Source of the DNA: Candidatus Melainabacteria bacterium SSGW_16
GTDB lineage: Bacteria; Cyanobacteriota; Vampirovibrionia; 2-02-FULL-35-15
Length of the DNA stretch: 64,000 nucleotides
Direction of reading: 5' to 3'
Assembly: GCA_004769085.1 (NCBI GenBank)
Contig: DUDS01000028.1
Coordinates: 3,914-67,913, forward strand
In this document: piece after piece, positions 1 through 64,000 of the stretch
Layout: every line of letters starts with the position of its first letter
Position numbering within the stretch: position 1 is the stretch's first letter
Made by a program: the position numbers and the translations under genes
Notes under the pieces: generated by a model
The model's database searches: none
Told to the model about the DNA's origin: nothing
The model's input: only the letters and a program-made list of their open reading frames with translations

Positions 1-489
1 ACGATCCGTGAGGATATTGCTCATCTTGATGGTTTTAATCCTGAAATTGTCAGCAAAATGACTGATGAAGAGATTATAAAAGAACTTGAGAAACGAAATG
101 GCATACTTGAACTTCATCACATGGAACATGCAGATGACATTATGCTTGAGCTTGCAAATATTTGTCCCCGTGACAGGATTACAACAGGTGGAATTGTTGA
201 CACCAGAAATCCAAAAAAACCTATTTCTACGAACGTAAAAGTTACAGGCAGAACATTTGAAGGGAAAATCTCCACACACCAGTTTGTTCTGGGCGATGAA
301 ACAACAATGGCCTGTAATGTTAATGGTCCTGTGCTTGGTTTTATGAAAAGCGGTAAATGGTTATATAGCCTTGGAGTAAGAGGAACCCTTACTTCTGCTG
401 ATATCATGCCTCATTTTGGTGTGGCAAAAGAAAACTATTTGGAAGTACAGGCAAAGCAGAAGCTAAAAGAAGTAGTATCTGTGAAATGA
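1..489 (+). CDS. hypothetical protein, 5'-truncated by window edge
   Basis: Frame 1 is open from nt 1 ([19 protein letters not shown] precedes the first Met at 58) to TGA 487-489. No family recognised by eye. Confidence 0.45.
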
Positions 490-741
490 AACCGGGCAGC
501 TAAAAAGCAAAAAGCGACATTTGGTAATGTCGCCGGCTGAATTATTGCTGGTTAATCCTTATATTCTAATAATCTCAAATCGACTCACATTATGTCAACT
601 AAGAAATGGTTAAGCAGCTAATTTTTTTTGATTGACTTTGTCTTAGGTTAAAATATTATTAATGCAAAGTAATCAAATAATTAATGAAATAGAGTTTCTG
701 TCTATCTAACTAAATATCTGGAAATAAACTTTTTACAAGGT

Positions 742-848
742 AAGATTTTATCCGATTTATTCGGTAAAATCTTGATTATGGTAGATGAAGCATCAAATAA
801 ACGCACTCAGCAAAGCCCGACAAGCGACGAAGGAGCAAGGAGGGCGGT
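742..848 (+). repeat. Family-1 structured intergenic repeat, copy E (5' hairpin plus purine-rich core)
   Basis: Hairpin gattttatccgatttattcggtaaaatc (744-771). Core cactcagcaaagcccgacaagcgacgaaggagcaaggagggcggtg aligns with the copies at 12147, 22128, 36912(-), 38295(-) and 40709. Confidence 0.75.
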
Positions 849-1182
849 GGACAAAAATGAAATTGATTTCTCGAAAATAAAATGGAATGAAATTGGACTT
901 GTTCCTGCAGTAGTTCAGGACTGGAAAGATGGAGTTGTTCTTATGGTGGCATTTATGAGTAAAGAGTCACTTGGGCTTACAATCGAGAATAAAGAAACTT
1001 ATTTTTATAGCAGATCCAGAAATGAACTATGGCACAAAGGGCACAAATCAGGAGAAGTGCAAAAGGTAAAAGAACTTTATTATGATTGTGACAATGACAC
1101 TATCTTGGTAAAAGTAGAGCAAGTTGGAAATGCTGCATGCCACACAGGAAAAAGAAGTTGCTTTTTTAACAGAGTTATATAA
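772..1182 (+). CDS. hisI: phosphoribosyl-AMP cyclohydrolase (monofunctional HisI)
   Basis: [57 protein letters not shown] are typical HisI motifs. The first ~25 codons of the track ORF read through repeat copy E, so GTG 847 (112 aa) is the more likely start. Confidence 0.85.
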
Positions 1183-1185
1183 ATC

Positions 1186-1386
1186 ATGGAAAAAATAATT
1201 ATATTTTTTTATATTATGTCTTTTACCCTGGTTTGTCTTATCGGGATTTTTTTATTTAAAAAATTACCCAATAAAAATGAAAGACTTAAACTTTTAATTC
1301 CAGTCCTTGCTGCAGTAGCGATAAGCATTGTTTTTTATTTTTTTGGATGGAAAGTCCCAAGATGTAGTTTTGGTAGGTTTATGTAA
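1186..1386 (+). CDS. small hydrophobic protein (2 predicted TM segments), hypothetical
   Basis: 66-aa ORF 4 nt after the hisI stop with two hydrophobic stretches. No clear SD. Confidence 0.3.
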   Translation: MEKIIIFFYIMSFTLVCLIGIFLFKKLPNKNERLKLLIPVLAAVAISIVFYFFGWKVPRCSFGRFM

Positions 1387-1402
1387 TCTCAAGATTTTTT
1401 AT

Positions 1403-2380
1403 TTAAGGATTCCTGCAACATCTAAGATTGGAGTTGCAAGTACTGCTACCTGTCCCATCTGAGCAAAGACATCTAGAACCAGACACGCTGCAACTACCAC
1501 AGTCAACTGTTCCATCTGGGCATAAACTAGGTGGAGGAGTTGGAGTAGGCGGTGGTGGTATCGGCGTTGGACAGTTAGGCTTACAAGCATTTGTAGGTGG
1601 TGAGCAGCAATCGCCGCTATTTGCACAGCACCATGTACTACCACATAAATATGGATAGCTGGGGTTGTTACATGGATTTGGGGTTGAGGCTGGAGTGGAA
1701 GTTGGAGTCGGCGTCGGTGTTGGAGTAGAAGTACAAGCAGCATTAGGTACTGTGCCAGCACATGTTTGTCCTGGTGGGCATTCTGCTCCTATCCAGGTAC
1801 AGCCAAAAGCATCTACGGTACACGTTTCAATAGCAGTAGTTCCACAACATCTTTTTCCCCCATTAGCTGCTCCACCTGAGCAAGTTGTACAAGGGGTTGG
1901 TGTGGGTGTATTGCAAAAACAAGGTATAACAGATGTGTTGCAAGTAGTAGTAATGCTTATATTGTGACAATTGGTTGTATCAGAACCACATGAAATATCT
2001 GAACATGCTGAACAATAGCAAGTCCCTGGATATGTAGAATTTGCTCTGCAATATTCTCCTGGATTACATGCATGCTGGCTGCTGGTTAATGGATCCCAAT
2101 TACAAGCAGTATTTGTACAACCATCAGGCTGGGGTGATGGCCTAGGTGTAGAGGTTGGAGCCGGGCAACAACAACTTCCAAAGACACTACCTCCAAAATA
2201 TCCTGTTGAACAGGTCTTAGGTGCATAACAAGATGAACAATTCCCGCCAGCAGCAAAAGAACAAGGGCTGTTACATGAAGATGCAGCAAAAACCTTACTG
2301 ACAAAATTATAATTGAAAATATTTATTGTAGCAGTTGCTATAAATAAAATAACTAAGCTTAAAAGTAATTTTTGTTTCAT
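1403..2380 (-). CDS. secreted cysteine-dense protein with Pro/Thr linkers
   Basis: N-terminal signal-like MKQKLLLSLVILFIATA. I count roughly 45 Cys in about 290 mature residues. Linkers PTPTPTPTPTSTP and PTPIPPPPTPTPPPS. Composition resembles the 1744-aa protein at 22242-27476. Confidence 0.8.
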   Translation of the reverse strand: MKQKLLLSLVILFIATATINIFNYNFVSKVFAASSCNSPCSFAAGGNCSSCYAPKTCSTGYFGGSVFGSCCCPAPTSTPRPSPQPDGCTNTACNWDPLTSSQHACNPGEYCRANSTYPGTCYCSACSDISCGSDTTNCHNISITTTCNTSVIPCFCNTPTPTPCTTCSGGAANGGKRCCGTTAIETCTVDAFGCTWIGAECPPGQTCAGTVPNAACTSTPTPTPTPTSTPASTPNPCNNPSYPYLCGSTWCCANSGDCCSPPTNACKPNCPTPIPPPPTPTPPPSLCPDGTVDCGSCSVSGSRCLCSDGTGSSTCNSNLRCCRNP

Positions 2381-2558
2381 TTTATGCTTGAATCTAACAA
2401 CAGTTTAATTATAGCTATATTAAGTTACTTACAGAACTAACCCGGATAATAGTTATATTTTGAAGGATTAGAAAAATTTTATCTTAGTCACAGTAAAAAT
2501 TAATTCTTGAAACCTTTGGTTACGTCTTTTTAGTACTTTATTTGCTAGTCTTTGAAGG

Positions 2559-2786
2559 ATGATCACTGAAGAGCAAAGATACAGAGCATATACACTTAGC
2601 ATAGCTGGGTTTGCGTTGATGACGCCACTCGGAAAAGTTTTTCTTGAATATTTTTATATTTTCCGAGAATATGGCCCAATTTTATTTTTTATCAATCTTG
2701 TTATAAGTGCTCTATTATTTCTTGCCGGCTTGACATTTGTTGATCATGGGCGTAGCATCTTAAGTGAACGGAGGAAAATAAACTAA
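2559..2786 (+). CDS. small membrane protein, hypothetical
   Basis: 75-aa ORF with two hydrophobic segments. Its stop overlaps the next small ORF start (TAATG). Confidence 0.4.
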   Translation: MITEEQRYRAYTLSIAGFALMTPLGKVFLEYFYIFREYGPILFFINLVISALLFLAGLTFVDHGRSILSERRKIN

Positions 2787-2917
2787 TGCAACTAGAACAT
2801 CCAGAATATTTATTTATTATGATGGGGTTTGCTTTATCACTTATTTTTGTTACTGGTTATTATGCGCTCACAAGATGGGGAAGGGACGATCTAAAAGATA
2901 ACAAGAAAAAGCCTTAG
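2786..2917 (+). CDS. small membrane protein (43 aa), hypothetical; not in the ORF track
   Basis: ATG 2786 overlaps the upstream TAA (TAATG). GGAGG at 2770-2774. Translation MQLEHPEYLFIMMGFALSLIFVTGYYALTRWGRDDLKDNKKKP has one TM segment and a basic tail. Confidence 0.35.
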   Translation: MQLEHPEYLFIMMGFALSLIFVTGYYALTRWGRDDLKDNKKKP

Positions 2918-2924
2918 CGGATAA

Positions 2925-4373
2925 TTACACCAAAACCCTCAAAGCCTTTTCAATTCTGGATTTTACTTTTTCTTTTCCAAGAAGTGAAATTATAAGCCCT
3001 AAATCAGGACCTTTGTTTGAACCAGAAAGAGCTACTCTAAGAGGCCAATAAAGATCTTTCCCTTTTACACTTAGCCCTTTCCCGATTTCGTCCACGACTA
3101 ATTTACATGCATGAGGATCACTGAAATTAAGTGAGTTTAAAACCTGGATAACCTTATCAAAGATTTTCCTTGCATTTTCACCAGAGAGAATCTTCTGATT
3201 TTCGCTTGATCCTAAATCAAATTTATCATCAAAGAAAAATCTTATTAGCCCAGGCAATTCATCAAGTTTATTCAGCCCTGATTTTACTAAATCAATCATC
3301 TGAAAGATTTGTTCTTTTGGATAGATTGAAAGATCTAGCTCTTTTTCAAGAAATCTTTTTGAAAGATCAAATATCTCCTGTGTTGTTTTTTCTTTTATGT
3401 AGTGATTATTAAACCAGTGTAATTTAGGCAGATCATAAACAGCAGGACTTTTACTTATTCTGTCCAGGCTGAATTCATTAGTTACATCATTCAGTCTGAA
3501 TATTTCGTCTTCCGGATGATCTGGTCTTGTCCAGCTCATATGTACAAGATAATTTGCAAGTGCTTCAGGAAGATATCCTTCTCTCTGATATTTATCTATG
3601 TTTGCTATATCACCGTGTTTTCTTTTACTGAGTTTTTCCCTGTCATGGGTAAAAATCAAAGGTGCATGACCAAATGACGGAACTTCAAACCCCAGAGCCT
3701 GAAATATTGGTATTTGTTTTGCTGTATTATGCAGATGATCATCACCACGGATAACATGGCTGATTCTCATATCTCCGTCGTCAATAACTACAGCAAAATT
3801 ATAAAGTGGTATTCCATCGCCCCGCATTATCACAGGATCTCCGCCTAAATCATTTGTGTTTACTGAAACATATCCTCTTATTTCGTCGTTCCATTTTATT
3901 TCTGTGTTATCAGGAAGTTTAAACCTGATTACTGATTTTCTGCCTTCATCTAGAAACTTTTTCTTTTGATCTTCAGTCAGGTTCCTGTGTCTGTTGTCGT
4001 ATTTTTCAGGCATCCTGGCTGCTCTCTGTGATTTTCTAAGTGCGTCCAGTTCTTCTGTAGTAGCAAAACAATTATATGCTTTCCCTTCGTCTAAAAGCTT
4101 TTGAGCAGACTTTCTGTATAAATCAAGCCTTTCACTCTGGTAATAAGGGCCTTCATCAAAGTTTATTTGTAGCCATTTAAACCCGTCTAAAATTTCTTTT
4201 GTGTATTCGTCTTTGTTTCTTTGCTGGTCTGTATCTTCAATTCTTAAAATAAATTTTCCTTTATGTTTTTTACTAAAAAGGTAATTATATAAGGATGTCC
4301 TTACAGTACCAAGATGCAGGCTTCCAGTTGGGCTAGGTGCTATGCGAACCCTGACTTCTTTTTTATCTGACAT
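2925..4373 (-). CDS. gltX: glutamyl-tRNA synthetase
   Basis: RIAPSPTGSLHLGTVRT (HIGH-type motif), KLSKRK (KMSKS-type motif) and a class I GluRS-like layout over 482 aa. Confidence 0.95.
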   Translation of the reverse strand: MSDKKEVRVRIAPSPTGSLHLGTVRTSLYNYLFSKKHKGKFILRIEDTDQQRNKDEYTKEILDGFKWLQINFDEGPYYQSERLDLYRKSAQKLLDEGKAYNCFATTEELDALRKSQRAARMPEKYDNRHRNLTEDQKKKFLDEGRKSVIRFKLPDNTEIKWNDEIRGYVSVNTNDLGGDPVIMRGDGIPLYNFAVVIDDGDMRISHVIRGDDHLHNTAKQIPIFQALGFEVPSFGHAPLIFTHDREKLSKRKHGDIANIDKYQREGYLPEALANYLVHMSWTRPDHPEDEIFRLNDVTNEFSLDRISKSPAVYDLPKLHWFNNHYIKEKTTQEIFDLSKRFLEKELDLSIYPKEQIFQMIDLVKSGLNKLDELPGLIRFFFDDKFDLGSSENQKILSGENARKIFDKVIQVLNSLNFSDPHACKLVVDEIGKGLSVKGKDLYWPLRVALSGSNKGPDLGLIISLLGKEKVKSRIEKALRVLV

Positions 4374-4405
4374 GGTTTATATTTTATCATTATTAAAGAA
4401 GTCTT

Positions 4406-4519
4406 TGTGCAAAAAGCACGGCATAGCATTGATTCCCTGAATGCCCCGATGGGAACCCTTCGAAGGATGGTCAGAGGGGCTGAAGGGAACAATGTGGAGC
4501 GCAAGATACTTTTTGCACA
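4406..4519. repeat. 114-nt GC-richer element closed by an 11-bp perfect inverted repeat
   Basis: tgtgcaaaaag (4406-4416) pairs with ctttttgcaca (4509-4519). Internal pairings include cccttc/gaaggg and the palindrome ccttcgaagg. It fills the gap between the mscS-like stop and the gltX start. Confidence 0.6.
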
Positions 4520-4525
4520 GATAAC

Positions 4526-5050
4526 TTAATGATGTTTTAAAACTGATACCTGATTTATCTGACTATTAGGAATTATGTGAGTGTTTCCCAAAGTATCTAT
4601 TATAGTTGTAGTTCTTAAATTCATTTTTTCAACAGTACCGGTAACATCATCTATTTTTATAGTGTCACCAATACAAAATTGATCTTCCAAAAGAATAAAA
4701 AATCCATTTATTATATCCTTCATTAACTGCTGTGCGCCTAAACCAAAAGCTACACCTAAAATGCCGGCACTTGCAATAATTGGTCTTATATCAAGACTTA
4801 GTTCATGTAAAATCATCATAAGAGCAATTGTGGCTATAATTACTTTGCTTGTGGAACTTAAAATTTGTCTTAGTGTCTGAGCTCTTTTTAGATTTTTAAA
4901 TTTTGAGACAAAATTATCTAGAGTAACATCAACAAAAAACTTAATAAATAATGCAATTGCTACTATTAAAAACAACCTGAAAATACTAGGGAGAACCCAT
5001 GTCCAGATAGTTTCTAAAAAGTTTTCAGAGAATGAAACAAATGAGCCCAT
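4526..5050 (-). CDS. MscS-family mechanosensitive channel-like protein (short, 174 aa)
   Basis: TM helices followed by GDTIKIDDVTGTVEKMNLRTTTIIDTLGNTHIIPNSQI (MscS pore-helix/beta-domain signature). Its start overlaps the atpA stop (TAATG). Confidence 0.75.
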   Translation of the reverse strand: MGSFVSFSENFLETIWTWVLPSIFRLFLIVAIALFIKFFVDVTLDNFVSKFKNLKRAQTLRQILSSTSKVIIATIALMMILHELSLDIRPIIASAGILGVAFGLGAQQLMKDIINGFFILLEDQFCIGDTIKIDDVTGTVEKMNLRTTTIIDTLGNTHIIPNSQINQVSVLKHH

Positions 5051-6576
5051 TATGATGATCCAAACAAACTATCCCTGAATTTTTCAAGTGCAGCTCTTAA
5101 TTCTTTTTTTTCTGAATCATCCAGAGCAATACCTGAGTTTAATTTATCTTCAAGTTTTTTACAGTTTGCACTGAAGTATTTAAACCAATCAGTTTTAAAT
5201 CTTTGAACATCTTTTAAATTAACATTATCAAGAGCACCCTCATTTGCTGCAAATATTACTGATACCTGTTTTGCAACAGATAGTGGGCTAAACTGAGATT
5301 GTTTTAACACTTCAATTAGTCTTTGACCTCGCTTTATTTGTTGCTGTGTAGCAGGATCTAAATCAGATGCAAATTGTGCAAATGCTTCAAGCTCCCTGAA
5401 CTGTGCCAAATCCAGCCTGAGTTTCCCTGCCACCATTTTCATAGCTTTTGTCTGAGCTGCACCACCAACACGGCTGACAGAAATACCAGCGTTAATTGCA
5501 GGTCTTGTACCGGCATTGAATAAATCTGTTTCAAGAAATATTTGTCCGTCGGTAATAGAAATAACGTTTGTTGGAATATATGCAGAAACGTCACCAGCCT
5601 GAGTTTCAATAATTGGGAGAGCTGTCATTGAGCCACTCCCCATTTTGTCACTTAATTTTGCTGCTCTTTCCAGCAGTCTGCTATGAAGATAAAATACATC
5701 TCCAGGATATGCTTCACGTCCAGGTGGTCTTCTTAAAAGAAGACTCATAGCTCTGTATGCCCAGGAATGTTTGGTTAGATCATCATATACGATTAATACA
5801 TGCTTCCCTGATTCCATAAACTCTTCACCGATTGCAGCTCCTGCAAATGGTGCTATGAACTGTAGTGCTGGAGGATCTGTTGATGCAGCATTAACAATGA
5901 TGGTATATTCCATTGCACCATAGTCTTCAAGCGTTTTTCTTATTTGTGCAACCTGCCCCTGTCTCTGACCAATTGCTACATATATGCATATGGGTCTGTT
6001 TTTTTCATTCTTCTGATTAATTATGGTGTCAAGTGCAATAGCTGTTTTTCCTGTTTGTCTGTCACCGATAATCAGTTCTCTTTGTCCGCGCCCGATAGGA
6101 ATCATTGAATCAATTGCAGCAATTCCTGTTTGGAGTGGTTCACATACAGATCTTCTTTTTACAATTCCAGGAGCTACTTTTTCAACAGGTCTGAATTTGT
6201 TTGATTTAATTTCACCTTTTCCGTCAAGTGGTTTTCCTATAGGATTTACAACGCGCCCGATAAGAGCGTCTCCGACAGGTACTGATGCAATTCTTCCTGT
6301 GGTTTTTACCTTAGAACCTTCCTGAACACCTTTTGCTTCTCCGAAGAGTACTACGCCAACACTTTCTTCTTCGAGATTTAATACCATTCCAAGTGTTCTT
6401 TCTTTATCATCAAATTCAACAAGTTCGCTTGACATGGCACGTTCAAGACCATGTATTCTGCTAATTCCATCACCAATTGAAATAACAGTTCCTTCATTAC
6501 TTACAGTAAGTTTTTCCTCATACTGATTTATCTGTTCCTTTAATATGCTTACAATTTCATCTGCCTTTATAGTCAT
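5050..6576 (-). CDS. atpA: F-type ATP synthase alpha subunit
   Basis: Walker [10 protein letters not shown], then [10 protein letters not shown] and [21 protein letters not shown]. Full length is 508 aa. Confidence 0.97.
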
Positions 6577-7124
6577 TAGGTAAGTAACCTCCGTTTCATA
6601 TCTTCCAGTCTTCCTTTAATACTTCCATCATAAACAAGGTCATTCATTTTAACAACAACCCCGCCCAGGAGATTAGGGTCAGTTTTTGATTCTATAGATA
6701 CTTTTTCGTTTTTCCCTACAAGTGTTTCAAGTTTTTGTTTTATTTCTTCAAGCTCATTTGGACTAATTTGTGTAGCTGTAGATACTTCTGCAACTACAAG
6801 ACCCTTACTTTTATTTACAAGTTTATTAAATTCATTTTGTATATCAGAAATCAGATTAACCCTTTTTTTGTCTATTAACAGGCTTAAAAAATTGAAAAGT
6901 TTTTTGTTTATTTTATCTCCTACAATCTTCTTTAAAATAAGTTTTTTTTCATCAATAGTTATTCCAGGATTTTCAAATACTTTTTTTGCTCCTTTGACTT
7001 TTTCAAATGAATCAGAAAGAGCAGTTAATTCATTAAACAGAGCTTCCTGCAGCGGGATATCATTTCCACAGGTTTCCATTAGTGCTGTTGCATATCTTTT
7101 TGCTAATTGTTGGAATTGTTTCAT
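6576..7124 (-). CDS. atpH: F-type ATP synthase delta (OSCP) subunit
   Basis: 182 aa between b and alpha. YA.AL at the N-terminus and GG..V.....YDGS..G.L at the C-terminus are typical of OSCP/delta. Confidence 0.85.
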
Positions 7125-7131
7125 ATATTAT

Positions 7132-7764
7132 CTAATTTGAATTTGGTGTTTTAACCTCTGAGAGAAAATCGCTTAATAGTTTTTCCTGGACCTCTTTGTT
7201 TTTTGAAATCTGTGTCAGTGCTTCCTCTGCAAGTTTAATAGCAGTAGTACTTGCAGATTTCCTGATACTTTCAACTGCTTCATCCTTACTGGAAGCAATC
7301 TCTTTCTTTACTTTTTCCTTTAGTCTTTCTATTTCTTTTTCTGTTTCTTCTTCCATTTGTTTTTTTATGGTGGTTGCTGAAACCTTTGCCTCTTCTTTTA
7401 TTTGTTCAATTTCTTTAAGGATATTTTTTGTTTTGTGTCTTACCTGTTCAAGCTCTCCTTCTGCTTTTAACCTTGTATTTTTTGCATCTTCAAGCTCTTT
7501 ACTGATTTGTGATTTTCTTTGATCAAGTATTTTTGGCATGAATTTATTCCCAAGATAAATCATTGCAATTGCAAGGATTATTACATTCAGAAGATCTGAC
7601 TGAACAAGGATCTGCCACCATCCTAGAGTATGTTCATGTGCAGCTTCATGTCCTTCTGATGAAAATACGCTAGTAGGAGTGAATATAAGGGGAATAACAC
7701 CAGATAAAAACAAAAGACTGTTTTTTAAGTTTTTAATGAGACTTAACAAGTGTTTTCTCCTCAA
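7132..7764 (-). CDS. atpF: F-type ATP synthase b subunit
   Basis: Single TM segment (LLNVIILAIAMIYLGNKF) followed by a long charged coiled coil, at the position before delta. The N-terminal ~40 aa extension and 32-nt overlap with b' make the start uncertain. Confidence 0.8.
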   Translation of the reverse strand: MRRKHLLSLIKNLKNSLLFLSGVIPLIFTPTSVFSSEGHEAAHEHTLGWWQILVQSDLLNVIILAIAMIYLGNKFMPKILDQRKSQISKELEDAKNTRLKAEGELEQVRHKTKNILKEIEQIKEEAKVSATTIKKQMEEETEKEIERLKEKVKKEIASSKDEAVESIRKSASTTAIKLAEEALTQISKNKEVQEKLLSDFLSEVKTPNSN

Positions 7765-8182
7765 TCCCCAGAATTTTATTTGTGATTAGTTCTGTAAGTG
7801 TTTTTACCTTTGTTTCAATTTCTTTTAGTGACTTTTCTTTCTCTGTATAGATTTGTTTTATGGCATTTTCTTTTTCCTTGGTCAATTCAGCTTCAAGCGC
7901 AGATATTTTTTCACTTCTTGTTTTGTTTGCAGCATTTATAATTTGCTGGATAATACCCTGTGCATCAGTTCTGGCTGATTTCATCTGATTTTTATATTCC
8001 TCAAGTTTTTTTTGTGCTTCGTCTGTTGATTCTTTTGCATCTTTATATGCATCTTCAATCAGTTTCTTTCTTTTTTCAACGATTTCTCCGACAGGCTTGT
8101 AGAGAGTAAGATTTAAAAGATAAATAAAAACCAGAAAACTAATGGCAAATAAAACCAGAGTAAAATTTATCTCAAGTAACAT
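7733..8182 (-). CDS. atpF2: F-type ATP synthase b' subunit
   Basis: N-terminal TM segment (LVLFAISFLVFIYLLN..LYKPV) plus coiled coil. It is a second b-like gene between c and b, as in the cyanobacterial-type c-b'-b-delta-alpha order. Confidence 0.75.
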   Translation of the reverse strand: MLLEINFTLVLFAISFLVFIYLLNLTLYKPVGEIVEKRKKLIEDAYKDAKESTDEAQKKLEEYKNQMKSARTDAQGIIQQIINAANKTRSEKISALEAELTKEKENAIKQIYTEKEKSLKEIETKVKTLTELITNKILGIEEKTLVKSH

Positions 8183-8223
8183 CTTTCTCCTGAAAAACAG
8201 CGACTTAAAGCCACTGTTTTAGA

Positions 8224-8499
8224 TTACTGTAGTTGTAAGAATAAAAGAATTGCTATAAGAAATGCAAAAAGCCCAAGTGCTTCACTAAGTGCTGCAAATA
8301 TAAGCGTATTTGCGAGAAGCCTTCCCGTTGCTTCAGGCTGTCTTGCCATACCTTCAAGTGATTTACTTGCTGCAAGTCCTACCCCGATTGCCGGGCCGCC
8401 AACACCTGTAACTGCTAAACCTGCACCAATAGCAAGACCCATTTTTGCCAGTGAATCTCCATGTTCTCCTGCTGCTTGTGCAATTAATACTGGATCCAT
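8224..8499 (-). CDS. atpE: F-type ATP synthase c subunit
   Basis: Helical hairpin with the loop MARQPEA and the carboxylate in AALSEALGLF. Confidence 0.9.
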   Translation of the reverse strand: MDPVLIAQAAGEHGDSLAKMGLAIGAGLAVTGVGGPAIGVGLAASKSLEGMARQPEATGRLLANTLIFAALSEALGLFAFLIAILLFLQLQ

Positions 8500-8646
8500 T
8501 TATTACCTCCGATTTTTCTTTGATTTAAAGCTGTATTTCAATAACCAAATAACCTAAAGGATTATAACATCTGGAAGCTCGTACTTAGAATTTACAGTTT
8601 ATAGTTACAGAACAATTTTTATAAAAAGTATTTCATTTATTTAAAC

Positions 8647-9003
8647 TCAGTTTCTTGCTGTTGAGTAACTAAGTTCTATGTTAAAAGAACTGTTCGGAGC
8701 ATCTGTAATTTTATATGGAATAGGAAGTCCTGTCTGTGTACTTATTTCACTTATTGCTCTTGTTAAAGCTCCTCTTCTGACATTGGAAACAGGCTGGGAT
8801 TTTAAATTGCTTATTGCTAAATGCTGAGTTTGATTTCCTGATCCATCAATATCACAATCTCTAAATCTTATAGTTATTCTGTCTGTGGAATGAAATCCGT
8901 GTCTTTCTAAAATTTCTCTTGCAATATCTACGAAACTTTTTGGACCAGAGGTTGTTCTGGCTTGTCCTTGATTAGTGGGTAAAGATTTGTCTACAGGCTG
9001 CAT
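8647..9003 (-). CDS. hypothetical protein (118 aa)
   Basis: Clean ORF with no overlapping alternative. No motif recognised. Confidence 0.5.
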   Translation of the reverse strand: MQPVDKSLPTNQGQARTTSGPKSFVDIAREILERHGFHSTDRITIRFRDCDIDGSGNQTQHLAISNLKSQPVSNVRRGALTRAISEISTQTGLPIPYKITDAPNSSFNIELSYSTARN

Positions 9004-9118
9004 ATAAATATTCTATTTTACTAACAAAACAAGTCAAAATATTAGAAAAAGTCTATTGTTGTTTCTTTATTAATGTCAATAAAATACGGAATTAAATTTG
9101 TTTAATAAATATGTTGAG

Positions 9119-9196
9119 TCCATGTGCCTATGAGCCCATAAACCCATAAATTTATTTATTTTCATGGGCTCATGGGTACCTGGGTGCATGGGCTCA
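9119..9196. repeat. cluster of CATGGGC/GCCCATG palindromic units
   Basis: atgagcccat (9130-9139) pairs with atgggctcat (9164-9173), and a further gcatgggctc lies at 9186-9195. The cluster sits in the divergent region upstream of sbcC. Confidence 0.5.
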
Positions 9197-9244
9197 ATAT
9201 ATAGGTACATACTAAAGATTCTGAGCCTTATAATATAGGGACTA

Positions 9245-11950
9245 ATGATCTTCAAAAAACTTACTTTAAAAAATTTCATGTCATATGCAAATGCTGAAAT
9301 AGATTTTTCAGGAATTCATCTTGCATGTTTAAGCGGACCAAATGGTGCAGGGAAGTCCAGCCTTCTTGATGCTGTTACCTGGGCTTTGTGGGAAGAAGGA
9401 AGATCCAGAACTGATGACTTGATAAAACTTGGAAAAGATGAAATGTCATGTGAACTTGAGTTTTTTAGTGATGGTGAGCTTTACAGGGTTTATAGATCAC
9501 GTTCCAAATCATTTAAAAATGCCCAGGGAAAATCATCACTTGAGTTTCAGATATTTAATCCTAAAGATCAACAATGGACTTCTCTCACGCTCAGCTCTGT
9601 TCGTCAGACTCAAGATCTGATAATAAAAACCATAAGAATGGATTACGGGACCTTTGTAAACAGTGTCTATCTGAGGCAGGGAAAAGCAGATGAGTTTACG
9701 CTGAAAAAACCAAGCGAGAGAAAACAGGTGCTGGCAGATATTCTTGGACTTGGTGTTTATGACAAACTTTGTGATGCAAGCAGGTTGAAAATAAATGAAA
9801 TTGAAAAAACTATAGGATATGAAGAAAACTTTATTTCAGAATTAAAAATCAAAATTCAGAATGAAGATGAAATTAAAGCAGACTGCCTGAAATACAAATT
9901 TGAACTGGAAGAGCAGGAGAAAAAATTAAAAGAAATAACCGAGTCCCTTAAAGTAAAAGAAGCAGAGCTTAATAAAATGAAGGAGAAAGAAAAGCATGTA
10001 AACTCCCTTGAAAGGACTGTTTCAAGCCATGAGTCAATAACAAAGACTTTACAGGATCAGTTTGTGCTTACTGGTGAAAAGATAAAAAAGAGCAGGAGTT
10101 TAATTGAAAACAAACTGAAAATTCAGAATGAACACAAAGAATATCTCAGGATTAAAGATGAGCTTGAAGTAGCTGATCAGAAGAGACTGAGGCATGAAAG
10201 GCTTACATTTGAAAAAAATAAACTTGAGCATGAATTAAAAGACAGGATTGCAGATGCTGAAAAAAAGGTTGCCGGATACAAATCAAAAATAGGTGATAGA
10301 AATAACAGAAAGACAGAACTAAAAAATTTACTGAGCAAAGAAAACGAGTTTGAGAAATTTTTGCCTGAAGCAGGTAAAGAAACTAAAACATTTAATGATT
10401 TGCATGAAAGAATTCAAATGATTGAAAAAGAAGCTCTTGAGCTTAAGCATAAAAATGAATTTTTAAATTCTGATTTAAAGAAAATGGGGTTGAGAGTTGA
10501 TGAAATCTCTGGAAAAATCAGGACCTTGGATAAAAACCCGGAAGACACGGAATGCCCGCTTTGTAAAAGCCAGATAAAAGACAAAGAGTCTGTAATTGCA
10601 TCTTATAAAGATGAAATAAATTTACTCCAGGAAGAAAAGAAAAAAATTTACAATGACATTTCGGTAAATGAAGATAAAATTGAAGCAAAGAGGAAAGAAT
10701 ATTCAGATCTTAAAACAAAAATTGATTCATTTGGAAAAGTAGTAGCCACTCTTCTTCCAAAACTGGAGAATATAAGATCTGACGGAGGTTTTCTTTCAGA
10801 TGTAAGTTTGATTTCAAAAACCTCAGGACAAAAAGCTGTGTCATTTCTGGAATCAAAAATTGAAGTGGTAAGGAATGATTTCCAGAGGGCAAAAACGGAT
10901 TTGCAGGTTATTGAAAAAGAGATAAATTCTTATACCCACGAAGTAAATGAAATTGAAAGTCTTGTTTCAAACGGTGCTATCGTAAAGGAAATAAGTGACA
11001 GACTCTCAGCCATAGAAGCTGAAATAAAAAATATTAAATATGATTCAATGCTTCATGAAAATCTGAGAAAATCCTTTAAAAATATAGAAAATATAATAAT
11101 TACATTTAATTCTTTAAAGCAGGCTGAGTTAGAATATGATGCCCTTTTAAGAGAAGAGCAAAAACTATCCGAGAAAATAAAACAAGCTGATGAAGAGGTT
11201 TTATCACTTAAAAAGATGATTCAGGATATAAAGAAAGATATTAATGACATGCCTCAAATTGAGAGTGAAGTGTCTGTCATCAGGCAGAAAGAGATTCAAA
11301 ATACCAATACCCTGAATGAAGTAAAAAAACAGCTTGTGATCTCAGAACAATTGCTTTTAGAGATTGAAAGATCAAAGCATTTAATCCTTCAGAAAGAAGA
11401 GAAGATTAAAGATCAAATCAATGAGAAAAAATATTTTGGTATTCTTGAAAAAGCCTTCAGTAAAAACGGCATTCAGGTTGCTCTGATTGAGACAACGGTT
11501 CCTGAAATTGAAAATGAGGCAAACAGGATATTAAGCAGACTTACTGATAACCAGATGCATGTTGCACTCAAAACTCAGAAAGAAAAGAAAACCTCAACAG
11601 GTATTATTGAAACCCTGGATGTAATTATTGCAGACAATGCAGGATCGAGAAACTATGAACTATATAGCGGTGGAGAAGCGTTCAAGGTTAATTTTTCCCT
11701 GAGACTTGCGCTATCCAGGCTTCTTGCAAACAGATCAAGTGCTAGACTACAGACACTTATTATTGATGAAGGTTTTGGTTCTCAGGATGCTCCAGGCAAA
11801 GAGAGACTTATTGAGGCAATAAGATCTATTCAGAACGAATTTGAACTTATTCTTGTAGTTACCCACATTGATGAACTTAAAGAATCCTTTCCTGTGCATA
11901 TTCAGGTAACAAAAGAGAATGAAAGTTCAAAGGTTAAGCTGGTTGCATAA
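9245..11950 (+). CDS. sbcC: SbcC/Rad50-family DNA repair ATPase
   Basis: Walker A GPNGAGKSS, a long coiled coil with a central zinc hook CPLC, the signature YSGGEAFKVNFSLRLAL and Walker B LIIDEGFGSQD. Confidence 0.9.
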   Translation: MIFKKLTLKNFMSYANAEIDFSGIHLACLSGPNGAGKSSLLDAVTWALWEEGRSRTDDLIKLGKDEMSCELEFFSDGELYRVYRSRSKSFKNAQGKSSLEFQIFNPKDQQWTSLTLSSVRQTQDLIIKTIRMDYGTFVNSVYLRQGKADEFTLKKPSERKQVLADILGLGVYDKLCDASRLKINEIEKTIGYEENFISELKIKIQNEDEIKADCLKYKFELEEQEKKLKEITESLKVKEAELNKMKEKEKHVNSLERTVSSHESITKTLQDQFVLTGEKIKKSRSLIENKLKIQNEHKEYLRIKDELEVADQKRLRHERLTFEKNKLEHELKDRIADAEKKVAGYKSKIGDRNNRKTELKNLLSKENEFEKFLPEAGKETKTFNDLHERIQMIEKEALELKHKNEFLNSDLKKMGLRVDEISGKIRTLDKNPEDTECPLCKSQIKDKESVIASYKDEINLLQEEKKKIYNDISVNEDKIEAKRKEYSDLKTKIDSFGKVVATLLPKLENIRSDGGFLSDVSLISKTSGQKAVSFLESKIEVVRNDFQRAKTDLQVIEKEINSYTHEVNEIESLVSNGAIVKEISDRLSAIEAEIKNIKYDSMLHENLRKSFKNIENIIITFNSLKQAELEYDALLREEQKLSEKIKQADEEVLSLKKMIQDIKKDINDMPQIESEVSVIRQKEIQNTNTLNEVKKQLVISEQLLLEIERSKHLILQKEEKIKDQINEKKYFGILEKAFSKNGIQVALIETTVPEIENEANRILSRLTDNQMHVALKTQKEKKTSTGIIETLDVIIADNAGSRNYELYSGGEAFKVNFSLRLALSRLLANRSSARLQTLIIDEGFGSQDAPGKERLIEAIRSIQNEFELILVVTHIDELKESFPVHIQVTKENESSKVKLVA

Positions 11951-12146
11951 AAGCAGCTTATAACAGATTTTTTGGCTTCTATTATCTGCGATTAAAACGG
12001 AAGCATCTTACAAATTCAGTTAAAATGCCTGATTTTTAGGAATAGATGACTAAAATGTTTTATGTTTGTCTATAATTCAAAATGAGAGAGGTTTAACCTA
12101 CTGCCTAGCTTATGCAACATTTCCAAACAGACTATTTATGCGGAAA

Positions 12147-12248
12147 GATTTTGACGATTTATTCGTCAAAATCTGTAGAATGTTACAAGTGGTCGGCCGT
12201 GAATACTTTGCAAAGCCTGACAAGCGAAGAATGAGCGAGGAAGGCGGT
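12147..12248 (+). repeat. Family-1 structured intergenic repeat, copy A
   Basis: gattttgacgatttattcgtcaaaatc hairpin, ctgtagaatgtta box, then core tactttgcaaagcctgacaagcgaagaatgagcgaggaaggcggt. It lies 62 nt upstream of the rel start. Confidence 0.75.
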
Positions 12249-12310
12249 AGGAAATAACAGGTTCAATGATGAATCCTTGAAATTTAACATGAAAGATAGC
12301 TGTCTGAACA

Positions 12311-14530
12311 TTGGAAGATATAACTGAAAAAACCTTAGTAGAACAGTTTTTGGAAAAGTTCTCCAGGCTTGAAAGGCCTGATGGGGATATTGATAAGGTC
12401 AAGAAAGCACTTGACTTTGCGTGCAAACTTCATATCGGGCAGAAGAGAGTCAGTGATGAACCTTATATTACTCATCCTATCTCAGTAGCTGAGATTTTAA
12501 TTGAACTGAACTGTGATACTGAAACAATTTGTGCAGGATTATTACATGACACACTGGAAGATACTGATATTGATGTTTTAACACTGGAGAAAGAATTTGG
12601 TTCAGAAATCGGAAGACTTGTTGAAGGGGTAACAAAATTAGGAAAACTTAATTTTATTTCAACTCATGAACATCAGGCTGAAAACTTTCGTAAAATGCTT
12701 ATTGCAATTGCAACTGATTTAAGAGTGGTCCTGGTAAAAATTGCTGACAGGCTGCATAACATGAGGACATTAAACCATCTTCCTCCTGACAAACAAAAAC
12801 GAATTGGGCAGGAGACGCTGGACATTTTTGCCCCGCTTGCAAACAGGTTTGGTTTAAATAAAGCTAAAAATGAGCTTGAGGATCTTTCGTTTTTCTATCT
12901 TGAACCAGAGAAATATAAAGAAGTAGAAAGACTTGTTATTGGCGACAGAGAATATAGTGAAAAAAAAATAAAAGAAATTATTTTAAAGATTGAAACAGAA
13001 CTTAAAAAGTCAGGCATAAAAGCAGAGATTTATGGGAGACCGAAACACCTGTACAGCATTTACAGAAAAATGCAGAGACTTGGCTCAAAAGAGCTTTATG
13101 ATCTTCTCGGTATAAGAATTATGGTTGAAAGAGAAAGACAGTGCTATGAAGTTATGGGAGTTATTCATGATCTTTTAAGACCTATTCCCGGGAAATTTAA
13201 AGACTATATTGCAATTCCAAAACCAAACATGTATCAGTCTCTTCATACTGCAGTTGTAGGTCCACATGGCAGACCGGTGGAAATCCAGATTCGCACACAG
13301 GAAATGCATCAGATTGCTGAGTACGGTATTGCCGCACACTGGAAATATAAAGAAGCCGGTAAATCTACAAAAGCAGATGATATGTATGATGAAAAACTTT
13401 CATGGATAAGACAGCTGATTGAATGGCAGACCGATCTGAAGGATCCTGAAGAATATCTTGATGCAGTAAAACTTGATTTTCTTTCAGACGAGGTTTTTAT
13501 ACTTACCCCTAAAGGGGATGTAATTGATTTGCCCAGAAACTCAACGCCTGTTGATTTTGCATACAGGATTCATACTGATGTAGGAAATAGATGCACAGGT
13601 GCAAAAGTAAATGGCAGAATGGTTCCTCTGAGCACTACTCTTAAGAATGGCGATATTGTTGAGGTTGTTACAGGAAAGAATGCTCATCCAAGCCTTGACT
13701 GGCTGAACTATGTGGTAACCAGTTCTACAAAAAATAAAATCAGACAATGGTTTAAAAAACAACATCGTGATGTTCATATTCAGCAGGGCAGGGATCTTAT
13801 TATTGCTGCACTTGGTGAAGACAGGGCTGAGGAGCTTCTTGCATCGGATAACTTTATTGATGCAGTTGGAAAACTTAATAGGGCCTCTAAAGAAGATTTG
13901 CTTGCTTCGCTTGGCTGTGGGGATGTAACCATTTCTCAGTTAAAAGGAAAATTAAAAGATTTTCTTGAAGAAAAGAAAGAAGAAGAGGAAACGATACAAA
14001 CACTCCCTGTTACTACAGAGGGTGAAGTTGCTGAACTTGAAGGGATGCTTCATCACCTGGCAAAATGTTGTTCACCATTACCAGGAGAAGAAATAGTTGG
14101 AGTTGTGTCAAAAGGCAGAGGAATTACAGTACACAGGTATGATTGTATAAATCTTGATGGTGTAGAACAGGACAGAATAATGCCAATTAACTGGCAAGGT
14201 AACAAAGAAAAAACAATGTATACTGCTGCTCTTGAAGTTGAGTGCATTGACAGGGTTGGAGTTTCAAGGGATATACTTAATAAAGTTGCTGATGACAAAA
14301 TTAATGTAAGAGATCTGCGGGTTGTAACCAGAACATCAAATAATACTGCAGTTCTGAAAATTGTGGTGGAAGTTTCTGATCTTTATGATCTTAGAAAGAT
14401 TATGGCAAGCATAATCAGGGTTGGAGATGTACTGAATGTAGTAAGATCTGGTGAACACAAAAGAACAACGATATTCAGAAAGAAAACAAATGGCAGGGAA
14501 AAACCCCAGTCTAAGGAAAAAAAAGAATAA
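12311..14530 (+). CDS. rel: bifunctional (p)ppGpp synthetase/hydrolase (RelA/SpoT homologue)
   Basis: HD hydrolase (LHDTLEDT), synthetase (RPKHLYSIYRKM, YQSLHT, EIQIRT), TGS (TPKGDVIDLP..TPVDFAY.IH) and an ACT-like C-terminus. TTG start. Confidence 0.95.
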   Translation: MEDITEKTLVEQFLEKFSRLERPDGDIDKVKKALDFACKLHIGQKRVSDEPYITHPISVAEILIELNCDTETICAGLLHDTLEDTDIDVLTLEKEFGSEIGRLVEGVTKLGKLNFISTHEHQAENFRKMLIAIATDLRVVLVKIADRLHNMRTLNHLPPDKQKRIGQETLDIFAPLANRFGLNKAKNELEDLSFFYLEPEKYKEVERLVIGDREYSEKKIKEIILKIETELKKSGIKAEIYGRPKHLYSIYRKMQRLGSKELYDLLGIRIMVERERQCYEVMGVIHDLLRPIPGKFKDYIAIPKPNMYQSLHTAVVGPHGRPVEIQIRTQEMHQIAEYGIAAHWKYKEAGKSTKADDMYDEKLSWIRQLIEWQTDLKDPEEYLDAVKLDFLSDEVFILTPKGDVIDLPRNSTPVDFAYRIHTDVGNRCTGAKVNGRMVPLSTTLKNGDIVEVVTGKNAHPSLDWLNYVVTSSTKNKIRQWFKKQHRDVHIQQGRDLIIAALGEDRAEELLASDNFIDAVGKLNRASKEDLLASLGCGDVTISQLKGKLKDFLEEKKEEEETIQTLPVTTEGEVAELEGMLHHLAKCCSPLPGEEIVGVVSKGRGITVHRYDCINLDGVEQDRIMPINWQGNKEKTMYTAALEVECIDRVGVSRDILNKVADDKINVRDLRVVTRTSNNTAVLKIVVEVSDLYDLRKIMASIIRVGDVLNVVRSGEHKRTTIFRKKTNGREKPQSKEKKE

Positions 14531-14534
14531 TGTT

Positions 14535-14873
14535 TTAATTCTGTTGTGATTTTGAAAACATTAGATTACTGGGACAGTTTCCAAATGATACGGTATAAGA
14601 TTTTGTATTTTCAGGACAGTCATATTCATCTACATAGTTGCAGCTATAGAAAACATTTTGGTTGTTTTCAATTTCTTTCTTGCAGCAACATAAGCTAAAT
14701 GCTCCTCTTGGTCTTCCAGCATCTGGAATATCATAATAGTTTGAAGCAAAGGCTTCTGTATGTCCGATAACAGAAAGAAGAACTCCCAAGATAAGTGCAA
14801 TTGTTGGCCTGAAAAGCTCTATTTTATTAGCTTTTACAGTCCTGTAAATTGATAAATAAGGATTTGTTTTCAT
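14535..14873 (-). CDS. small exported 6-Cys protein, hypothetical
   Basis: Start moved to Met39 of the track ORF (cat at 14871-14873), which gives a signal-like PTIALILGVLLSVIGHTEAFA. The mature part contains CCC plus three further Cys. Confidence 0.55.
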   Translation of the reverse strand: MKTNPYLSIYRTVKANKIELFRPTIALILGVLLSVIGHTEAFASNYYDIPDAGRPRGAFSLCCCKKEIENNQNVFYSCNYVDEYDCPENTKSYTVSFGNCPSNLMFSKSQQN

Positions 14874-15029
14874 AGTAATGCTTACTAAAAAACCAGTAAT
14901 AGGGTTATTCCCATCCTTTGTAAGGTTAAAATAGATTGTTTGTAGTATTTTTTTACTACTTGCCTGTATGAAATCTATTAAAACCACTATTAATGAAGCT
15001 TTTAAAGGTTAAGTTGTTGTAAAAATTCT

Positions 15030-15341
15030 TTATTCTATTCTGATTTCTCTGCCGCAGGAAGGACATACATCTACTGATTGGTTATCACTTATCTTGATTT
15101 TTTGCCTGAATGAAATTTGCCCAGTAGTGCATGCGGATGACTGAAGTTTAAATTTATAATACCCTGATTTACCTTGAACGGGATCCCCACAACAGGAAGA
15201 ACCAGCTGGTATATCTTCTTTCGTTTTGTCTTGTTGACAGTTAAAAGCAAATAAATCTAGTACTGATGCCTGGTATAAAATGACCAAACAGGCCAGAATT
15301 GCTGATAAGAATGACATTTTTACCATTTTAAAATTATTCAT
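15030..15341 (-). CDS. small exported 6-Cys protein, hypothetical
   Basis: Signal-like MSFLSAILACLVILYQA. The mature part has C..CC..C..CPSC. Confidence 0.6.
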   Translation of the reverse strand: MNNFKMVKMSFLSAILACLVILYQASVLDLFAFNCQQDKTKEDIPAGSSCCGDPVQGKSGYYKFKLQSSACTTGQISFRQKIKISDNQSVDVCPSCGREIRIE

Positions 15342-15435
15342 TTTGATGCTATTTATATTCCCATAAAATGGTTTTGATGAGATAAAACTTCTACCAAATA
15401 TTATAGGGGTAACCCTAAGATAAGGTTAAAAATGC

Positions 15436-16017
15436 CTAATTTAGCCTTTTTAACAGGGAAAGGTATTTTTTTAACGGTAATCCCACAACATTATTATAAT
15501 CCCCATTGATGCTTTTTATAAACCGACCCCCTTTCCCCTGTATAGCATAGCAACCTGCTTTTCCAAAAGGCTCTTTGGTTTTTATATATTTTATTGCATC
15601 GTTTATTGTTATCTTTTTCATTTTTATGGATGTTACTTCATAATCTGAAATAACAGTTTTTGATTTCAAATCGAAAATAAATATTCCTGTCAGAACTTTA
15701 TGTTCTTTGTTGCTTATGAAGAGCAGTTTTTTAAGAGCATCTTTTTTATTTTTTGGTTTGGTTATAATTTTATTCTTACAGACAACAATTGTGTCAAATG
15801 CAGAGATTATCTTTCTCTGTCCTGCCTTTTGTGTTATGGAAATCCCTTTTGCTGCACTAAGTATTTTTACAAGGGACTGAAAGGTTACTATATTTGTTAA
15901 GGATTTAATTAGTAAATTCTCATTTAAATTGCTTTTTAGAGATTTAAATTTTATTCCTGCCTTTTTAAGGATATCTTTTCTTCTGGGTGAAGCTGAAGCA
16001 AGTATTATTTCTCTCAT
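15436..16017 (-). CDS. maf: Maf-like nucleoside triphosphate pyrophosphatase
   Basis: IILASASPRRKDIL at the N-terminus, GKAG.YAIQG and VVGLPL near the C-terminus. Confidence 0.9.
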   Translation of the reverse strand: MREIILASASPRRKDILKKAGIKFKSLKSNLNENLLIKSLTNIVTFQSLVKILSAAKGISITQKAGQRKIISAFDTIVVCKNKIITKPKNKKDALKKLLFISNKEHKVLTGIFIFDLKSKTVISDYEVTSIKMKKITINDAIKYIKTKEPFGKAGCYAIQGKGGRFIKSINGDYNNVVGLPLKKYLSLLKRLN

Positions 16018-16102
16018 TTTTTTATTTAGGAGCTTTTACCCCTTGATGAGAAGGTAACCCCCTGTTACCATGGTATCTGTGTTTCTTGCCAGGAGTAATG
16101 TT

Positions 16103-17263
16103 ATGCAATTAATCTTTATTTTGATATTGTCCTTATTTCTTTTTAATACCTCGGATTCATATGCAACCTGTGGTGGTGTTGCACCTACCAAAGCAAAATA
16201 TGATACTAATAAGCAATTATACAGTTCTGCATTAAGTAATGTAGATATCGATGATTTAGAACTTGTGCCTCTTGATGAGAATGATGAAACAGAATGGAAT
16301 GATGCTCCTGAAAAACAAAAAAAAGATGGTGTAATTAAAAAGCTTAGCAAAACTAAAACCCAGGATAATCTGCAAATAAAATGGCTTGAATCACTAAGAC
16401 CAAAAGATTTTGTTTTATTACAGGAAATTGTTGAACTGAAGGGTGAAAAACTGGATTTATACGGAAAGGATCTTGAAACCAGATATAAAGAGAATCCAGA
16501 TGTATTTAGCACAGCAATTCCATATGGTCTTTTTCTTATTGATACTGGCGAGGTAGAAAAAGCAGGACTGCTTTTTGAAAGAGCAATAAGTGATTTCAAA
16601 TCAAACCAGGTTCCTGTTGTTTATAAAGCATGGACTGATATTTTAAAAGGTAATTATATTCAGGCAAAAGATGCTCTGCATCCCGTGGTAATGGAAAAAG
16701 TTAATGCAGGTATCACTGGAATTGGGGCAGGGATCTGGCTACCACAGCATATTGATGCAGTAGTAGGGCTCTATCTTTTAAAAGATCATTTACCTGAAAA
16801 GGACAGGGTTGAAATTAGTAAAATTGTAGATGATGTTACAAAACATTTCACAAAGAATCCAAAATTTGTTTCTATCCTGATAACAAAAGATTTAAATAAT
16901 GGAAAACTTCAGGAAGCATCTGAAAAATTTTCAAATATACTACAGCGATATCCTGAAAATCCTACGATTCTTACTCTTTTAGGTGTTTCACAGCTTCTTA
17001 CAGGATATCTTGATGAAGCATTGGTACTTTTTGATCAGGTAAATGGGATATATCCTTATTCATCTACCAGTTATCTTATGAAAGCAAGGGTATTGAGTTT
17101 AACAGGGGAAAAAGAAGAGGCAGATACTTTAATTCAAAAAGCATTTCAGCTTGATTCCCAGCTTAAAAAGGCTACTAAAAATAAACTCCTTTTGGCAAAA
17201 ACCTATAAATTTGACAGGGGTAGTAACAAATCAAAGCCTGTAAAGAAAGCAAATAAAAGCTAA
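16103..17263 (+). CDS. exported TPR-like repeat protein
   Basis: Start set at ATG 16103 (AGGAG 16091-16095, 7-nt spacer). Signal-like MQLIFILILSLFLFN. The C-terminal half has TPR-like helical repeats (e.g. NPTILTLLGVSQLLTGYLDEALVLFDQ). Confidence 0.7.
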   Translation: MQLIFILILSLFLFNTSDSYATCGGVAPTKAKYDTNKQLYSSALSNVDIDDLELVPLDENDETEWNDAPEKQKKDGVIKKLSKTKTQDNLQIKWLESLRPKDFVLLQEIVELKGEKLDLYGKDLETRYKENPDVFSTAIPYGLFLIDTGEVEKAGLLFERAISDFKSNQVPVVYKAWTDILKGNYIQAKDALHPVVMEKVNAGITGIGAGIWLPQHIDAVVGLYLLKDHLPEKDRVEISKIVDDVTKHFTKNPKFVSILITKDLNNGKLQEASEKFSNILQRYPENPTILTLLGVSQLLTGYLDEALVLFDQVNGIYPYSSTSYLMKARVLSLTGEKEEADTLIQKAFQLDSQLKKATKNKLLLAKTYKFDRGSNKSKPVKKANKS

Positions 17264-17341
17264 TAAATAAATATAGTAAAGTTTTGTTTACATATACGAG
17301 TGCTAACATAATACTCATCGTCTTGGAAAAATGATTTATTT

Positions 17342-20300
17342 ATGCCATCTAACAAGCATTTTTCTCTTTTGTTAATTTTTTCTGTTTTTCTTTTTTTTGT
17401 ATCTGATGCTTTTGCTGTTGATGTGGAAAAACCCGCAGGCAGAATAATAAGTATGTCAGGTGCAGTAACTATAAGATCAGGCAGCGGTTCTATTTCTGCA
17501 AAGCCGTTTCAGGAACTTAAAGAAGGGGATGTAGTTACCACAGGATCTAATTCCCGCGCTGCAATACTTCTTAGGGATGAGAGCCTGATAAAACTAAATT
17601 CTAACTCACAAATCACTATTAAAAGTGTTATTCCACTAACGAAACCTGTTTCTACAGGTGGTGATAAAACACTCTTAAAACAGGATAGTGGTGAAATGTG
17701 GATAAGAACAAAAAATAGGCCCGGGAAGCTTGAAGTTGATACAAAATCAGGCTCAGCAGCTATCAGAGGGACAGAATTTAGTATTTATGCAGATGAAAAT
17801 AAAACATTGCTTACCCTTCTGGATGGTTCGGCTGAACTTTCAAATAATCATGGCACTGTGCTTATAACACAAAATGAACAGGGGGAAGCCACCCCGGATT
17901 CTGCACCTGTAAAAAGATCCCTTACAGTAGAAGAAACGGAAAATGCAGTGCAGTGGATTTTTTATTTCCCCAAAAATCTTGGTATAGAAAAAGAAATTAT
18001 TGATTCTGATCTGGACAGTCTTATTAAAGCTTATAAAGAGAACCCAGATAAAACTGAGCCAAAAACATATCTGGGGATTAAAAAACTGGTCAGTGGGAAC
18101 TATGAAGAAGCACTTAAACTTTTTGAAGAGGCTGAAAAAATTAGTCCTGATTCAGCCTTGAATAAAGTTATGAAAAGCAGAACTTTATTTGTTCTGCACA
18201 GACAGAAAGAAGCTCTGAGTGTAATTGATGAAGCTATAAAACTAAAACCAGACTGGTACCTTCCGTATGCTGAAAAAAGCAAACTGCTTTCTACCCAGGG
18301 AGATCTCGTAAAAGCTGAAAAAGCTGCAAAAAAGTCTGTGGAACTTGATCCTGACTCCCCTGAATCCTGGATTAGTCTTGGTGAAACCCAGTATGCATTT
18401 GGAAGAGTTAAAGATGCACAGAGAAGTTTTGACAAGGCATTAAACATAGATTCTGATTTGGCAGAAGCACATATTGGGAAAGCAAAGACTTTAATAAGTC
18501 AGTTTAGAAACAATGAAGCAATTGATGAATTTTTAAGTGCTGTTTTACTTGAACCAAAATTATCGAGAGCACATCTCTATCTGGGGCAGGCATATTACCA
18601 GAATAACGATACAAAAAAAGCAATTAGTGAAATACAGGCAGCAAGAGAAATTGATCCAAATGACCCGCTTGTATTAAACAGTCTCTCAATTATTTATGAT
18701 GTTGCACATGAATATGGAATGGCACTTGAGCTTGATGAAAAGACTATTGCCATAACCCCAAATCTTCTTGAGTCAGGAGCCAGACAGAGCAGAAACCTTT
18801 CTGTGGCAAGTGGTAACTTTGGTATTCAGCCGTTAAGGTTTGGGCTTACAGACTGGGCATTTTTTCAGGCTAATAAAGCTATAAGAGAAAATCCAATTGA
18901 TGGAGCAAGTCATCTTACACTTGGGAGTATTTACAACAGTAATAGAATTGAACCAGGAATCCCAAAAGGTGATGGTCAAGGAATCGGACAGGCTCAGTTG
19001 AGCACAGGGCAGATAAGAGGACTGAGAGGGACTACCTTATCCGGCATTAATGCAAGAACTTCTACAAATGAATTTGATTTAGGACTAAATTATGCTTCAG
19101 ATTCTGAACGAGTTATAGGAAAGATCCTTTCGCCAAGTGTTATTGGTTCTCCAAATGGAAGATACAGATTTTTCAGAGCACCTGAACTTTATGTAACTGC
19201 CGATGGCTTATTTGGACAGCAGCAAATCTCACTTTTAAGTGAGGGGGGAATAAAAGCAAACGGTTACCTGGGTACACCGTTGAATTTCTATTTAAATGGT
19301 GAGTTCAGGGGTGGTTATATAAAAGATGTATTTGGTGACATTATAGGTCGTGGAAACAGATCATTTTTTAGATCTGACTTTGCATTTACCCCGTCAAAGA
19401 CACTTGATGTTATTGGCTCTTATACAAGAGCGGATGTTAATCAGAGAGTTTTTGACAGGAATTTCCCCAAAGCCAGACACCTTTTTACTCCTGATTTAAA
19501 CAATTTTGATGTGTCTTTAAACTGGCACCCTAACACCCGCAACACAATATTGAACAGATTTTTTGGCGAGATAAGTTCTACAAGGCTTGACGGGAGTACA
19601 CCAGGGCTTGGGAGTTCAATGTTATTTGCAGGTGTTTTCCCGAGGAATTATGGTTACCAGATAAGACATCTTAAAAATACTGACAAACACAGGTTTACCT
19701 GGGGAAGTGAATGGATACACTCAAATAATCCTGCTCAGGTAAAAGTTGATTTCTTAAGCATGGGCATTGTACCGCCTATTAATACCATTGGATATCTTAA
19801 AGAAAGATCAAGATATGACGTTATTACGGGCTATGTTCAGGATCTGATGAGATTCAATAAAAAAACAGATTTTGTGCTTGGTTTGAGATACGATCAAATT
19901 TTCCAAAGAACAAAGGATAATACTTTCACTCAAACAGTAATCGATGGAATGAGTTCTTTTACTGAAACCTTTGATAAAAGATTTACAGACAGAGTTTCTT
20001 TCAGCCCGCAGACAGCATTTGCTTACAGTGTTGGAGAAAATACAGTTATAAGACTTGGTTCGCAACATAAAGCATTTTATAATACTTTTCTTCCTGAGCT
20101 TGCTCCTCAGGATGTTGCCGGACTTCCATTTGGGGATCAGGCAGAATTTTTTACAAGAGGAACTGAGGGCTGGGAACATGCAGCAAGCTTTGAACACAGA
20201 GTTACAGGAGTTAAATGGCTTCAGTCTTTTGTGAAATTTAAACCATTTTATAGAAGAATGCTAGTAAGGGATTTTGACAGCATAGCTGATCATCAGGTAC

Positions 20301-20794
20301 AGAGAATAAGAAACTGGGGATTTGAAGTTAGTTATAATCAGCTTTTATATAAACAAATAGGATTTTTTGCTACATATGTTTACCAGCATATAAGAGATAG
20401 AACTCCATATAAGATTTTTTCAAACGATTTAACATTTGCTACTGCAATAGTAAATGGAAGAATACCACCACTTCAGGTTCCTAATAGATTTCGTTTTGGG
20501 TGGACATGGCATAGTCCTACAGGGATTAGTTTAAACTACATAAATACATATATTGGACCTAAGTTTGCAAGCCTAGGAGAAAAGGATAAAATCAGAGGCT
20601 ATTTTGTTGGTGATGTAAATCTTAGCTATGAATCACCAAGAACAAAAAGCTATCTGGCAACTATCGGTGTAAACAATATATATGGAGCAGCTTTCAGGCA
20701 GTCTCTGAGACAGCGGGATCCTGGAGTTACATTTTACGGGAATTTTGAAATACGCGGTGTTATACCTCTTAGCAAATACTTCTGGTGGAAGTAA
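17342..20794 (+). CDS. exported FecR-domain / TPR / C-terminal beta-rich fusion protein (1150 aa)
   Basis: Signal peptide, then a FecR-like segment (GDVVTTGSNSRAAILLRDESLIKLNSNSQI ... AAIRGTEF), several TPR repeats (aa ~230-470) and a ~650-aa aromatic/Gly-rich C-terminal region that looks barrel-like by eye. Confidence 0.75.
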   Translation: MPSNKHFSLLLIFSVFLFFVSDAFAVDVEKPAGRIISMSGAVTIRSGSGSISAKPFQELKEGDVVTTGSNSRAAILLRDESLIKLNSNSQITIKSVIPLTKPVSTGGDKTLLKQDSGEMWIRTKNRPGKLEVDTKSGSAAIRGTEFSIYADENKTLLTLLDGSAELSNNHGTVLITQNEQGEATPDSAPVKRSLTVEETENAVQWIFYFPKNLGIEKEIIDSDLDSLIKAYKENPDKTEPKTYLGIKKLVSGNYEEALKLFEEAEKISPDSALNKVMKSRTLFVLHRQKEALSVIDEAIKLKPDWYLPYAEKSKLLSTQGDLVKAEKAAKKSVELDPDSPESWISLGETQYAFGRVKDAQRSFDKALNIDSDLAEAHIGKAKTLISQFRNNEAIDEFLSAVLLEPKLSRAHLYLGQAYYQNNDTKKAISEIQAAREIDPNDPLVLNSLSIIYDVAHEYGMALELDEKTIAITPNLLESGARQSRNLSVASGNFGIQPLRFGLTDWAFFQANKAIRENPIDGASHLTLGSIYNSNRIEPGIPKGDGQGIGQAQLSTGQIRGLRGTTLSGINARTSTNEFDLGLNYASDSERVIGKILSPSVIGSPNGRYRFFRAPELYVTADGLFGQQQISLLSEGGIKANGYLGTPLNFYLNGEFRGGYIKDVFGDIIGRGNRSFFRSDFAFTPSKTLDVIGSYTRADVNQRVFDRNFPKARHLFTPDLNNFDVSLNWHPNTRNTILNRFFGEISSTRLDGSTPGLGSSMLFAGVFPRNYGYQIRHLKNTDKHRFTWGSEWIHSNNPAQVKVDFLSMGIVPPINTIGYLKERSRYDVITGYVQDLMRFNKKTDFVLGLRYDQIFQRTKDNTFTQTVIDGMSSFTETFDKRFTDRVSFSPQTAFAYSVGENTVIRLGSQHKAFYNTFLPELAPQDVAGLPFGDQAEFFTRGTEGWEHAASFEHRVTGVKWLQSFVKFKPFYRRMLVRDFDSIADHQVQRIRNWGFEVSYNQLLYKQIGFFATYVYQHIRDRTPYKIFSNDLTFATAIVNGRIPPLQVPNRFRFGWTWHSPTGISLNYINTYIGPKFASLGEKDKIRGYFVGDVNLSYESPRTKSYLATIGVNNIYGAAFRQSLRQRDPGVTFYGNFEIRGVIPLSKYFWWK

Positions 20795-20806
20795 AATAAA
20801 GCCGGT

Positions 20807-22075
20807 ATGTCTTCTTTTACCTTTATTTTCCCAAATATAATCTTAGCCCTGGTTTATGTTTTGATTACTCTTGAAAAGCTTCCCAGAGTTGTTATTGCAC
20901 TCCTTGGGGCAAGTGTTTTAATTATTTTTAAATCTATAACTCAGGAAGAAGCGTTTCATTATATAGATTTTAATGTAATTTTTCTCCTTGTCGGGATGAT
21001 GATACTTGTAAATATCCTTAGAGAAACCGGGGGAATAAGATGGCTTGCAATATGGACAGCAAAGAGAGTAAACGGCAGCGGTGTTTTGTTAATGATTTAT
21101 TTTTCACTGCTTACTGCTTTTATTTCTGCATTTCTGGATAATGTAACCACTGTAATTCTTCTTGGTTCTGTAACAGTTGCAATATCAAGAGACCTTAAAA
21201 TAAATCCAATACCATATCTTGTAAGTCAGGCAATAGCTTCAAATATTGGAGGAACAGCAACTTTAATAGGAGATCCCCCAAATATAATGATAGGTTCTGC
21301 TGCTGGACTTGGATTTAATGAGTTTATTCTTCATCTAGCACCTGTTATTTTGCTTATTTTGCCGGTTACGATTTTGACACTTTATTTAATTTATAGAAAT
21401 CAACTCACTATACCTGAATCAGCAAGGAAAGAACTAAATAAAATATCGCTTAAGGGAATAATTACAAATAAATCTCTTCTCAAAAAATCACTTATTGTAA
21501 TTATGCTTGTAGTAATTACTTTTTTCTTTCACCGTCTGCTTGGGCTTGAAGCAGGAACTATTGCTATTGCCGGGGCTTCTGTTCTTTTAATTTTTGAAAA
21601 TAAAAAACATATATGGGAGGATGTGGAGTGGACTACAATTTTCTTTTTTATAGGATTATTTATTATCGTGGGAGCTGTTGAGAAGGTAGGAACAATCAAT
21701 TATCTGGCTGATCTTATTTTTAAATTAAGTAAAGGCAGTTATGAATTTACTGTACTTGGGGTTTTATGGATGTCAGGGTTTCTTTCGGCAATAATTGACA
21801 ACATTCCTTATACTGCTACTATGATTCCTCTTATAAAACATCTTGGAGATCATTACAGTAATTTAAATCCTTTATGGTGGGCGCTTTCTCTTGGAGCATG
21901 TCTTGGGGGAAATGGAACTCTTATTGGAGCAAGTGCAAATATTGTAATAGCAGATATGGCAAGCAAACAAGGTTATAAAATTACTTTTTTAGAGTTTTTC
22001 AGGGCAGGTTTTATAGTAATGATTGAGTCTCTTTTAATTTGTAGTTTATATATATGGTTTAGGTATTTAAATTAG
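20807..22075 (+). CDS. ArsB/NhaD-superfamily (CitMHS-like) anion permease
   Basis: About 10-12 TM segments, with LDNVTTVILL and NIGGTATLIGDPPNIMIG motifs repeated in the C-terminal half (GGNGTLIGASANIV). Confidence 0.8.
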   Translation: MSSFTFIFPNIILALVYVLITLEKLPRVVIALLGASVLIIFKSITQEEAFHYIDFNVIFLLVGMMILVNILRETGGIRWLAIWTAKRVNGSGVLLMIYFSLLTAFISAFLDNVTTVILLGSVTVAISRDLKINPIPYLVSQAIASNIGGTATLIGDPPNIMIGSAAGLGFNEFILHLAPVILLILPVTILTLYLIYRNQLTIPESARKELNKISLKGIITNKSLLKKSLIVIMLVVITFFFHRLLGLEAGTIAIAGASVLLIFENKKHIWEDVEWTTIFFFIGLFIIVGAVEKVGTINYLADLIFKLSKGSYEFTVLGVLWMSGFLSAIIDNIPYTATMIPLIKHLGDHYSNLNPLWWALSLGACLGGNGTLIGASANIVIADMASKQGYKITFLEFFRAGFIVMIESLLICSLYIWFRYLN

Positions 22076-22127
22076 TGTAAATGTTCAGGCATAAAGCAGA
22101 AGAACAAATAAACCACCTGACGAGGAA

Positions 22128-22228
22128 GGTTTTGTCCAATTTATTTGGCAAAACCGTAAACTGTTAAATTTAACATATATTAAGTGCACTATGGAAAGGT
22201 GGCGAAGCGAATTATGAGCGAGCCACCT
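22128..22228 (+). repeat. Family-1 structured repeat, divergent copy F
   Basis: ggttttgtccaatttatttggcaaaacc hairpin (same tttat loop as copy A), then cactatggaaaggtggcgaagcgaattatgagcgagccacct. It retains both helices with compensatory changes. Confidence 0.55.
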
Positions 22229-22241
22229 GTGTAAAAAGAAA

Positions 22242-25200
22242 TTAATTTCCTGTAACTGTAACCAGCGGGCTGCAAGTTCCTGTAGTAGTGTTACAAAGTT
22301 TAACCTGAATTCCAGACTGAAAGCTTGAAGTAAAATAAGTAGCTCTATCATATGAAATAGGTCCGTTATTAAAACAGAGTGCTAAAGAAGGATGCATATT
22401 TGTACCAGCTGTATCTTTTAACACAGCACAGTTGCTTCCACCTAGTGAGGTCGCACTGAAATCTATAGTAACTGTACTTCCACTTATTGAAACACTGTTT
22501 AATGTTATTGTTTCTGTTGTTGTTACAGCCACCAGGCTACTGCAACTATTTGAATTGTTTTGATTGCATAACTTAACTTGTGTTCCACTTACAAGGGCAG
22601 GAGTGAAATCAGATGTAGGAAAAACAGAGTTAAAAGAGCCGACTCCGCACAGATTAGTTGACTTTAGTATGTTATTGCTTGCATCTTTGACAAGTAAGCA
22701 TGTGTAAGGATCGACACTATAAGATATTGTTGCACTTGCTCCATTAATTGAGACACTGCTAAGTGTAATCGTTTCAGATGCTCCACAACCAACTGTACTG
22801 TAGGTTTGTCCTGATGGGCAGGTGCATTTGTTTTGTGAATCATATGTAGCACTTCCGGCACATATACAAGCATCGGATCCTTGTGAAGCTTCTCCAGGAT
22901 TGCATGGTCTTTCGCATCCATTAAATGGATCATATGTTCTTCCATTGGTACAACTACATGAGCCGCCTGAACCACCAAACGTTCCATATGGACCACAGCT
23001 ACATGGATTTGACGAGTTATATCCTTCTCCTATATAACACATTCTTCTACAAGAGTTTGTGTAATTTGAATTATGATAGATAGAACCATTTGAACATTTG
23101 CAAGAACCATTTCGTCCAGTTGGTTGTGCACCGCCACCGCATGTGCAACCTGTTGCACTTTGTCCGGGGACACATTCAACAGTTCCTGTCACTGTAACCA
23201 GCTGACTACAAACATTGTAGTTATTTCCATGACATAGTTTTACTTGAATCCCTGACTGAAAACTTGAATTGAGCTCTGAAACAGATACTGTTGTTGAATT
23301 ATTTCCTGAAGTACAGAAAAGGTTCTGAGTGTGCAGTATTACATTGTTTGAGTTAAGTAAATGAGCACATGTAGAGAAGTTCTTATTATAAGTTACTGTT
23401 GCACCATTTCCACTGATTGATACGCTGCTCAGTGTTACTTGATCTTGGGAGGTAGGAGTAGGGGTCGGTGTTGGAGCAGTATTACTTATGGTAACAAGTG
23501 AGCTGCATATGGTGCTATCGTTTGATTTGCAGATTTTAACTTGGTCACCAACAATTACTGTGTGTGGGAACGTAGATATAGGTGCATTTACAGTTGTCCC
23601 CGAGGTACTTCCACAAAATAAACTGTAAAGAGTAACACCGTTTATATCCTTGAGGTATGCGCATGAACCATCATTAGGAAAACTAGTGCTAAAGGTAACT
23701 GCAAGATTACTACTACTTATAACTGCACTTGTTAGAGTTATTGTTCCTTGAGTTGAGGCAGGACATGTTGCAAGCGTAACTGCACAAGTGTTGTCAGAAC
23801 ATCTGATTGGTGTAGCTGGAGGACAGGAAATATTAGAACATTCAGCTTGTGTAACCCTGCAAGTTCCATCTGAACACTTGAATGGATAACTGGATGGGCA
23901 AGAATTTGTCCCTCCGCTATCACATGGAATAGGAGATTTAGGAGGCAGACCAACATAGCTAGCAGCAGGAGGAGGACCATTTGGACAGACAGCTACACAA
24001 CTGTTATTAGAGAAGTAAGGTAGTCCTGTAGGACAAATACATTGTGCTTCTCCTTTTCCATTTGAATTTGGCAACATGTTACCACTGCAGTTTGTAGTAG
24101 TAACTGAAGAGCAACCATATTCTTTTGTATAAGCACCGCTATTTGTTGGACAAGTACAATATCCGCTGAAACTATATCCTCCACCAGAAGGATTGCAGGT
24201 ACACCCAGCAGTACCTACAGATATACCTGGAGAACAATAATTTGTTGAGCTTGTAGTACATTTTCCAGCTTGATCAGGATAACTTTTATCTGAGCATAAA
24301 CAAGCTAACATTGGTGAATAGTTACTACCAGGTGCAGCACTACCATATGTTTGTGGGTAACCAGCTGTTAATCCTTCAGGACATTTTGCTACACAAGTAG
24401 CACTAAAACTAATAGGCTTATCATCAGGACATTTACATGGCGGATTATTACTTGGATTTGTAATATAAGGATATGGGCAATTTGTTGTAGAACTACCACA
24501 ACCATATTCTTTTGTATAGGTTTGGTTTGAAGATGAACATTTACAAAAACCTGAGTCAGAATATGCTCCGGGTCCACATGTGCAGCCTGTTGAAGTCGAT
24601 ATTCCAGGAGAGCAATAATTTGTACTGTAAGAACCGCACCCTTGGGATGAATAAGCACCGCTGTATCCCGTTGGGCATTGGCAAGGAAGTACTAGTCCGG
24701 ATGTATAACCTGGGCTTGCACATGAACAGTTGTCTTTAGCTGGTATTTCACCGGCTTCACAATTTCTCTGATTACTATTTGTACATGGAATAGGAGATTT
24801 TGGTGATAAATTCAGACTAGCAGAAGCTGGTGGAGATCCATTTGGACAACTTGCTATGCATTTTACATTATCCCAGTAAGGTAATCCTGGAGGACAAATA
24901 CACTGAGCTTCACCTGGAGTATTGTTAGGCAACATATTGCTGCCACATCTATTTTCTTTTTTACATCCATCAGGGCCTGATATAGAACCATCTTTATTGC
25001 ATCTGCAGATACCATTTTGATCTTTATATTGATCTGTCCCACATTCGTTAGTTGGTATACATTTACCACTACTGTCTTTTTTAAAACCAGGAGGACAGTT
25101 ATTTGTGATTACTATTCCAAAACACTGATTGCATTCAGGAGGTAGGTCTGATCCTGTTATATCATTGAAATCTGATGATCCAAATCCTGATGTTGGGTAT

Positions 25201-27476
25201 GGGAATGTATTCCCGTTGTTAAATATTTGTTCTAGATACTTCCTTACAAAAGGAATACTCCTGCAATATTCAGGACAGTTGTGTTCTTCGCATTTCCCTG
25301 ATGGTCCTATTGCTTTGCCTTCAGGGCATTCACAAAAACCATCTTCAGTTTCTATAAAACCTGGAGGACATTTTTTTCTGCAGATACCATTTTGATCTCT
25401 TACCAGTCCTTCTTCACAAACAGGCAGGCAAATATTTTCATAATCAATGTCAATTTCATATCCTTCCGGACAAGTATCTTTGCACAATCCAATAGCATCA
25501 AATTTTACTATTCCATTCTCGTTAAAATTATCACTGTTTCTGCACAGGCACTCTCTATAGTTATTTATAACAGGCCCTTTCCCAGGAAAAGATTGGAAGT
25601 TTGCCAGTGGAGAATTACTTACCGGTGGCAGATTTTTATTACAGCATTTTGAAGAGAATAGACTAGGTTCACGCCCTGTACAGTCAAATAACCTGCCAGC
25701 TTCTATATCACAACTTCTGTGACAATCACATACTTCACAAGTTTCAAACCCATCTGTAATTGAAGAGAAGTTATTAAATAATCCTGCACGGAAATTCTCT
25801 TCACATTGTTTATGGCATGTACTTACTTCACATTCTTCTGCGATTTTATCCGGTGTAAACTGATCAAATTTGCTTTGCGGGTTTGTGCTTAGTGGTACAC
25901 AATAAGTGTTGCCTTTTGAATTTGTTGCTGTTGTCCATGAAACAGAACTGTGACTAAAGAAATTCTGATTGTAGCAATCAGTTTCGTTTATATCTGTGCC
26001 TATTCTTGCGCAGAATGGATCCTTAACAGGTTTTACGATACATTCCGGTAGTATGGGTCCACACCTTCTGCCCTGGCATATTTTTTTTGGATCAGAGTTT
26101 CCTGAAATGGTTGAAAGTTGACTAATATTACAGAAACCCGTAGTAGGAGCTTCACATTTTGGCGGCTTAATAGCACTAAATTCAACACAGTTTACTGGGG
26201 GACAGGGCAAGCTTGATATCACCTTCTGATTAAAATCGCTCAGGACTTTTGAGTACTCATTACATGGTCTATCTTCATTTATCTCTGTAGATGCTATGCT
26301 TTCACAATATCCTTTGCCAATTAAAATGTTGTCTTCAGTACTGGCCTGGCTGATGGATTCTTTTATTAAATTAAATTCAGGGAAGAAACAATCAGTATTT
26401 TCAATAAAATTCTTGAAGTCTGAACCTATTTCATTTAAATCATTGTCATCACCGTTACATTTGTCTGAAAACTGATATATATCGCATCCAAAATCCTGGA
26501 AAGTATCTGGTTCTTCCTCTTCTGTCTGTAGTTTTTCAAGTTGATCCTTTGCTGCTTCACTGGCAAGTTCTTCATATTCTTTCCCGATTCCTGCTGTAAT
26601 GCTTGATCCATCGCTTACTTGAATAGGTTTCTTTGCTTTTAATGCATTGCTTTCAACATCATTGTTAAGAGGTGTAACTGCAAACTGATCTTTTTCTGTT
26701 ATGGCATGAATAATACCAACATCAATCTTTTCAGGGATCTCAGTAAGTGATTTTGTTTCATTTTCGTCCTTATTATTTTTAAGTCCATATTTATCGATTC
26801 CGCTGGTTCTTCCTTTTCTCAAAATGGAAGTATTTTTTAATTTATCTGCTCTTACCTCAGCAATAAATCCTCCATTCTCACCGATGGGCACTGTATTGTC
26901 CGAAATTATATTTCCATTTAAATCTTCAATTGTTACAAAACCAGATTTTGCTGATTTTACACTTCCTACAATAAGTGCTGGTGTCTGATAGTTGAATGAT
27001 TCTGAAGATACATCAAGCTCTTCTCCGGAAATTATTACTTTATAATCTCCTTTTGGTAGCGAGCTGGGTGATAATGTAATGCCAGCAGATGTTGTGGTAC
27101 TTGAAAAATTAACTGACAGATAAAGCTTGCTCTGTCCTTTTATCCTCTTTCTTTGTATGCTGATTCCGTTTGCTGGAATTTTATAATCTTTTGTTGAGTC
27201 AATAGTTGAAGCAAGATTCAGTGAGAGTCTGTTTAGACCTAACTTTCTTACTGTATTTAAAAGTGACTTTGGAAGTAGCAGTAAAATCTGATTGACATTT
27301 GGATCCAGAACACTTCCAAATATGTTTGAATTACCATTTTCGTTTATGGCCTGAATATTTGCCTGGTGTACAGTATTTGAGTTTTTCTTTTTTCCATTAG
27401 AAGCATATGATGAACAAGCAGGAATCAAAATTCCTGCTGCTAAAATAAAAGCAACAATAATAGAAAGGAATCTCAT
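22242..27476 (-). CDS. giant exported cysteine-dense repeat protein (1744 aa), possible lipoprotein
   Basis: Signal/lipobox-like ILIPAC. The N-terminal ~330 aa are Cys-poor, followed by dense CxxC/CxC modules (e.g. CPEGYEID..CLPVCEEG..GICRKKCPPGF..GFCECPEG), an internal ~285-aa duplication, a PTPTPTPT linker and four C-terminal ~85-aa 4-Cys modules. Confidence 0.85.
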   Translation of the reverse strand: MRFLSIIVAFILAAGILIPACSSYASNGKKKNSNTVHQANIQAINENGNSNIFGSVLDPNVNQILLLLPKSLLNTVRKLGLNRLSLNLASTIDSTKDYKIPANGISIQRKRIKGQSKLYLSVNFSSTTTSAGITLSPSSLPKGDYKVIISGEELDVSSESFNYQTPALIVGSVKSAKSGFVTIEDLNGNIISDNTVPIGENGGFIAEVRADKLKNTSILRKGRTSGIDKYGLKNNKDENETKSLTEIPEKIDVGIIHAITEKDQFAVTPLNNDVESNALKAKKPIQVSDGSSITAGIGKEYEELASEAAKDQLEKLQTEEEEPDTFQDFGCDIYQFSDKCNGDDNDLNEIGSDFKNFIENTDCFFPEFNLIKESISQASTEDNILIGKGYCESIASTEINEDRPCNEYSKVLSDFNQKVISSLPCPPVNCVEFSAIKPPKCEAPTTGFCNISQLSTISGNSDPKKICQGRRCGPILPECIVKPVKDPFCARIGTDINETDCYNQNFFSHSSVSWTTATNSKGNTYCVPLSTNPQSKFDQFTPDKIAEECEVSTCHKQCEENFRAGLFNNFSSITDGFETCEVCDCHRSCDIEAGRLFDCTGREPSLFSSKCCNKNLPPVSNSPLANFQSFPGKGPVINNYRECLCRNSDNFNENGIVKFDAIGLCKDTCPEGYEIDIDYENICLPVCEEGLVRDQNGICRKKCPPGFIETEDGFCECPEGKAIGPSGKCEEHNCPEYCRSIPFVRKYLEQIFNNGNTFPYPTSGFGSSDFNDITGSDLPPECNQCFGIVITNNCPPGFKKDSSGKCIPTNECGTDQYKDQNGICRCNKDGSISGPDGCKKENRCGSNMLPNNTPGEAQCICPPGLPYWDNVKCIASCPNGSPPASASLNLSPKSPIPCTNSNQRNCEAGEIPAKDNCSCASPGYTSGLVLPCQCPTGYSGAYSSQGCGSYSTNYCSPGISTSTGCTCGPGAYSDSGFCKCSSSNQTYTKEYGCGSSTTNCPYPYITNPSNNPPCKCPDDKPISFSATCVAKCPEGLTAGYPQTYGSAAPGSNYSPMLACLCSDKSYPDQAGKCTTSSTNYCSPGISVGTAGCTCNPSGGGYSFSGYCTCPTNSGAYTKEYGCSSVTTTNCSGNMLPNSNGKGEAQCICPTGLPYFSNNSCVAVCPNGPPPAASYVGLPPKSPIPCDSGGTNSCPSSYPFKCSDGTCRVTQAECSNISCPPATPIRCSDNTCAVTLATCPASTQGTITLTSAVISSSNLAVTFSTSFPNDGSCAYLKDINGVTLYSLFCGSTSGTTVNAPISTFPHTVIVGDQVKICKSNDSTICSSLVTISNTAPTPTPTPTSQDQVTLSSVSISGNGATVTYNKNFSTCAHLLNSNNVILHTQNLFCTSGNNSTTVSVSELNSSFQSGIQVKLCHGNNYNVCSQLVTVTGTVECVPGQSATGCTCGGGAQPTGRNGSCKCSNGSIYHNSNYTNSCRRMCYIGEGYNSSNPCSCGPYGTFGGSGGSCSCTNGRTYDPFNGCERPCNPGEASQGSDACICAGSATYDSQNKCTCPSGQTYSTVGCGASETITLSSVSINGASATISYSVDPYTCLLVKDASNNILKSTNLCGVGSFNSVFPTSDFTPALVSGTQVKLCNQNNSNSCSSLVAVTTTETITLNSVSISGSTVTIDFSATSLGGSNCAVLKDTAGTNMHPSLALCFNNGPISYDRATYFTSSFQSGIQVKLCNTTTGTCSPLVTVTGN

Positions 27477-27761
27477 TAATTAAAGCTTGATAAGGATTAA
27501 AGCTTTCAATAGTGATTTACCTCACGTATAACCTGCAAGAAGAGGGATAGCAGTACTTAAGATCAATTTCAGAAAAAGCGTCTTTAACTAAAATTCTTTT
27601 TAATCTAATTAATCTAATAATTTATAAGAAGTTATTCTTATAGGGGAATCCCTATTGTATGAGATTTAAAATCTCACCAAAGATAATATTTTTGTTTAAA
27701 AATATTTTTATCTTTTACTTAAAATGTGTCCAGTGAATTTCTTAATTCTTAAAGCTGCATT

Positions 27762-30188
27762 TTATTTTTTATTTCCTTTGGAACTAGGTAAATTATTATT
27801 AGGCAGAGCTGGTTGTGTAATAGCAATGGAATTATTACCATTGTTTAAAGGGTTCTGATTATTATTTCCTGAATTATTGCCAGGTAAAACTGGTGGCGGT
27901 GGTAAAACTGGTTGAGTAATAGCAATGGAATTATTACCATTGTTTGAAGGATTCTGGTTATTGTTTCCTGAATTATTATTAGGCAAAGTTGGTTGAGTAA
28001 TAGCAATGGAATTATTACCATTGTTTGAAGGATTCTGGTTATTGTTTCCTGAATTATTATTAGGCAAAGTTGGTTGAGTAACAGTTATGGGATTAAAGTC
28101 ATCATCATCATGTGAAGGGTGATTATTGTTTCCTGAGTTGTTATTAGGCAGAGGTGGTTGAGTAACAGTTATTGGATTAAAGTCATCATCGTCATCATCA
28201 TGTGAAGGGTGATTATTGTTTCCTGAGTTGTTATTAGGCAGAGGTGGTTGAGTAATAGCAATGGGATTAAAACCATTACCATTGTTTGAAGGATTCTGAT
28301 TATTGTTTCCTGAGTTGTTATTAGGCAGAGGTGGTTGAGTAACAGTTATGGGATTAAAGTCGTCATCGTCATCATCATGTGAAGGGTGATTATTATTTCC
28401 TGAGTTGTTATTAGAGCCATGGTTGTCATCATCGTCGTCATCATCATCATTGTGTGAGGTGTGATGATCGTTATTATTAGAGCCATGGTTGTCATCATCG
28501 TCGTCATCATCATCATTGTGTGAGGTGTGATGATCGTTGTTATTAGAGCCATGGTTGTCATCGTCGTCGTCATCATCATCTAATGAAGTTTCTATGGGGG
28601 CTGGCTGAGCAGTTAATTTAGGATTCTTTAATGATGTCCCTCCGCGGGGTGAATTCCTAACATTTTCAACTAAGGCTGAAATAAATGAAGGATCATAGCC
28701 ATTTCCTGAAGCAGACTGGTTTATTATTACATTTGGATTATGTGAAATAAAATCAGGATCGTTCCAGACTGGGCCATTACCGTAGGAAACAGTTGTATTT
28801 CCATTAGTTGCCTGATTATTATTTCCATTGTTGTTTCCATTATTGTTGTTAGTTGAGTCAGATTCATTTGGTTCATCAACAGATATTTCTACAGAAACAT
28901 TTTCGACTGGAGTCTCATTTATTACAGCATCATTGCTTGCAACGTTATTTATATCATCTGCTTCAATATCTGCTTCACTTATAAGAAAAAGTCCTCTGAA
29001 AATCGGACTTTCTTCTCCAGATTCATTTGTAATTCTAATCCTGAATCTTGCAGTGTCAGTGCTTTCTATTTTGAAGGTTTCAAATGAAGGTAAACCATCT
29101 CCTGATGTCTCTGTTTCTGCAAGTAAAGTATTTTTTGAATCTTCAAATGCTGAGTAAATGAGAACCTTTTGTTTAAAATTTTCTGCAAAATAAAGTCCAA
29201 GTGTACATCCGTTTATGCAGGTATTGTCTGGAGGAGAAAGATAAAATTCAGCACCATTAAATCCGTCTGGACCGGACTGTCCTTTTATTACCTTAAAACT
29301 GTATGAGTCTGCTACCCTGGATGAAACAAATTCATATCCTGTTGAAGTTGTATCTTCTATACTTCCCAGACTAATGTCTATAATATCCTTATCGTACGTA
29401 TCTTCTTCAGCATCTGGTGACCATACTATTGCATTATAATTTTCTCTAAACAGATTATTAAGAGATAACGGGGCTTCAACTTTAGTTCTGCCGTCGTAAT
29501 TTACTGGGAGGCTTTTTTCTTCTCTCGGAGTTCCCCAGAATAATCCACTTACTACTGGTTTTGTGTTACTGGCTGTTTTCAACTCAATTGTTGCTTTGCC
29601 ACTAGTACCTTTTGGTGGTCCTTTAATTAAAAGATTCAGATAGCAACCTTTGTTGTACTTTGTATTTTGAATATAAACAATATCTCCAAGTGAATCCAAA
29701 GCGTATGAAAGTTTAATTCTGACTTGCTGTTCCGGGATTTTGCTTACAAAGGGGTCGATATAAATACTTAGCGGATACCATACTCCAAAATTGCTGTTAT
29801 TTTCTAATTCAAGATTTATTTCTGTGGATTCACCTGGCAAAGAAGAGGTAATATAAAAACCATTTCTGGAATTTTTAGATGATTCAAGTGTGCTAATTCC
29901 AATTAAACTTGTCTGCTCAATAATGCCGTTGTATTGAACACTTTTTACAAAGCTAGGAAGATTGTGAAGATTATCACTCTGCCCTGGAATCCAGTAATAA
30001 GAGTATTCTGATGACCATGCTCCATTTAGTTCACAGTTGAGCTTTTGAATATCTTCTTTAATGTAGTCAGTGTTAAGGTAGATTGTATTGGAAACCGTTT
30101 CTGCTGAAAATGCCTGATTTGGGCCCAAAAGTAGTATAAAAACTGTTAACAGCATTTGTGTAATGCAAATTAAGAACCTGCTATTCAT
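27762..30188 (-). CDS. exported protein with globular N-terminal half and Asn/Asp/His-rich tandem-repeat C-terminal half (808 aa)
   Basis: Signal peptide ending AFSAE. The C-terminal half has repeats NNNDHHTSHNDDDDDDDDNHGS (x3), FNPITVTQPPLPNNNSGNNNHPSHDDDDDD and NSIAITQPTLPNNNSGNNNQNPSNNGN. Confidence 0.8.
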   Translation of the reverse strand: MNSRFLICITQMLLTVFILLLGPNQAFSAETVSNTIYLNTDYIKEDIQKLNCELNGAWSSEYSYYWIPGQSDNLHNLPSFVKSVQYNGIIEQTSLIGISTLESSKNSRNGFYITSSLPGESTEINLELENNSNFGVWYPLSIYIDPFVSKIPEQQVRIKLSYALDSLGDIVYIQNTKYNKGCYLNLLIKGPPKGTSGKATIELKTASNTKPVVSGLFWGTPREEKSLPVNYDGRTKVEAPLSLNNLFRENYNAIVWSPDAEEDTYDKDIIDISLGSIEDTTSTGYEFVSSRVADSYSFKVIKGQSGPDGFNGAEFYLSPPDNTCINGCTLGLYFAENFKQKVLIYSAFEDSKNTLLAETETSGDGLPSFETFKIESTDTARFRIRITNESGEESPIFRGLFLISEADIEADDINNVASNDAVINETPVENVSVEISVDEPNESDSTNNNNGNNNGNNNQATNGNTTVSYGNGPVWNDPDFISHNPNVIINQSASGNGYDPSFISALVENVRNSPRGGTSLKNPKLTAQPAPIETSLDDDDDDDDNHGSNNNDHHTSHNDDDDDDDDNHGSNNNDHHTSHNDDDDDDDDNHGSNNNSGNNNHPSHDDDDDDFNPITVTQPPLPNNNSGNNNQNPSNNGNGFNPIAITQPPLPNNNSGNNNHPSHDDDDDDFNPITVTQPPLPNNNSGNNNHPSHDDDDFNPITVTQPTLPNNNSGNNNQNPSNNGNNSIAITQPTLPNNNSGNNNQNPSNNGNNSIAITQPVLPPPPVLPGNNSGNNNQNPLNNGNNSIAITQPALPNNNLPSSKGNKK
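27790..28590 (-). repeat. in-frame coding tandem repeats (81-90-nt and 66-nt units)
   Basis: The gttgagtaa unit starts at 27911, 27992, 28073 (81-nt period), 28157, 28247 and 28334. The agagccatgg unit starts at 28413, 28479 and 28545 (66-nt period). Confidence 0.85.
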
Positions 30189-30303
30189 TTTTGAAAATAA
30201 AAACCCTCAACTCGGCGCAATAATCGCTTAGTCATTAATCTTTAATAAGTTAAAGGAATGGTTAAGTCAGTCGAAAAGTAAATTACATTTAATCTTGCAA
30301 TTT

Positions 30304-30972
30304 TTAAGATTTCATCTTACTTATTACGTCTTTAATCTCTGACTGCTGTTTAAGACTATATATAGCATTTCCTGCTACTAAAACATTTGCTCCTGCAGAT
30401 CTGACTATTGGCGCTGTGCTCGTGTTTATTCCTCCGTCCACCTCGATAAATTTATCAGTAAGATTTGCATCCTGGAACATTTTTTTTACCTCTGATATTT
30501 TTGGTACAACAGAACTTATGAAATTTTGGCCGCCAAATCCAGGATTAACAGTCATTATTAAAACCAAATCTGTGATTTCAAGAATATATTTAAGGCTGTC
30601 AACAGGTGTATGTGGGTTAAATGAAACCCCGGCTTTGCAACCATGTGATTTTATATATGAAATAGTTCTTTCAAGATGTGTACAAGCCTCTGAGTGAACA
30701 GTGATTATATCAGCACCTGCATCAGCAAAATCTTTTATGTGTTTATCCGGGTCAACAATCATTAAGTGAACATCAAGCGGAAGTTTTGTTATTTGTCTTA
30801 TGCACTTTACTACTGGTGCACCAATAGTAATATTTGGTACAAATGACCCGTCCATTACATCAACATGGATCCAATCAGCACCAGCTTCTTCTACTTTTTT
30901 TATTTCATTTTTTAAATCAGAAAAATTTGCAGAGAGTATTGATGGTGCTATAAGTATTTTTTTATTTTGCAT
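30304..30972 (-). CDS. rpe: ribulose-phosphate 3-epimerase
   Basis: IAPSILSANF, HVDVMDG.FVPN, DVHLM, MTVNPGFGGQ.F and VDGG are typical Rpe motifs. Confidence 0.95.
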   Translation of the reverse strand: MQNKKILIAPSILSANFSDLKNEIKKVEEAGADWIHVDVMDGSFVPNITIGAPVVKCIRQITKLPLDVHLMIVDPDKHIKDFADAGADIITVHSEACTHLERTISYIKSHGCKAGVSFNPHTPVDSLKYILEITDLVLIMTVNPGFGGQNFISSVVPKISEVKKMFQDANLTDKFIEVDGGINTSTAPIVRSAGANVLVAGNAIYSLKQQSEIKDVISKMKS

Positions 30973-30992
30973 AAGAATATTTTACATCATAC

Positions 30993-31868
30993 TTAATGTA
31001 CCCTTAAAGTAACATCTTTTATCTCATCAAAAAACTTTACTCCAAATACAAACACTGTTTTACCCAGTAGTTTCCTTTCTACCGTTGTTAATCCTGGCGT
31101 TGTAATATACTTTTTCCACTCAGTAAGCCGGAGTTGTTTCATGTAAAAATCATGCTCTTCTGGTTTGCAAAGAAGAAGCTTTTTTGCAAACATTGCAACT
31201 GGTACAAGCGAGTTTTCATTTGTTAGAAACTTATAAATTCCATCTGTTACTGTTGGCAGATTTTGAAGATATAAATCATCAATTATGACCAGCCCTTTTT
31301 GAATAATTGATTTTGAAGCAAGTTTTAAATCGTTTAATGTGTCTTCTTCTGAATGTCCTCCGTCGATATGAATAAACCTGCAATTATTACATTCATTATC
31401 TGTAAGTTCATCAGATCTTTTTTCATAGATTTTTATAAAATTTACATCATCAAAAAATGATTTCATATAATCCACAATTACAGTCCTGTTTACTTTTCCC
31501 CATTCAAGATCCCAGTCCATACCACCAAACAAATCACATAATCCAAGCTTTTCACTTTCGGGATTTGTCATAAGGGCAAGAAGAAGACTGCTTTTACCCT
31601 CAAATGTGCCAATTTCAAAGAGATTTCCTGAAATGTTTCCCTTTTTCTGAATATAATCCAGCCAAAGAAACATTTGTGCTTCTTCCCTGTGAAACCAGCC
31701 GTTAATAAAATCAAGATAAGTCAGGTAGTGGCTTAACAGTCTGTGATTTATTCTGTGATCACTATTTATATACTGCTTGTGAAACAGAAACTTGTTATAT
31801 CTGGGAAATCCAGTACAGAATAAAAATTTGTTCAGTAATCTATGAAAATGTGTCTTATGTTTTCTCAC
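30993..31868 (-). CDS. class I SAM-dependent methyltransferase-like protein
   Basis: FEIGTFEGKSSLLLA and IHIDGGHSEEDTLNDL resemble Methyltransf_24/TylF-like folds. Specificity unknown. Confidence 0.6.
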   Translation of the reverse strand: MRKHKTHFHRLLNKFLFCTGFPRYNKFLFHKQYINSDHRINHRLLSHYLTYLDFINGWFHREEAQMFLWLDYIQKKGNISGNLFEIGTFEGKSSLLLALMTNPESEKLGLCDLFGGMDWDLEWGKVNRTVIVDYMKSFFDDVNFIKIYEKRSDELTDNECNNCRFIHIDGGHSEEDTLNDLKLASKSIIQKGLVIIDDLYLQNLPTVTDGIYKFLTNENSLVPVAMFAKKLLLCKPEEHDFYMKQLRLTEWKKYITTPGLTTVERKLLGKTVFVFGVKFFDEIKDVTLRVH

Positions 31869-31880
31869 ATTAAAATGCTT

Positions 31881-32549
31881 TTATACTTTTACTACAGAAG
31901 GCTTTTTTAACATTGCATCGTTCCAGTCAGCCAGAAATCTTTCAAGACCCTTATCTGTCAAAGGATGCTGAACCATTTGTTTAAATACCTGGTATGGAAT
32001 AGTTGCAATATGTGCTCCTGCTTTTGCTGACTCTGTTACATGAAGAGGATTTCTAATACTTGCAGAAAGAATCTCAGTTTTTACATTATGCAGATGAAAA
32101 ACTTCTGCAATTTCCTTAATTAGTTCTATACCATTTTGGTTAATATCATCAAGTCTTCCTACAAATGGACTGACATAGCTAGCTCCTGCACTTGCACACA
32201 TAAGAGCCTGGTTTACCGAGAAACACAATGTCATATTTACTTTTATATTGTGATTACTTAAAACTCTGCATGCAGAAAGTCCGTTAGGAATGGTTGGAAG
32301 TTTAACAGTAACATTTTTATGCCACCTGGAAATCTCTTTCCCTTCCTCAATCATGCTTTCTGTTTCTGTGCTTATAACTTCAGCACTTATAGATCCATCG
32401 ACAATTTCACATATTTGCTGAACTACCTGTTTAAAATCTTTTCCTTCTTTTGCCACAAGTGACGGATTTGTTGTTACTCCGGACAAGATACCCCACGAAG
32501 CTATTTCTTTTATATGCTCAATGTTTGCAGAATCAATAAAAAATTTCAT
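31881..32549 (-). CDS. short transaldolase / fructose-6-phosphate aldolase family protein
   Basis: [15 protein letters not shown]...[12 protein letters not shown] and SPFVGR (Schiff-base region) over 222 aa. Confidence 0.9.
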
Positions 32550-32657
32550 GTGCTTTACTCCTTATTATAAGTAATTATAATAAGTCTGGATTATGTTTTA
32601 CAGGTCTATTGTTAACAGCTGCTTTAAATAGTTAAGAGTATTGTATAGAATGTTTTT

Positions 32658-34160
32658 ATGGACTTTTTTAGGAAAAATCTTAGATTTTTTATTGTCATAC
32701 TGACATTTTTGATTTCCTTTTTTTCTTTCTTCTCGTTTTATCCTACACCAACATACAAACACTTAAAAAAGCTTGAAAAAGAAATTGCAAAAGCCAGAGC
32801 TCAAAAAGACGAAATTTTAACTGAGAGTGTTACTACCCTTAGTAAGGGGTTGGCAGATCCACTGACAGAATTAAAAGAAAAACGTAAGTTATCCGATAGA
32901 CAGATAAAAGAAATTGATACAAAGATTAAGGGTTCACAAATTGTTTTTAAAAATCAATATATTACAGGTACCACTCAGCTTATGCTTGGACTTGATCTTA
33001 TAGGTGGTGCACAATTAACATTTCAGGCTTTAACTGGATCCGGGGTACAGGAAATAAATAACGATGCTATTGCAGGTCTCATTAAGGTTTTTGAAAACAG
33101 GGTTAATGCTTCAGGAACAGCAGAAGCCATTGTTCAGCAGGTTGGAAAAGACAGGCTTCTGGTTGAAATACCAGGAGCTGATCCTGAAATTGTAAAAAGA
33201 AGACTTTTAAAAACAGCATTTCTTGAGTTTAAAGAACCTGCCAAATTTGTTGACACAAAACCTGATAAAAAAGTTGATCTTAGTAAACCAGATCAATATA
33301 TCTGGCTTACAACGGGAATTACAGGAAGAGATCTTAAAAAAGCCCAGGCAGTTACTGATGGAGCAGGCAACTGGCTTATTTCATTTTCACTTAAAGGGCC
33401 TGCTATTGAAAAATTCGGAAAACTTACTGAAAGACTTATAAGTCAGCCGCTTGCAATATTTCTGGATGGAAGACTTATTTCAAGCCCTACAGTAAGAAGT
33501 GCTATAACCGGCGGGGAAGGACAAATTGAAGGATCATTTACCGCAGAGGAAGCACAAGATCTTGCAGTTCAGTTAAATGCAGGTGCTTTGCCTGTTCCTG
33601 TAAAAATTATCCAGGAAAGATCTGTTGGTGCTACTTTGGGACAGGATTCAATTGATAAAAGCCTTAAAGCAGGTGTCTATGGAATTATGCTGGTTATACT
33701 TTTTATGATTCTTTTTTATAGACTGCCTGGAATCATAGCAAGCTTTGCGTTAATTCTTTATACCCTGGTTACAATTTCAATTTTTGAACATACAATAACA
33801 CTTACACTTGCTGGAATTGCAGGATTTATTCTTAGTATTGGAATGGCTGTTGATGCAAATATCCTTATTTTTGAAAGAACGAAAGAAGAGCTAAGAGCAG
33901 GAAAAAGCTTTTTTAATGCAATTGATGCTGGTTTTGAAAGAGCATTCAGCAGTATTTTTGACAGTAATGTGAATACGCTTATTGCATGTTTTGTTCTTTT
34001 GATTTTTGGAACAGGACTTGTCAGAGGTTTTGCAATAGCTCTTGCAATAGGGGTTTTAGTTAGTATGTTCTCTGCAATTTTTGTTACTAAGACATTTCTT
34101 TCTATAACAACAAAGTTTTCTTTTCTCAGAAAACCAGTACTGTTCGGTGTAAAAATATAG
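32658..34160 (+). CDS. secD: protein translocase subunit SecD
   Basis: N-terminal TM segment, a large periplasmic domain (LGLDLIGG, FLDG..ISSP) and a C-terminal 5-TM bundle (GIAGFILSIGMAVDANILIFER). No secF follows. Confidence 0.9.
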   Translation: MDFFRKNLRFFIVILTFLISFFSFFSFYPTPTYKHLKKLEKEIAKARAQKDEILTESVTTLSKGLADPLTELKEKRKLSDRQIKEIDTKIKGSQIVFKNQYITGTTQLMLGLDLIGGAQLTFQALTGSGVQEINNDAIAGLIKVFENRVNASGTAEAIVQQVGKDRLLVEIPGADPEIVKRRLLKTAFLEFKEPAKFVDTKPDKKVDLSKPDQYIWLTTGITGRDLKKAQAVTDGAGNWLISFSLKGPAIEKFGKLTERLISQPLAIFLDGRLISSPTVRSAITGGEGQIEGSFTAEEAQDLAVQLNAGALPVPVKIIQERSVGATLGQDSIDKSLKAGVYGIMLVILFMILFYRLPGIIASFALILYTLVTISIFEHTITLTLAGIAGFILSIGMAVDANILIFERTKEELRAGKSFFNAIDAGFERAFSSIFDSNVNTLIACFVLLIFGTGLVRGFAIALAIGVLVSMFSAIFVTKTFLSITTKFSFLRKPVLFGVKI

Positions 34161-34162
34161 TT

Positions 34163-34891
34163 TCAGATAAAAATTTTATTTTTTATTACTGCAAAGACAA
34201 AACAAGGTAGAGATTTTAGGACCCTTAGAATTCTTTGAGGTTCATTTATTGCTCTGAATAACCATTCAAGTGACATATTCCTTACCCATTCCGGCGCTCT
34301 TCTTTTTTTTCCTGACCAGACATCAAGACTTCCACCTATTCCTATCATTATGCTTTTTGGAAACATTTCTGAATATTTATTAATCCATATTTCCTGCTTT
34401 GGAGTTCCTAGTGCAACAAGTATTAAATCAGGCTTGGTTTGTGAAATTGTAGTTGCTATTTCTGGAAATTTTTCTTCATCCTGATAGCCATCTACTGCTT
34501 TTACAATATTTATTTTTGGATATATACTCATAAATTTATTGACTGTTTTTTCAAGAATTTCTTTTTTACTGCCAAATATTGCAATTTTCTTTGACAGTTG
34601 GTTGGCTGTTTCAAGTATTTTTTCTGCAAGTTCAATCCCGGGGACTTTTTCTGCAAAAGAATTCCCATTTAGTTTTAATGCCCATACAATTCCTGTTCCA
34701 TCCGGTACTATCAGGTGGCTATTATTCAATGCCGACTGAAACTCAAGGTTTTTAGAGGCATTTATAACCATTTCAGGATTTAAGGTGATTATTTTAAGCT
34801 GGCATGAGTTTAAAAATGCATTTTTTGCAAGCTCGCTGGCTTCGTCCATGCTGATTATATCTATTGGTTGTCCAAGAATTCTGCTTCTCAT
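34163..34891 (-). CDS. WecG/TagA/CpsF-family glycosyltransferase
   Basis: ITLNPEMV, VPDGTGIVWA, ALGTPKQE.W, GIGGS.D..SGK..RAP.W and EWL.R.. EP.R are typical of this family. Confidence 0.8.
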   Translation of the reverse strand: MRSRILGQPIDIISMDEASELAKNAFLNSCQLKIITLNPEMVINASKNLEFQSALNNSHLIVPDGTGIVWALKLNGNSFAEKVPGIELAEKILETANQLSKKIAIFGSKKEILEKTVNKFMSIYPKINIVKAVDGYQDEEKFPEIATTISQTKPDLILVALGTPKQEIWINKYSEMFPKSIMIGIGGSLDVWSGKKRRAPEWVRNMSLEWLFRAINEPQRILRVLKSLPCFVFAVIKNKIFI

Positions 34892-34918
34892 CGTTATAGT
34901 TACCTAACAAGTAGTTTA

Positions 34919-36001
34919 CTATGAACTAAATAAAGTTTCGAGAAGCTGGATGTTTATTCTGTGAATTTTCTTCATTTTTTCAGCACATTCTTTTGCCATG
35001 TTTGAAGAATACTGCAGGTTCTGCCAGAAATAATTCCATGGCTGTTCAAAATCATCTTTGAAACCAACTCCAACCTGTGAAGCAAGATCCAGTAATGATT
35101 TTACTTTTTGATCATAAATAAGACCAAAAACAGGTTTGCCATTTAATAGAGGGGTGAGGAGGGCATGGTATCTCATTCCAACCATTACTTCGCAACTGGC
35201 AATAATTCCAGCCTGTTGAGAAATTGTGAAATCTGAAAAATTGTCAATTAAGAATACTCTGTCAGGTTGTGATGATTTCCGGATAATCTGATCGTATAAT
35301 TCGTACAATATAGGCAAATCATCATGGGGCATACATGGTATTAGTAGAACCTGCCAGTCTTTCATACTCATAAGGATTTTTGATATTTTGTCTGATAATT
35401 TTGTAATGTGATGATTTTTCAGCTGCTTATCATATCTCATAGAAACACTTAAAATAGGCAGTTGCCAGTTTATTCTTGGAAGAAGAGGTTTGAATAAAAA
35501 GTCTGGTTCTATAGTCCAGGCAGGGTCGCATGTGATAACAACGTTTTCTTTGTGAGACAGATATTGGAGAGAAGCTTGATCCCTTAGACTGATAAAGTTT
35601 GCTGAGTTAACTGCCAAATTAAATATATAATTTGAAATCCCCCTTTGTAGTGGTCCTATACCAACAGCATAAAGTACTACCTTTTTCTGGAGTATCCCTC
35701 CAAGAAATAATTGTAAACAGTAGTAGCATAAACTTCTGAAACTGGTTTTATCCTGAAATAGCCCACCAATAAAAATCACATGATCATGGTTTAAAAATGC
35801 ATTAAGCAGCTGGAAGATATTCCATTTGTTAACAGACTTTACATTGTAGGCTAAAGAAGTTTTTTCTGGTTCTTTAGAAAGAACCGTAATATCTTCATTT
35901 TTGTACCCAACTTGTAAAAGATTGTTAATTAGTACAAAAAGGAGAGCTTCATCTCCAAAATTTCCATAGCCTATATAACCGCATACAAGGATTTTTTTCA
36001 T
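34919..36001 (-). CDS. csaB: polysaccharide pyruvyl transferase (CsaB-like)
   Basis: The N-terminus GYIGYGNFGDEALL, later GMRYHAL, and adjacency to the tagA-like gene. Confidence 0.75.
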   Translation of the reverse strand: MKKILVCGYIGYGNFGDEALLFVLINNLLQVGYKNEDITVLSKEPEKTSLAYNVKSVNKWNIFQLLNAFLNHDHVIFIGGLFQDKTSFRSLCYYCLQLFLGGILQKKVVLYAVGIGPLQRGISNYIFNLAVNSANFISLRDQASLQYLSHKENVVITCDPAWTIEPDFLFKPLLPRINWQLPILSVSMRYDKQLKNHHITKLSDKISKILMSMKDWQVLLIPCMPHDDLPILYELYDQIIRKSSQPDRVFLIDNFSDFTISQQAGIIASCEVMVGMRYHALLTPLLNGKPVFGLIYDQKVKSLLDLASQVGVGFKDDFEQPWNYFWQNLQYSSNMAKECAEKMKKIHRINIQLLETLFSS

Positions 36002-36215
36002 TTGTTTAGGTATTCCCCTATCCTTATTATTTGAAGTCTGATTATTTCAGGGGTAGGAGTATTTTCTGTGATATCTGCCTTGAGGTAACTGTTTGATTTT
36101 AAGCTTTTTGTGGCAGGTTTATCAAGAGAGCCCTGTTTTTTATTCACGAATAAGATTATGGCTTCTCATTGGTTCTTGTAGGCTCTGTTTAAAACCGGGC
36201 CTGATTTTTTTCATT

Positions 36216-36890
36216 ATGACAAGTACAAATAAGGAAAAAATGGAAACATCACAACAAATACTTGCAGCCCCGGTTCTTATGGGGGAACTGTCTGAATTTA
36301 ACCTTGTTCATATACTTCAACTTTTAAATGAATGTAATGTAAATGGAGTGCTGCAGGTAAAGAAGGGTGCATTATACGGAGTAATGTACTTTGAGCATGG
36401 TCAAATAATTGATGCTCATGTTTTAACATATGATGGTGAAGATGCCCTATATGAAATATTTTTATGGCTCAGTGGTAAATTTGCATTTCATTCATTCTCT
36501 ATACAGAGACCAAAAACTATTAAGAGACCTACTGAAGACTTGATTCTTACTGGTGCAAGATATGATGAACGATGGAGAAAACTCTGTAAACTTGGCATTG
36601 GTTCCGGAACGATTTTAAGAGCTAAATCAGACGAGGAGATCACCAGAATGATTGCTGAGGAAGAAGAAGGTACAATTCATCTTGCGCAGGCAGATCAGGA
36701 GTTTCTGCAGACTGCTGATGGTACAAAAACACTTGGCGAGATTGCAAACCAGCTTGGTTATAACAGAAGAAAACTGGTTACAGTGATGTCGTTTTTGCTC
36801 ACAAATGGATTCCTTGATATTGTGTCAACATCCCACAGTACGCCTTTCAGTGGAAAAAGCGCCCAGGTTTTTATGCCTGAGCTTGATTAA
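36216..36890 (+). CDS. DUF4388 (PatA-N-like) domain protein
   Basis: GELSEFNLVHILQLLNECNVNGVLQV..G..GVMYFEHGQIIDA...GEDALYEIFLW..G.F.F. Start moved to ATG 36216 (Met42 of the track ORF). Confidence 0.65.
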   Translation: MTSTNKEKMETSQQILAAPVLMGELSEFNLVHILQLLNECNVNGVLQVKKGALYGVMYFEHGQIIDAHVLTYDGEDALYEIFLWLSGKFAFHSFSIQRPKTIKRPTEDLILTGARYDERWRKLCKLGIGSGTILRAKSDEEITRMIAEEEEGTIHLAQADQEFLQTADGTKTLGEIANQLGYNRRKLVTVMSFLLTNGFLDIVSTSHSTPFSGKSAQVFMPELD

Positions 36891-36911
36891 ACCCTTGTTT
36901 TAAGAAATAGT

Positions 36912-37027
36912 GTAATTACTCACCGCCCTCCTCGCTCCTTCGTCGCTTGTCAGGCTTTGCAAAGTGCTTACGGTCTACTATTTATAACATTCTACAGATT
37001 ATGACCCGCCCAAGGCGGATCATAATC
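36912..37027 (-). repeat. Family-1 structured intergenic repeat, copy C
   Basis: The reverse complement reads gattatgatccgccttgggcgggtcataatc-tgtagaatgtta-...-cactttgcaaagcctgacaagcgacgaaggagcgaggagggcggtgagtaattac. It lies just 3' of mraY. Confidence 0.75.
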
Positions 37028-37056
37028 TTTCCTTGCTGAGAGTTATATTTCCACTT

Positions 37057-38019
37057 TTACAAAGCACCTGAGTAATTATGGAATAGTATTACTCCTCCTA
37101 AAATCACAAATACAAACTGAATTGTAAAGAACAATCTGACAATATTTTTTTCACTTACTCCGCAGAGTTCAAAATGATGATGCAAAGGGGCCATTTTAAA
37201 AATTCTTAGATCTTTTCCGATTAATTTTCTTGAGGTTTGTGAGCTGATAACCTGTAAGATTACTGATAATGCCTCAATAACTGGAATTGTTGCAAAAAAC
37301 GCCAGAAAAATCTCAGATCTGCATACTATTGCTATTGAACCTACTGCCCCACCTATAGCCAGACTGCCAGTATCTCCCATAAATACTTTTGCAGGATTTT
37401 TATTGAAATACAAAAAACCACATAGTGCTCCCATAAAAACAATCACAAAGTATGAAAGGCTGATTTTTCCAACACCTTCAAGCAGGATAAATAATCCAAG
37501 AAAACTAGCAATGCTTACACTTGTTAGGAGACCGTCCAGTCCGTCTGTAAGATTATATGAATTTGTTGAACCTGCAATTATAAAAAAGACCCATATTAAA
37601 TAAATAACCCAATTACCCTCCTTATAGAAAAAACAGATAACAATACTTGTCACCAGCTGTATGAACAGCTTAGACCAGCCAGAAATACCTTTGTTTTGTT
37701 TTTTTCTTACCTTCAGATAGTCATCTATAAAACCAAGAAATCCCATTAATATGGTCACTCCAAAAACAATTACAAAATCAAGATTTTGAAAGCTTTTTCT
37801 GGTTAGAAGTACAAAACAGGAAAAAATCACTACAGGAATTAAGAAAATTAATCCTCCAATAGTTGGAGTGTTTGATTTTTTCTTTATATGATCCTTTGGT
37901 CCATCTGTTCTAATGGTTTGTCTAATATGAAATGACTGCAGGAGCTTTATTAAAGAATTTCCAATTAGTAGTGTTATTCCAAGCGAGAGGAAGAAACAGA
38001 TAATGAGTTCATATTTCAT
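37057..38019 (-). CDS. mraY: phospho-N-acetylmuramoyl-pentapeptide transferase
   Basis: K..TPT.GG, N..NLTDGLDGL, MGDTGSLA.GG and APLHHHFE motifs in a 10-TM layout. Confidence 0.95.
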   Translation of the reverse strand: MKYELIICFFLSLGITLLIGNSLIKLLQSFHIRQTIRTDGPKDHIKKKSNTPTIGGLIFLIPVVIFSCFVLLTRKSFQNLDFVIVFGVTILMGFLGFIDDYLKVRKKQNKGISGWSKLFIQLVTSIVICFFYKEGNWVIYLIWVFFIIAGSTNSYNLTDGLDGLLTSVSIASFLGLFILLEGVGKISLSYFVIVFMGALCGFLYFNKNPAKVFMGDTGSLAIGGAVGSIAIVCRSEIFLAFFATIPVIEALSVILQVISSQTSRKLIGKDLRIFKMAPLHHHFELCGVSEKNIVRLFFTIQFVFVILGGVILFHNYSGAL

Positions 38020-38025
38020 TTAGGT

Positions 38026-38277
38026 TTAAGCTAGTTGTCCAAGCAGAGAGGTAAGCATCTGTAATATAAAAAAACCAATAAGAGGGGCAATGTCTATTCC
38101 GTTTATAGGTGGAATTATTCTTCTGAAAGGTTCTAGAAAAGGAACAAATAGTTTTTCAAGGAAACGATAGAACTTTGTTCTCTGCATATCAGGAAGCCAT
38201 GAAAGCAATACCCATACAAACATAAGAAATGAATAAGCCTGAATAATGGTGATTAAGATTGTAATTAAAGAAGACAT
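38026..38277 (-). CDS. yggT: YggT (Ycf19) family membrane protein
   Basis: 83 aa with two TM segments and the motif P.L.P.R..IP...G.D..P. Confidence 0.8.
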   Translation of the reverse strand: MSSLITILITIIQAYSFLMFVWVLLSWLPDMQRTKFYRFLEKLFVPFLEPFRRIIPPINGIDIAPLIGFFILQMLTSLLGQLA

Positions 38278-38294
38278 GAGCTAACCTTTTTATT

Positions 38295-38399
38295 GCCGCC
38301 TTCCTCGCTCATTCTTCGCTTGTCAGGCTTTGCAATGTACATTTCTAGGGTACCCCTTGTTGCAGCATTCAGATTTTACCGAATGAATCGGATAAAATC
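38295..38399 (-). repeat. Family-1 structured intergenic repeat, copy D
   Basis: The reverse complement reads gattttatccgattcattcggtaaaatc-...-tacattgcaaagcctgacaagcgaagaatgagcgaggaaggcggc. Its 3' end lies 17 nt upstream of the yggT start. Confidence 0.75.
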
Positions 38400-38638
38400 T
38401 CCCTGTATAAATAGTCTAATTTGATATTTTGACTTAGGTAGGTAATAACAACCATCTCTTTATTTTAAGACAAAGTTAAGTTCTTATAAAGACTTTCAGC
38501 CGTAGAAGTATGCAATTGTACACCCTCTACGGCTGAAATTTAGATAAGCAGCATGCTTTTTATTATCTTCTTCTCTTTTTGGCTGCTTTTTTGCTTGATT
38601 TTTTCTTTGTTTTCTTTGCCATTATTTTCTCCTTTCCT

Positions 38639-38833
38639 TTAAATAAACTTTTTCTTAAGAATTGAAATTTCTTGCTGATCCAGACGAGGATTATTTAATT
38701 TATTTTGCTGAAATTTTAATCTGGCCAAAGTTTGTGATGTAAAAATTGAATTTGAAATTAGTCCAAAAGGCGCATCATGACTGCGTTTTTCAATTAAACT
38801 GATTTTATTCTTTATTTGTTGTCCTTTTGTCAT
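38639..38833 (-). CDS. hypothetical protein (64 aa)
   Basis: An ORF only, with no motif recognised. Confidence 0.35.
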   Translation of the reverse strand: MTKGQQIKNKISLIEKRSHDAPFGLISNSIFTSQTLARLKFQQNKLNNPRLDQQEISILKKKFI

Positions 38834-38985
38834 TTCTGATTTGTTTTGTGTGTTAATTTATTTACCGGTAATAGTTTTTTATTTCTAGTTACTTTATTGC
38901 CCAGTAATCTATACCACACCTTACTAGCAAAGTAACGTTTTTTTTGAAATTAGTCAATCACTACTTTAGAAAAATAACATCTTGA

Positions 38986-39711
38986 TCAATCAGTTGAGGG
39001 ATCAGTATTCGATTTTGTAAGTTTGTTTGTAACTGTTTCGATTGCATCTTTGAGGTTGACTGTACCTTTGTATAGTGATTTCCCCAGTATTACCCCGGAA
39101 ATATTCGGGCATTTTAGCTTTTTTAGACTAAGGATATTAGTAACATCATCAATGCTTGATATGCCACCAGAAACAATTATATTTGACGAAAAGGATGAAG
39201 CTACCACTTCTAGCCTTTTTAGATCCGGTCCGCTTAATGTGCCGTCTTTTGTTATGTCTGTGTAAACCATTTGCTTTATACCAGACATAGACTTCCTCAA
39301 CTCCTCAATATTCAAATCTGTGGTTTCTTTCCATCCTGAAAGGGCAATCTTATTATTTTTTAGATCAAGCCCTGCAATAATGTTATCCCGGTATTTGTTT
39401 ACTACTTCCTCTAGGAAAGGTTTATCCTTGAATATTCTTGTGCCAAGGATAATGAAATTAACCCCCTCTTTGAGATAGTTCTCAACAAGATCAATATTTC
39501 TTATACCCCCCCCAACCTGAATTCTTGTGTTTGGAAGTTTCTTTATAAGGTTGCATATTACTTTGAAGTTGACAGGGTAGCCCTCTTTTGCTCCATTGAG
39601 ATCAATAATATGTATTCTTTGTGCACCAAGATCAATCCATTTCTTACCAATTTCTTCTGGGTTTGATGAAAATTCCTCTACTTTTGAATAATCACCAAGA
39701 GTAAGCCGCAC
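38986..39711 (-). CDS. hisA: ProFAR isomerase HisA (start unresolved; conserved N-terminus lies upstream of the first canonical in-frame start)
   Basis: GA..IH.IDL.GA, VQVGGGIR and ..SGGIS motifs. The same frame stays open to 39765 and encodes ELIPAIDILDGKCV (the HisA catalytic-Asp strand) with no ATG/GTG/TTG. See the finding at 39709-39792. Confidence 0.85.
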   Translation of the reverse strand: MRLTLGDYSKVEEFSSNPEEIGKKWIDLGAQRIHIIDLNGAKEGYPVNFKVICNLIKKLPNTRIQVGGGIRNIDLVENYLKEGVNFIILGTRIFKDKPFLEEVVNKYRDNIIAGLDLKNNKIALSGWKETTDLNIEELRKSMSGIKQMVYTDITKDGTLSGPDLKRLEVVASSFSSNIIVSGGISSIDDVTNILSLKKLKCPNISGVILGKSLYKGTVNLKDAIETVTNKLTKSNTDPSTD

Positions 39712-39757
39712 ACATTTTCCGTCAAGTATGTCTATTGCTGGTATTAACTCAAAAGTC

Positions 39758-39789
39758 GTAATTACTCACCGCCTTCCTCAGTAATTGCC
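39758..39789 (-). repeat. Family-1 repeat, truncated copy G (3' end only)
   Basis: The minus strand reads ggcaattactgaggaaggcggtgagtaattac and shares ggcggtgagtaattac with copy C. It abuts the hisA 5' end. Confidence 0.5.
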
Positions 39790-39803
39790 AAAAGTCATCT
39801 TGT

Positions 39804-40580
39804 TCATTTTTTTAATAATATTTCCCTGTCAGCCTGTATCTGAGGGTAAATATGCTCAAACTTGCAATCTTCATTGATCTCATTAAAAGTTATAACATTT
39901 AATCTCACATCTTTTGTCCAGTTAAGCAGAGATTCATATTTTGCAATTGGATCAAAAGCATCGGTAAGTATATCAAGATTGTTAATGAAAAAGGAATCAG
40001 GTTTTGTATTTAAGAAATAAAATATTCCCTTTAATCTTTTTATGTTTCTTGTAGAAATAATTTTTGACAGATTGTACTTTAATGATTTGAAACAATCTTC
40101 TTTAGTGCTTTGATCAGCAGATGTTAGTAGAACAGCACTAATACAAGGAGCTTTCGGATCAATAAAAAAATCAACAGTAAAAATTCCTAAAGGCATTTTT
40201 TTAATTAAACCCTTTTGTAATTTGTAAATATTGCAATGGGTTATATTCCCAAGAGTTTTCCATAAAACTAACTGTCTGTTATAAAGTCCTGATTGGTGCA
40301 TATAAAGGAAAAAATCTTTGAGTATATATTGGATTGTTCTGAGCAATATGCCTGGAGTCAATCCTTCCTTCTCTTCTGTGAAGATTAAATTTTCAATTCC
40401 TTCTCTAATCTGACTTGTGTTAAAGGATCTTGGTGACTGGGTAATCTTTTCTGTTGTAAGGCCAAATGGCTTTTTCTGAGAGATTTTAATTTTATTTATT
40501 TCTTCTCTTGAAATAAGGAAATTGTCAAACATATAATTTAGGTTAGCAGATACAAAAAAATCATAATAGATTACATGCAA
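39804..40580 (-). CDS. hypothetical protein (258 aa; start may be Met17)
   Basis: Long clean ORF with no motif recognised. Confidence 0.55.
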   Translation of the reverse strand: MHVIYYDFFVSANLNYMFDNFLISREEINKIKISQKKPFGLTTEKITQSPRSFNTSQIREGIENLIFTEEKEGLTPGILLRTIQYILKDFFLYMHQSGLYNRQLVLWKTLGNITHCNIYKLQKGLIKKMPLGIFTVDFFIDPKAPCISAVLLTSADQSTKEDCFKSLKYNLSKIISTRNIKRLKGIFYFLNTKPDSFFINNLDILTDAFDPIAKYESLLNWTKDVRLNVITFNEINEDCKFEHIYPQIQADREILLKK

Positions 40581-40708
40581 ATCCGGGTTTAAAGAACGTG
40601 TTATCTAAACGGTGTTATCATGTTATTGAGCCGTTAATATTACAAAATAATATGAGCTACTGCTTACCTAACTGCTGTAATTTTATAGTTAACTCACTTG
40701 TAATGAAA

Positions 40709-40812
40709 GGTTTTGGTCCGCCCAAGGCGGAGCAAAACCTGTAGAATGTTAGGAATCAGACCGTAAGTACTTTGCAAAGCCCGACAAGCGAAGAATGAGC
40801 AAGGAGGGCGGT
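40709..40812 (+). repeat. Family-1 structured intergenic repeat, copy B
   Basis: ggttttggtccgcccaaggcggagcaaaacc-tgtagaatgtta-...-tactttgcaaagcccgacaagcgaagaatgagcaaggagggcggt. It ends 13 nt before the tmk-like ATG. Confidence 0.75.
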
Positions 40813-40825
40813 AGGTAGAAACAAC

Positions 40826-41509
40826 ATGACCAAACTTGATTTTTACGGATTACATTCTTATAAGCTGGGGAAGGATACCTATCCGGGAAAACTTATTGTA
40901 ATTGAAGGAACTGATGGGGTTGGAAGATCTACTCAGGCTGAGATGTTAAGGTCATATCTTGAAAGCCAGGGATATGCAGTAGTTGATACCGGAGCTGCCA
41001 GATCAGAACTTGCAGGTAAAGGTATAAAAAGAGCAAAAGAAGGCCATACACTTGGTGCAATTACTTTAAGTTTGTTTTATGCAACTGATTTTGCTGACAG
41101 ATTTGAAAAACAGATACTTCCTTCTTTAAAGTCAGGATTTATTGTTTTAAATGACAGATATATATATTCTTTAATTGCAAGAGCTATAGTTCGTGGAGTT
41201 GATCCTGTGTGGCTGAAGGAGATGTATGGACTAGCTATTAAACCTGACATGGTGTTTTATCTGAAAATTTCTGTTAGAGATTTAATTCCTCGTGTACTTG
41301 CATCAAAAGGGTTTAACCACTGGGAATCGGGGATGGATTTCCGTTTTGGGAATGATTTATATGAAAGTTTTGTAAACTATCAGACAAAATTAATTGAAAA
41401 ACTTGATGAAATGGCAAAAGAATATGGATTTGTGGAGATTGATGCTACAAAAGAGCCTCAGGATGTGTTTTTGGATATAAAAAATAGAATTACAGAAATT
41501 TTAGTTTAG
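40826..41509 (+). CDS. thymidylate kinase-family protein with atypical P-loop
   Basis: LIVIEGTDGVGRSTQ (P-loop with Arg where dTMP kinases normally have Lys), DRYIYS and a lid-like region. Length is 227 aa. Confidence 0.65.
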   Translation: MTKLDFYGLHSYKLGKDTYPGKLIVIEGTDGVGRSTQAEMLRSYLESQGYAVVDTGAARSELAGKGIKRAKEGHTLGAITLSLFYATDFADRFEKQILPSLKSGFIVLNDRYIYSLIARAIVRGVDPVWLKEMYGLAIKPDMVFYLKISVRDLIPRVLASKGFNHWESGMDFRFGNDLYESFVNYQTKLIEKLDEMAKEYGFVEIDATKEPQDVFLDIKNRITEILV

Positions 41510-41516
41510 GGAGGAT

Positions 41517-41588
41517 GCCGATGTAGCTCAGTGGTAGAGCAGCTGTTTCGTAAACAGCAGGCCGTGGGTCCGACTCCCACCATCGGCT
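41517..41588 (+). tRNA. tRNA-Thr (anticodon CGT)
   Basis: Hand fold: acceptor GCCGATG/CATCGGC, D arm GCTC-AGTGGTA-GAGC, anticodon arm GCTGT-TTCGTAA-ACAGC, variable AGGCC, T arm GTGGG-TCCGACT-CCCAC, discriminator T. No encoded CCA. Confidence 0.85.
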
Positions 41589-41597
41589 TTTTTTATA

Positions 41598-41671
41598 CCG
41601 CTCGTTTCGCACGAATGCTCAACTCGCTTTTCAGTCACGGCGCTTCTTGGTGAGTGAATCACACAAGAAGC
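41598..41671. repeat. Family-2 repeat, copy 1
   Basis: The core ccgctcgtttcgcacgaatgctcaactcgctt is followed by the hairpin gcttcttggtgagtgaatcacacaagaagc. Confidence 0.65.
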
Positions 41672-41723
41672 TTGTATGTTAGAACTCCACTGACAACTAA
41701 TATAATAAAATTTGATTATAATA

Positions 41724-41796
41724 TCGCTCGTTTCGCACGAATGCTCAACTCGCTTGTAGATATTAGGCGCATTTGCCGAGTGAATCGGACAAATGC
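41724..41796. repeat. Family-2 repeat, copy 2
   Basis: The core tcgctcgtttcgcacgaatgctcaactcgctt (identical to copy 1) is followed by the hairpin gcatttgccgagtgaatcggacaaatgc. Confidence 0.65.
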
Positions 41797-41820
41797 TTAT
41801 TCCCTTTGTAAAATTAAATC

Positions 41821-43407
41821 ATGCTTACACGGAGACAATTTAATAAATTATTGCTTGCGTCGATTTTATTACCATCTTATGGATGCACTTTTCGTAGAAA
41901 TATAAAATATATTCCAAAGACTTTAAGACTAAATCTAGGATATGAGCCGGATAGCCTTGACTGGGCAAGAGCGACAGATTCATATTCGTTTGATGTAATT
42001 GCAAACATAATGAGCGGGCTTACTAAATATAATAATGATCTCCGTTCAGTACCTTCCCTGGCTCAAAACTGGAAAATTTCACCTGATGGGAAGATCTATA
42101 CTTTTTTTCTTGATAAAAATGCTAAATGGTCAGATGGAGTGCCTGTTCTTGCCAGAGATTTTGAATATGGCTGGGAGAGAATTCTAAACCCGCTTACAGC
42201 CGGACCTTATGCATATTTGCTTTACCCGGTTAAAAATGCTCAGAAATACAACAGTGGATTGATTACTGACCCAAACCAGCTTGGCGTTCGGACATTAAGT
42301 GACTCAGTCCTTCAGGTTGAGCTTGAAAAGCCGCTGTCATTTTTTTTAAATCTTACTTCCTGGTGTGTATTTTTCCCTCAACGGAAAGATATTATTCAAA
42401 AATATGGTGATGACTGGACAGAACCAGGGAAACTTGTGTCATGTGGTCCATTTAAACTTGATAAGTGGCAGCATGAATATAAAATTACGCTTATAAAGAA
42501 TGATCATTATAAAAATCCTGAGCCTGCACTTGAAAAAATAAAATATTATATAGTCTCTGAACAATCAAGCGCATTTTCCCTTTACCTGAATGATGAACTT
42601 GATTTTATTGACTCAAGATCAATACCTGTAAGTGAGATTGAAACAGTAAAGAGAAAAAAAGAAACAGTAATTCATCCCTTATTGAGAGGTACTTACATTG
42701 GGTTTAATGTTGAAAAGCCTCCATTTAATAACAGACTTGTAAGGGCAGCATTCAGTTCTTCAATTGACAAAAATGTTTTTCCAAAGATTTTGGGGAGAAG
42801 TGAAATTCCATCAAGCACATGGATTCCTCCAGGATTGACGGATTTTTACTCTCCTGACATTGGAATCTCCTATAATATTGAAAATGCAAGGAAACTGCTT
42901 GCTGATGCAGGTTATCCTGATGGCAGAAATTTCCCTAAGGTGAGTTTGTATTTTCCTACCAGAGAAGATGCAAAACTTCTTTCAGAAGCAGTACAATCTC
43001 ACTGGAAAAAAGCATTGAATATTGAAGTGGAGGTTGTTAATCTGGAGTGGAAAGTTTTTCTGGATACTCTTCATAAAGATCCCCCGCACTTGTTCAGGCT
43101 TAGCTGGGGTGCAGACTATCCTGACCCCGATACATTCATGACCCTTTTTACAAGCGATTCAGGGAATAATCATGGTAGATGGAAAAGTAAATCATATGAT
43201 GAAATTGTTAATGTGGCTGCTTCAGAAATGAATCTTGGCAGGAGAAAATCACTTTATAGAAAGGCACAAAAGATTCTTCTTGAAGAAGAGGTAGGAATTG
43301 CGCCTCTATTTTTTAACACACAGATTCTGCTTAATAAGCCATGGGTTAAAAACTTTGAATTCAACTCGATGGATTTAGTGTTTTGTGAAAAGATAATAGT
43401 TACCTAG
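41821..43407 (+). CDS. ABC transporter substrate-binding protein, family 5 (oligo/dipeptide-binding type)
   Basis: Lipoprotein-like N-terminus (LLLASILLPSYGC), then SLDWA..TDS, W.DG.P..A.DF and GWGADYPDP-type (SWGADYPDPDTF) motifs. No permease or ATPase genes are adjacent. Confidence 0.85.
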   Translation: MLTRRQFNKLLLASILLPSYGCTFRRNIKYIPKTLRLNLGYEPDSLDWARATDSYSFDVIANIMSGLTKYNNDLRSVPSLAQNWKISPDGKIYTFFLDKNAKWSDGVPVLARDFEYGWERILNPLTAGPYAYLLYPVKNAQKYNSGLITDPNQLGVRTLSDSVLQVELEKPLSFFLNLTSWCVFFPQRKDIIQKYGDDWTEPGKLVSCGPFKLDKWQHEYKITLIKNDHYKNPEPALEKIKYYIVSEQSSAFSLYLNDELDFIDSRSIPVSEIETVKRKKETVIHPLLRGTYIGFNVEKPPFNNRLVRAAFSSSIDKNVFPKILGRSEIPSSTWIPPGLTDFYSPDIGISYNIENARKLLADAGYPDGRNFPKVSLYFPTREDAKLLSEAVQSHWKKALNIEVEVVNLEWKVFLDTLHKDPPHLFRLSWGADYPDPDTFMTLFTSDSGNNHGRWKSKSYDEIVNVAASEMNLGRRKSLYRKAQKILLEEEVGIAPLFFNTQILLNKPWVKNFEFNSMDLVFCEKIIVT

Positions 43408-43706
43408 AAGGCCTGTTGTACCACCATAAGATCTTTTTTAAACCTGCTTGTGGAAAAGATTTTATATCCATTTGACATATGTATTTTGATAGTTAAGTTA
43501 TTTAACAGTAGAGATTTATTTAATTTGTTATTAGGCGAATTTCTTATTAAACAGGCTTAAAAGAGCCAAAATCCTGACTCATTAAATATAATTAATGTTC
43601 TTTTCATATTTATGTAGGATAGAAATCTCAACAATTTTTTTAGTTTTAAGCCTTTATACTTATTGAGCTTATGTGATAAGAATAGGTTAATAACCAGGGG
43701 TGTAAA

Positions 43707-44114
43707 GTGGCTGCTCAAACAAAAAGATATAACAATGAATCTGATGAATCTTTTAAGGAAAGACAGTTATCAAGCCTTTTTACAATAATCAGTAACAATT
43801 TACTTGTTGCTACTGAAGTACTCGGAGGTGGTTACAAAAATAACTCTGTTAAAGAACTTGAACAATTATCCAAACAAGCAAAGAATCTTTCAAAAGAACT
43901 TGTGTCAAGTTCTAATACCTCTCTTAAAGATGAAATCTCAGAAAGAATCTCAAACCTTAAACATAAAATGCTTGAGCTTATAACAGATTTAACAGATGAG
44001 CTTGGAAAACTTGATATCGGTAGAAAAACCGACAAACAAGCAATAGAAAATATAATACTTGCCAGAAGGCTTCTCAGGGAATCCCAGAGGGGACTTATTA
44101 CTATACAGGACTAA
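43707..44114 (+). CDS. hypothetical coiled-coil protein (135 aa, GTG start)
   Basis: An ORF only. Its stop overlaps the stop of the convergent gene. Confidence 0.45.
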   Translation: MAAQTKRYNNESDESFKERQLSSLFTIISNNLLVATEVLGGGYKNNSVKELEQLSKQAKNLSKELVSSSNTSLKDEISERISNLKHKMLELITDLTDELGKLDIGRKTDKQAIENIILARRLLRESQRGLITIQD

Positions 44115-47100
44115 TTCTCGTTAGCATCTTCGAATATAAGATTTTCAGGATTTGCTGTTGCCTGAAGTCTTCCATTAACAATTGGATCAGGGAAAACTAT
44201 TGCGCCAATATCTGAACCTTTCGGGGTAATTATATTAAATAATTTAATTCCAGGCTTCAGGTCTCCTTTTAATTCTGCTGTAATAATAATAGAGTTGTTT
44301 ATTAACCTAAACTTTTTAAGTTTAATACCTTCATCAGGAACGAAAGTGATATTTGTAAAAAATTGTGCTTTTGATACGAGCTTTTCAAGTTTTCCATCAA
44401 TAATGGCAGATCTTCCAATGAAATTTTTACCTTTTATTGTAAGTCTTAAAAGTGAACCAGCTTTTTTAACTATAGGAATTATTGGTTCAATGATCTGGGG
44501 TTTTCCAATATTGTTTGAACTTTTGCTGTTTTGTACACTGTTCTCAGGTTTAATTGATATAAGGATTGAGGCTATTGATTCATTTCCGCTTAGAATTGAT
44601 ATTTTTGCTTCTCCTTCAGATGCATCTGAAGGTACAGTGAATGTAGAAATAAGATTATTATTTGATGAGTCTTCAGATCTAAATGCAAAACCTACCACAA
44701 AAGCCCTTCCTGAGCTGTCTACAAGTAAAGCAACATTTTGATTAGAGTCGCTTTCTGGCGGGGCTAGATTTTCATCTTCAAAGTTAATATCTGTACCAAA
44801 TGAAAAACCTTTTGGCACTTCTGGTATTTCACCTTCCTGGATAGTTTCTGTGCCTTCCGGTATTTCAATTGTTGCTTCATTACCTTCAGGTATAGGTGGA
44901 GGATTTGATATTTCTACCGATGAGAATGAATTTATGTTAATTTCATCCCTGCCGACTGAAAGCTGGTTTATTATTTCTTGGCTCAGATCTTCTGTATCAT
45001 TTGGGAGTGTTAAAACCTCTTTTTCCTGTGGTGTTTCAGAATCCGTTTGATCACTACCCTGGTTACTGGGCTGCTGAATATTTTCCGGGGAATATCCAAC
45101 TTTAATACTGGTTTTAACACTATTATTAAATTCATTTGTTGCTTCAATTGTAATTAAATTTTGTCCTGGATTAAGTAGAGTTGTTGCTGAGTATTGATTG
45201 CCTGATGAGGGCAGAGTTACAGCACCGTTTACTAGCACTTCTTTTATTGGGGATTCATCTGTTACTGTAAAGCTGATATTTATACTGTTGGCTTTAAATA
45301 CACTTCCATTTGATGGTGAAAGAATGTTAATAACAGGAGAAGAATTGTTTCCTACAAGCGGGTTTGAAATTGATAACTGATTTTTATTGCCGGCTGAATC
45401 TGAAACGATTATTTTTATAGGCAGTGTAGAAGTAGTAGCAGAGAAGTTGACAATTTCATTCTTATCAAATGCAACCTGTTGTGAATTTATAAGAATAGAA
45501 GCAACATCAGAACCTGTACCATTAACTGTTCCGCTTACAGTAAATGTGTTATTTCCTGTGCTTTCTGCTGTAGCTGAGACAGAAGGAAGAACAGTATCAA
45601 TCTTTACCTTAACAATTTTCTCTGAAATATTAGCGGCATCATCGGTTGCAGTTATTACTATCTCTGATACACCGTCTGAATCAAACTCAGCATGGCTTAT
45701 GAAATTTGCAACGTTTTGCGATGAAATCCCTTCAAAGCCAAGCCTGGCATCTTTGCTGTTTACTTTAACACTTCTGACTTTTGACCCTGTGCCATCCACT
45801 TTACCCAATACTAGTACTCTCTTTGTATTTGTTATAGAAAAATCTCCTGGGGCAAAAAGTGTTATTGCAGGAGGAAATGTATCGCCTAGTAATGTACCTG
45901 ATACAAACTGAAAAATATCTTCATATCTGCTTGTTCTTGTGCTTTTATCACTTCCTGAAGAAATTAAAATGACATCTGCAAATCCTGCCTGCGGAAACCT
46001 CGGAATAATGCCGCTTATTTTCCTGCCGTCTTTTGAAACTGAAATGTTTGAAGCACAGAAATCGCTACTCCGGAAGCAAACCTTTGTGTTATTTAAACTG
46101 TTTGTAGTTGGATCAATAAAACCATCAATTACAAATGAGGAACCCCCACTTATAAAAGAAGCTGTAGGAGAAATATTCTTTAGTGTAGGACCAGGATCTA
46201 AATCTCTTATAAAACTTACTGATCCTTCATTTGTGTTTCTGGTAGCAGCAAAAAGTCCTGATGGTGATACCTGTAATGAGCTTTGGGTATTATCAGATGA
46301 AAGTGTAAGAGAAGATATTTTTGATAAATCCTTAAGATTAAGTATGAGTAGCTGTTTTAAATTGTCCTTTAGGAGAAGTATTAAAATCTTACTTTGATCC
46401 GGTGTGATTTTAGCGTCCAGAACAATGCTGTTATCAAGAAATTGTGTTGTTCCTGATAAATTAACTGAATTATCTCTGGCAACAGTCAGCTTATAAAGTT
46501 TAAAACCAGTTGTTATATCAAGAATATTTCCAACGACAACTGCTGTTTTACCATCTGGTGATATTGTGGTGAATGAAGGTCCCTCTATTGTTTTATCTAG
46601 GACTTTTGTTATAAACTTTTTGTTTTGAATGTCAAGCAGATGCAGAACATGATTTCCTCCTGCGGTGGAAATAACAGCTTTGTTTCCTGAAGCATTAAAC
46701 TGTACTCTGCTGGATAAGTCATCAAGTGAGAATGCCAGAGATTCATCTATGTCAAATTCTGTAACTGAATTATTCTGAATATCATAGAGTGAAACTGACT
46801 GTGCAAGTAAATCACCGTGAGTGATTAAAGCAAATTTAAAGTCAGGACTTACATGAACAGATCTTGCCAGGTCGAGAATTGGGGTACGGTTTAATATCTG
46901 ATCATTTTTTACATCAATTGTAACTATTTCGGGATTAACAGAATCTACTGTTCCTACAATTAAAGTTTCTCCATTTGCATCACCAAAACTTGAAACCCCA
47001 ACCTGGAGCTTTTCACTTGATATTGAATGAAGACTTTTTACAGAATTATCAATTAGATCAACAATTTGAAGGGTTGTTGAGTTTGCTTCAGAAGGTTCAT

Positions 47101-47458
47101 TGTAAACAACAGCTAAGTTATTGTTTTTATTTATTGAAACATTAAGTTGTCCTGTATTGCCTGTGCCAAGATTTATATTCTTAACATTGGCTGTAATTCC
47201 GCCTTGAACATCAAACCTTCTTAGAAATGATCCTGAGCTTTCATCAGAATCTGTTACAAGGAAAAAAGAATCATCATTTGAGATTGCAATATCAAGAGGT
47301 TTGTTAAAGCAGTTTTTGCCATTACATTTAAGAATATTTTCAGAAGTTTCTGCATAAGATGGGCATGAAATAACTATTAGAATAGTGGCTATGGCCAACA
47401 TTAAATCTATTCTTACGAGTTTTTCTTTAATAGTTTTCCAATATATAGTGTTATGCAT
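44111..47458 (-). CDS. large surface lipoprotein: beta-propeller plus IPT/TIG and Ig-like domains
   Basis: Start set at Met35 (cat 47456-47458), giving a basic n-region, a hydrophobic core and the lipobox VISC. About 8 propeller-like blades are followed by IPT-like segments (NISPTASFISGGSSFVIDG; RLTIKGKNF) and Ig-like repeats. Confidence 0.8.
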   Translation of the reverse strand: MHNTIYWKTIKEKLVRIDLMLAIATILIVISCPSYAETSENILKCNGKNCFNKPLDIAISNDDSFFLVTDSDESSGSFLRRFDVQGGITANVKNINLGTGNTGQLNVSINKNNNLAVVYNEPSEANSTTLQIVDLIDNSVKSLHSISSEKLQVGVSSFGDANGETLIVGTVDSVNPEIVTIDVKNDQILNRTPILDLARSVHVSPDFKFALITHGDLLAQSVSLYDIQNNSVTEFDIDESLAFSLDDLSSRVQFNASGNKAVISTAGGNHVLHLLDIQNKKFITKVLDKTIEGPSFTTISPDGKTAVVVGNILDITTGFKLYKLTVARDNSVNLSGTTQFLDNSIVLDAKITPDQSKILILLLKDNLKQLLILNLKDLSKISSLTLSSDNTQSSLQVSPSGLFAATRNTNEGSVSFIRDLDPGPTLKNISPTASFISGGSSFVIDGFIDPTTNSLNNTKVCFRSSDFCASNISVSKDGRKISGIIPRFPQAGFADVILISSGSDKSTRTSRYEDIFQFVSGTLLGDTFPPAITLFAPGDFSITNTKRVLVLGKVDGTGSKVRSVKVNSKDARLGFEGISSQNVANFISHAEFDSDGVSEIVITATDDAANISEKIVKVKIDTVLPSVSATAESTGNNTFTVSGTVNGTGSDVASILINSQQVAFDKNEIVNFSATTSTLPIKIIVSDSAGNKNQLSISNPLVGNNSSPVINILSPSNGSVFKANSINISFTVTDESPIKEVLVNGAVTLPSSGNQYSATTLLNPGQNLITIEATNEFNNSVKTSIKVGYSPENIQQPSNQGSDQTDSETPQEKEVLTLPNDTEDLSQEIINQLSVGRDEININSFSSVEISNPPPIPEGNEATIEIPEGTETIQEGEIPEVPKGFSFGTDINFEDENLAPPESDSNQNVALLVDSSGRAFVVGFAFRSEDSSNNNLISTFTVPSDASEGEAKISILSGNESIASILISIKPENSVQNSKSSNNIGKPQIIEPIIPIVKKAGSLLRLTIKGKNFIGRSAIIDGKLEKLVSKAQFFTNITFVPDEGIKLKKFRLINNSIIITAELKGDLKPGIKLFNIITPKGSDIGAIVFPDPIVNGRLQATANPENLIFEDANEN

Positions 47459-47569
47459 GACAAAATACTTTTCAATTGTACTGAGTTTACTTACTATCTG
47501 CCAATCTGTTTCAATTATTAGTGTGATTCCTGACACTTTTTTACATAAATTTTTTCTCATTAAACTAAT

Positions 47570-48244
47570 ATGAACAGTCGTTCAGCAGCAAGAGAAATTG
47601 TAGTTTTGGCCCTCCCGCAGTTGCCAAAAGATAATATTAAGCTTACAAATACTGATTTAAAAGCAATTATCCTTGCATTAAGCAGGTCTTTAAGTGATTA
47701 TGCAAAAAAAAACATATCTTCTGTTTCTGCTGATTTGCAAAAGATAGAGAGTTTTTTGTTAAATGCTGAGATTGAACATCCTGATAATGAAAAACATGTA
47801 ACCCAGATTGAACCTGTTTTAATTCCTGATACTGCTGTCTTGCGGAAACAAGTTAATGCACTTCAGCAGGCAGCAACTGAATTGTTCAATGTTTTAGAAA
47901 TTCCTGAGCTTATAACTCATACCGATCAGGAACAAACCCATGAGTATGTAATATTTATTTTAAATAAATATATTGAAAACAAAGAAAAAATAAATGAAAC
48001 AATTGAGCAGGCTGCCCAGAGGAGAAAAAGTGACAAAAAATGGAAACTGGGAAGAATGGTCAGGCTCGATCGTGACATTCTCAGAGTGGCGGCTACAGAA
48101 CTTTTATTTATAACTGATACCCCGACTGAAGTAATCTGTGATGAAGCAGTAAAAATTGCAGATAAATATGGCGGAGATGAAAGCAAAAAATTTGTAAACG
48201 GTGTATTGAGAGATATTGTAGAGCTTTCAAGAGTGAAGTCTTAG
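47570..48244 (+). CDS. nusB: transcription antitermination factor NusB (long form)
   Basis: ARE..V..L at the N-terminus. The C-terminus reads RLDRDILRVAATELLF.TDTP..V.CDEAVKIADKYGGDES.KFVNGVLRDI. The 224-aa length comes from a central insertion. Confidence 0.85.
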   Translation: MNSRSAAREIVVLALPQLPKDNIKLTNTDLKAIILALSRSLSDYAKKNISSVSADLQKIESFLLNAEIEHPDNEKHVTQIEPVLIPDTAVLRKQVNALQQAATELFNVLEIPELITHTDQEQTHEYVIFILNKYIENKEKINETIEQAAQRRKSDKKWKLGRMVRLDRDILRVAATELLFITDTPTEVICDEAVKIADKYGGDESKKFVNGVLRDIVELSRVKS

Positions 48245-48444
48245 TTTAGTAAGCACAGAGTCAGATTTTATTTATCAATGTACTTGACTAGGGACTAACC
48301 CGATTTCCTTTTTTGATCGGTCTTTGCCTGGGAGGCTACCCTAGCAAATCTTAAGATCGAGACTTTAATAATTTATCAAGGTTTTACATTAATATACTTT
48401 CATTAAAAGAGAGAAAGAGTAAGGGGAAAATATTTCTTTCTCTT

Positions 48445-51186
48445 GTGACTTATTTGTTTTTTGGTGGGGAACTTATGACTTCATTTTATAGAAATACCAT
48501 TTCAATTATTTCTAATCTAGTTAATCTGCAGCTTAAACCAAAGACTCTGCTTGCATTTATTTTTACAATATTAATTTCTCTCTCAATACCTTTAAATATA
48601 TTACTGCCACTAAAAGCAAGTACTGAGCTTAGTAGTAATCTAGCTGCACAGACATATGTGCAGAATAATCTTGTGACTAACGGTATTGTAAATGATATTG
48701 AAGTAGCGGATGGGATTATTTATTTGGCTGGACATTTTACACAAGTTGGTCCAGATACAGGCAGTGCTGTTCCGTTTGATATTAATACCGGCAGAATTGC
48801 AACTTCCTTCCCAAAGGTAAACAATACGATAAGAGCTATTATTCCAGATGGTTCTGGTGGCTGGTTCATAGGAGGAGATTTTACTTTAGTAGGTGGGCTA
48901 ACTAGAAATAGAATTGCTCATATACTTTCTGATGGTACGGTAGATCCTAATTGGAATCCTAATATAGATCCAATAGGTAATTTTATGGGTAAATATGGAA
49001 ATAATTTTGAATACATAAGTAATGTTACTGCTCTTGCACTTAGTGGCTCAACTCTATATGTAGGTGGAGGATTTTCAACGGTTGGAGATAAAGCTAGAAG
49101 TAGTATTGCTGCGATTGATACTAAAACAGGTAATGTAACTGACTGGAATCCTAATGTATATGATCCCCATATAGGTGTTGTTAAGGCTCTTGCAGTTAAA
49201 GATTCTACTCTTTATGTTGGTGGACAGTTTACAGAGGTTGGCGGGCAAATTAGATATAACCTTGCTTCTGTAGATATATCAACAGGTAATGTAACAACTT
49301 GGAATCCAAATGTAAATTATGATGGAAGGATTTATACCTTTGTAGTAAGCAACTCAATTCTATATGTTGGTGGTGACTTTAAGATCATTGGAGGGCAAAT
49401 AAGGAATGGTCTTGCAGCAATTGATACTACTACAGGGAATGTAACAACCTGGAACCCAAATGTACGTGCAATTGGTTTAGGATTGGCAATTAATGGCTCA
49501 ACTATTTATGCTGGAGACGGGAATTCTATTGTGGCGATTGATACCACAACAGGGAAAGTAACTAGTTTAAATCTTGAATTTACAGGAAGTACAAGGGGAT
49601 GGAATATTGTTAATGCTATAGCAATTCATGATTCTACACTTTATGTTGGCGGGGACTTTACAATGGTTAATAACGAGGTTAGAAATAATTTAGCCTCAAT
49701 TAACTTATCTACAAAAGAACTAACAAGCTGGAACCCAAATTTAGGTGCCTATGTTTTAGCTCTTGCATTTAGTGATCCTACTCTTTATGTCGGTGGTGAA
49801 TTTACTACTATTGGTGGGCAAACCAGAAACAACCTTGCAGCAATAGATGCAACCACTGGAAATTTAACCAGCTTTAATCCAGATATTGGTAGATATGCAA
49901 TCATACATGCTATTGAAGTTAATGGTTCTACTCTTTATGTAGGAGGTGGACGATGGGGGAATAACCTAGCAGCTATAGATACAAATACAGGAAGAATTAC
50001 AAGTTGGAATCCAGGTGTAAATGGAGAAATTTATGATCTTAAAGTTAAAGACTCTACTCTTTATGTTGGTGGAAATTTTTCAAGTATTGGCGGACAGAGT
50101 AGAAATGACATTGCAGCAATTGATTTAGTTACTAGAGATGTAACAAACTGGAAACAAGATGTAGAAGGCGGTATCTATGTGCTTCTCATTGATGACTCTA
50201 CTCTCTATGCTGGAGGAGATTTCATTTCAATTGGTGGACAACAAAGAAACAATCTTGCAGCAATTGATCTAAAAACAGGAGCAGTAAAAGATTGGAATCC
50301 GAATATATTGAGTTGGAGTCGCTATGTAGGTAACTGGGGGAAACCAAAGGGACCAGGTTGGTATCAGGGTTGGAGTCCTCATTTCTACGGAAGAGGTCGG
50401 GTCTCAGCACTTGCTGTTAGTAGTTCTAATCTTTATATTGGCGGTATCTTCACAGCTAATGGACAGAGAGATTGTCTTATTGCAGTTGATAAACTTACAG
50501 GAAGTTTATCAAATTGGAGTCCACGAATAGATGGTGGAGTATTTGCACTTACAGTAAAGGGATCAACTCTTTATATAGGTGGTGGATTTGAAATGATTGA
50601 TGGTAAAAATAGAATTAACCTTGCTTCAATTAATTTAACTACAGGCAATGTAACAGACTGGGCTCCTAATGCTGGTCCACTTTGTTGGAATCCGGATGAA
50701 GCGTTAGGACAGTGTACTAATAGTATTGTTGCAACACTTACAACTGATCCCTCAACTCTATATGCTGGTGGTAATTTTACATCAGTTGGTAATGATGTAA
50801 ATTCTTTCTTTGCAAGATTTTCTTTAGATCAAGGTACTAGTCTACCTTCTTCAAACACTAGTCACTTGCCTTCAGGAAAGGATACGAATCAAGGACCAGC
50901 TGAAGTTGCCCCCAATGGAACACATGGTAATCAAAGTTCTACTACCATACAACCTGTCTCAAACTCGAACAATACACCTCAAGGCAATGCATACGGAACA
51001 GTAAATAATGATCCTGGAAGACCAGCTGGTGGTAGGCCACCTGAAGCTACAACAACACAAACAAACTCAACTACTCCAATTACAGCACCAGCAGCTTCTG
51101 AGCCTATTAATTCAACACAAGGTAATGCACCTGAACCAAATCACGGTGTTGGCAATGGAAATGGCAATGGGAATGGAAAACATTAA
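48445..51186 (+). CDS. exported multi-blade beta-propeller repeat protein (delta-60/DUF5122-like repeats), low-complexity C-terminus
   Basis: There are 14 or more repeats of STLYVGG.FT.IGGQ.RN.LAAID..TGNVT.WNPN. The N-terminal TM/signal is LLAFIFTILISLSIPLNILLPL and the tail is NGNGNGNGKH. ATG 48475 is an alternative start. Confidence 0.8.
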   Translation: MTYLFFGGELMTSFYRNTISIISNLVNLQLKPKTLLAFIFTILISLSIPLNILLPLKASTELSSNLAAQTYVQNNLVTNGIVNDIEVADGIIYLAGHFTQVGPDTGSAVPFDINTGRIATSFPKVNNTIRAIIPDGSGGWFIGGDFTLVGGLTRNRIAHILSDGTVDPNWNPNIDPIGNFMGKYGNNFEYISNVTALALSGSTLYVGGGFSTVGDKARSSIAAIDTKTGNVTDWNPNVYDPHIGVVKALAVKDSTLYVGGQFTEVGGQIRYNLASVDISTGNVTTWNPNVNYDGRIYTFVVSNSILYVGGDFKIIGGQIRNGLAAIDTTTGNVTTWNPNVRAIGLGLAINGSTIYAGDGNSIVAIDTTTGKVTSLNLEFTGSTRGWNIVNAIAIHDSTLYVGGDFTMVNNEVRNNLASINLSTKELTSWNPNLGAYVLALAFSDPTLYVGGEFTTIGGQTRNNLAAIDATTGNLTSFNPDIGRYAIIHAIEVNGSTLYVGGGRWGNNLAAIDTNTGRITSWNPGVNGEIYDLKVKDSTLYVGGNFSSIGGQSRNDIAAIDLVTRDVTNWKQDVEGGIYVLLIDDSTLYAGGDFISIGGQQRNNLAAIDLKTGAVKDWNPNILSWSRYVGNWGKPKGPGWYQGWSPHFYGRGRVSALAVSSSNLYIGGIFTANGQRDCLIAVDKLTGSLSNWSPRIDGGVFALTVKGSTLYIGGGFEMIDGKNRINLASINLTTGNVTDWAPNAGPLCWNPDEALGQCTNSIVATLTTDPSTLYAGGNFTSVGNDVNSFFARFSLDQGTSLPSSNTSHLPSGKDTNQGPAEVAPNGTHGNQSSTTIQPVSNSNNTPQGNAYGTVNNDPGRPAGGRPPEATTTQTNSTTPITAPAASEPINSTQGNAPEPNHGVGNGNGNGNGKH

Positions 51187-51244
51187 AAACTTTGTAAATG
51201 GTGTTTTAAGAGATATTGTTGAACTCTCAAGGGTTAAGTCATAG
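51185..51244 (+). pseudogene. orphan duplicate of the nusB 3' end (19 codons plus stop)
   Basis: It encodes KNFVNGVLRDIVELSRVKS*, against NusB KKFVNGVLRDIVELSRVKS* at 48185-48244. It is offset by exactly 3000 nt in the same frame, with 47/57 nt identical and every difference at a third codon position. Confidence 0.85.
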
Positions 51245-51347
51245 AACTTTCACTTTTTATGCTCAACCCATACCTGCGCTTCGCTTGGTGGGCTTGGCGC
51301 CTCCAACGCTCCGCTAAAGGTATGGGTTTCGCTTTTGTGAAAGTTCT
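51243..51347. repeat. 105-nt GC-richer palindromic element
   Basis: agaactttcac (51243-51253) pairs with gtgaaagttct (51337-51347), and aacccatacc pairs with ggtatgggtt. It contains the atgctcaac and gcgcttcgcttg strings shared with families 2 and 1. Confidence 0.65.
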
Positions 51348-51363
51348 CTAATTAAACAAACCG

Positions 51364-52596
51364 TTATAGTGCTGCTTTATACGCACTAACTGCCATTTCT
51401 TTTGTTACCGGCTGTAATGGATTTGTAATTGCAGAGATGTCTTTAATGGCTTTTTCTGCCATGGAATCGATACTACTTTCTTTAACCCCTGCCTCACTGA
51501 GTCTTGAGGGGATTCCTATATCTTTATTTAATTTTTCAATTTCAGAAATAAATTTATCTGCAATTTCATCATCTGACCCATTCGAACTTATTTCAAAAGC
51601 TGATGCCATTGTGACATATTGTGGAGTGGAGACTTTTTTGTTTATCCTTAAAACATGGGGTAGCATGATTGCATTTGCAAGTCCATGTGGAAGGTTATGT
51701 TGTGCCGATAGCTGATGTGAACAGGCATGTACAAGCCCTACAGATTTCTGATTGAATGCCATGCCTGCAATCATAGCTCCAAGTGACATATTTATTCTTC
51801 CTATAACATCCTGTCCGTTTGAATAAACCTTTCTAAGGTGTTGATAAATAAGTGCTATTGCCTGAAGAGAAAACATGTCTGCTATTGGATTTATTCTGAG
51901 GGAAATAAAAGCTTCAATAGCATGTGTAAGTGCATCCATTCCACAAGATGCTGTAAGTTTTGGAGGGCATGAAAGAGTTAGTTGTGGATCAACAAGTGCA
52001 ATAGTTGAAATAAGAGGATAACCAAGGATAGTAATTTTTTCTTTTTTTTTGTCTGCTGAAGTTATCATAGATACAATTGAGACTTCAGAGCCTGTACCGC
52101 TTGTTGTTGGGATACTTATCTGATGAGGCAGTGATTCATGAACTGCCATTATTGTAGATTTTGTAGCATCATAATCAGATGGTTTTCCACCCTGTTTAGC
52201 GATTAACCTTATTATCTTTGCTGCATCAATAACACTTCCACCACCAATTGCAATTACAATATCTGAACCAGTCGATTTATATTTTTCAGCGCCTTTTGTT
52301 ACTGTTTCTTCTTTTGGATTTGGCTCAATCTCATTAAATATATTTGATCTTATTCCGCTTTTCTCAAGATATTTTTGTATTTTAGAAGCAAATCCAAGCT
52401 TTTCTATTTCAGCATCAGTTACTATAAATGCATTTTGTGCTTTAAGAAAAAGTGACAGAAATCCAATCCTGTTTAGCGCGCCATAGCCAAAAATAACCTG
52501 AGGTGCAAAACTAAAACCCATTACTCCTGTATCAAGGATTTGTCCTTTAATAGTGGGGTCAATAAGTGGTAATTCTATTTCTTCTGTTTGTACCAT
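51364..52596 (-). CDS. iron-containing (group III) alcohol dehydrogenase
   Basis: IAIGGGSVIDAAK, TTSGTGSE and the His cluster (DALTHAIE, HACSH, PHG). Confidence 0.9.
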   Translation of the reverse strand: MVQTEEIELPLIDPTIKGQILDTGVMGFSFAPQVIFGYGALNRIGFLSLFLKAQNAFIVTDAEIEKLGFASKIQKYLEKSGIRSNIFNEIEPNPKEETVTKGAEKYKSTGSDIVIAIGGGSVIDAAKIIRLIAKQGGKPSDYDATKSTIMAVHESLPHQISIPTTSGTGSEVSIVSMITSADKKKEKITILGYPLISTIALVDPQLTLSCPPKLTASCGMDALTHAIEAFISLRINPIADMFSLQAIALIYQHLRKVYSNGQDVIGRINMSLGAMIAGMAFNQKSVGLVHACSHQLSAQHNLPHGLANAIMLPHVLRINKKVSTPQYVTMASAFEISSNGSDDEIADKFISEIEKLNKDIGIPSRLSEAGVKESSIDSMAEKAIKDISAITNPLQPVTKEMAVSAYKAAL

Positions 52597-52627
52597 AATA
52601 CTTATTTTAACTCAATCCTGTAAATTA

Positions 52628-53629
52628 TTATAAGAAAGTTTTTAATCTGTCCAAATCAAGATTTCCGCCGCTTAAAATTACCACTGTATTTTTCCCTACA
52701 GGAATCTTTCTTTCAAGTAAAGCTGCTACAGTACATGCAGCAGATGGTTCAACCAGCAGTTTTTGCCTTTCAAGAAGCATTAATATTGCATCTTTTGTCT
52801 TTTCATCAGAAACAGTAAAAATATCATCCACATATTTTTTTGTAAGATTAAATGTAATATCACCGACCCTGCATGCTGATAGTCCTTCTGCAAATGATGT
52901 TATTTTTGGCAGTGGTATAATTTTGCCTGCTTTAAAGCTCTGATACATTGAGTCAGCGCCTATTGTTTCAATACCAAACACTTTTACAGATGGTTTTATC
53001 TGTTTTATTACAGCTCCAACTCCTGAAACCAAACCTCCACCACCAATTGAACAGACTATTGTGTCCACTTCAGGCAGATCTTTGTATATTTCAAGTGCAA
53101 CGGTTCCCTGACCAGCAACAATATCAATATCATTAAATGCATGAAGATGCTCATATCCTGTTTCTTTCTGAAGCTCAAAAGAATAATCAAGTGCCTCCTG
53201 AAGATCATTTCCGTGAATAATTACTTCTGCACCATAGCTTTTACATGCATCGATTTTGCAATCAGGCACACCATTAAACATTACAAGCTTTGCCTTAAGT
53301 CCAAGTTTTTGTGCTGAGTAGGCTACTCCCTGAGCATGATTACCACCACTTGCAGCTACAAGCCCTTTAATTTTTTTCTGTCTAAGTAATTTAAGTGTTT
53401 TGTTTAACGCTCCGCGGGGCTTAAACGAACCTGTTTTCTGAAAGTTTTCAAGCTTGAAAAAAATATTAGAGCCGATGAGTTCTGTAAATGTTGCAGTTGA
53501 GATAAGAGGAGTCCAGACAAGGTATTCTTTTATTATTTTGTGGACTTTTGTTACTTCATTTAATTCTATTTCTGGATATAATAAAGTTGCCTCTCTGCTC
53601 ATAAGGATTATAATAGCATTTGAATACAA
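52628..53629 (-). CDS. threonine ammonia-lyase (short, catabolic-type PLP enzyme)
   Basis: FKLENFQKTGSFKPRGA (PLP lysine), ASGGNHAQGVA and GGGGL.SG. There is no C-terminal ACT domain. Confidence 0.88.
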   Translation of the reverse strand: MYSNAIIILMSREATLLYPEIELNEVTKVHKIIKEYLVWTPLISTATFTELIGSNIFFKLENFQKTGSFKPRGALNKTLKLLRQKKIKGLVAASGGNHAQGVAYSAQKLGLKAKLVMFNGVPDCKIDACKSYGAEVIIHGNDLQEALDYSFELQKETGYEHLHAFNDIDIVAGQGTVALEIYKDLPEVDTIVCSIGGGGLVSGVGAVIKQIKPSVKVFGIETIGADSMYQSFKAGKIIPLPKITSFAEGLSACRVGDITFNLTKKYVDDIFTVSDEKTKDAILMLLERQKLLVEPSAACTVAALLERKIPVGKNTVVILSGGNLDLDRLKTFL

Positions 53630-53655
53630 AGGGAATAAGTTAACAAGAGGATGTC

Positions 53656-53727
53656 ATTCCCGCGAAAGCGGGAATCTAGTAAATTAACGATAACAGTCAA
53701 TGTCTGGATTCCCATGTTCATGGGAAT
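53656..53727. repeat. two ATTCCC-N8-GGGAAT palindromic units
   Basis: attcccgcgaaagcgggaat (53656-53675) and attcccatgttcatgggaat (53708-53727) lie in the divergent promoter region. The track ORF N-terminus MSFPRKRESS is translated from them. Confidence 0.6.
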
Positions 53728-53731
53728 GACA

Positions 53732-55012
53732 ATGCAAATGAAAACCAATATTAAAGACAAACTTCAAAAAATTGATAAGGATCATTTAAAACTTCTTTCT
53801 GATATAGGAATTGTTGCTGAAAAAACTGATTTAAAAGCATATCTTGTTGGCGGAATGGTAAGGGATATTCTGCTGGGCTATGAAAATCTTGACATAGATA
53901 TTGTGGTTGAAAACAATGCTTCAAAACTGGCAGAAGCGCTTGTAAAAAGATTTCCAAACTGTGAACTTTCTGCAAAACACGATAAGTTCCATACTGCAAA
54001 GGTTATTTTTAATATAAATGGAAAGAAAATCCCAGTTGATTTGGCTTCTACTCGTGAAGAGATATACGAACATCCAGCAGCTTTACCTACAGTTAGTGTC
54101 TCAGATTTGAAGAAAGACTTATACAGGCGCGATTTTACGATAAATGCCCTTGCAGTTTCTATTCTGCCACATAATTTTGGAGAAGTAGCTGATTTATTTC
54201 ATGGACTTGATGATTTAAAAGATAAGAAAATACGGGTACTTCATGACCTTAGTTTTATAGATGATCCGACTAGGATGATTAGAGCTGTGAGATTTGCTGT
54301 GAAACTTGGATTTGAAATAGAAGAACATACGAAATTACTGCTTAACGATGCTATGAAATCTGGCAAATTTGATAATCTTATTCAGAAAATTAGAGGTGAC
54401 AGGGTAAAAATAGAAATAAGATATCTTTTTAATTTGCAGAATGTAGAAGAAGCGATTAAAGCATTTTTTGAGTCAGGGATTTATAAGATGATATCGGTTA
54501 ACTTGAAACCCTGTAGGGGCTTGTCGCGACAAGCCCCTACAAATATTTTACGTGATTGTTCTCGTCAATGGTTAATATATCTTGCGGTAATAATAAAAGA
54601 TCTAAAAACAGATGAGCAGGAAAAAATATTAACAAACCTTCAGATGACCAGTGATGAAATAAAAATTGTAAATAAGGGAATAAGCACATATTCTGATCTT
54701 GTTAATAGATCCATTAATATAACTTCTGTCTATCAGTCTTTAAAACACATTCCAAATGAGTCAGTTATTTTAATTAATCTGCTTGCTAAGCTTGAAAATA
54801 ATGAGAAGATTGGAAGTCTTATTGATGAATATATTGAAAATATTTCCAAAATAAAACTAAATATCTGTGGAGATGATCTAATAGGGCTTGGTGTTAAAGA
54901 AGGCAAAGAAATAGGTAAAATACTTGATAAAATAATGGAGCTAAAGATTAAAAATCCTTCTATGAAAAAAGATGATGAAATAGAAGAAGCAAAAAAACTA
55001 CTTAAGGACTAG
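53732..55012 (+). CDS. CCA-adding enzyme / poly(A) polymerase family nucleotidyltransferase
   Basis: LVGGMVRDILLG..N.DIDIVV, RRDFTINA.A and DP.R..RAVRF. Start moved to Met28 (53732) because upstream codons read through the palindromic repeats. Confidence 0.85.
   Translation: MQMKTNIKDKLQKIDKDHLKLLSDIGIVAEKTDLKAYLVGGMVRDILLGYENLDIDIVVENNASKLAEALVKRFPNCELSAKHDKFHTAKVIFNINGKKIPVDLASTREEIYEHPAALPTVSVSDLKKDLYRRDFTINALAVSILPHNFGEVADLFHGLDDLKDKKIRVLHDLSFIDDPTRMIRAVRFAVKLGFEIEEHTKLLLNDAMKSGKFDNLIQKIRGDRVKIEIRYLFNLQNVEEAIKAFFESGIYKMISVNLKPCRGLSRQAPTNILRDCSRQWLIYLAVIIKDLKTDEQEKILTNLQMTSDEIKIVNKGISTYSDLVNRSINITSVYQSLKHIPNESVILINLLAKLENNEKIGSLIDEYIENISKIKLNICGDDLIGLGVKEGKEIGKILDKIMELKIKNPSMKKDDEIEEAKKLLKD
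54512..54541. repeat. 30-nt perfect GC-rich palindrome inside a coding sequence
   Basis: tgtaggggcttgtcg|cgacaagcccctaca is in frame and encodes CRGLSRQAPT. Confidence 0.8.
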
Positions 55013-58000
55013 GCTGTTTATTCGGTACAAATTTAAATTCCTTTTCAAGCCTTTTGCCTCTCAACCACCTGAAACTTCGTGTTGCACGGCGAGTTATTTT
55101 CTTTGATTCTTTTAAATTTCCTTTTACTTCAAACTTAAAATATTGTGGTGGCGTAATATGTAAAAGTGGAATAACAATTCTTCTTTTACTTAATGTCTCA
55201 GGAAGAACTGATATTGCACCTTTAGATCCATCCTGATTAGTTAATTCTTTTGGAAGAAATCCATAAAATGATAAATCTATAAATGAATTTACAATGTCTA
55301 TAAAACCAAAAGAATTTAAAAATAAATTTCCTGCTCTGTAATGAAAATTGTTTGCTTTTACTGTTCCTTTTTTAATGTCAAGTGCACCATCAATAGTATT
55401 AAAACTTCCATCCTGATATTTAAGGAATAAGGAAAGTATGTTTGAGAGGTTAAAGCCAAAAATTCCCTGCCCGACAAGGTTTGCCAGTTTTAATCCTTTA
55501 TGCAAAAGAGCCACCTGACCTAGCTTACCCTCTGTGATTGAAAATGACAGGGCTCCATTTGAGGTGGAAATAATTTCATCTTTTGTTTTTCCTTCTGCTT
55601 TAATCATGACATCAAATGCTGTTTTTCCGGAGATTTTTTCAGGATCAAGAAAGACAAATGATCCAAGATTTGATAATTCAACATCAGATCCTTCAGTATT
55701 GAAAACGATTGATCCGTTTTCTGGATTATAAATACCATTTGCCTTTATATTACCTGGGTTACTGTTTACAGCAAGCTCATCCAGGTATATAACAGGATTT
55801 TCATATTTTCCTGATAAAGATGCAGATTTTGCCATTATGGAAGCATAGTTTATATTGTTTAAGTTTGAAACTAATGAGCCGTGTTTTGTATCAAAATATA
55901 CTTTAAATGTTCCGTCTTCTGCAGTTAATTTCTTCCCTAATAGCTCTGGCATCCGTATATTTGTTACAGATGCATCACTGGCAATACTGTGCATGGAGGG
56001 TGTTCCACTTAATGAACCATTTAGATCAATCATTCCCCAGATTTTCAGTCCCATCAGAGGTGTAATTGGTTCAATTATCATAAAGATTGCAGTAGGTTCG
56101 TCAGTTTTAAAATAAAGCATTAATTCAGGATCTTCTGAAGAAATGTTTTTTATGCTGCCCGTTGTTGTTAATGAAAGCTTATTTGACTTTATATTAAACT
56201 GATTAAGATAAAGAGCCATCTCATCAGTATTCAAATCAACATTTGCAGAAATAATGTAGTCCTTATCTATAGGTTTGCTTATATAAGGCGGGAAGTCAAC
56301 CATAAGCATTTCATCAAGAGTCGAATATACTGAAAAGTTAGCCCATGGGAATGAAATATCAAAATTAATTGTTGTTGGGACAAAGCCATCAGTAATTATA
56401 TTCTGAGGATAATTAGGATTAACTGCTTTTACTAATGCTGGAGGATCCGCTTCCAGAGCCACTTTTCCTTGGATCTTGAATTTCGGACTCAGATAATCTG
56501 ACACAGTCAGATCACAATTAAAATTATTACTCTCATTAATTTTTCCACTTAAATCAAACAGACTTAAATTCTTTTCTCCGATGACAAGCCTGCCTGAAAG
56601 ATTATTTAAACCAAAAGGAAGAGATTTATATTTAATCTCGCCGTTTTTAAAGTATACATTTCCTGAAAGAGCTGTAGGATAAACAAAAATGTCAAGTGCT
56701 GCTACTCCTTTTAATTTTTCCAGTTCCTGTGCCTGTACATCAAGTGAACTGGTTTTAAGCTGATTTTTCAGATATTCCCAGAAACTTTCAATTTCAATAT
56801 CGCCTGTTACAAGCCTGATGTTTGGTTTTGGTCCTGTAAATAGATCCTGTATGTATCCTGAAATGTTGAAATCAGAATTTTGAACCATGCCATTTAATTC
56901 TTCTACCACAAGATCTGAGCCTTCAAAAACAAGATTTCCTGAGATGCTGCTTATTTTGTCTCTAAGATTTGGCAGACTAAATGAGACATTATTAACTGAA
57001 ACCATACCATCCAGAACTGGTTTTGAAAATGTGCCGGCTATTTTTAAGTTTAGGTTACTTGCTTCCCCGGTTACTGTTTCAGCAATAGGCTTAAAGGGGG
57101 TTTTTGAGGAAATAGATGAAAGAATAAAGTGTATGATTTTTAAATGTTCTGCAGATACAGAAAGATTAACTGATTCATCTTCTTTGAGGGAAAAATCCCC
57201 GTTTATGTAAAACCCATCATTATTTATTAAACCTGTCAGTTTATTGAAAATAACTTTCGAGCCATCAAGCAGAACATCTCCAAATATTTTTTTTATTTCT
57301 ACGGGTTCAACTTCCTTTAGCGTGGAAAGTACTGCATCATGAAAAGCAATCTTTCCTTTGATTTCTGGTGGTATATTTCTGGGTGCATTGACATCAAGAT
57401 TAAGATCGAGCTTTCCACTGCTTTCCACTTCTATTGGGGGTTTAAATCCAGCCTGAAAGAGAAGATCCTTAAGAACATTTAAACTGAGTCCGTTCCCATT
57501 GAGTTTAAAAACTGTAGCCTGATTATCTATTCTTCCGGTCAGCAAAAGAAGAGAATTTTCTATAGGAATGTTCAGATAATCAATGTTTATAGCTTCATTG
57601 TCAAGCACAAGCTTGCTTTTTAATCCATGTATGCCTCTGAGAAAACCGGATTCTTCTGTTAGATTAAAGCTGTCAAGCAAAATAGTACCGGAATATTTGG
57701 GTGCAATTGATGGCCCTGAAAGTTTTAAATCTATTTCTACAAGACCATCATCATTTATTGGTTCAATTCTGGATCTTGCATCATTAGGAAGTAACGATAA
57801 AGGAATATAAGGTTTTACATTTTTAAAATTAAACTTATTTGTTTTAAATTCTATATCCAGCTCAGGAAGTTCTTTTGACCAGTTATAAATAAATCCTTTA
57901 AGTGTGTAACTAAGTTCATTAATAGTTGATTTGAATGTTTTAATTTCAATCTTATCTTTACCTATTGTTGAGTTTACAACCAGAGTAGTCTTAGGAATTT

Positions 58001-58871
58001 GAATAAGCTGTGATATGCCTTTGTTCTCCAGCTCGATAATGAAGTTATTTGTTCTGGTTACTGACTGTACTTTCGTATGCTTCTCATGCTTTTTTTTATG
58101 CAGATGGATTTTTCCGCTGAATTCTCCTGATATCTTTTTAATTTCAGGTTCTTTGAATGAACTTGTAATAAAACCTTCAAATTTTTTAAGATCAATTTTC
58201 TTTGCAAAAATATTTAAATCAAATCCACCTTTATCCCATGTAATTTTTTTATTGTCTGTATATTTCCCTTTTACTTTAATGAATGATGGACTTGTTTTAG
58301 AACCTATCCTTGAAAAAAGATCTATATATTGGATTTTTGAGAATGGTTTTTTCCTAAGATTTAAATTAAGTTCCTTATACAGTGTGACTTTGTTTGATGT
58401 AGGATCTGATTCATCAACAAAATATATAATACTGTTATTGAGTTTTAAATTATCAGCTTTTGGCGGTGGTCCTGGTGGAAAGATTTTAATTATATTAAAA
58501 TTTCCATCCTTGTACCTGATTGCATTCAGATACATGTTTGCAGATTCAATGCCATAAAAATGTGAATATGTTCCTGTTATTATACTTTTTATATGCCATA
58601 TAAATCTGCTTGGACCCGCCTGTAATACCAGGTTATTTTCCCTGTCATAGAGTGAAATTTCAGAAGTAGTAACACCCAGTTTCAATCCATCCCAGTCCCA
58701 GCTTAACTCACCAAGTTTTACTGTACATGTAAGCTGGTCCTTAAGATTTTTTTCAACATAGCTTTTAAGCTTATTTATATCTCCAAAGATATATAAAAAG
58801 CAGGCAGCAATAATACATAAGGTCAGTGAAAAATATACCAGGATTCTAATTATTGTTTTACTTACTTTCAT
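55002..58871 (-). CDS. AsmA-family / TamB-YhdP-like envelope protein (1289 aa)
   Basis: A single N-terminal TM anchor is followed by a long beta-rich repetitive body, with an AsmA-like N-terminus (LGELSWDWDGLKLGV). The call rests on architecture only. Confidence 0.65.
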   Translation of the reverse strand: MKVSKTIIRILVYFSLTLCIIAACFLYIFGDINKLKSYVEKNLKDQLTCTVKLGELSWDWDGLKLGVTTSEISLYDRENNLVLQAGPSRFIWHIKSIITGTYSHFYGIESANMYLNAIRYKDGNFNIIKIFPPGPPPKADNLKLNNSIIYFVDESDPTSNKVTLYKELNLNLRKKPFSKIQYIDLFSRIGSKTSPSFIKVKGKYTDNKKITWDKGGFDLNIFAKKIDLKKFEGFITSSFKEPEIKKISGEFSGKIHLHKKKHEKHTKVQSVTRTNNFIIELENKGISQLIQIPKTTLVVNSTIGKDKIEIKTFKSTINELSYTLKGFIYNWSKELPELDIEFKTNKFNFKNVKPYIPLSLLPNDARSRIEPINDDGLVEIDLKLSGPSIAPKYSGTILLDSFNLTEESGFLRGIHGLKSKLVLDNEAINIDYLNIPIENSLLLLTGRIDNQATVFKLNGNGLSLNVLKDLLFQAGFKPPIEVESSGKLDLNLDVNAPRNIPPEIKGKIAFHDAVLSTLKEVEPVEIKKIFGDVLLDGSKVIFNKLTGLINNDGFYINGDFSLKEDESVNLSVSAEHLKIIHFILSSISSKTPFKPIAETVTGEASNLNLKIAGTFSKPVLDGMVSVNNVSFSLPNLRDKISSISGNLVFEGSDLVVEELNGMVQNSDFNISGYIQDLFTGPKPNIRLVTGDIEIESFWEYLKNQLKTSSLDVQAQELEKLKGVAALDIFVYPTALSGNVYFKNGEIKYKSLPFGLNNLSGRLVIGEKNLSLFDLSGKINESNNFNCDLTVSDYLSPKFKIQGKVALEADPPALVKAVNPNYPQNIITDGFVPTTINFDISFPWANFSVYSTLDEMLMVDFPPYISKPIDKDYIISANVDLNTDEMALYLNQFNIKSNKLSLTTTGSIKNISSEDPELMLYFKTDEPTAIFMIIEPITPLMGLKIWGMIDLNGSLSGTPSMHSIASDASVTNIRMPELLGKKLTAEDGTFKVYFDTKHGSLVSNLNNINYASIMAKSASLSGKYENPVIYLDELAVNSNPGNIKANGIYNPENGSIVFNTEGSDVELSNLGSFVFLDPEKISGKTAFDVMIKAEGKTKDEIISTSNGALSFSITEGKLGQVALLHKGLKLANLVGQGIFGFNLSNILSLFLKYQDGSFNTIDGALDIKKGTVKANNFHYRAGNLFLNSFGFIDIVNSFIDLSFYGFLPKELTNQDGSKGAISVLPETLSKRRIVIPLLHITPPQYFKFEVKGNLKESKKITRRATRSFRWLRGKRLEKEFKFVPNKQPSP

Positions 58872-58884
58872 GTTTATTTTTATA

Positions 58885-60036
58885 TTACAGTAGTTTTAGA
58901 AGGATCTCATTATTTAAAAACATTCCTTTTTCAGTAAGAGATATTTTTTCATCTGAAAATTCCAATAAACCTTCTTTTGACATTTCATTTAAAATGTTTT
59001 CTATGTAAAAATCAGACTTTTGAGAAATATTTCTTAGAAGCTCAATATCAAATCCATTATCAAGCCTGGATGAAAGCATTATTTTTTCAAAATTATGATC
59101 TGAAGGATATTCAGTTATTATTTCCTGTGTTGGATTCTCAATATAATCTTCAAGATTCCTTATGTTACAGGTTCTAAGTCCATTTAGATATCTATGTGCA
59201 CCTGTTCCAAATGCAAAATATTCTTTTTGCAGCCAATAGGTAAGATTATGTACTGATTCATACCCACTTTTTGCAAAGTTGCTGATTTCATAATGTCTGA
59301 AACCATGATTATTTAAGGCTTGGCAAAGTACAGAATAAAGTTCAAATGCAAAATCTCCATCAGGAAGTGTTTTTGGATTACTGTAAATAGTTTCAAAAGG
59401 TGTGTTTGGTTCTATTATTAGTGAATATGCGGAGATGTGTTTTGGTTCATGTTTAAGCGCTTCATTTATTGTTTCAGACCAACATGTTTTGGTCATACCT
59501 GGCACTGAAAATATAAGATCCAGATTAATATTTAAAATACCTGCAGATTTTACAATATTTATAGCATCTATAGTGTCTTTTACAGAATGTTTTCTACCAA
59601 GTATTTTTAGAATATCATCGTTAAAGCTCTGTGCTCCTATGCTTATTCTGTTTACACCGAGATTTTTATATGATTTCATGAAATCTTCAGTAACAGTTCC
59701 AGGATTAGCTTCCATTGTAATTTCACAATGGTCATCCAGATTGAAATATTTTTTAATTTCTTCAAACAGTTTTGAATAATAATCAGGATGTATAAGCGAT
59801 GGCGTTCCCCCGCCGATGAAAATTGTTTTTAGATTTGATATTTTTGTACTTTGCGGTATTAACTTCAGAAAGTTCAGGTATGCAGTACATTTATGATTTA
59901 TTTCAGAATACAAAGCCTGAAAATATCTTTCAATTAAATTCTCTTTATTAGCCCATGATGCAAAATCACAATAAGGACATTTTGTTTTACAAAATGGAAT
60001 GTGAATATAAATACTTTCTGCACTTAGCATTTTCAT
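58885..60036 (-). CDS. hemW: radical SAM heme chaperone HemW (HemN-like, oxygen-independent coproporphyrinogen oxidase family)
   Basis: YIHIPFCKTKCPYCDF (CxxxCxxC), GGGTPS, and a HemN C-terminal-like domain. Confidence 0.9.
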   Translation of the reverse strand: MKMLSAESIYIHIPFCKTKCPYCDFASWANKENLIERYFQALYSEINHKCTAYLNFLKLIPQSTKISNLKTIFIGGGTPSLIHPDYYSKLFEEIKKYFNLDDHCEITMEANPGTVTEDFMKSYKNLGVNRISIGAQSFNDDILKILGRKHSVKDTIDAINIVKSAGILNINLDLIFSVPGMTKTCWSETINEALKHEPKHISAYSLIIEPNTPFETIYSNPKTLPDGDFAFELYSVLCQALNNHGFRHYEISNFAKSGYESVHNLTYWLQKEYFAFGTGAHRYLNGLRTCNIRNLEDYIENPTQEIITEYPSDHNFEKIMLSSRLDNGFDIELLRNISQKSDFYIENILNEMSKEGLLEFSDEKISLTEKGMFLNNEILLKLL

Positions 60037-61017
60037 TTATTTCCCGATAATATATGCTGCATGAGTAGTTGCCCCAACATCTAATTTTACGGCAATTTTC
60101 TTTTCAATAAGGTCAATTATAGAGATTGTATTTGTAGTTTCGCTTGTAACTATTAAATTATTGCCTGATGGTGTTATTTTCATGTCTCCCGGGAACTGTG
60201 TCTCAGCAGGCAGTAATATTGATTCAGCTACTAAGTCGTTTTGAGTATCTATGATATCTATAGTATTTGATTTACCAGTTCCAACATAGATTCTACTTCC
60301 ATCCTGGCTAATAATCAGTGAAACCGGCTTCTCGCCAACCGAAATCTTAGTCATTACTTTTTTATTTTTAATATTAATTTTTGAAACCATATTTTCGTTC
60401 CTACATGTAACATATAAGAATTTTCCTTCAGGATCAGAAACCATTTTTTCTGGTCTGCCGCCTACTTCAATATGGCTCTGTAATGAGAAATCCTTTTGAT
60501 TTAAAAAGACAATTCTGTTTGAGCTCGGGCAAGTAATAGCAATTACCCCTTCTTTATTTAACTGTATAAAACTTGCTGGATTTGGAAGAATTTTTGACTG
60601 AACAAAGAATTTTTCATCATTAATCCGGTATACACTAAACTGGTTTGCTACATTCTCAAGAATATATACCAGTAATCCATCTTCTGATAGTTTTATATCC
60701 CTGGGGCTTGACATAGAGGGGAGTGTGAAACTTTTTGATATTGTGTTTTCCATTGGCTTCAGGCGGTATATCTGATCTTTTGCAAAATCACTAATATAAA
60801 TCAGATTATTTTTCTCATCAAAATCAATTTCCCAGGGGGCACCTTTAGTTTTTATATGGTTTATTTTTTCCAGGGTACTTAAATCTAGATAAACAATTTC
60901 GCCTGTATCAGGACTTGTCAGATATAAAATTCCTTTTAATTTGCCAGGACTGTCAGTGCAAAATGAAGGAAGCCCCAATAAAAATATTCCAAAAAGTATA
61001 AAAATTATTATTCTCAT
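60037..61017 (-). CDS. exported YVTN/YncE-like beta-propeller protein
   Basis: Signal peptide plus repeated ~40-aa blades (LYVTCRNENMVSKINIK..K; IYVGTGKSNTIDIIDTQ). It abuts both neighbouring genes with no gap. Confidence 0.7.
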   Translation of the reverse strand: MRIIIFILFGIFLLGLPSFCTDSPGKLKGILYLTSPDTGEIVYLDLSTLEKINHIKTKGAPWEIDFDEKNNLIYISDFAKDQIYRLKPMENTISKSFTLPSMSSPRDIKLSEDGLLVYILENVANQFSVYRINDEKFFVQSKILPNPASFIQLNKEGVIAITCPSSNRIVFLNQKDFSLQSHIEVGGRPEKMVSDPEGKFLYVTCRNENMVSKINIKNKKVMTKISVGEKPVSLIISQDGSRIYVGTGKSNTIDIIDTQNDLVAESILLPAETQFPGDMKITPSGNNLIVTSETTNTISIIDLIEKKIAVKLDVGATTHAAYIIGK

Positions 61018-63570
61018 TTAAAACTCTATTCCAAAAGTAATTACCTGAAAAGGGCTTGTATCAAAGCTAATTTTGTTTTTATCAAATTTTAAGGTATTTA
61101 AAACTTCTTCATTTAAATTCAGACGATAAATATTTTTTACAGGAATATTGAAACTTAGCTCACAGTTCTCCAGAGCTTTCCTTGTCGGATTATAAAGTCT
61201 GAGAATTATCAGACTGTCTTTATCTTCACCCTTTTTTAATGCACTTAATATAAGTTCATTACTAATCCTGAAAACAGATTCTGAATTTATTTCATTAAAT
61301 GACTGGTTTAGTAATACTGGTGTCTGGTGGTTTAATTGTTTAATTGCTATGTTTGCACTTTCAATACTGCCTGTATGGGGGATTATTGCATATGAATATT
61401 CAATAGTTCTGTTGCACTGTGCATCAGGCACATCAATTAATGACATGGACTTTACTGCTGATAATTTTCCTACTGACCTTAACATTGTTATAGCAAAACC
61501 ATTTCCGTCAGGATACAGCTCATACTCAGATAGTCCTCCTCCTATAAAAGCAAGCCCCTGGTTTTCGTTTGAATGATCTATCCAGTTGTATATTGGCTGT
61601 GTTAAAGAATAGTTAACCCAGTCACAGGGAGGCAGAGCTCTGCATAATGTACCAAACTGTGTATCTGCATTTATGAAACAGGTGTTAAGTTGTGTTGGGA
61701 AATGAAGTCTTATTCTTTTATTCTTATTTTTGTTGTTTATTATTGTTTTAATATCAATTCTGTCCAGATTGCTGTAACATGTGATTTCTAGGTTTATTTC
61801 CAGATCACCATTAGTTTCTGAAGAGACAGATATTATTTTTCTGAGACTATTTTCTTCAGTTACTTTATGATTCCAGTTCCATTCTTTTGAAGAGATTGTT
61901 TTGCTATTTTTATTTGACACAAATTCATATTCATTCCCTAAATCATCTTCAATGGTAAAAAAATGAATGTTGTTAAAAACAAATCCACTGCCTTTTAATT
62001 TAAGATTTAAGGTCCCGTCTTTGTTAATAAACAGTTCATAAAATTCATTTTCAAATTTTTTTACTTCTTCTTTTAAGGATTTATTGTCTTCATAAACAGG
62101 CTCAATTTTATATGAGGTAATGGAAAAAGGCTCGATATCTACATAGAATAAAACTTTTGTTTTCTGCACAGACTGAAGGAGAGGGACTTCATCAACAGAT
62201 CTTGTAAGCTTATATGTTTTTTCACTTTTAAGAATTTCAACCGGTATCGTTTTATCTTTATTTTTTAATATAAGTGATTTAACTTCTTTTTTTGTAATTT
62301 GAGGCTCAGCTCCAGGGTGATCTGCCAGAGGTCCGAGAAGAAATTCAATTTCTGTTTGAACGGGTTCAAATCTTTTATAGCTTGTGAGATTTATTACCTG
62401 AAGAAATTGTCTGTCTTTATTGTTTTCATTAAAGCTGCATAGAGGAGAAAGAATATCTTCTTTTAATTTTTCAAGAACATGGTTTATTTTAAGGAATCTT
62501 GTTTCCATTTCTTTGTGAACATCATCAGTAGAACAGCCGCATATTGAATCATGAGCATGGTTTTTAATTAAGAGTTTCCATGCATATTTGAGTATATTTT
62601 TAATAGTCAACGGAGCAAGGAGTTTAAGTAAGCCCTTTTTGTCCGCTGTTTCATAAATAACAGAAAGCGGCTCAATAATTTTTTCAATTTTTGTCTGACA
62701 TTTATAATTCTCAAGCTTTAAATACATTCTGGATGATAATGTGCCTGCAAGAACAAATTTATTATTGTCATCCCTTAGTTCACCGAATATTATGGGGAAA
62801 TCATCTTTTTTTTGATTTTCAGATATTTTCTTTAATGCATCAGTTAGTGTACTTATTTTTATTTCGTATTTTTTATTGCCATTTACATTTTTAAGAGCAT
62901 CTTTCAAATTCTTTTGTGCAAAAAGGTGATCGCATCCGTTCATTAAGAGGATATGTCCGGAAAGTGAGGTTTTTGACTGTTTTTCGTATATTTTATCCAG
63001 ATAAGCTTCAATATTGTCTTTTGGAAAAACCTGGGCATTGTTGTACCAGTGTGTAAGTGAAACAGCAGTTACATCCTCGCCATTTAATCCATACCATCTG
63101 TGTTCAGCTTTCTTATCCTGTATTCCTCTTCCAATAACAGTAGAACTTATGTTAAACCCTCTGAGGATTTGAGGGAGCTGTGCTATTTGACCAAATTGAT
63201 CCGGTAAATAACCTATAAGCATTACATTACCAAAATCTCTTGCATACTTTATTCCATAAATCAGGTTTCTAATAGTTGCTTCACTGCTGGTAAGAAACTG
63301 ATCTGAAAGCACATACCATGGTCCTATAAGCAGGTTATCTGACTTTATGTAATTTTTAATAAGATCCTTTTTTTCGGGATTTATTTCAAGATAGTCTTCA
63401 ATTATTACCGACTGTCCGTCCAGGTGAAATTTAAAATCCTTGTTTTGTTTTAAAATATCTAAGAGATTATCGATGAGTTCCGTTAATTCTATTCTGAATG
63501 TTTCAAAAGGGAAGTACCATTCTCTGTCCCAGTGTGTGTGTGGAATAATATGAAAAACGATCTTATCCAT
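61018..63570 (-). CDS. glycoside hydrolase family 38 alpha-mannosidase (mannosylglycerate hydrolase-like)
   Basis: IIPHTHWDREW at the N-terminus, then GPWY...D, LPDQFG and HDSICG. Length is 850 aa. Confidence 0.9.
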   Translation of the reverse strand: MDKIVFHIIPHTHWDREWYFPFETFRIELTELIDNLLDILKQNKDFKFHLDGQSVIIEDYLEINPEKKDLIKNYIKSDNLLIGPWYVLSDQFLTSSEATIRNLIYGIKYARDFGNVMLIGYLPDQFGQIAQLPQILRGFNISSTVIGRGIQDKKAEHRWYGLNGEDVTAVSLTHWYNNAQVFPKDNIEAYLDKIYEKQSKTSLSGHILLMNGCDHLFAQKNLKDALKNVNGNKKYEIKISTLTDALKKISENQKKDDFPIIFGELRDDNNKFVLAGTLSSRMYLKLENYKCQTKIEKIIEPLSVIYETADKKGLLKLLAPLTIKNILKYAWKLLIKNHAHDSICGCSTDDVHKEMETRFLKINHVLEKLKEDILSPLCSFNENNKDRQFLQVINLTSYKRFEPVQTEIEFLLGPLADHPGAEPQITKKEVKSLILKNKDKTIPVEILKSEKTYKLTRSVDEVPLLQSVQKTKVLFYVDIEPFSITSYKIEPVYEDNKSLKEEVKKFENEFYELFINKDGTLNLKLKGSGFVFNNIHFFTIEDDLGNEYEFVSNKNSKTISSKEWNWNHKVTEENSLRKIISVSSETNGDLEINLEITCYSNLDRIDIKTIINNKNKNKRIRLHFPTQLNTCFINADTQFGTLCRALPPCDWVNYSLTQPIYNWIDHSNENQGLAFIGGGLSEYELYPDGNGFAITMLRSVGKLSAVKSMSLIDVPDAQCNRTIEYSYAIIPHTGSIESANIAIKQLNHQTPVLLNQSFNEINSESVFRISNELILSALKKGEDKDSLIILRLYNPTRKALENCELSFNIPVKNIYRLNLNEEVLNTLKFDKNKISFDTSPFQVITFGIEF

Positions 63571-64000
63571 AAAATTAAGAATTTATCCTTTGACAGAAAA
63601 AACTTCAATACTGTTGCATGGCTTACATTTATAGTTTACTTTATAGCTGTCTTTTGTGGCTGGTTTAATTTATTTTTTGCGGCATTATATGGTAAAAACT
63701 ATTTCCCTTTAAGAAGTTATCTGCTTGTTTTCGGGGATGAACAGGTTTCAAATATTCATAAAATCACAAAAGGGATCTTTAATCTTGCAGGATATAAAGC
63801 AAAAATACTTACAGTTATTCCTTATAAACTATTTGATGATTTGTTTTTTATGTTTGTTAGTTCATCCCTTATAGTTCTTTTTATATGTGGTTATTTAATT
63901 GTAAAATCAGGGAAGATTCCTCAGACGCAGATTATAAAATGGTCAGTTATTTTTTCGGTTTTAACTGCATTTGCCATCCCCTCTCATTCCTCTGATTTAT
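63550..64000 (+). CDS. membrane protein, 3'-truncated by window edge (not in the ORF track)
   Basis: Frame 1 is open from ATG 63550 to the window end. The translation (..AWLTFIVYFIAVFCGWFNLFFAALYG.., ..LFFMFVSSSLIVLFICGYLIV..) is hydrophobic. The start is uncertain and would overlap the divergent GH38 start by 21 nt. Confidence 0.35.
   Translation, partial: MKNDLIHKIKNLSFDRKNFNTVAWLTFIVYFIAVFCGWFNLFFAALYGKNYFPLRSYLLVFGDEQVSNIHKITKGIFNLAGYKAKILTVIPYKLFDDLFFMFVSSSLIVLFICGYLIVKSGKIPQTQIIKWSVIFSVLTAFAIPSHSSDL

Follow-up and report, generated by a model that had tools for sequence, protein, structure and literature searches.

What is a short repeat that looks like a folded RNA, tends to sit next to start codons and recurs seven times in 64 kb? 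The window analysed here (the whole stretch of 64,000 nucleotides, with a G+C content of 34.9%) comes from the Melainabacteria, a little-studied phylum and the non-photosynthetic sister group of the cyanobacteria. A preliminary description proposed that the repeat is a mobile 5′ leader or cis-regulatory RNA, and did not recognise it as a described element. We find that the repeat is a non-autonomous MITE of about 165 bp, of the IS66 type, of groundwater Melainabacteria. MITEs as a class have been described already, and the present family is a new addition to that class, not a new kind of regulatory RNA. For the family itself the preliminary statement stands, since a literature search found no published description of it, or of any MITEs in Melainabacteria.

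The repeat family is real. A 38-nt core consensus occurs exactly at 810-847 (+), 12210-12247 (+), 36923-36960 (-), 38296-38333 (-) and 40774-40811 (+), five times in the window against none in 100 dinucleotide-preserving shuffles, and a repeat finder connects these loci as well (families D10 and D19; inverted pairs I1-I8). To these five canonical copies are added one diverged copy (F), which the covariance model described below recovers, and one mini copy of 31 bp (G). A 19-base core pattern, scanned against a single genome of each species, gave 27 loci, 24 of them in groundwater 'Candidatus Melainabacteria' MAGs; the other three are chance matches in unrelated phyla. When the copies are aligned with long flanks, the similarity starts about 50 nt 5′ of the start first proposed, and the element measures about 165-170 nt. 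The preliminary coordinates are therefore right for the 3′ two-thirds, but they fall short of the full length of about 165 bp (12097-12258 for copy A) and miss the 5′ terminal inverted repeat. From 5′ to 3′ come a 5′ arm GTTACTGCCTAGCTAATGTAAC, then a conserved linker (..AAACTATTTAT..), a hairpin that we call H1, the TGTAKAATGTTA box and a spacer, followed by the core GCACTTTGCAAAGCCYGACAAGCGAAGAATGAGCRAGGARGGCGG and a 3′ arm TAGGYAAAAAC. A covariance model made from 26 copies scores all canonical copies between 130 and 184 bits, and copy F at 79.7 bits. Metagenomes searched with a second core pattern yielded at least 108 stretches, with 100 covariance-model matches among them, and these matches together with the earlier copies make at least 105 unique full insertions. 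Thus the repeat is short, non-coding and dispersed, with seven copies in the 64-kb window and at least 105 unique insertions in related contigs.

The ends of the element carry the signature of transposition. The terminal inverted repeats are imperfect and 13 bp long, 5′-GTTACTGCCTAGC ... GGTAGGCAAAAAC-3′, with the 3′ end reading GTTWTTGCCTACC in reverse complement; a second subfamily ends in GTAATTACTCAGC ... GGTGAGTAATTAC (as inverted repeats, GTAATTACTCAGC vs. GTAATTACTCACC). Across 93 sequences the two terminal repeats are complementary in 64.9% of cells, and what RNAalifold reports as a terminal helix is simply these two ends. That the ends are imperfect inverted repeats also explains why pairing is better between cognate than between non-cognate arms (p=0.0008). 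A candidate hairpin within the 5′ arm, GTTAC..GTAAC, is unsupported (70.9% paired vs. 68% in shuffles). The target duplication is 8 bp long, and it is perfect in 40 of 105 insertions among the matches listed, compared with 4.1% of non-cognate or shuffled pairings. The longest exact flank repeat has a mean of 6.37 nt for cognate and 5.04 nt for non-cognate flanks (permutation p<5e-5), and the offsets have a sharp mode, with one duplicate stopping exactly in front of GTTACTGCCTAGC and the other starting exactly behind ..GGCGGTAGGCAAAAAC.

As an example, copy A lies in the 5′ region of rel, on the plus strand, at 12097..12258 (covariance-model match 12093-12260, 170.8 bits; bounds from the modal target-duplication offsets). 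Its left target-site duplication AGGTTTAA (12089..12096) agrees with the right one, AGGTTCAA (12259..12266), at 7 of 8 positions. Within the element follow, all on the plus strand, the 5′ terminal inverted repeat CCTACTGCCTAGC (12097..12109; family consensus GTTACTGCCTAGC), hairpin H1 as given by RNAalifold (AGATTTTGACGA / TCGTCAAAATCT; 12146..12174), a -10-like TAGAAT box (12176..12181), the purine-rich core (12210..12247), which holds the helix P1 (12215-12218 / 12242-12245) and the P2 hairpin (12224-12236), and the 3′ terminal inverted repeat GGTAGGAAATAAC (12246..12258), which bears an SD-like GGTAGG. The TTGACG reported 19 nt upstream of the TAGAAT box is indeed present in copy A and makes with it a non-canonical promoter-like pair. 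An internal sigma-70 promoter was rejected, as the promoter scan, which looks for spacers of 16-18 nt, detects no site within copy A or copy B, and this pair is 19 nt apart.

The other copies sit in a variety of places. Copy E (694..858, plus strand; match 690-860, 153.1 bits) is within the first nine or so codons of hisI, and its flanking direct repeat can be read either as AATGAAAT (8/8) or as GAAATAGA/GAAATTGA (7/8). An old in-frame ATG can be read in the sequence 21 nt upstream of it. The diverged copy F (22077..22240, plus strand; match 22073-22242, 79.7 bits) is between convergent genes, a CitMHS transporter and a 1744-aa ORF; its P1 is GGUGG/CCACC and its P2 is GCGAAUUAUGAGC, a variant type also found in L046, L043 and L039. 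Copy C (36912..37079, minus strand; match 36910-37083; target duplication ACTATTCC / ACTATTTC) takes up the last codons of a glycosyltransferase-4 gene. Copy D (38285..38449, minus strand; match 38283-38453) has its end about 13 nt, or about 5 nt for the covariance-model match, upstream of the yggT ATG. Copy B (40658..40823, plus strand; match 40656-40824, 139.9 bits) is directly upstream of tmk, and its target duplication (ATATGAGC / ACATGACC) covers the tmk ATG. Finally, copy G (39758..39788, minus strand) is a 31-bp internally deleted mini element in codons 6-7 of hisA, consisting of both inverted repeats plus GAGGAAGGCGG and flanked by a perfect 8-bp duplication GACTTTTG at 39750-39757 and 39789-39796. 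When copy G is excised in silico, an intact HisA N-terminus MNKMTFELIPAID results. All the gene contexts first given for these copies hold (hisI, rel, yggT, hisA and tmk, and gene 3′ ends for C and F).

Can we see the same sites without the element? A look-up of the exact protein found no sequence on record identical to the Tmk of the window. Homologues of this tmk with 80-84% identity led to four related Melainabacteria contigs that keep the gene order WecG, pyruvyl transferase, PatA_N, glycosyltransferase-4, YggT, HisA, a 240-aa gene and Tmk. A covariance-model scan of these four syntenic contigs, with the junctions read directly, finds no element, and copies B, C, D and G are absent. Because the synteny is kept, these are empty sites: that of copy B is empty in L029, L030, L031 and L032, and those of copies C and D in L029, L030 and L032. 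The converse case also exists, in which window positions 47560-47570 are empty, the orthologous site in nzgw191 (L019) is filled, and that in L128 holds a 50-nt remnant. The family therefore shows presence and absence at orthologous positions.

A MITE should have ends in common with an autonomous insertion sequence, and these are found among IS66-type elements. A search for solitary repeats shows GTTACTGCCTAGC adjoining a 75-aa ORF in L090 (same sequence as L125), and this ORF is itself interrupted by another copy of the MITE. When that copy is removed, the ORF becomes a 114-aa C-terminal fragment of an IS66-family transposase (PF03050, E=7.9e-13, 48.9 bits with a cut-off of 23.1; NCBIfam transpos_IS66, E=7e-26). 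The stop codon of the fragment falls inside the repeat (..GCT AGG CAG TAA C), where GCTAGGCAGTAAC is the exact reverse complement of the MITE repeat, and the contig that bears this remnant is Melainabacteria-like. Used as a query for a full-length transposase, the 114-aa fragment retrieves only six short matches, mostly remnants. One contig (L143), whose source organism has a higher GC than the low-GC (0.33) Melainabacteria-like contigs, carries an intact 1544-bp IS66-type element (DUF6444 + DDE_Tnp_IS66, frameshifted) with ends GTTACTACTCAGC / GTTACTACTCACC and an 8-bp duplication AAGTTATT. The low-GC contigs hold transposase fragments only, among them a further one in L145 that ends in GCTAAGCAGTAAC, and no full-length IS66 transposase with these ends is found in the 64-kb window or in about 0.96 Mb of related loci. 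In the related loci, inverted-repeat pairs 0.2-6 kb apart amount to one spurious pair (L048), which has no transposase, and orphan element halves lead to no insertion sequence (L007 is a 5′ half beside a kdpB-like gene). A solo repeat in L008 lies within a glyoxalase-like ORF; it probably matches by chance and was rejected as an insertion-sequence end.

Among described elements, ISDge4, of the ISBst12 group of the IS66 family, has the repeats GTGACTACTCAGCA / GTAACTGCTCAGCA together with a direct repeat of 8 bp (PMC12898284), and the IS66 elements ISPpa5a and ISPpa7 have 8-bp repeats too (PMC3281130). Compared with these and with L143, the MITE has the same GTAA/GTTA..CTCAGC-type repeats and 8-bp direct repeat. 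Its repeat (GTTACTGCCTAGC or GTAATTACTCAGC) is nearly the same as those of ISDge4 (GTAACTGCTCAGCA / GTGACTACTCAGCA) and L143 (GTTACTACTCAGC / ..CACC), and the asymmetry between a left ..AGC and a right ..ACC is common to the MITE and to the insertion sequences. On the other hand, the MITE has no transposase, and its interior, with H1 and P1/P2, is unlike the subterminal sequence of the copies of these insertion sequences that we examined. The matching IS66 ends, the 8-bp duplications and a transposase remnant that ends in the exact repeat identify the element as an IS66-type MITE. MITEs are defined as short, with inverted repeats, target duplications and a folded structure (PMC3049150), and the present repeat has all four properties. 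Judging from the sequences compared here, it is probably a non-coding MITE of about 165 bp moved in trans by an IS66-family (ISBst12-group) DDE transposase. The first proposal of a mobile element is thus right, as shown by the inverted repeats, the target duplications of 8 bp, the orthologous sites that are empty and the IS66-type partner; movement at the present day is putative, as no intact partner turns up in the window or in the 0.96 Mb of related loci.

Two features set the element apart from an ordinary repeat, and the first is its internal hairpins. The pair states first reported for P1 and P2 are correct in every instance when the copies are read: P1 is GCCU/AGGC in A and D, GCCC/GGGC in B and E, GCCU/GGGC in C and GGUGG/CCACC in F, and P2 is GCGA-N-NNN-N'-GAGC with a closing pair that is A-U in A, B, D and F, and C-G in C and E. 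In 93 distinct sequences, H1, P1 and P2 together are paired in 99.2% of cells, compared with 28-47% for slid controls, with the caveat that the alignment was fitted to the model and that both P1 and P2 had their 5′ strands set by the pattern used for retrieval. For H1 alone, about 99% of cells are paired and 8 of its 11 pairs show double changes (93 sequences). Over all three helices, double changes affect 11 of 18 pairs, in 148 cells, which none of 500 shuffles reaches, although many of these changes are common to whole subfamilies and so reflect few independent events. The fourth pair of P1 is C-G in 46 sequences, U-A in 37 and U-G in 3; the closing pair of P2 is A-U in 72, G-C in 11 and C-G in 4. 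Diverged members retain a hairpin at the position of P1/P2 with other sequence (GGUGG/CCACC, GCCUG/CAGGC), and in further diverged forms the tandem G-A pairs have become Watson-Crick, or an unrelated long hairpin is present. Single mismatches are mostly G-U rather than A-C on the sense strand (20 vs. 5, p=0.004). Copy B has a predicted fold of -54.7 kcal/mol (z=-3.9). The covarying helices that had been read from the window copies thus hold in about 105 independent insertions among the matches listed. The H1 module is also common to a second, different small element family.

These hairpins invite a different reading of how the element moves, as a REP/RAYT or IS200/IS605-type hairpin element (PATE), that is, single-stranded DNA moved by a tyrosine (HUH) transposase through H1 and P1/P2. 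Two conserved imperfect hairpins, a G-U excess that fits folding of one strand, and the presence of the H1 module in the second small family all agree with it. But neither target duplications nor terminal inverted repeats occur in REP/RAYT and IS200/IS605-type elements, which are excluded on that ground: the present element has clear 8-bp duplications and 13-bp inverted repeats, its ends match IS66 DDE elements, and no Y1 or RAYT gene is seen near any copy. We regard this reading as extremely improbable.

If the element is an IS66-type MITE, why should its hairpins covary? One answer is that the covariation has no function and is a by-product of quasipalindrome repair or of gene conversion between copies, just as the proximity to gene starts, examined below, would be a by-product of oriented target recognition by the transposase. 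The small number of independent events behind the subfamily-wide double changes speaks for this. Templated repair, however, does not explain the preserved non-canonical G-A/A-G positions; the pyrimidine-purine pair of P1 toggles between C-G and U-A independently of a neighbouring polymorphic site; and the closing pair of P2 comes in three forms, A-U, C-G and G-C. Another answer is that the MITE has been co-opted by the host, with P1/P2 and H1 acting in the mRNA as a cis-regulatory leader, for instance through protein binding or access to the start region, and with copies at housekeeping genes kept by host-level selection. Helices that are 99% paired with many compensatory changes, the sense-strand excess of G-U over A-C, the hairpin retained at the position of P1/P2 in diverged members despite altered sequence, and the folding z-score of -3.9 all favour co-option. 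Yet a C-to-T bias linked to transcription could be a source of the G-U excess, and together with gene conversion it could yield both that excess and sequence conservation without function.

Conservation at orthologous filled sites bears on this question, and two pairs proved usable. At the one clearly orthologous filled site, that of rel, copy A and L026 are 84% identical over the element and 38/38 over the core, compared with about 50% in the flanking intergenic sequence and 57.5% at rel third codon positions. A core identical at 38/38 where neutral sites are about 55% identical is not what a purely selfish element predicts, and it is a further point in favour of co-option. Against it, core conservation is inflated because the copies were retrieved through the core pattern, and gene conversion could be an alternative source of it. 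In the sole other orthologous pair the element is 62% identical overall (core 86%), which is below its flanking coding sequence, and at another orthologous site the copy has decayed to the 50-nt remnant in L128.

The second such feature is the position of the insertions, which cluster at the 5′ ends of genes and point the same way as the gene. Among the matches listed, an ORF of at least 80 codons starts between -20 and +15 nt from the 3′ end of the element in 43 of 105 insertions, while the same test at the 5′ end, antisense, gives 5 of 105. The orientation towards start codons noted in the window thus holds in about 105 independent insertions. Several target duplications have an ATG inside (TAATTATG, AAAGAATG, GAATAATG, CTCAATGT), and copies E and G are inside the first codons of hisI and hisA, respectively. 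The preliminary description had set a MITE-like repeat against orientation bias and covariation as alternatives; each side is true, and it is the opposition between them that fails.

Does the transposase choose these sites? In 44 well-defined insertions, an asymmetric TTAA(G/T) motif stands immediately 5′ of the duplication, which hints at an oriented choice of target that could contribute to the orientation bias. The motif was rejected both as an upstream stop codon and as a general gene-start motif, and in this respect it adds support to the explanation of covariation and gene-start bias as functionless by-products. However, TTAAG has no positional peak upstream of start codons, and the motif alone cannot put 41% of insertions (among the matches listed) within 15 nt of a start in the sense orientation. 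Overall, we consider the by-product explanation quite unlikely.

We infer instead that the orientation bias reflects survival and not targeting. An insertion at a start codon would push the native upstream signals about 165 bp away. The 3′ end of the element (AAGGAGG..GGCGGTAGGTAG, 3-20 nt from the element end) could stand in for the displaced ribosome-binding region, and the internal -10-like box might substitute for the promoter. With a sense insertion the gene would still be expressed, and an antisense insertion would be lost. Only the sense orientation, with AAGGAGG..GGCGGTAGGTAG before the ATG, would spare expression, so that selection would leave the sense copies. The 3′ end would then be a putative portable leader or ribosome-binding site. 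Overall, these genomes make weak use of SD sequences, which counts against a ribosome-binding role for the 3′ end, and some of their genes are of the leaderless type, with the ATG preceded at 6-7 nt by a -10 box. With weak SD use and leaderless-type genes, a native promoter may read through the element, which would be co-transcribed with the downstream gene as a structured leader. In a transcript of the whole element, pairing is predicted between the 5′ inverted repeat and its SD-like 3′ counterpart, which counts against the explanation that we prefer. The hairpins may have been preserved because the propagating master copies need them, because they make the transcript harmless or stable, or because the host uses them.

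What genes lie downstream? They include RelA/SpoT, HisI, YggT, Tmk, QueF, CstA, 5-FTHF ligase, an M16 peptidase, a class I aminoacyl-tRNA synthetase, the CCA-adding enzyme, an amidase, LpxA, DnaJ, Acs, HemL, HolA and DJ-1. These are unrelated housekeeping genes that form no functionally coherent set, and for this reason a metabolite riboswitch is rejected, even though the element has the conserved secondary structure with covariation of a riboswitch or cis-regulatory RNA. Against Rfam 15, only a tRNA in the window passes the gathering score, and copy A gives nothing credible at a permissive E<=10. A role as a cis-regulatory RNA or 5′ leader is therefore putative: there is no common pathway, no Rfam family and, in the scan of copies A and B, no canonical internal promoter, and one copy has decayed to 50 nt. 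The lack of a pathway and of an Rfam match also weighs against co-option by the host, as do copies C and F, which are located between convergent genes. Taken with the conservation evidence above, host co-option is in our view unlikely. Its broadest form, in which a structured 5′ leader carried by the transposon has found use throughout the Melainabacteria and places rel, his, tmk and other genes under common RNA-level control, we hold to be quite doubtful. If it were true, the MITE would bring an RNA module (H1, the G-A-rich P1/P2 helix and an SD-like tail) to housekeeping start codons, and SD-less or leaderless genes would become leadered, with control exerted, for example, through one RNA-binding protein.

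Two known kinds of dispersed elements help to place the IS66-type MITE. In Neisseria, the inverted repeats of the Correia elements (CREE/NEMIS) measure 26 bp (PMC3049150). These elements contain promoters, form folded RNA and influence the expression of neighbouring genes (PMC3184786, PMC3049150). Like the Melainabacteria element, they are MITEs with inverted repeats, of 100-160 bp, often 5′ of genes and co-transcribed with them, co-transcription being only inferred for the Melainabacteria element. The target duplication of Correia elements is TA. The present element, with 13-bp repeats and an 8-bp duplication compared with 26 bp and TA, is not a member of that family; it has no sequence similarity to it, lives in another host phylum and derives from another parent IS family, so that Correia elements are an analogue only. 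Nearest to the apparent working of the present element are REP2 of Neisseria and the Borrelia IR, which are dispersed immediately upstream of ORFs and carry two stem-loops, a promoter, a ribosome-binding site as well as an ATG (PMC3184786), although for the present element the promoter and ribosome-binding activity are putative. Unlike the present element, which has inverted repeats and duplications and precedes unrelated housekeeping genes, REP2 lacks terminal inverted repeats and is found before genes that are co-regulated as a set. The present element belongs to neither kind.

For the Melainabacteria, these results add a well-defined MITE family and its probable IS66-type driver, and the MITE identity accounts for a repeat that could otherwise be mistaken for a new riboregulator. 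Insertions that land on start codons and survive in the sense orientation are a natural experiment on how mobile DNA rewrites translation-initiation regions. For annotation, insertions of about 165 bp at gene starts mean misled start-codon calls in these MAGs. Proteins are altered as well: in the window, hisI and hisA acquire new N-termini, and copy C gives the glycosyltransferase a new C-terminus.

An asymmetric TTAA(G/T) motif abuts the 5′ side of the 8-bp target duplication of the MITE (the ~165-bp non-autonomous IS66-type repeat) in a set of 44 well-defined insertions, drawn from loci L027-L132 outside the window and from the window copies A, C, and E. An A occupies position -2 in 36 of these 44, and no mirror of the motif is found 3′ of the target duplication in the same set. 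We considered TTAA(G/T) as a general feature of gene starts, and also as an upstream stop codon, and rejected both.

One orthologous MITE site is found in three states: a full element in L019 (2948-3116, minus strand), a 50-nt 5′ remnant in L128 (~7700-7860, minus strand), and an empty site in the window (47560-47570). This comparison shows that MITE copies decay through internal deletion. There is also a pair of degenerate copies arranged head-to-head in L007 (7179-7441); they have in common a single palindromic 5′ arm (GTTACTGCCTAGCTAATGTAAC), and one of them, a 5′ half, stops 25 nt ahead of a kdpB-like start.

The 31-bp mini element (copy G) and its duplication interrupt hisA after codon 6 (window 39750-39807, minus strand). 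This 39-nt insertion keeps the frame and adds two TGA codons in it. An ATT located 6-9 nt past GGAAGGCGG of the mini element seems to be the next start usable in this frame. Either HisA is therefore restarted from a non-canonical codon, or hisA is a pseudogene.

At 516 gene starts, from the window and the low-GC loci, the Shine-Dalgarno signal upstream of the ATG is weak, and the 5′ ends of TATAAT/TAAAAT peak at -14 to -12. That places a -10 box about 6-7 nt ahead of the ATG and points to a leaderless subset among the genes of these Melainabacteria.

A second small repeat family, distinct from the MITE, is present in the window and in five loci from other genomes; the only part the two have in common is an H1-type hairpin (GGATTTGTCCGRTTYAYYCGGCAAATCC). 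In L009 (3012-3143, 3362-3497, and 3993-4131), L001 (7521-7663), L002 (7397-7535), L018 (218-349), and L086 (610-762), this hairpin is followed by another with a conserved CUUGU loop and a covarying stem, and then by TATATAAAAAAATG, right at the start of an ORF. Unlike these, the window copies, a minus-strand tandem pair (41585-41726 and 41735-41851) beside the plus-strand tRNA at 41517-41588, have AAGCGAGTTGAGCATTCGTGCGAAACGAGCGGTATAA as their 3′ end. A ~38-nt direct repeat flanks one L009 copy on both sides (3310-3348 and 3498-3536), and corresponds to the duplicated last codons of a 68-aa ORF (..MKEYFDKGVGLI).

Other repeats lie within window genes. A 60-nt direct repeat, 83% identical (48185-48244 and 51185-51244), forms the 3′ ends of two neighbouring genes (47570..48244 and 48445..51186), so that the two proteins share their last ~20 residues (..KFVNGVLRDIVELSRVKS). 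Long tandem repeats also run inside two genes. In the 913-aa ORF at 48445..51186 the units are ~150 nt (region 48686-50787), and in a minus-strand 808-aa ORF at 27762..30188 they are 66-99 nt (region 27791-28601).

Follow-up and report, generated by a model that had tools for sequence, protein, structure and literature searches.

The window analysed here is a 64-kb (64,000-nucleotide) stretch of a Candidatus Melainabacteria contig, and one of its genes encodes a 1744-aa protein of exceptional cysteine density. The question raised by this locus is whether such a protein is a bacterial surface structure, a set of eukaryote-like modules as first described, or an artefact of assembly. To our knowledge, the non-photosynthetic cyanobacterial relatives are uncultured and their cell surfaces essentially undescribed; MAGs commonly encode large adhesin-like proteins that are uncharacterised. 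The reading favoured here, at a probability of roughly 0.55, is that of a modular protein, exported and stapled by disulfides, which is extracellular or sits at the cell surface and belongs to a small family confined so far to groundwater Candidatus Melainabacteria (Vampirovibrionia).

The gene and its product

The original prediction of a single 1744-aa open reading frame (ORF) was borne out, and the strand, which it had not given, was added. The ORF and its export signal are as follows.

22242..27476, minus strand: complete ORF, 1744 aa plus stop codon, 7.3% Cys; same protein on three independent contigs
27402..27476, minus strand: N-terminal export signal, aa 1-25 (MRFLSIIVAFILAAGILIPACSSYA); sole hydrophobic 19-mer of the protein

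The product contains 127 Cys, against a median Cys content of 0.8% in the other ORFs of the window, so the description as cysteine-dense was correct. So was that of a Cys-poor N-terminus of ~330 aa; no Cys precedes aa 331 except Cys21 in the signal peptide. The peptides first quoted were located at aa 669-720, 843-898 and 1129-1185. The label 'CxC/CxxC' was half right: CxC is enriched (20 observed, 11.1 expected), but CxxC was observed only twice against 11.1±2.8 in shuffled sequences. Codon usage and GC3 are native. Tandem Repeats Finder detected no tandem DNA repeats within the gene, and a promoter/terminator scan gave no signal above background. From the N-terminus, a signal peptide is followed by a pair of Ig-like sandwiches (aa ~40-320), then by a helical, Cys-rich core (aa 331-640) and finally by a variable Cys-module array with four Ig-like modules.

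An artefact, whether an assembly chimera across the internal repeats (a worry voiced with the first description) or a non-functional ORF, is effectively refuted. The gene does have internal repeats, and the two other contigs that carry it terminate shortly upstream of it. Against this, the repeated DNA within the gene is short and has diverged (94 nt, 73% identity), the Cys are under strong purifying selection, and a full-length ortholog lies in conserved synteny. Moreover, three groundwater metagenome contigs encode the identical 1744-aa protein, and the ORF is therefore not an assembly chimera.

Export and location

Directly after the export signal lies a conserved Lys-rich stretch (…NGKKK). 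Homologs carry AxA-(A)KKK at the equivalent position, AxA being the canonical cleavage site, and the window protein would be cleaved by signal peptidase I. In Sec substrates, a Lys-rich stretch is not usually seen right behind the cleavage site, as is predicted here. A comparison with the lipobox consensus ([LVI][ASTVI][GAS]C closing the signal peptide) gave I-P-A-C21 as a possible lipobox in the window protein, with an atypical Pro at -2, and S-M-P-C in the ortholog; most homologs have no Cys there and carry AxA-KKK instead. A large, modular, Cys-dense protein with an N-terminal export signal is supported. Equally, the earlier statement that no C-terminal sorting signal is present was confirmed: there is no C-terminal hydrophobic segment, and Pfam and NCBIfam gave no known sorting domain (LPXTG, PEP-CTERM, T9SS CTD, autotransporter barrel or T1SS RTX), the C-terminus being the last T module. 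The same libraries gave no recognised signal for outer-membrane export or anchoring, and no secretion-system genes were found within the 64-kb window. Family members were found with inserted domains of extracellular type, namely fn3, the fn3-like Pur_ac_phosph_N and Laminin_G_3.

In the proposed scheme, a Sec signal peptide would deliver the chain to the periplasm, where a DsbA-like oxidoreductase would probably oxidise the 126 mature cysteines, an even number, to intramodule disulfides. The protein could finally reside in the periplasm, on the outer-membrane surface or in the medium, and export beyond the outer membrane is presumed in the favoured reading.

The N-terminal region and the twin CHxxC motifs

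The N-terminal ~740 aa are conserved and, together, would form the family-defining unit, with two Ig-like sandwiches followed by a Cys-rich core, the latter containing a putative twin CX3C helical hairpin. The features of the sandwiches and the core are listed below.

26517..27359, minus strand: Cys-free N-terminal region, aa ~40-320; two predicted beta-sandwich (Ig-like) domains plus helices
25557..26486, minus strand: conserved Cys-rich, partly helical core, aa 331-640; AF2 pLDDT 50-75
25710..25832, minus strand: twin C-H-x-x-C motifs (C554-H-K-Q-C558 and C585-H-R-S-C589), each on a predicted helix

The region at aa ~40-320 is conserved across the family and was modelled at an AF2 pLDDT of ~80. 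Its best Foldseek matches were two-domain Fab chains and the pilin EbpB (E ~5e-4 to 5e-3). Across aa 31-740, which span the core and the hairpin array, the alignment has 38 Cys columns; 25 of them are invariant and 34 reach a conservation of at least 90%. Invariance among non-Cys columns is limited to 71 of 672 (Cys versus other, Fisher p=1e-14).

The twin motifs fall on helices predicted at aa 542-565 and 581-592, and the two CX3C pairs may form a disulfide-stapled helical hairpin. Small Tim proteins and plant alpha-hairpinins likewise have two helices each with C-x3-C, and the spacing in the window protein fits two inter-helix disulfides. They differ in that the motif considered here sits inside a 300-aa Cys-rich core and has an invariant His following the first Cys of both copies; no sequence homology to them was found, and the pairing in the window protein is a predicted one.

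Many of the Cys, together with both invariant His in the twin motifs, might instead coordinate metals or haem rather than pair as disulfides. This is highly improbable. In its favour, C-H-x-x-C occurs twice with a nearly invariant His, and both motifs in the window protein are CX4CH, a rare haem-c variant. The haem-c reading was rejected for lack of conservation in the second motif: at least 10 family members have lost its upstream Cys, so CXnCH, the c-type pattern, is not conserved. CX4CH is conserved in the first motif, and CHxxC alone is invariant, occurring in 33 aligned family members with a single His-to-Asn exception. The other Cys, more than 100, belong to modules of the beta-hairpin or Ig-like kind that disulfide scaffolds typically show; paralogs are adjoined by a DsbA-like gene (see below); and no cytochrome or metallothionein model matches the window protein.

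The module array

Modules of five types (H, A, X, S and T) make up the remainder of the protein, the types having 4 or 6 Cys apiece.

25272..25550, minus strand: H modules, aa 643-735; C-x11-13-C hairpin ladder (CPxGxxxDxxGxC), delimited by module HMMs; includes a stretch quoted in the first description
23763..25097, minus strand: variable Cys-module array, aa 794-1238; module order H-A-X-X-A'-X-A-S-S
24783..24947, minus strand: module A copy 1, aa 844-898, 6 Cys; 59% identical to copy 2 (DNA core 73%)
23922..24089, minus strand: module A copy 2, aa 1130-1185, counterpart of copy 1
23187..23747, minus strand: T modules 1 and 2, aa 1244-1430; each an Ig-like beta-sandwich of ~88 aa with 4 Cys
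22785..23177, minus strand: three X modules, aa 1434-1564; 6 Cys each, C-x9-11-C-x-C-x9-13-C-x-C-x2-G-x2-Y-x3-G-C
22251..22775, minus strand: T modules 3 and 4, aa 1568-1742; the protein ends with T4 (…VKLCNTTTGTCSPLVTVTGN)

T1 and T2 were recognised by HMM at E = 6e-25 and 4e-31 and are homologous to T3. T3 was modelled at an AF2 pLDDT of ~96, and its Foldseek matches were generic Ig-like sandwiches only (E>=0.013, probabilities up to 1.0). A T module is the last element in most complete family members. The X modules were modelled as short two-stranded beta-hairpins (pLDDT 62-90). Of all parts of the protein, the H modules alone matched sequences beyond the family; these belong to proteins with PilY1, DUF11, TSP3_bac or RTX domains.

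An internal duplication of ~285 aa had been proposed. A repeat at a 286-aa offset was found, but not as a single 285-aa unit. What recurs is module A, of ~55-63 aa (aa 844-906 versus 1130-1193, 59% identity, E=2.5e-26), and between the A copies a second module type is repeated at an offset of ~127 aa (aa 921-1000 versus 1048-1130, 50% identity). Likewise, the DNA identity of about three-quarters that had been estimated holds only for a 94-nt core (23961-24054 versus 24822-24915, 73%); over the 270-nt spans originally compared it falls to 58%, against 46% in shuffled sequences.

The C-terminal ~1000 aa would thus constitute, in the proposed scheme, a rigid, protease-resistant stalk of 20-90-aa modules.

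Family, ortholog and divergence

The family core was searched exhaustively by profile against 1.84e9 representative proteins. About 55 relatives were recovered, and every relative with a name comes from Candidatus Melainabacteria MAGs. Copies number 2-3 per genome, with tandem pairs in L001 and L004. A profile of the XXXT segment gave at least two further matches among those listed, both of Melainabacteria type. The whole protein gave no match in Pfam or NCBIfam; the sole line reported, B3GALT2_N at E=0.14, was taken as chance. PDB sequence and profile searches with the N-terminal core, the C-terminal 1004 aa, the XXXT profile and the X profile gave nothing significant, and an IL-2Rα sushi match at E ~0.05 was dismissed. 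The original view that no characterised bacterial repeat family matches the protein is in agreement with these searches of Pfam, NCBIfam and PDB. Searches of the literature on Melainabacteria or Vampirovibrionia brought up no relevant work on cysteine-rich proteins, adhesins or giant proteins. The protein belongs to a small, previously undescribed and fast-changing bacterial gene family, which is absent from Pfam, NCBIfam and PDB and would supply several new disulfide-rich mini-domains.

The syntenic ortholog at locus L002 is ~43% identical to the window protein, whereas the neighbouring genes are 75-87% identical. Module order differs between the two, being HHHHAXXAXASSTTXXXTT in the window and HXXXXAXXXSSXXXXXTTT in L002. 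Between these orthologs the N-terminal Cys are conserved in 42 of 42 cases, against 44.7% for other residues. An even number of mature Cys was counted in 29 of 37 family members (p=3.8e-4). The cysteines are, to judge from these alignments, under strong purifying selection; the fast divergence could reflect relaxed constraint and not diversifying selection. The locus provides a clean bacterial case of an invariant cysteine scaffold combined with fast-evolving surfaces and module shuffling at a syntenic position.

The stalk would accordingly be seen, within the favoured reading, as reshuffled, duplicated and quickly diverged among paralogs and orthologs while retaining its cysteine scaffold. 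Adhesion or recognition fibres that are exposed at the surface and face diversifying pressure typically show such retention of a scaffold with fast reshuffling, and the protein is most likely a surface or adhesion fibre and not a eukaryote-derived protein. An adhesive role would make it a concrete candidate for attachment of Melainabacteria cells to surfaces, partners or prey. Ig-like adhesins such as SiiE and other BIg/fn3-repeat proteins are, like the window family, very long, secreted and modular with variable repeat number; SiiE BIg domains were among the Foldseek matches (probability 0.99), and the T modules and N-terminal domains are predicted beta-sandwiches. Unlike these adhesins, the window protein matched no Big_x, fn3 or cadherin model of Pfam and lacks a T1SS signal, autotransporter domain or LPXTG, and it consists mostly of cysteine mini-modules, which classical Gram-negative adhesins lack.

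A bolder form of the same idea, which we regard as rather doubtful, is that groundwater Melainabacteria have a family of surface fibres of their own, scaffolded by cysteines and recombining rapidly, which would give the cells a variable coat for recognition or attachment and so parallel, in bacteria, the protist VSPs. Such fibres would consist of mini-domains not described before (A, X, S and T) and the twin CHxxC hairpin core, and shuffling among tandem paralogs would generate diversity for attachment to prey or partners or for evasion of phage or grazers.

Alternatively, the protein may not be an adhesin but part of an envelope lattice, that is, a periplasmic or outer-membrane layer cross-linked by intermolecular disulfides in the manner of an S-layer or of the cysteine-rich outer-membrane complex found in chlamydiae. 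The very high Cys content, the further Cys-rich secreted ORFs in the same window (1403-2380 and 15030-15341), the absence of a detected signal for outer-membrane export or anchoring, and a conserved basic N-terminus that could bind anionic envelope polymers are all consistent with such a lattice. The even Cys parity and the 4 or 6 Cys per module, however, point to intramodule and not intermolecular bonds. Structural lattice proteins are usually conserved, whereas the window protein diverges much faster than its neighbours and shuffles its modules. No sequence similarity to S-layer families was seen, and there was no Pfam or NCBIfam match to the OmcB family of the chlamydial complex. A lattice is considered unlikely.

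Are the modules eukaryote-like?

The original prediction likened the modules to those of eukaryotes, which would imply EGF-, furin-, laminin- or VSP-type units gained by horizontal transfer or mimicry. Some resemblance was found in the X modules, whose tail (C-x-C-x2-G-x2-Y-x3-G-C) recalls the EGF C-terminal sub-domain and whose AF2 models are short two-stranded hairpins. When X modules were searched in isolation, 6 of 28 gave sub-threshold matches to EGF_FBN_1st (best E 0.0014), and there were single sub-threshold matches to other EGF-type models. EGF-like domains (Pfam EGF clan) are likewise ~40 aa long, with six Cys, a C-x-C-x2-G-aromatic…C tail and short beta-hairpins. The C2-x-C3 spacing, however, is 1 residue in X modules and 3-8 in EGF-like domains. 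No EGF-type profile exceeded its curated (gathering) threshold on the whole protein or on isolated X modules, and no EGF, furin, laminin or VSP Pfam model reached E<=1 on the whole protein. X modules gave no Foldseek match, and PDB profile searches with them were negative.

Further evidence runs against the furin-, laminin- and VSP-type description. CxxC is depleted, a C-terminal TM anchor is absent, both codon usage and GC3 are native, and the named relatives are all Melainabacteria. Proteins outside the family that match the H modules carry the bacterial domains already named, and relatives sharing the N-terminal domain carry the bacterial DUF4215. A eukaryotic derivation is accordingly very unlikely, and the window protein is not evidence of eukaryote-to-bacterium transfer.

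The likeness to protist VSPs (Giardia VSPs and ciliate immobilisation antigens) is conceptual only: both are multi-copy families of Cys-rich repeats in which the cysteine scaffold is kept and non-Cys residues diverge fast. In contrast to VSPs, the window protein is CXXC-depleted, has no C-terminal TM anchor or tail and no VSP Pfam match, and its family has 2-3 copies per genome where VSPs have hundreds.

A bacterial parallel to the cysteine-scaffolded window protein is offered by DUF4215 (PF13948) or 'Myxococcus cysteine-rich repeat' proteins, which are also secreted and built of short tandem repeats with invariant cysteines. Distant relatives of the window protein carry this bacterial cysteine repeat, fn3 and a lectin domain; among those sharing the N-terminal Ig-like region, P0054 has seven DUF4215 copies (E=2e-37), and the repeat also occurs in P0040 and P0056. 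By hmmscan the window protein itself has none, and X against DUF4215 gave an hhalign probability of 0.6%. The motifs differ, being CGxG…CDDGN…DGC…C in DUF4215 and C…CxC…CxC..G..Y…GC in the X module.

Neighbouring genes and Dsb

One neighbour was of particular note.

27762..30188, minus strand: upstream neighbour, 808-aa secreted protein with an Asp/Asn/His-rich low-complexity tail; 285-nt gap to the window gene

A counterpart with a related N-terminus lies upstream of the ortholog in L002; the link of this neighbour to the window gene is uncertain.

A DsbA-like gene with a signal peptide lies directly upstream of paralogs in L001, L004 and L007, and neither Dsb nor VKOR genes were found within the 64-kb window. 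The adjacency is confined to one orthologous locus type and may therefore count as a single evolutionary event. The disulfide bonds themselves are predicted from the cysteine pattern. In the comparison of partner genes, contexts varied by locus type and the DsbA-like gene alone recurred; the L008 context contains flagellar genes and that of L007 an ECF sigma/anti-sigma pair.

A polymorphic toxin was ruled out, there being no toxin domain; the downstream gene is a convergent CitMHS transporter and not an immunity gene. Elsewhere in the window, the secreted ORFs at 1403-2380 and 15030-15341 contain 13.8% and 6.8% Cys, respectively.

The gene and its product

The region at 22242-27476 (−) was confirmed by ORF listing and translation as a single unbroken ORF of 1744 aa. 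Cysteine accounted for 127 residues (7.3%), against a median of 0.8% for the remaining 42 ORFs (100 aa or longer) of the window. In this respect the original prediction, of one cysteine-dense protein, was largely correct, and the peptides quoted in it were found in the product. Residues 1-330 were cysteine-free except for Cys21, which lies in the signal peptide.

An assembly chimera or other artefact, raised earlier as a possibility, is barely credible. Three groundwater-metagenome contigs encode the identical 1744-aa product, codon usage and GC3 are usual for the window, and a full-length ortholog is present in conserved synteny at L002, a homologous locus in another Melainabacteria genome.

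An internal duplication of about 285 aa had been proposed, with DNA copies about three-quarters identical. Repetition is present, in the form of repeated modules (aa 844-906 and 1130-1193, 59% identity, E=2.5e-26; aa 921-1000 and 1048-1130, 50% identity) and not of a 285-aa block. In the DNA, 73% identity was confined to a 94-nt core with copies 861 nt apart; the 270-nt spans first compared were 58% identical, against 46% in shuffles. No tandem repeats were found in the gene by Tandem Repeats Finder.

N-terminal region

The N-terminal signal is the sole hydrophobic 19-mer of the protein. Homologs carry canonical AxA sites followed by conserved (A)KKK; a Lys-rich stretch right after the predicted cleavage site is unusual among Sec substrates. 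Two features were located in this part of the protein.

Window 27384-27401 (−), aa 26-31: Lys-rich segment AxA-(A)KKK, conserved family-wide, which immediately follows the predicted cleavage site of the signal peptide
Window 25710-25832 (−), aa 549-589: twin C-H-x-x-C motifs on two predicted core helices

An AF2 model of aa 1-740, built on an alignment of 10 sequences (mean pLDDT 62), comprised two beta-sandwiches at aa 40-320 (pLDDT about 80) and a partly helical region at aa 331-640 (pLDDT 50-75). In the PDB, Foldseek gave matches at E about 5e-4 to 5e-3, to Fab chains of two domains and to the pilin EbpB, which points to generic Ig-like sandwiches.

The twin C-H-x-x-C motifs were kept in 33 of 33 aligned family members, with a single His-to-Asn exception. 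The pair may form a twin-CX3C disulfide-stapled hairpin, and this CX3C/CX3C hairpin would carry a two-His site, conceivably with a metal or pH role. That the protein is a metal or haem binder is very improbable; haem c was rejected because conservation across the family does not extend to the second CXnCH motif.

Cysteine conservation

In the alignment of the core (the conserved Cys-rich N-terminal part), 25 of 38 Cys columns were invariant and 34 of 38 were at least 90% conserved; 71 of 672 other columns were invariant (Fisher p=1e-14). Over the first 800 aa, the window protein and its L002 ortholog shared 42/42 cysteines, compared with 44.7% of other residues. Mature Cys counts were even in 29 of 37 family members (p=3.8e-4), including 126 in the window protein, and each module type contained 4 or 6 cysteines. 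Conservation, parity and module content are evidence that the cysteines of this family are structural.

Module array and comparison with known families

Five module types were resolved in the remainder of the protein.

Module types from iterated HMMs
H: hairpins, CPxGxxxDxxGxC
A: about 55 aa, 6 Cys
X: about 43 aa, 6 Cys
S: about 21 aa, 4 Cys
T: about 88 aa, 4 Cys

Their order in the window protein is HHHH-A-X-X-A'-X-A-S-S-T-T-X-X-X-T-T. An AF2 model of aa 1431-1654 (X-X-X-T), built on a natural-substring alignment, reached a mean pLDDT of 84, with T a beta-sandwich (about 96) and the X modules short hairpins (62-90). With this model, Foldseek returned generic Ig-like domains alone (E≥0.013), among them a beta-glucuronidase Ig domain, SiiE BIg, SynCAM Ig1 and MG domains; the X modules had no match.

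The protein had no Pfam or NCBIfam match, including to LPXTG, PEP-CTERM, T9SS-CTD, autotransporter or RTX signals, and PDB sequence and profile searches were negative. No description of the family was found in the literature.

Eukaryote-like CxC/CxxC modules had been suggested. CxC was indeed enriched (20 observed, 11.1 expected), whereas CxxC was depleted (2 observed, 11.1 expected). This depletion and the lack of a C-terminal anchor set the protein apart from VSP/furin proteins. Isolated X modules gave sub-threshold EGF-type matches in 6 of 28 cases (best E 0.0014), a faint likeness that lies in the C-x-C..G..Y…GC tail and does not amount to family membership. The eukaryote-like framing was not sustained, and EGF-like modules of eukaryotic derivation are quite improbable. 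Alignment of the X module to DUF4215 by hhalign gave a probability of 0.6%.

Distribution and locus comparison

A word-indexed search recovered 10 homologs, one of them named as Candidatus Melainabacteria. A GTDB genome scan recovered 6 loci, all in Candidatus Melainabacteria groundwater MAGs with the window's GC (34-35%). An exhaustive HMMER profile search of 1.84e9 representative proteins matched the N-terminal core in only about 55. Additional matches were limited to the H-hairpin segment; where these had any Pfam domain it was mostly bacterial (PilY1, DUF11, TSP3_bac, RTX), with weak TIL/cEGF/TNFR_nem/DUF4215 signals and, in one protein, eukaryote-type CBM_14.

Some distant members have no more than the N-terminal Ig-like part in common with the family and carry other modules. 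P0054, P0040 and P0056 have DUF4215, the Myxococcus cysteine-rich repeat (7 copies in P0054, E=2e-37). P0021 has Laminin_G_3, a ConA-like lectin domain, and P0002, P0004 and P0010 have fn3. This pairing with differing modules in distant relatives indicates that the Ig-like region behaves as a portable unit. In P0054, P0040, P0056 and P0021, Gly/Pro-rich tails are among the modules joined to it.

At L002 the RelA, FecR-TPR, CitMHS, Rpe and SecD neighbours are 75-87% identical in amino-acid sequence to those of the window. For the ortholog there, of 1655 aa, identity falls to 43% (aa 3-1248), and its modules are differently ordered (HXXXXAXXXSSXXXXXTTT). The Melainabacteria loci L001, L004 and L007 are mutually syntenic and form a second type, with tandem family paralogs in L001 and L004. 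In all three, the gene directly upstream of the paralogs, and divergent from them, encodes a DsbA-like protein with a thioredoxin fold and a signal peptide; gene context was not conserved at the remaining family loci.

L007, 9011-9739 (−): DsbA-like gene
L004, 8922-9638: DsbA-like gene
L001, 7145-7801: DsbA-like gene

The favoured reading, at a probability of roughly 55%, is that these are exported, disulfide-stapled, modular extracellular or surface proteins private to groundwater Melainabacteria. The family combines a conserved N-terminal unit with a quickly diverging, shuffled C-terminal array, a pattern characteristic of an exposed fibre that serves adhesion or recognition. A cross-linked envelope lattice is unlikely, and part of the total probability is assigned to none of these readings. 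For the exposed fibre we infer export past the outer membrane, disulfides and an adhesive role. The protein is lineage-restricted and of a kind already known: large proteins secreted by bacteria and assembled from Ig-like and cysteine-repeat modules. Of moderate interest overall, it is valuable chiefly for several mini-domains not described before and as a candidate for a surface structure in an uncultured sister group of cyanobacteria.

Other proteins in the window

A second Cys-rich secreted protein, unrelated to the first, is encoded at 1403-2380 (−) (325 aa, signal peptide, 13.8% Cys, Pro/Thr-rich linkers, no Pfam match). The ORF at 15030-15341 (−) (103 aa, signal peptide, 6.8% Cys, no Pfam match) corresponds by position, in a Maf/RelA neighbourhood, to a 96-aa ORF with 8.3% Cys at L002 21779-22069.

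Directly upstream of the 1744-aa protein and on the same strand, 27762-30188 (−) encodes an 808-aa secreted protein. Over the N-terminal ~200 aa it shows 38% identity to the ORF that lies upstream of the ortholog at L002, and Asp/Asn/His-rich low-complexity repeats such as DDDDDDDDNHGSNNNDHHTSHN and FNPITVTQPPLPNNNSGNNN make up its C-terminal half. These repeats probably explain why two of the other contigs bearing the 1744-aa gene stop just upstream of that gene.

The 1150-aa protein at 17342-20794 (+) has an N-terminal FecR domain, many TPR repeats and a weak TonB-dependent-receptor-like match at its C-terminus; it is weakly similar to Lsa33 and LipL45, surface proteins of Leptospira with FecR domains, and its L002 counterpart is 75% identical. 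Three other large proteins are of envelope or secreted type: 1149 aa, including a Big_7/Glucodextran_B Ig domain, at 44111-47560 (−), 913 aa with DUF5122/Rax2 beta-propeller repeats at 48445-51186 (+), and a 1289-aa YhdP/AsmA-like protein at 55002-58871 (−), the last consistent with a diderm envelope.

Follow-up and report, generated by a model that had tools for sequence, protein, structure and literature searches.

A second nusB end in a Melainabacteria genome as the probable scar of DNA gained from a relative

What would leave the end of one gene standing a second time, well beyond the gene itself? In the 64-kb stretch of Melainabacteria DNA analysed here (the window), an intact nusB of 224 aa occupies positions 47570-48244 of the forward strand (Pfam NusB, E = 1.6e-24). 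Its 3' end translates to KKFVNGVLRDIVELSRVKS and a stop (48185-48244), and 51185-51244 translates to KNFVNGVLRDIVELSRVKS and a stop, in the same frame and offset from the nusB end by exactly 3000 nt. An earlier, sequence-only reading took this pair for the borders of an element that had integrated into nusB, carrying a substitute gene end from another lineage and no integrase.

Two diverged copies of the nusB 3' end

The two segments are identical at 50/60 positions, or 47/57 when counted from 48188, and we refer to the 57-nt copies as t1 (48188-48244) and t2 (51188-51244), both on the forward strand. Outside them, identity in the same register falls to 32% upstream and 28% downstream; within them, the longest identical run is 11 nt. 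All ten differences lie at codon position 3; nine are synonymous, and one, at the 5' edge, exchanges Lys and Asn. By chance, 10 differences spread over 57 sites would all land on the 19 third positions with a probability of 2.1e-6, and the local-alignment score of the pair is 80, against a background of at most 40 for 364 of the 372 ORF ends scanned in the window and in related loci. These two results rule out a chance repeat. Recomputation reproduced the duplication, its 3000-nt offset and its third-position pattern as first described, and the pattern (P about 2e-6) supports the accompanying claim that both copies evolved as translated nusB ends. The differences show no adenine specificity, and a diversity-generating retroelement was rejected for that reason.

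Empty sites and polarity of the insertion

In the sister genome L001/L002 (about 93% DNA identity), nusB is followed directly by a gene for an Fe-alcohol dehydrogenase (ADH) and the site is empty; NusB of the window is 98% identical at the amino acid level to P0002 from this genome. The ADH gene also directly follows nusB in the L003-L008 group, and in about 25 further, more distant Melainabacteria lineages nusB and the convergent ADH gene abut or overlap. Synteny across these roughly 25 lineages marks the ADH gene (Pfam assignment; 51364-52596, reverse strand in the window) as the ancestral convergent neighbor of nusB. Pairwise alignment with L001 gives a clean insertion of 3000 nt at 48191, and thereby demonstrates both the insertion and its extent.

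The same comparison demonstrates which tail is native. The downstream copy t2 differs from the L001 tail at 4/57 positions and t1 at 8/57, compared with 27/618 (4.4%) in the nusB body. After t2 come an AACTT(T) spacer and the ADH end, in the same order as in L001. On this alignment, the copy at 51188-51244 is the native tail, now an untranslated relic, and the copy that completes nusB arrived with the insert of about 3 kb, so that nusB has a native body and about 19 imported, functional final codons. The surrogate tail from another lineage that had been proposed is borne out by the excess divergence of t1.

The two junctions differ in kind. On the left, the nusB body last differs from L001 at 48157, and tail-specific differences begin at 48199 (both sequences have A at 48190), which places the junction between native nusB and imported DNA within 48158-48198 of the forward strand. 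There is no discontinuity in nusB, meaning that this junction is seamless inside homologous sequence. The right joint (51184-51190, forward strand) is probably illegitimate: the stop codon TAA of the inserted gene enters an A-run that is common with nusB. It reads TAAAAAC|TTTG where the native counterpart reads GCAAAAAA|TTTG, and both sides have in common AAAAA (5 nt), one mismatch and then TTTGTAAA.

The data are metagenomic, and contig L010 stops inside a palindrome beside the right copy, features that would suit an assembly artefact fusing two strains. The identical arrangement, however, is present on an NCBI assembly contig with 4 SNPs over 15 kb relative to the window and on Logan contigs from three samples, and an assembler would not collapse or chain copies with 10 differences per 57 nt. 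With independent assemblies in agreement, misassembly is excluded for practical purposes and its chance is negligible. Genome and metagenome scans with NusB returned only relatives at ≤75% identity, which supplied the synteny and one further case (L038, below) and no more close strains.

Content of the insert

ORF calls and Pfam confirm that the bracketed segment consists of a leader and one propeller ORF. The leader of about 230 nt (48245-48474, forward strand) has a core at 48285-48355 that is conserved in sister strains (87-96% identity) and mosaic flanks, with identities of about 55% over the first 40 nt and about 74% over the remainder. Sequence homologous to it sits after nusB in L011-L015. 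No Rfam family matched the leader beyond chance-level hits, and neither a sigma-70 promoter nor a terminator was called in it. It had been described as a 200-nt structured leader; a leader is present, at 230 nt, and its RNA fold (z = -0.46) is not unusual.

The inserted gene (48445-51186, forward strand) encodes a DUF5122/Rax2-type beta-propeller by Pfam, with an N-terminal hydrophobic segment, internal blade repeats of about 150 nt and a low-complexity C-terminus ending GNGNGNGNGKH before the stop. The ORF has 913 aa from GTG 48445 and 903 aa from ATG 48475, the latter being the likely start; an exact database look-up found the 913-aa form recorded and not the 903-aa form. Its GC content and codon usage are host-like. 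The nearest homologues are only 37-45% identical, and full-length and C-terminal searches for close orthologues that could reveal a donor or the right junction elsewhere gave nothing above 45% identity. The ORF may have been cut short at the right joint. A programmed frameshift fusing the propeller to the relic tail was also considered, with nothing in its support. The neighboring ADH protein belongs to a 90% cluster of two members only.

A site-specific element could explain this layout: a tyrosine or serine recombinase would act on an attP similar to the nusB 3' end, the crossover falling in TTTGTAAA, and the integrase would since have been lost or would act in trans. Foreign DNA flanked by two copies of a gene 3' end, with a gene-preserving surrogate tail and an empty site in relatives, is the classical signature of such elements. 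Moreover, the 8-nt TTTGTAAA is identical in both copies at their 5' edge, and the edge difference, C at 51190, fits a crossover there. Against this, the insert contains no Pfam domain of a recombinase, integrase or transposase, as had been noted from sequence alone, and neither do the 42 ORFs of ≥110 aa in the 64-kb window. The leader and the nusB tail had no match in viral contigs, phage records or plasmid records, and the surrogate tail has host-lineage-specific residues. The proposal of an insertion into the nusB 3' end is upheld by the empty sites, and its attL/attR component is weakened.

A close relative as donor and a recombining locus

The t1 copy encodes ELSRVKS before the stop, a host-lineage-specific tail seen in this species group only, and it groups with the tails of L011-L015 (GTA GAR CTT TCA), which also carry the leader. 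Together with the host-like codon usage of the propeller gene, the ELSRVKS tail therefore demonstrates a close relative as donor. More generally, strains with 0.8-3% divergence in the nusB body show 9-13% in the tail, and nusB of the window contains a divergent patch at 47845-47940. Mosaic leaders, excess tail divergence and this patch together point to a nusB locus that recombines.

These mosaics also bear on the possibility that the duplication arose in place, an identical 57-nt target duplication having come first and the t1 and leader allele having been replaced later from another strain. Tail and leader are indeed recombination mosaics among strains, and t2 is close to the sister-genome tail. 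This sequence of events is very unlikely, however: it requires two events where one suffices, we know of no bacterial insertion mechanism that produces 40-60-nt target duplications, and it sits badly with the donor ADH sequence in a related relic block (L049, below). A simple target-site duplication by a transposon or MITE was rejected outright, since the divergence of t1 from the sister genome is about threefold that of the nusB body, with all changes synonymous. A length of 57 nt is also beyond known target-duplication sizes.

Gene-tail relics in related loci

Recurrence in relatives is likewise demonstrated: insertions flanked by gene-end duplicates occur in three further cases, L038, L049 and L001. 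L038 has a nusB-tail relic and toxin-antitoxin-like cargo, its tail copies share identical runs of 22 nt and 21 nt, and its joint is within about 9 nt of the window joint. The borders of both contain TTTGTAAA. As an independent insertion with different cargo and nearly the same relic start, L038 favors a site-specific element. The window insert and the L038 insert have unrelated ends, though, and neither has room for arm sites; when L049 was compared as well, the three inserts had no arm sequence in common and no similarity of their ends beyond chance.

The L049 locus, represented by two assemblies (L049/L050), reads in its first part nusB, hairpin, two ORFs and an ADH C-terminal relic (ITKELVERVYRAEL and a stop); a nusB-end relic follows directly, with a hairpin, two ORFs and the real ADH gene. 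Because the relic of a donor ADH tail lies inside the insert, the insert is a piece of this locus taken from a different genome. The L049 border lies about 45 nt further 3' in nusB, and a joint elsewhere in the gene with donor ADH sequence inside the insert further weakens the attL/attR interpretation. So does L001, where the relic is the tail of a different gene, SBP_bac_5 (solute-binding protein), and the insert is only about 100 nt. While the inserted DNA in L049 is recognizable as a related-chromosome fragment by its ADH relic, the window insert has indirect signs of such an origin: a lineage-specific tail, host-like codon usage and a leader that is also found 3' of nusB in sister strains.

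The left borders of the relics lie at or beside A-rich tracts, the aligned relic in L049 beginning about 11 nt before its A-run. By approximate counts, relics occur at about 3/30 nusB ends and 1/344 other gene ends (Fisher P about 0.002), an enrichment that is in favor of an integrase. Two loci with unusual NusB proteins, P0106 (truncated) and P0026 (odd tail), were rejected as cases; they have a split nusB and an internal stop, and no relic at the locus.

A single crossover of the Campbell type, between a circularized fragment (tail, leader and cargo) and the resident nusB tail by host RecA, would yield exactly the order tail-cargo-tail. The junction of ADH-tail relic and nusB-end relic in L049 can be read as a circle junction, and the 22-nt and 21-nt runs of L038 could aid pairing. 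In the window, by contrast, the shared segment is 57 nt at 82% identity with a longest run of 11 nt, a poor substrate for RecA, and an additional circularization step has to be assumed. We consider this route unlikely.

Host recombination as the probable origin

The evidence points to a real and well-documented insertion scar of a known kind, at which about 3 kb of a related bacterium's DNA entered the nusB end. Ordinary host recombination, and not a new mobile element, is its probable cause. Where nusB and the convergent ADH gene ancestrally abutted or overlapped, an insertion would spare both genes only with duplication of a gene end. We propose that a fragment of about 3.0 kb, comprising the last 19 or so nusB codons, the leader of about 230 nt and the gene for the propeller surface protein, recombined in from the homologous locus in a close relative among the Melainabacteria. 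On the left, homologous pairing inside nusB would have given the gene its donor tail; the right end, without homology, would have been joined illegitimately at the A-run and TTTGTAAA, at about nusB codon 206. The resident tail would then have stayed behind as an untranslated relic, with its original downstream DNA still attached.

Homology-facilitated illegitimate recombination, by which foreign DNA is gained during natural transformation without any element-encoded enzyme, fits a left junction that is seamless, a right joint at an A-run, a related donor and the structure of L049. In Acinetobacter, S. pneumoniae and P. stutzeri, this process has been documented experimentally, with a homology anchor and a joint at 3-10 bp of microhomology (PMC6382021). 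Unequal crossover between alleles of a hypervariable spot would be an equivalent description. Known examples come mainly from laboratory selections, whereas here the process is deduced from natural genomes and the visible anchor is very short.

One-sided homologous recombination with a microhomology joint between abutting genes is our best reading, to which we give about even confidence. In its favor are the empty site and polarity, the related donor, the lack of element machinery, the precedent of L049/L050 and the signs of a recombining locus. Several observations count against it. The donor tract in nusB is at most about 87 nt at 82-88% identity, a short and mismatched anchor for RecA, and later recombination must therefore have erased donor sequence upstream if host recombination was responsible. 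The borders of the window and L038 inserts, within about 9 nt of each other and with cargo flush with the relic, look site-specific; relics are commoner at nusB ends; and a donor arrangement of nusB, leader and propeller with no relic is unobserved, the L011-L015 contigs stopping inside the leader. The sister-strain contigs are 0.9-1.6 kb long (ENA ERZ4903137, ERZ27254754, ERZ4903185, ERZ27254759, ERZ27254836). An integrase nevertheless explains the data no better than host recombination does, and a site-specific element is a possible but doubtful origin.

Comparison with known systems

The closest precedent for a site-specific element is e14 (or phage 21) in icd of Escherichia coli, where foreign DNA likewise interrupts a protein-coding gene within its 3' end, the alternative 3' end that it brings differs mostly synonymously and the native fragment persists downstream as the pseudogene icdC (PMC13626634). 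However, e14 is a prophage of 15 kb that has an integrase of its own and is excised upon SOS induction, while the nusB insert has 3 kb, one cargo gene and no recombinase found in 64 kb. The tRNA/tmRNA-type islands at ssrA of Dehalococcoides resemble the present case in the direct repeat of the target 3' end at the far border and in repeated strikes on one locus (PMC3146451). Their repeats are about 20 bp and nearly identical, and most of the islands come with a serine-recombinase module; the nusB case has a protein-coding target and a 57-nt repeat that is diverged at synonymous sites. In a limited literature search we found no description of nusB as an attachment site, in line with the sequence-only reading, which knew of none.

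Integron gene cassettes are similar in being compact inserts with no recombinase, in having an ORF flush with the recombination site and in toxin-antitoxin-like cargo (L038). They differ in that the nusB insert has no attC-like site, GTTRRRY core, IntI or attI and has its junction inside the coding tail of an essential gene. Direct reading of the cargo ends in the window and L038 gave no inverted-repeat attC-like structure, and no integrase domain was found in the window. It is conceivable, if improbable, that the nusB 3' end in Melainabacteria serves as an attachment site for small cassettes whose recombinase is encoded elsewhere. Each cassette would consist of a surrogate tail, a promoter/leader and one or two ORFs whose ends are flush with the site, and this improbable system would be integron-like, with the coding tail of an essential gene in place of attI. 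Were it true, nusB-tail cassettes with a trans-acting recombinase would be a new kind of gene-capture platform, and repeated tail replacement would explain why NusB C-termini are hypervariable and why the tails show an excess of synonymous diversity.

The locus is a clean natural example, from an uncultured phylum, of a new gene wedged between two abutting essential/core genes, where incoming DNA replaces a gene end and the old end persists as a relic that can be dated. With the three further cases in relatives, it suggests that relic gene tails are usable as footprints of recombination-driven gene gain. Scans for such tails could show how often host recombination, not mobile elements, builds hypervariable spots.

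Palindrome and ORF beside the relic tail

The 105-nt palindromic element described past the right copy was confirmed as a hairpin at 51243-51347 with a DNA fold of -27 kcal/mol (z = -5.6), single-copy in the window and without assigned strand. It belongs to a 114-nt stretch (51250-51363) that is missing from L001 as an indel, and this comparison identifies it as a separate insertion in native DNA, outside the 3-kb insert. MITE target duplications were rejected as a general cause of the gene-end repeats, given that no such duplicates flank the indels with GC-rich repeats by which the window and L001 differ. The 78-codon ORF at 51008-51244, which has a NusB-like tail at its end, is for annotation purposes a relic and not a gene.

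Duplicated nusB tail

In the window, nusB (47570-48244, plus strand) ends in KKFVNGVLRDIVELSRVKS and a stop codon, and a second copy of this tail (51185-51244), in the same frame and exactly 3000 nt downstream, encodes KNFVNGVLRDIVELSRVKS and a stop codon. The copies are identical at 50 of 60 positions. All 10 differences fall at codon position 3 (nine synonymous and one Lys/Asn at the 5' edge), and the probability of all 10, among 57 sites, landing on the 19 third positions is 2e-6. Same-register identity drops to about 30% directly upstream and downstream of the repeat. When 372 ORF ends from the window and all fetched loci were scanned, tail against downstream sequence, the best score was 40 or lower for 364, compared with 80 for the nusB pair. 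Window GC content is 34.9%, and the relatives of its NusB come from sources named Candidatus Melainabacteria.

Between the copies are a 230-nt non-coding leader and a single ORF, which starts at 48445 or 48475, ends at 51186 and gives DUF5122/Rax2 beta-propeller matches. The sequence-only reading had described both the third-position repeat and this content correctly; its one inaccurate detail was to call the leader structured, as the whole-leader fold gives z = -0.46 and no Rfam family matches. The interval 48409-48470, which directly precedes the ribosome-binding site of the propeller gene and the ATG at 48475, contains an AT-rich hairpin (AGAGAGAAAGAG...CTTTCTCTTGT) and then a T-run, and could be an attenuator-like feature. 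An assembly artefact was rejected: nusB, leader, propeller gene and second tail follow one another in this order on an NCBI metagenome-assembly contig, 4 SNPs from the window over 15 kb, and also on Logan contigs from three samples.

Empty site and native tail

Empty sites, which the sequence-only reading had proposed to look for, were found in relatives. The nearest NusB (P0002, 98% amino acid identity) is encoded on sister-genome contigs L001/L002, which share about 93% DNA identity with the window and full synteny on both sides. There, the stop of a convergent Fe-alcohol dehydrogenase (ADH) gene lies 5 nt past the nusB stop, and pairwise alignment of the window with L001 shows a single clean 3000-nt insertion at 48191. 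In the next lineage (P0004, 91% amino acid identity; L003-L008) nusB and ADH overlap. About 25 further lineages keep the order large secreted protein, nusB, convergent ADH, PALP enzyme and poly(A) polymerase-like gene, and in most of these nusB and ADH abut or overlap.

The downstream tail (51188-51244) differs from that of L001 at 4 of 57 positions and leads, as in L001, through an AACTT(T) spacer to the end of ADH. The tail now completing nusB (48188-48244) differs at 8 of 57 positions, and the nusB body at 27 of 618. Since the downstream copy is closer to the L001 tail and shares its spacer, and the upstream copy is more diverged than the nusB body, the alignments show that the downstream copy is the resident tail and the upstream copy imported, which answers the earlier question of which is native. 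The imported DNA starts within 48158-48198 and ends at about 51187. From these comparisons we conclude with confidence that DNA from a relative was inserted, bringing the tail that now completes nusB. We consider it very unlikely that the tail was duplicated in situ and one copy then altered by allelic replacement.

The palindrome noted past the right copy was confirmed as a strong hairpin. It is a near-perfect 105-nt element (51243-51347, z = -5.6), single-copy in the window, within a separate 114-nt stretch of native DNA (51250-51363) that is absent from L001. Its outer stem is built from native AGAACTTT after the relic stop codon, and contig L010 breaks inside it. The palindrome may act as a bidirectional terminator or be a hairpin element.

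Donor and mosaic structure

The imported tail encodes ELSRVKS and a stop codon, a C-terminus confined to the window's species group, NusB C-termini being widely variable across the family; GC, GC3 and codon preferences of the propeller gene are those of surrounding genes. These two features point to a fairly close relative as the donor, and the proposal that the surrogate tail came from another lineage stands in that form. No close propeller homologue was found in the protein collection, where the best matches are 37-45% identical.

In at least three further strains (L011/12, L013/14 and L015; NusB 98% amino acid identity), a leader homologue follows nusB on short contigs. Distances in the nusB body group the window with these strains, with L001 outside, and the economical reading would be a single insertion on their common branch. 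The nusB-leader region is a mosaic produced by recombination. Between strains, identity is 87-96% in the leader core (48285-48355) and 55-74%, in a patchwork, in its flanks, and nusB tails differ by 9-13%, all synonymous, among strains whose bodies differ by 0.8-3%. A divergent tract begins about 55 nt upstream of the nusB tail in L013. In the window, 47845-47940 carries about 10 substitutions in 96 nt relative to all four closest alleles (about 10% versus 1-3% elsewhere) and looks like a short imported recombination patch.

Past ...LRD[IV]V.L.R, NusB C-termini (P0001-P0105) vary widely in length and sequence, and in many lineages (loci L016, L023, L025, L028, L034, L036, L037 and L051) different small genes lie between nusB and ADH, either a minus-strand family of 230-300 aa or a pair of small membrane ORFs. 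These differences show that the nusB-ADH junction is a hypervariable spot.

Relic gene ends at other loci

A search for duplicated gene ends in all fetched loci yielded three further cases. In L038 (NusB 71% identical), two small ORFs follow nusB, the second with sub-threshold CopG/BrnA antitoxin matches, and then a second tail, SKKFVNGILRDVVGLTRQPEIL and a stop codon, which is 91% identical to the functional tail over 53 nt. This relic begins at AAAGCAAAAAGTTTGTAAATGG, no more than about 9 nt from where the border lies in the window. The duplication (L038:766-1394) is independent and surrounds a 0.56-kb two-gene module; a promoter-like TTGCAT-N18-TATAAT lies just past the functional nusB stop, and the gene downstream of the relic is not ADH.

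L049 and L050 (NusB 78% identical) are two assemblies, 99.96% identical to each other, with the order nusB, hairpin, two small membrane ORFs, ADH C-terminus relic, nusB-end relic with a second hairpin copy, two ORFs and intact ADH; a pair of small ORFs thus lies on each side of the relic pair. The ADH relic (14 codons and a stop, minus strand) encodes ITKELVERVYRAEL, compared with ITKEVVEKIYRAAL in the real gene, and adjoins the nusB relic and the duplicated hairpin (ATGTAACCGTAGGTTACAT) at L049:2573-2690. Because the inserted block ends inside an ADH copy, it is a chunk of the homologous locus from another genome, joined illegitimately to the resident nusB end. The relic pair records where two alleles of the nusB-ADH spot were joined unequally.

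The third case concerns another gene. In L001 (5629-5830, orthologous to window 43340-43420), a solute-binding-protein gene (SBP_bac_5) has a second copy of its tail, matching at 36 of 39 positions, some 100 nt further downstream. The two copies enclose a small GC-rich hairpin element of about 100 nt, and their 3 differences are all third-position changes. Here too it is the downstream copy that resembles the window orthologue, which is uninterrupted, and a further nested relic of the native tail (FCEKII...) follows it.

Each relic has its left border at or beside an A-rich tract, the aligned relic of L049 starting about 11 nt upstream of its A-run. When the window, L038 and L049 were compared, the ends of their inserts showed no similarity beyond shuffled controls. 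By approximate counts, relics occur at about 3 of 30 nusB ends versus 1 of 344 other gene ends.

Route of insertion

Pfam scans detected no integrase, resolvase or transposase domain in the insert or in the 42 ORFs (>=110 aa) of the 64-kb window, whose remaining content is housekeeping genes. Neither the leader nor a degenerate nusB-tail pattern matched viral contigs, and the tail plus leader matched no phage or plasmid record. Of the proposed integration scar without integrase, the insertion and the missing recombinase stand, the latter for the window only, but a site-specific attL/attR element is not the reading that we favour.

We favour host recombination, to which we give about an even chance. 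A fragment of the homologous locus from a relative would be anchored on one side by pairing with nusB, and a short microhomology shortly before the resident stop codon would provide the joint for its other, non-homologous end. This combination of one homologous side and a microhomology joint is that of homology-facilitated illegitimate recombination, a laboratory phenomenon (PMC6382021) whose features the sequences appear to share in part. Because nusB and ADH abut, the only viable joints would be those that duplicate a gene end or fall within the few-nt spacer, a restriction that would explain both the excess of relics at this junction over other gene ends and their short lengths (roughly 25-66 nt). 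Host recombination explains why no recombinase was found, why the donor is related and why the leaders are mosaic, and it covers the L049 structure, the SBP_bac_5 case and the A-run joints as well. On this model the propeller ORF may also have been truncated, since its C-terminus is a low-complexity linker, GNGNGNGNGKH, and its stop codon lies at the joint. We think it quite unlikely that a circularised fragment entered by one RecA-mediated crossover.

Host recombination has two weak points: very little donor sequence is visible in nusB (a tract of at most about 87 nt, 82-88% identical), and the relic borders of the window and L038 nearly coincide, with cargo flush with the relic in both. Both would be expected of a site-specific element with a nusB-tail attP and crossover in the shared TTTGTAAA, its integrase lost or acting in trans, for which e14 in icd is the textbook precedent (PMC13626634). 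However, the one testable defining feature of such an element, a recombinase, was found in neither insert nor window, and we regard this explanation as possible but doubtful. That the nusB tail serves as a cassette platform for a recombinase in trans is improbable.

The outcome in the window is identical to that of e14/icd/icdC, a surrogate 3' end plus a relic pseudogene (PMC13626634), and the insertion resembles tRNA- and tmRNA-flanked islands (PMC3146451), whereas it differs from the integrase-element class in that no recombinase was found. It is of a known kind, well documented here with instructive relatives and of no great surprise to a specialist. In line with the sequence-only reading, a full-text search of limited extent turned up no paper that reports nusB as an attachment site.

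Other features

A GC-rich MITE-like repeat family occurs in this AT-rich genome (window 702-859, 12165-12259, 36911-37034, 38287-38461 and 40702-40821; also L011:179-340 and L015:632-793). Several copies are insertions relative to L001, and in L011/L012/L015, though not in the window, one separates nusB from the large secreted-protein gene. The tRNA-Thr(CGU) gene (41517-41588) is followed by a 126-nt tandem duplication, whose 40-nt repeat ends (41590-41629 and 41716-41755) are 93% identical; L001 has one unit only. In L045 (6001-6678, on a 15.9-kb contig) nusB is split into two ORFs of 146 and 63 aa by a frameshift, pseudogene formation or sequencing error, and in L048 the nusB frame likewise contains a stop codon close to its end. 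Two very large ORFs (1744 and 808 aa; 22242-30188) have no Pfam match, and the 808-aa ORF contains 66-99-nt tandem coding repeats (27791-28601).
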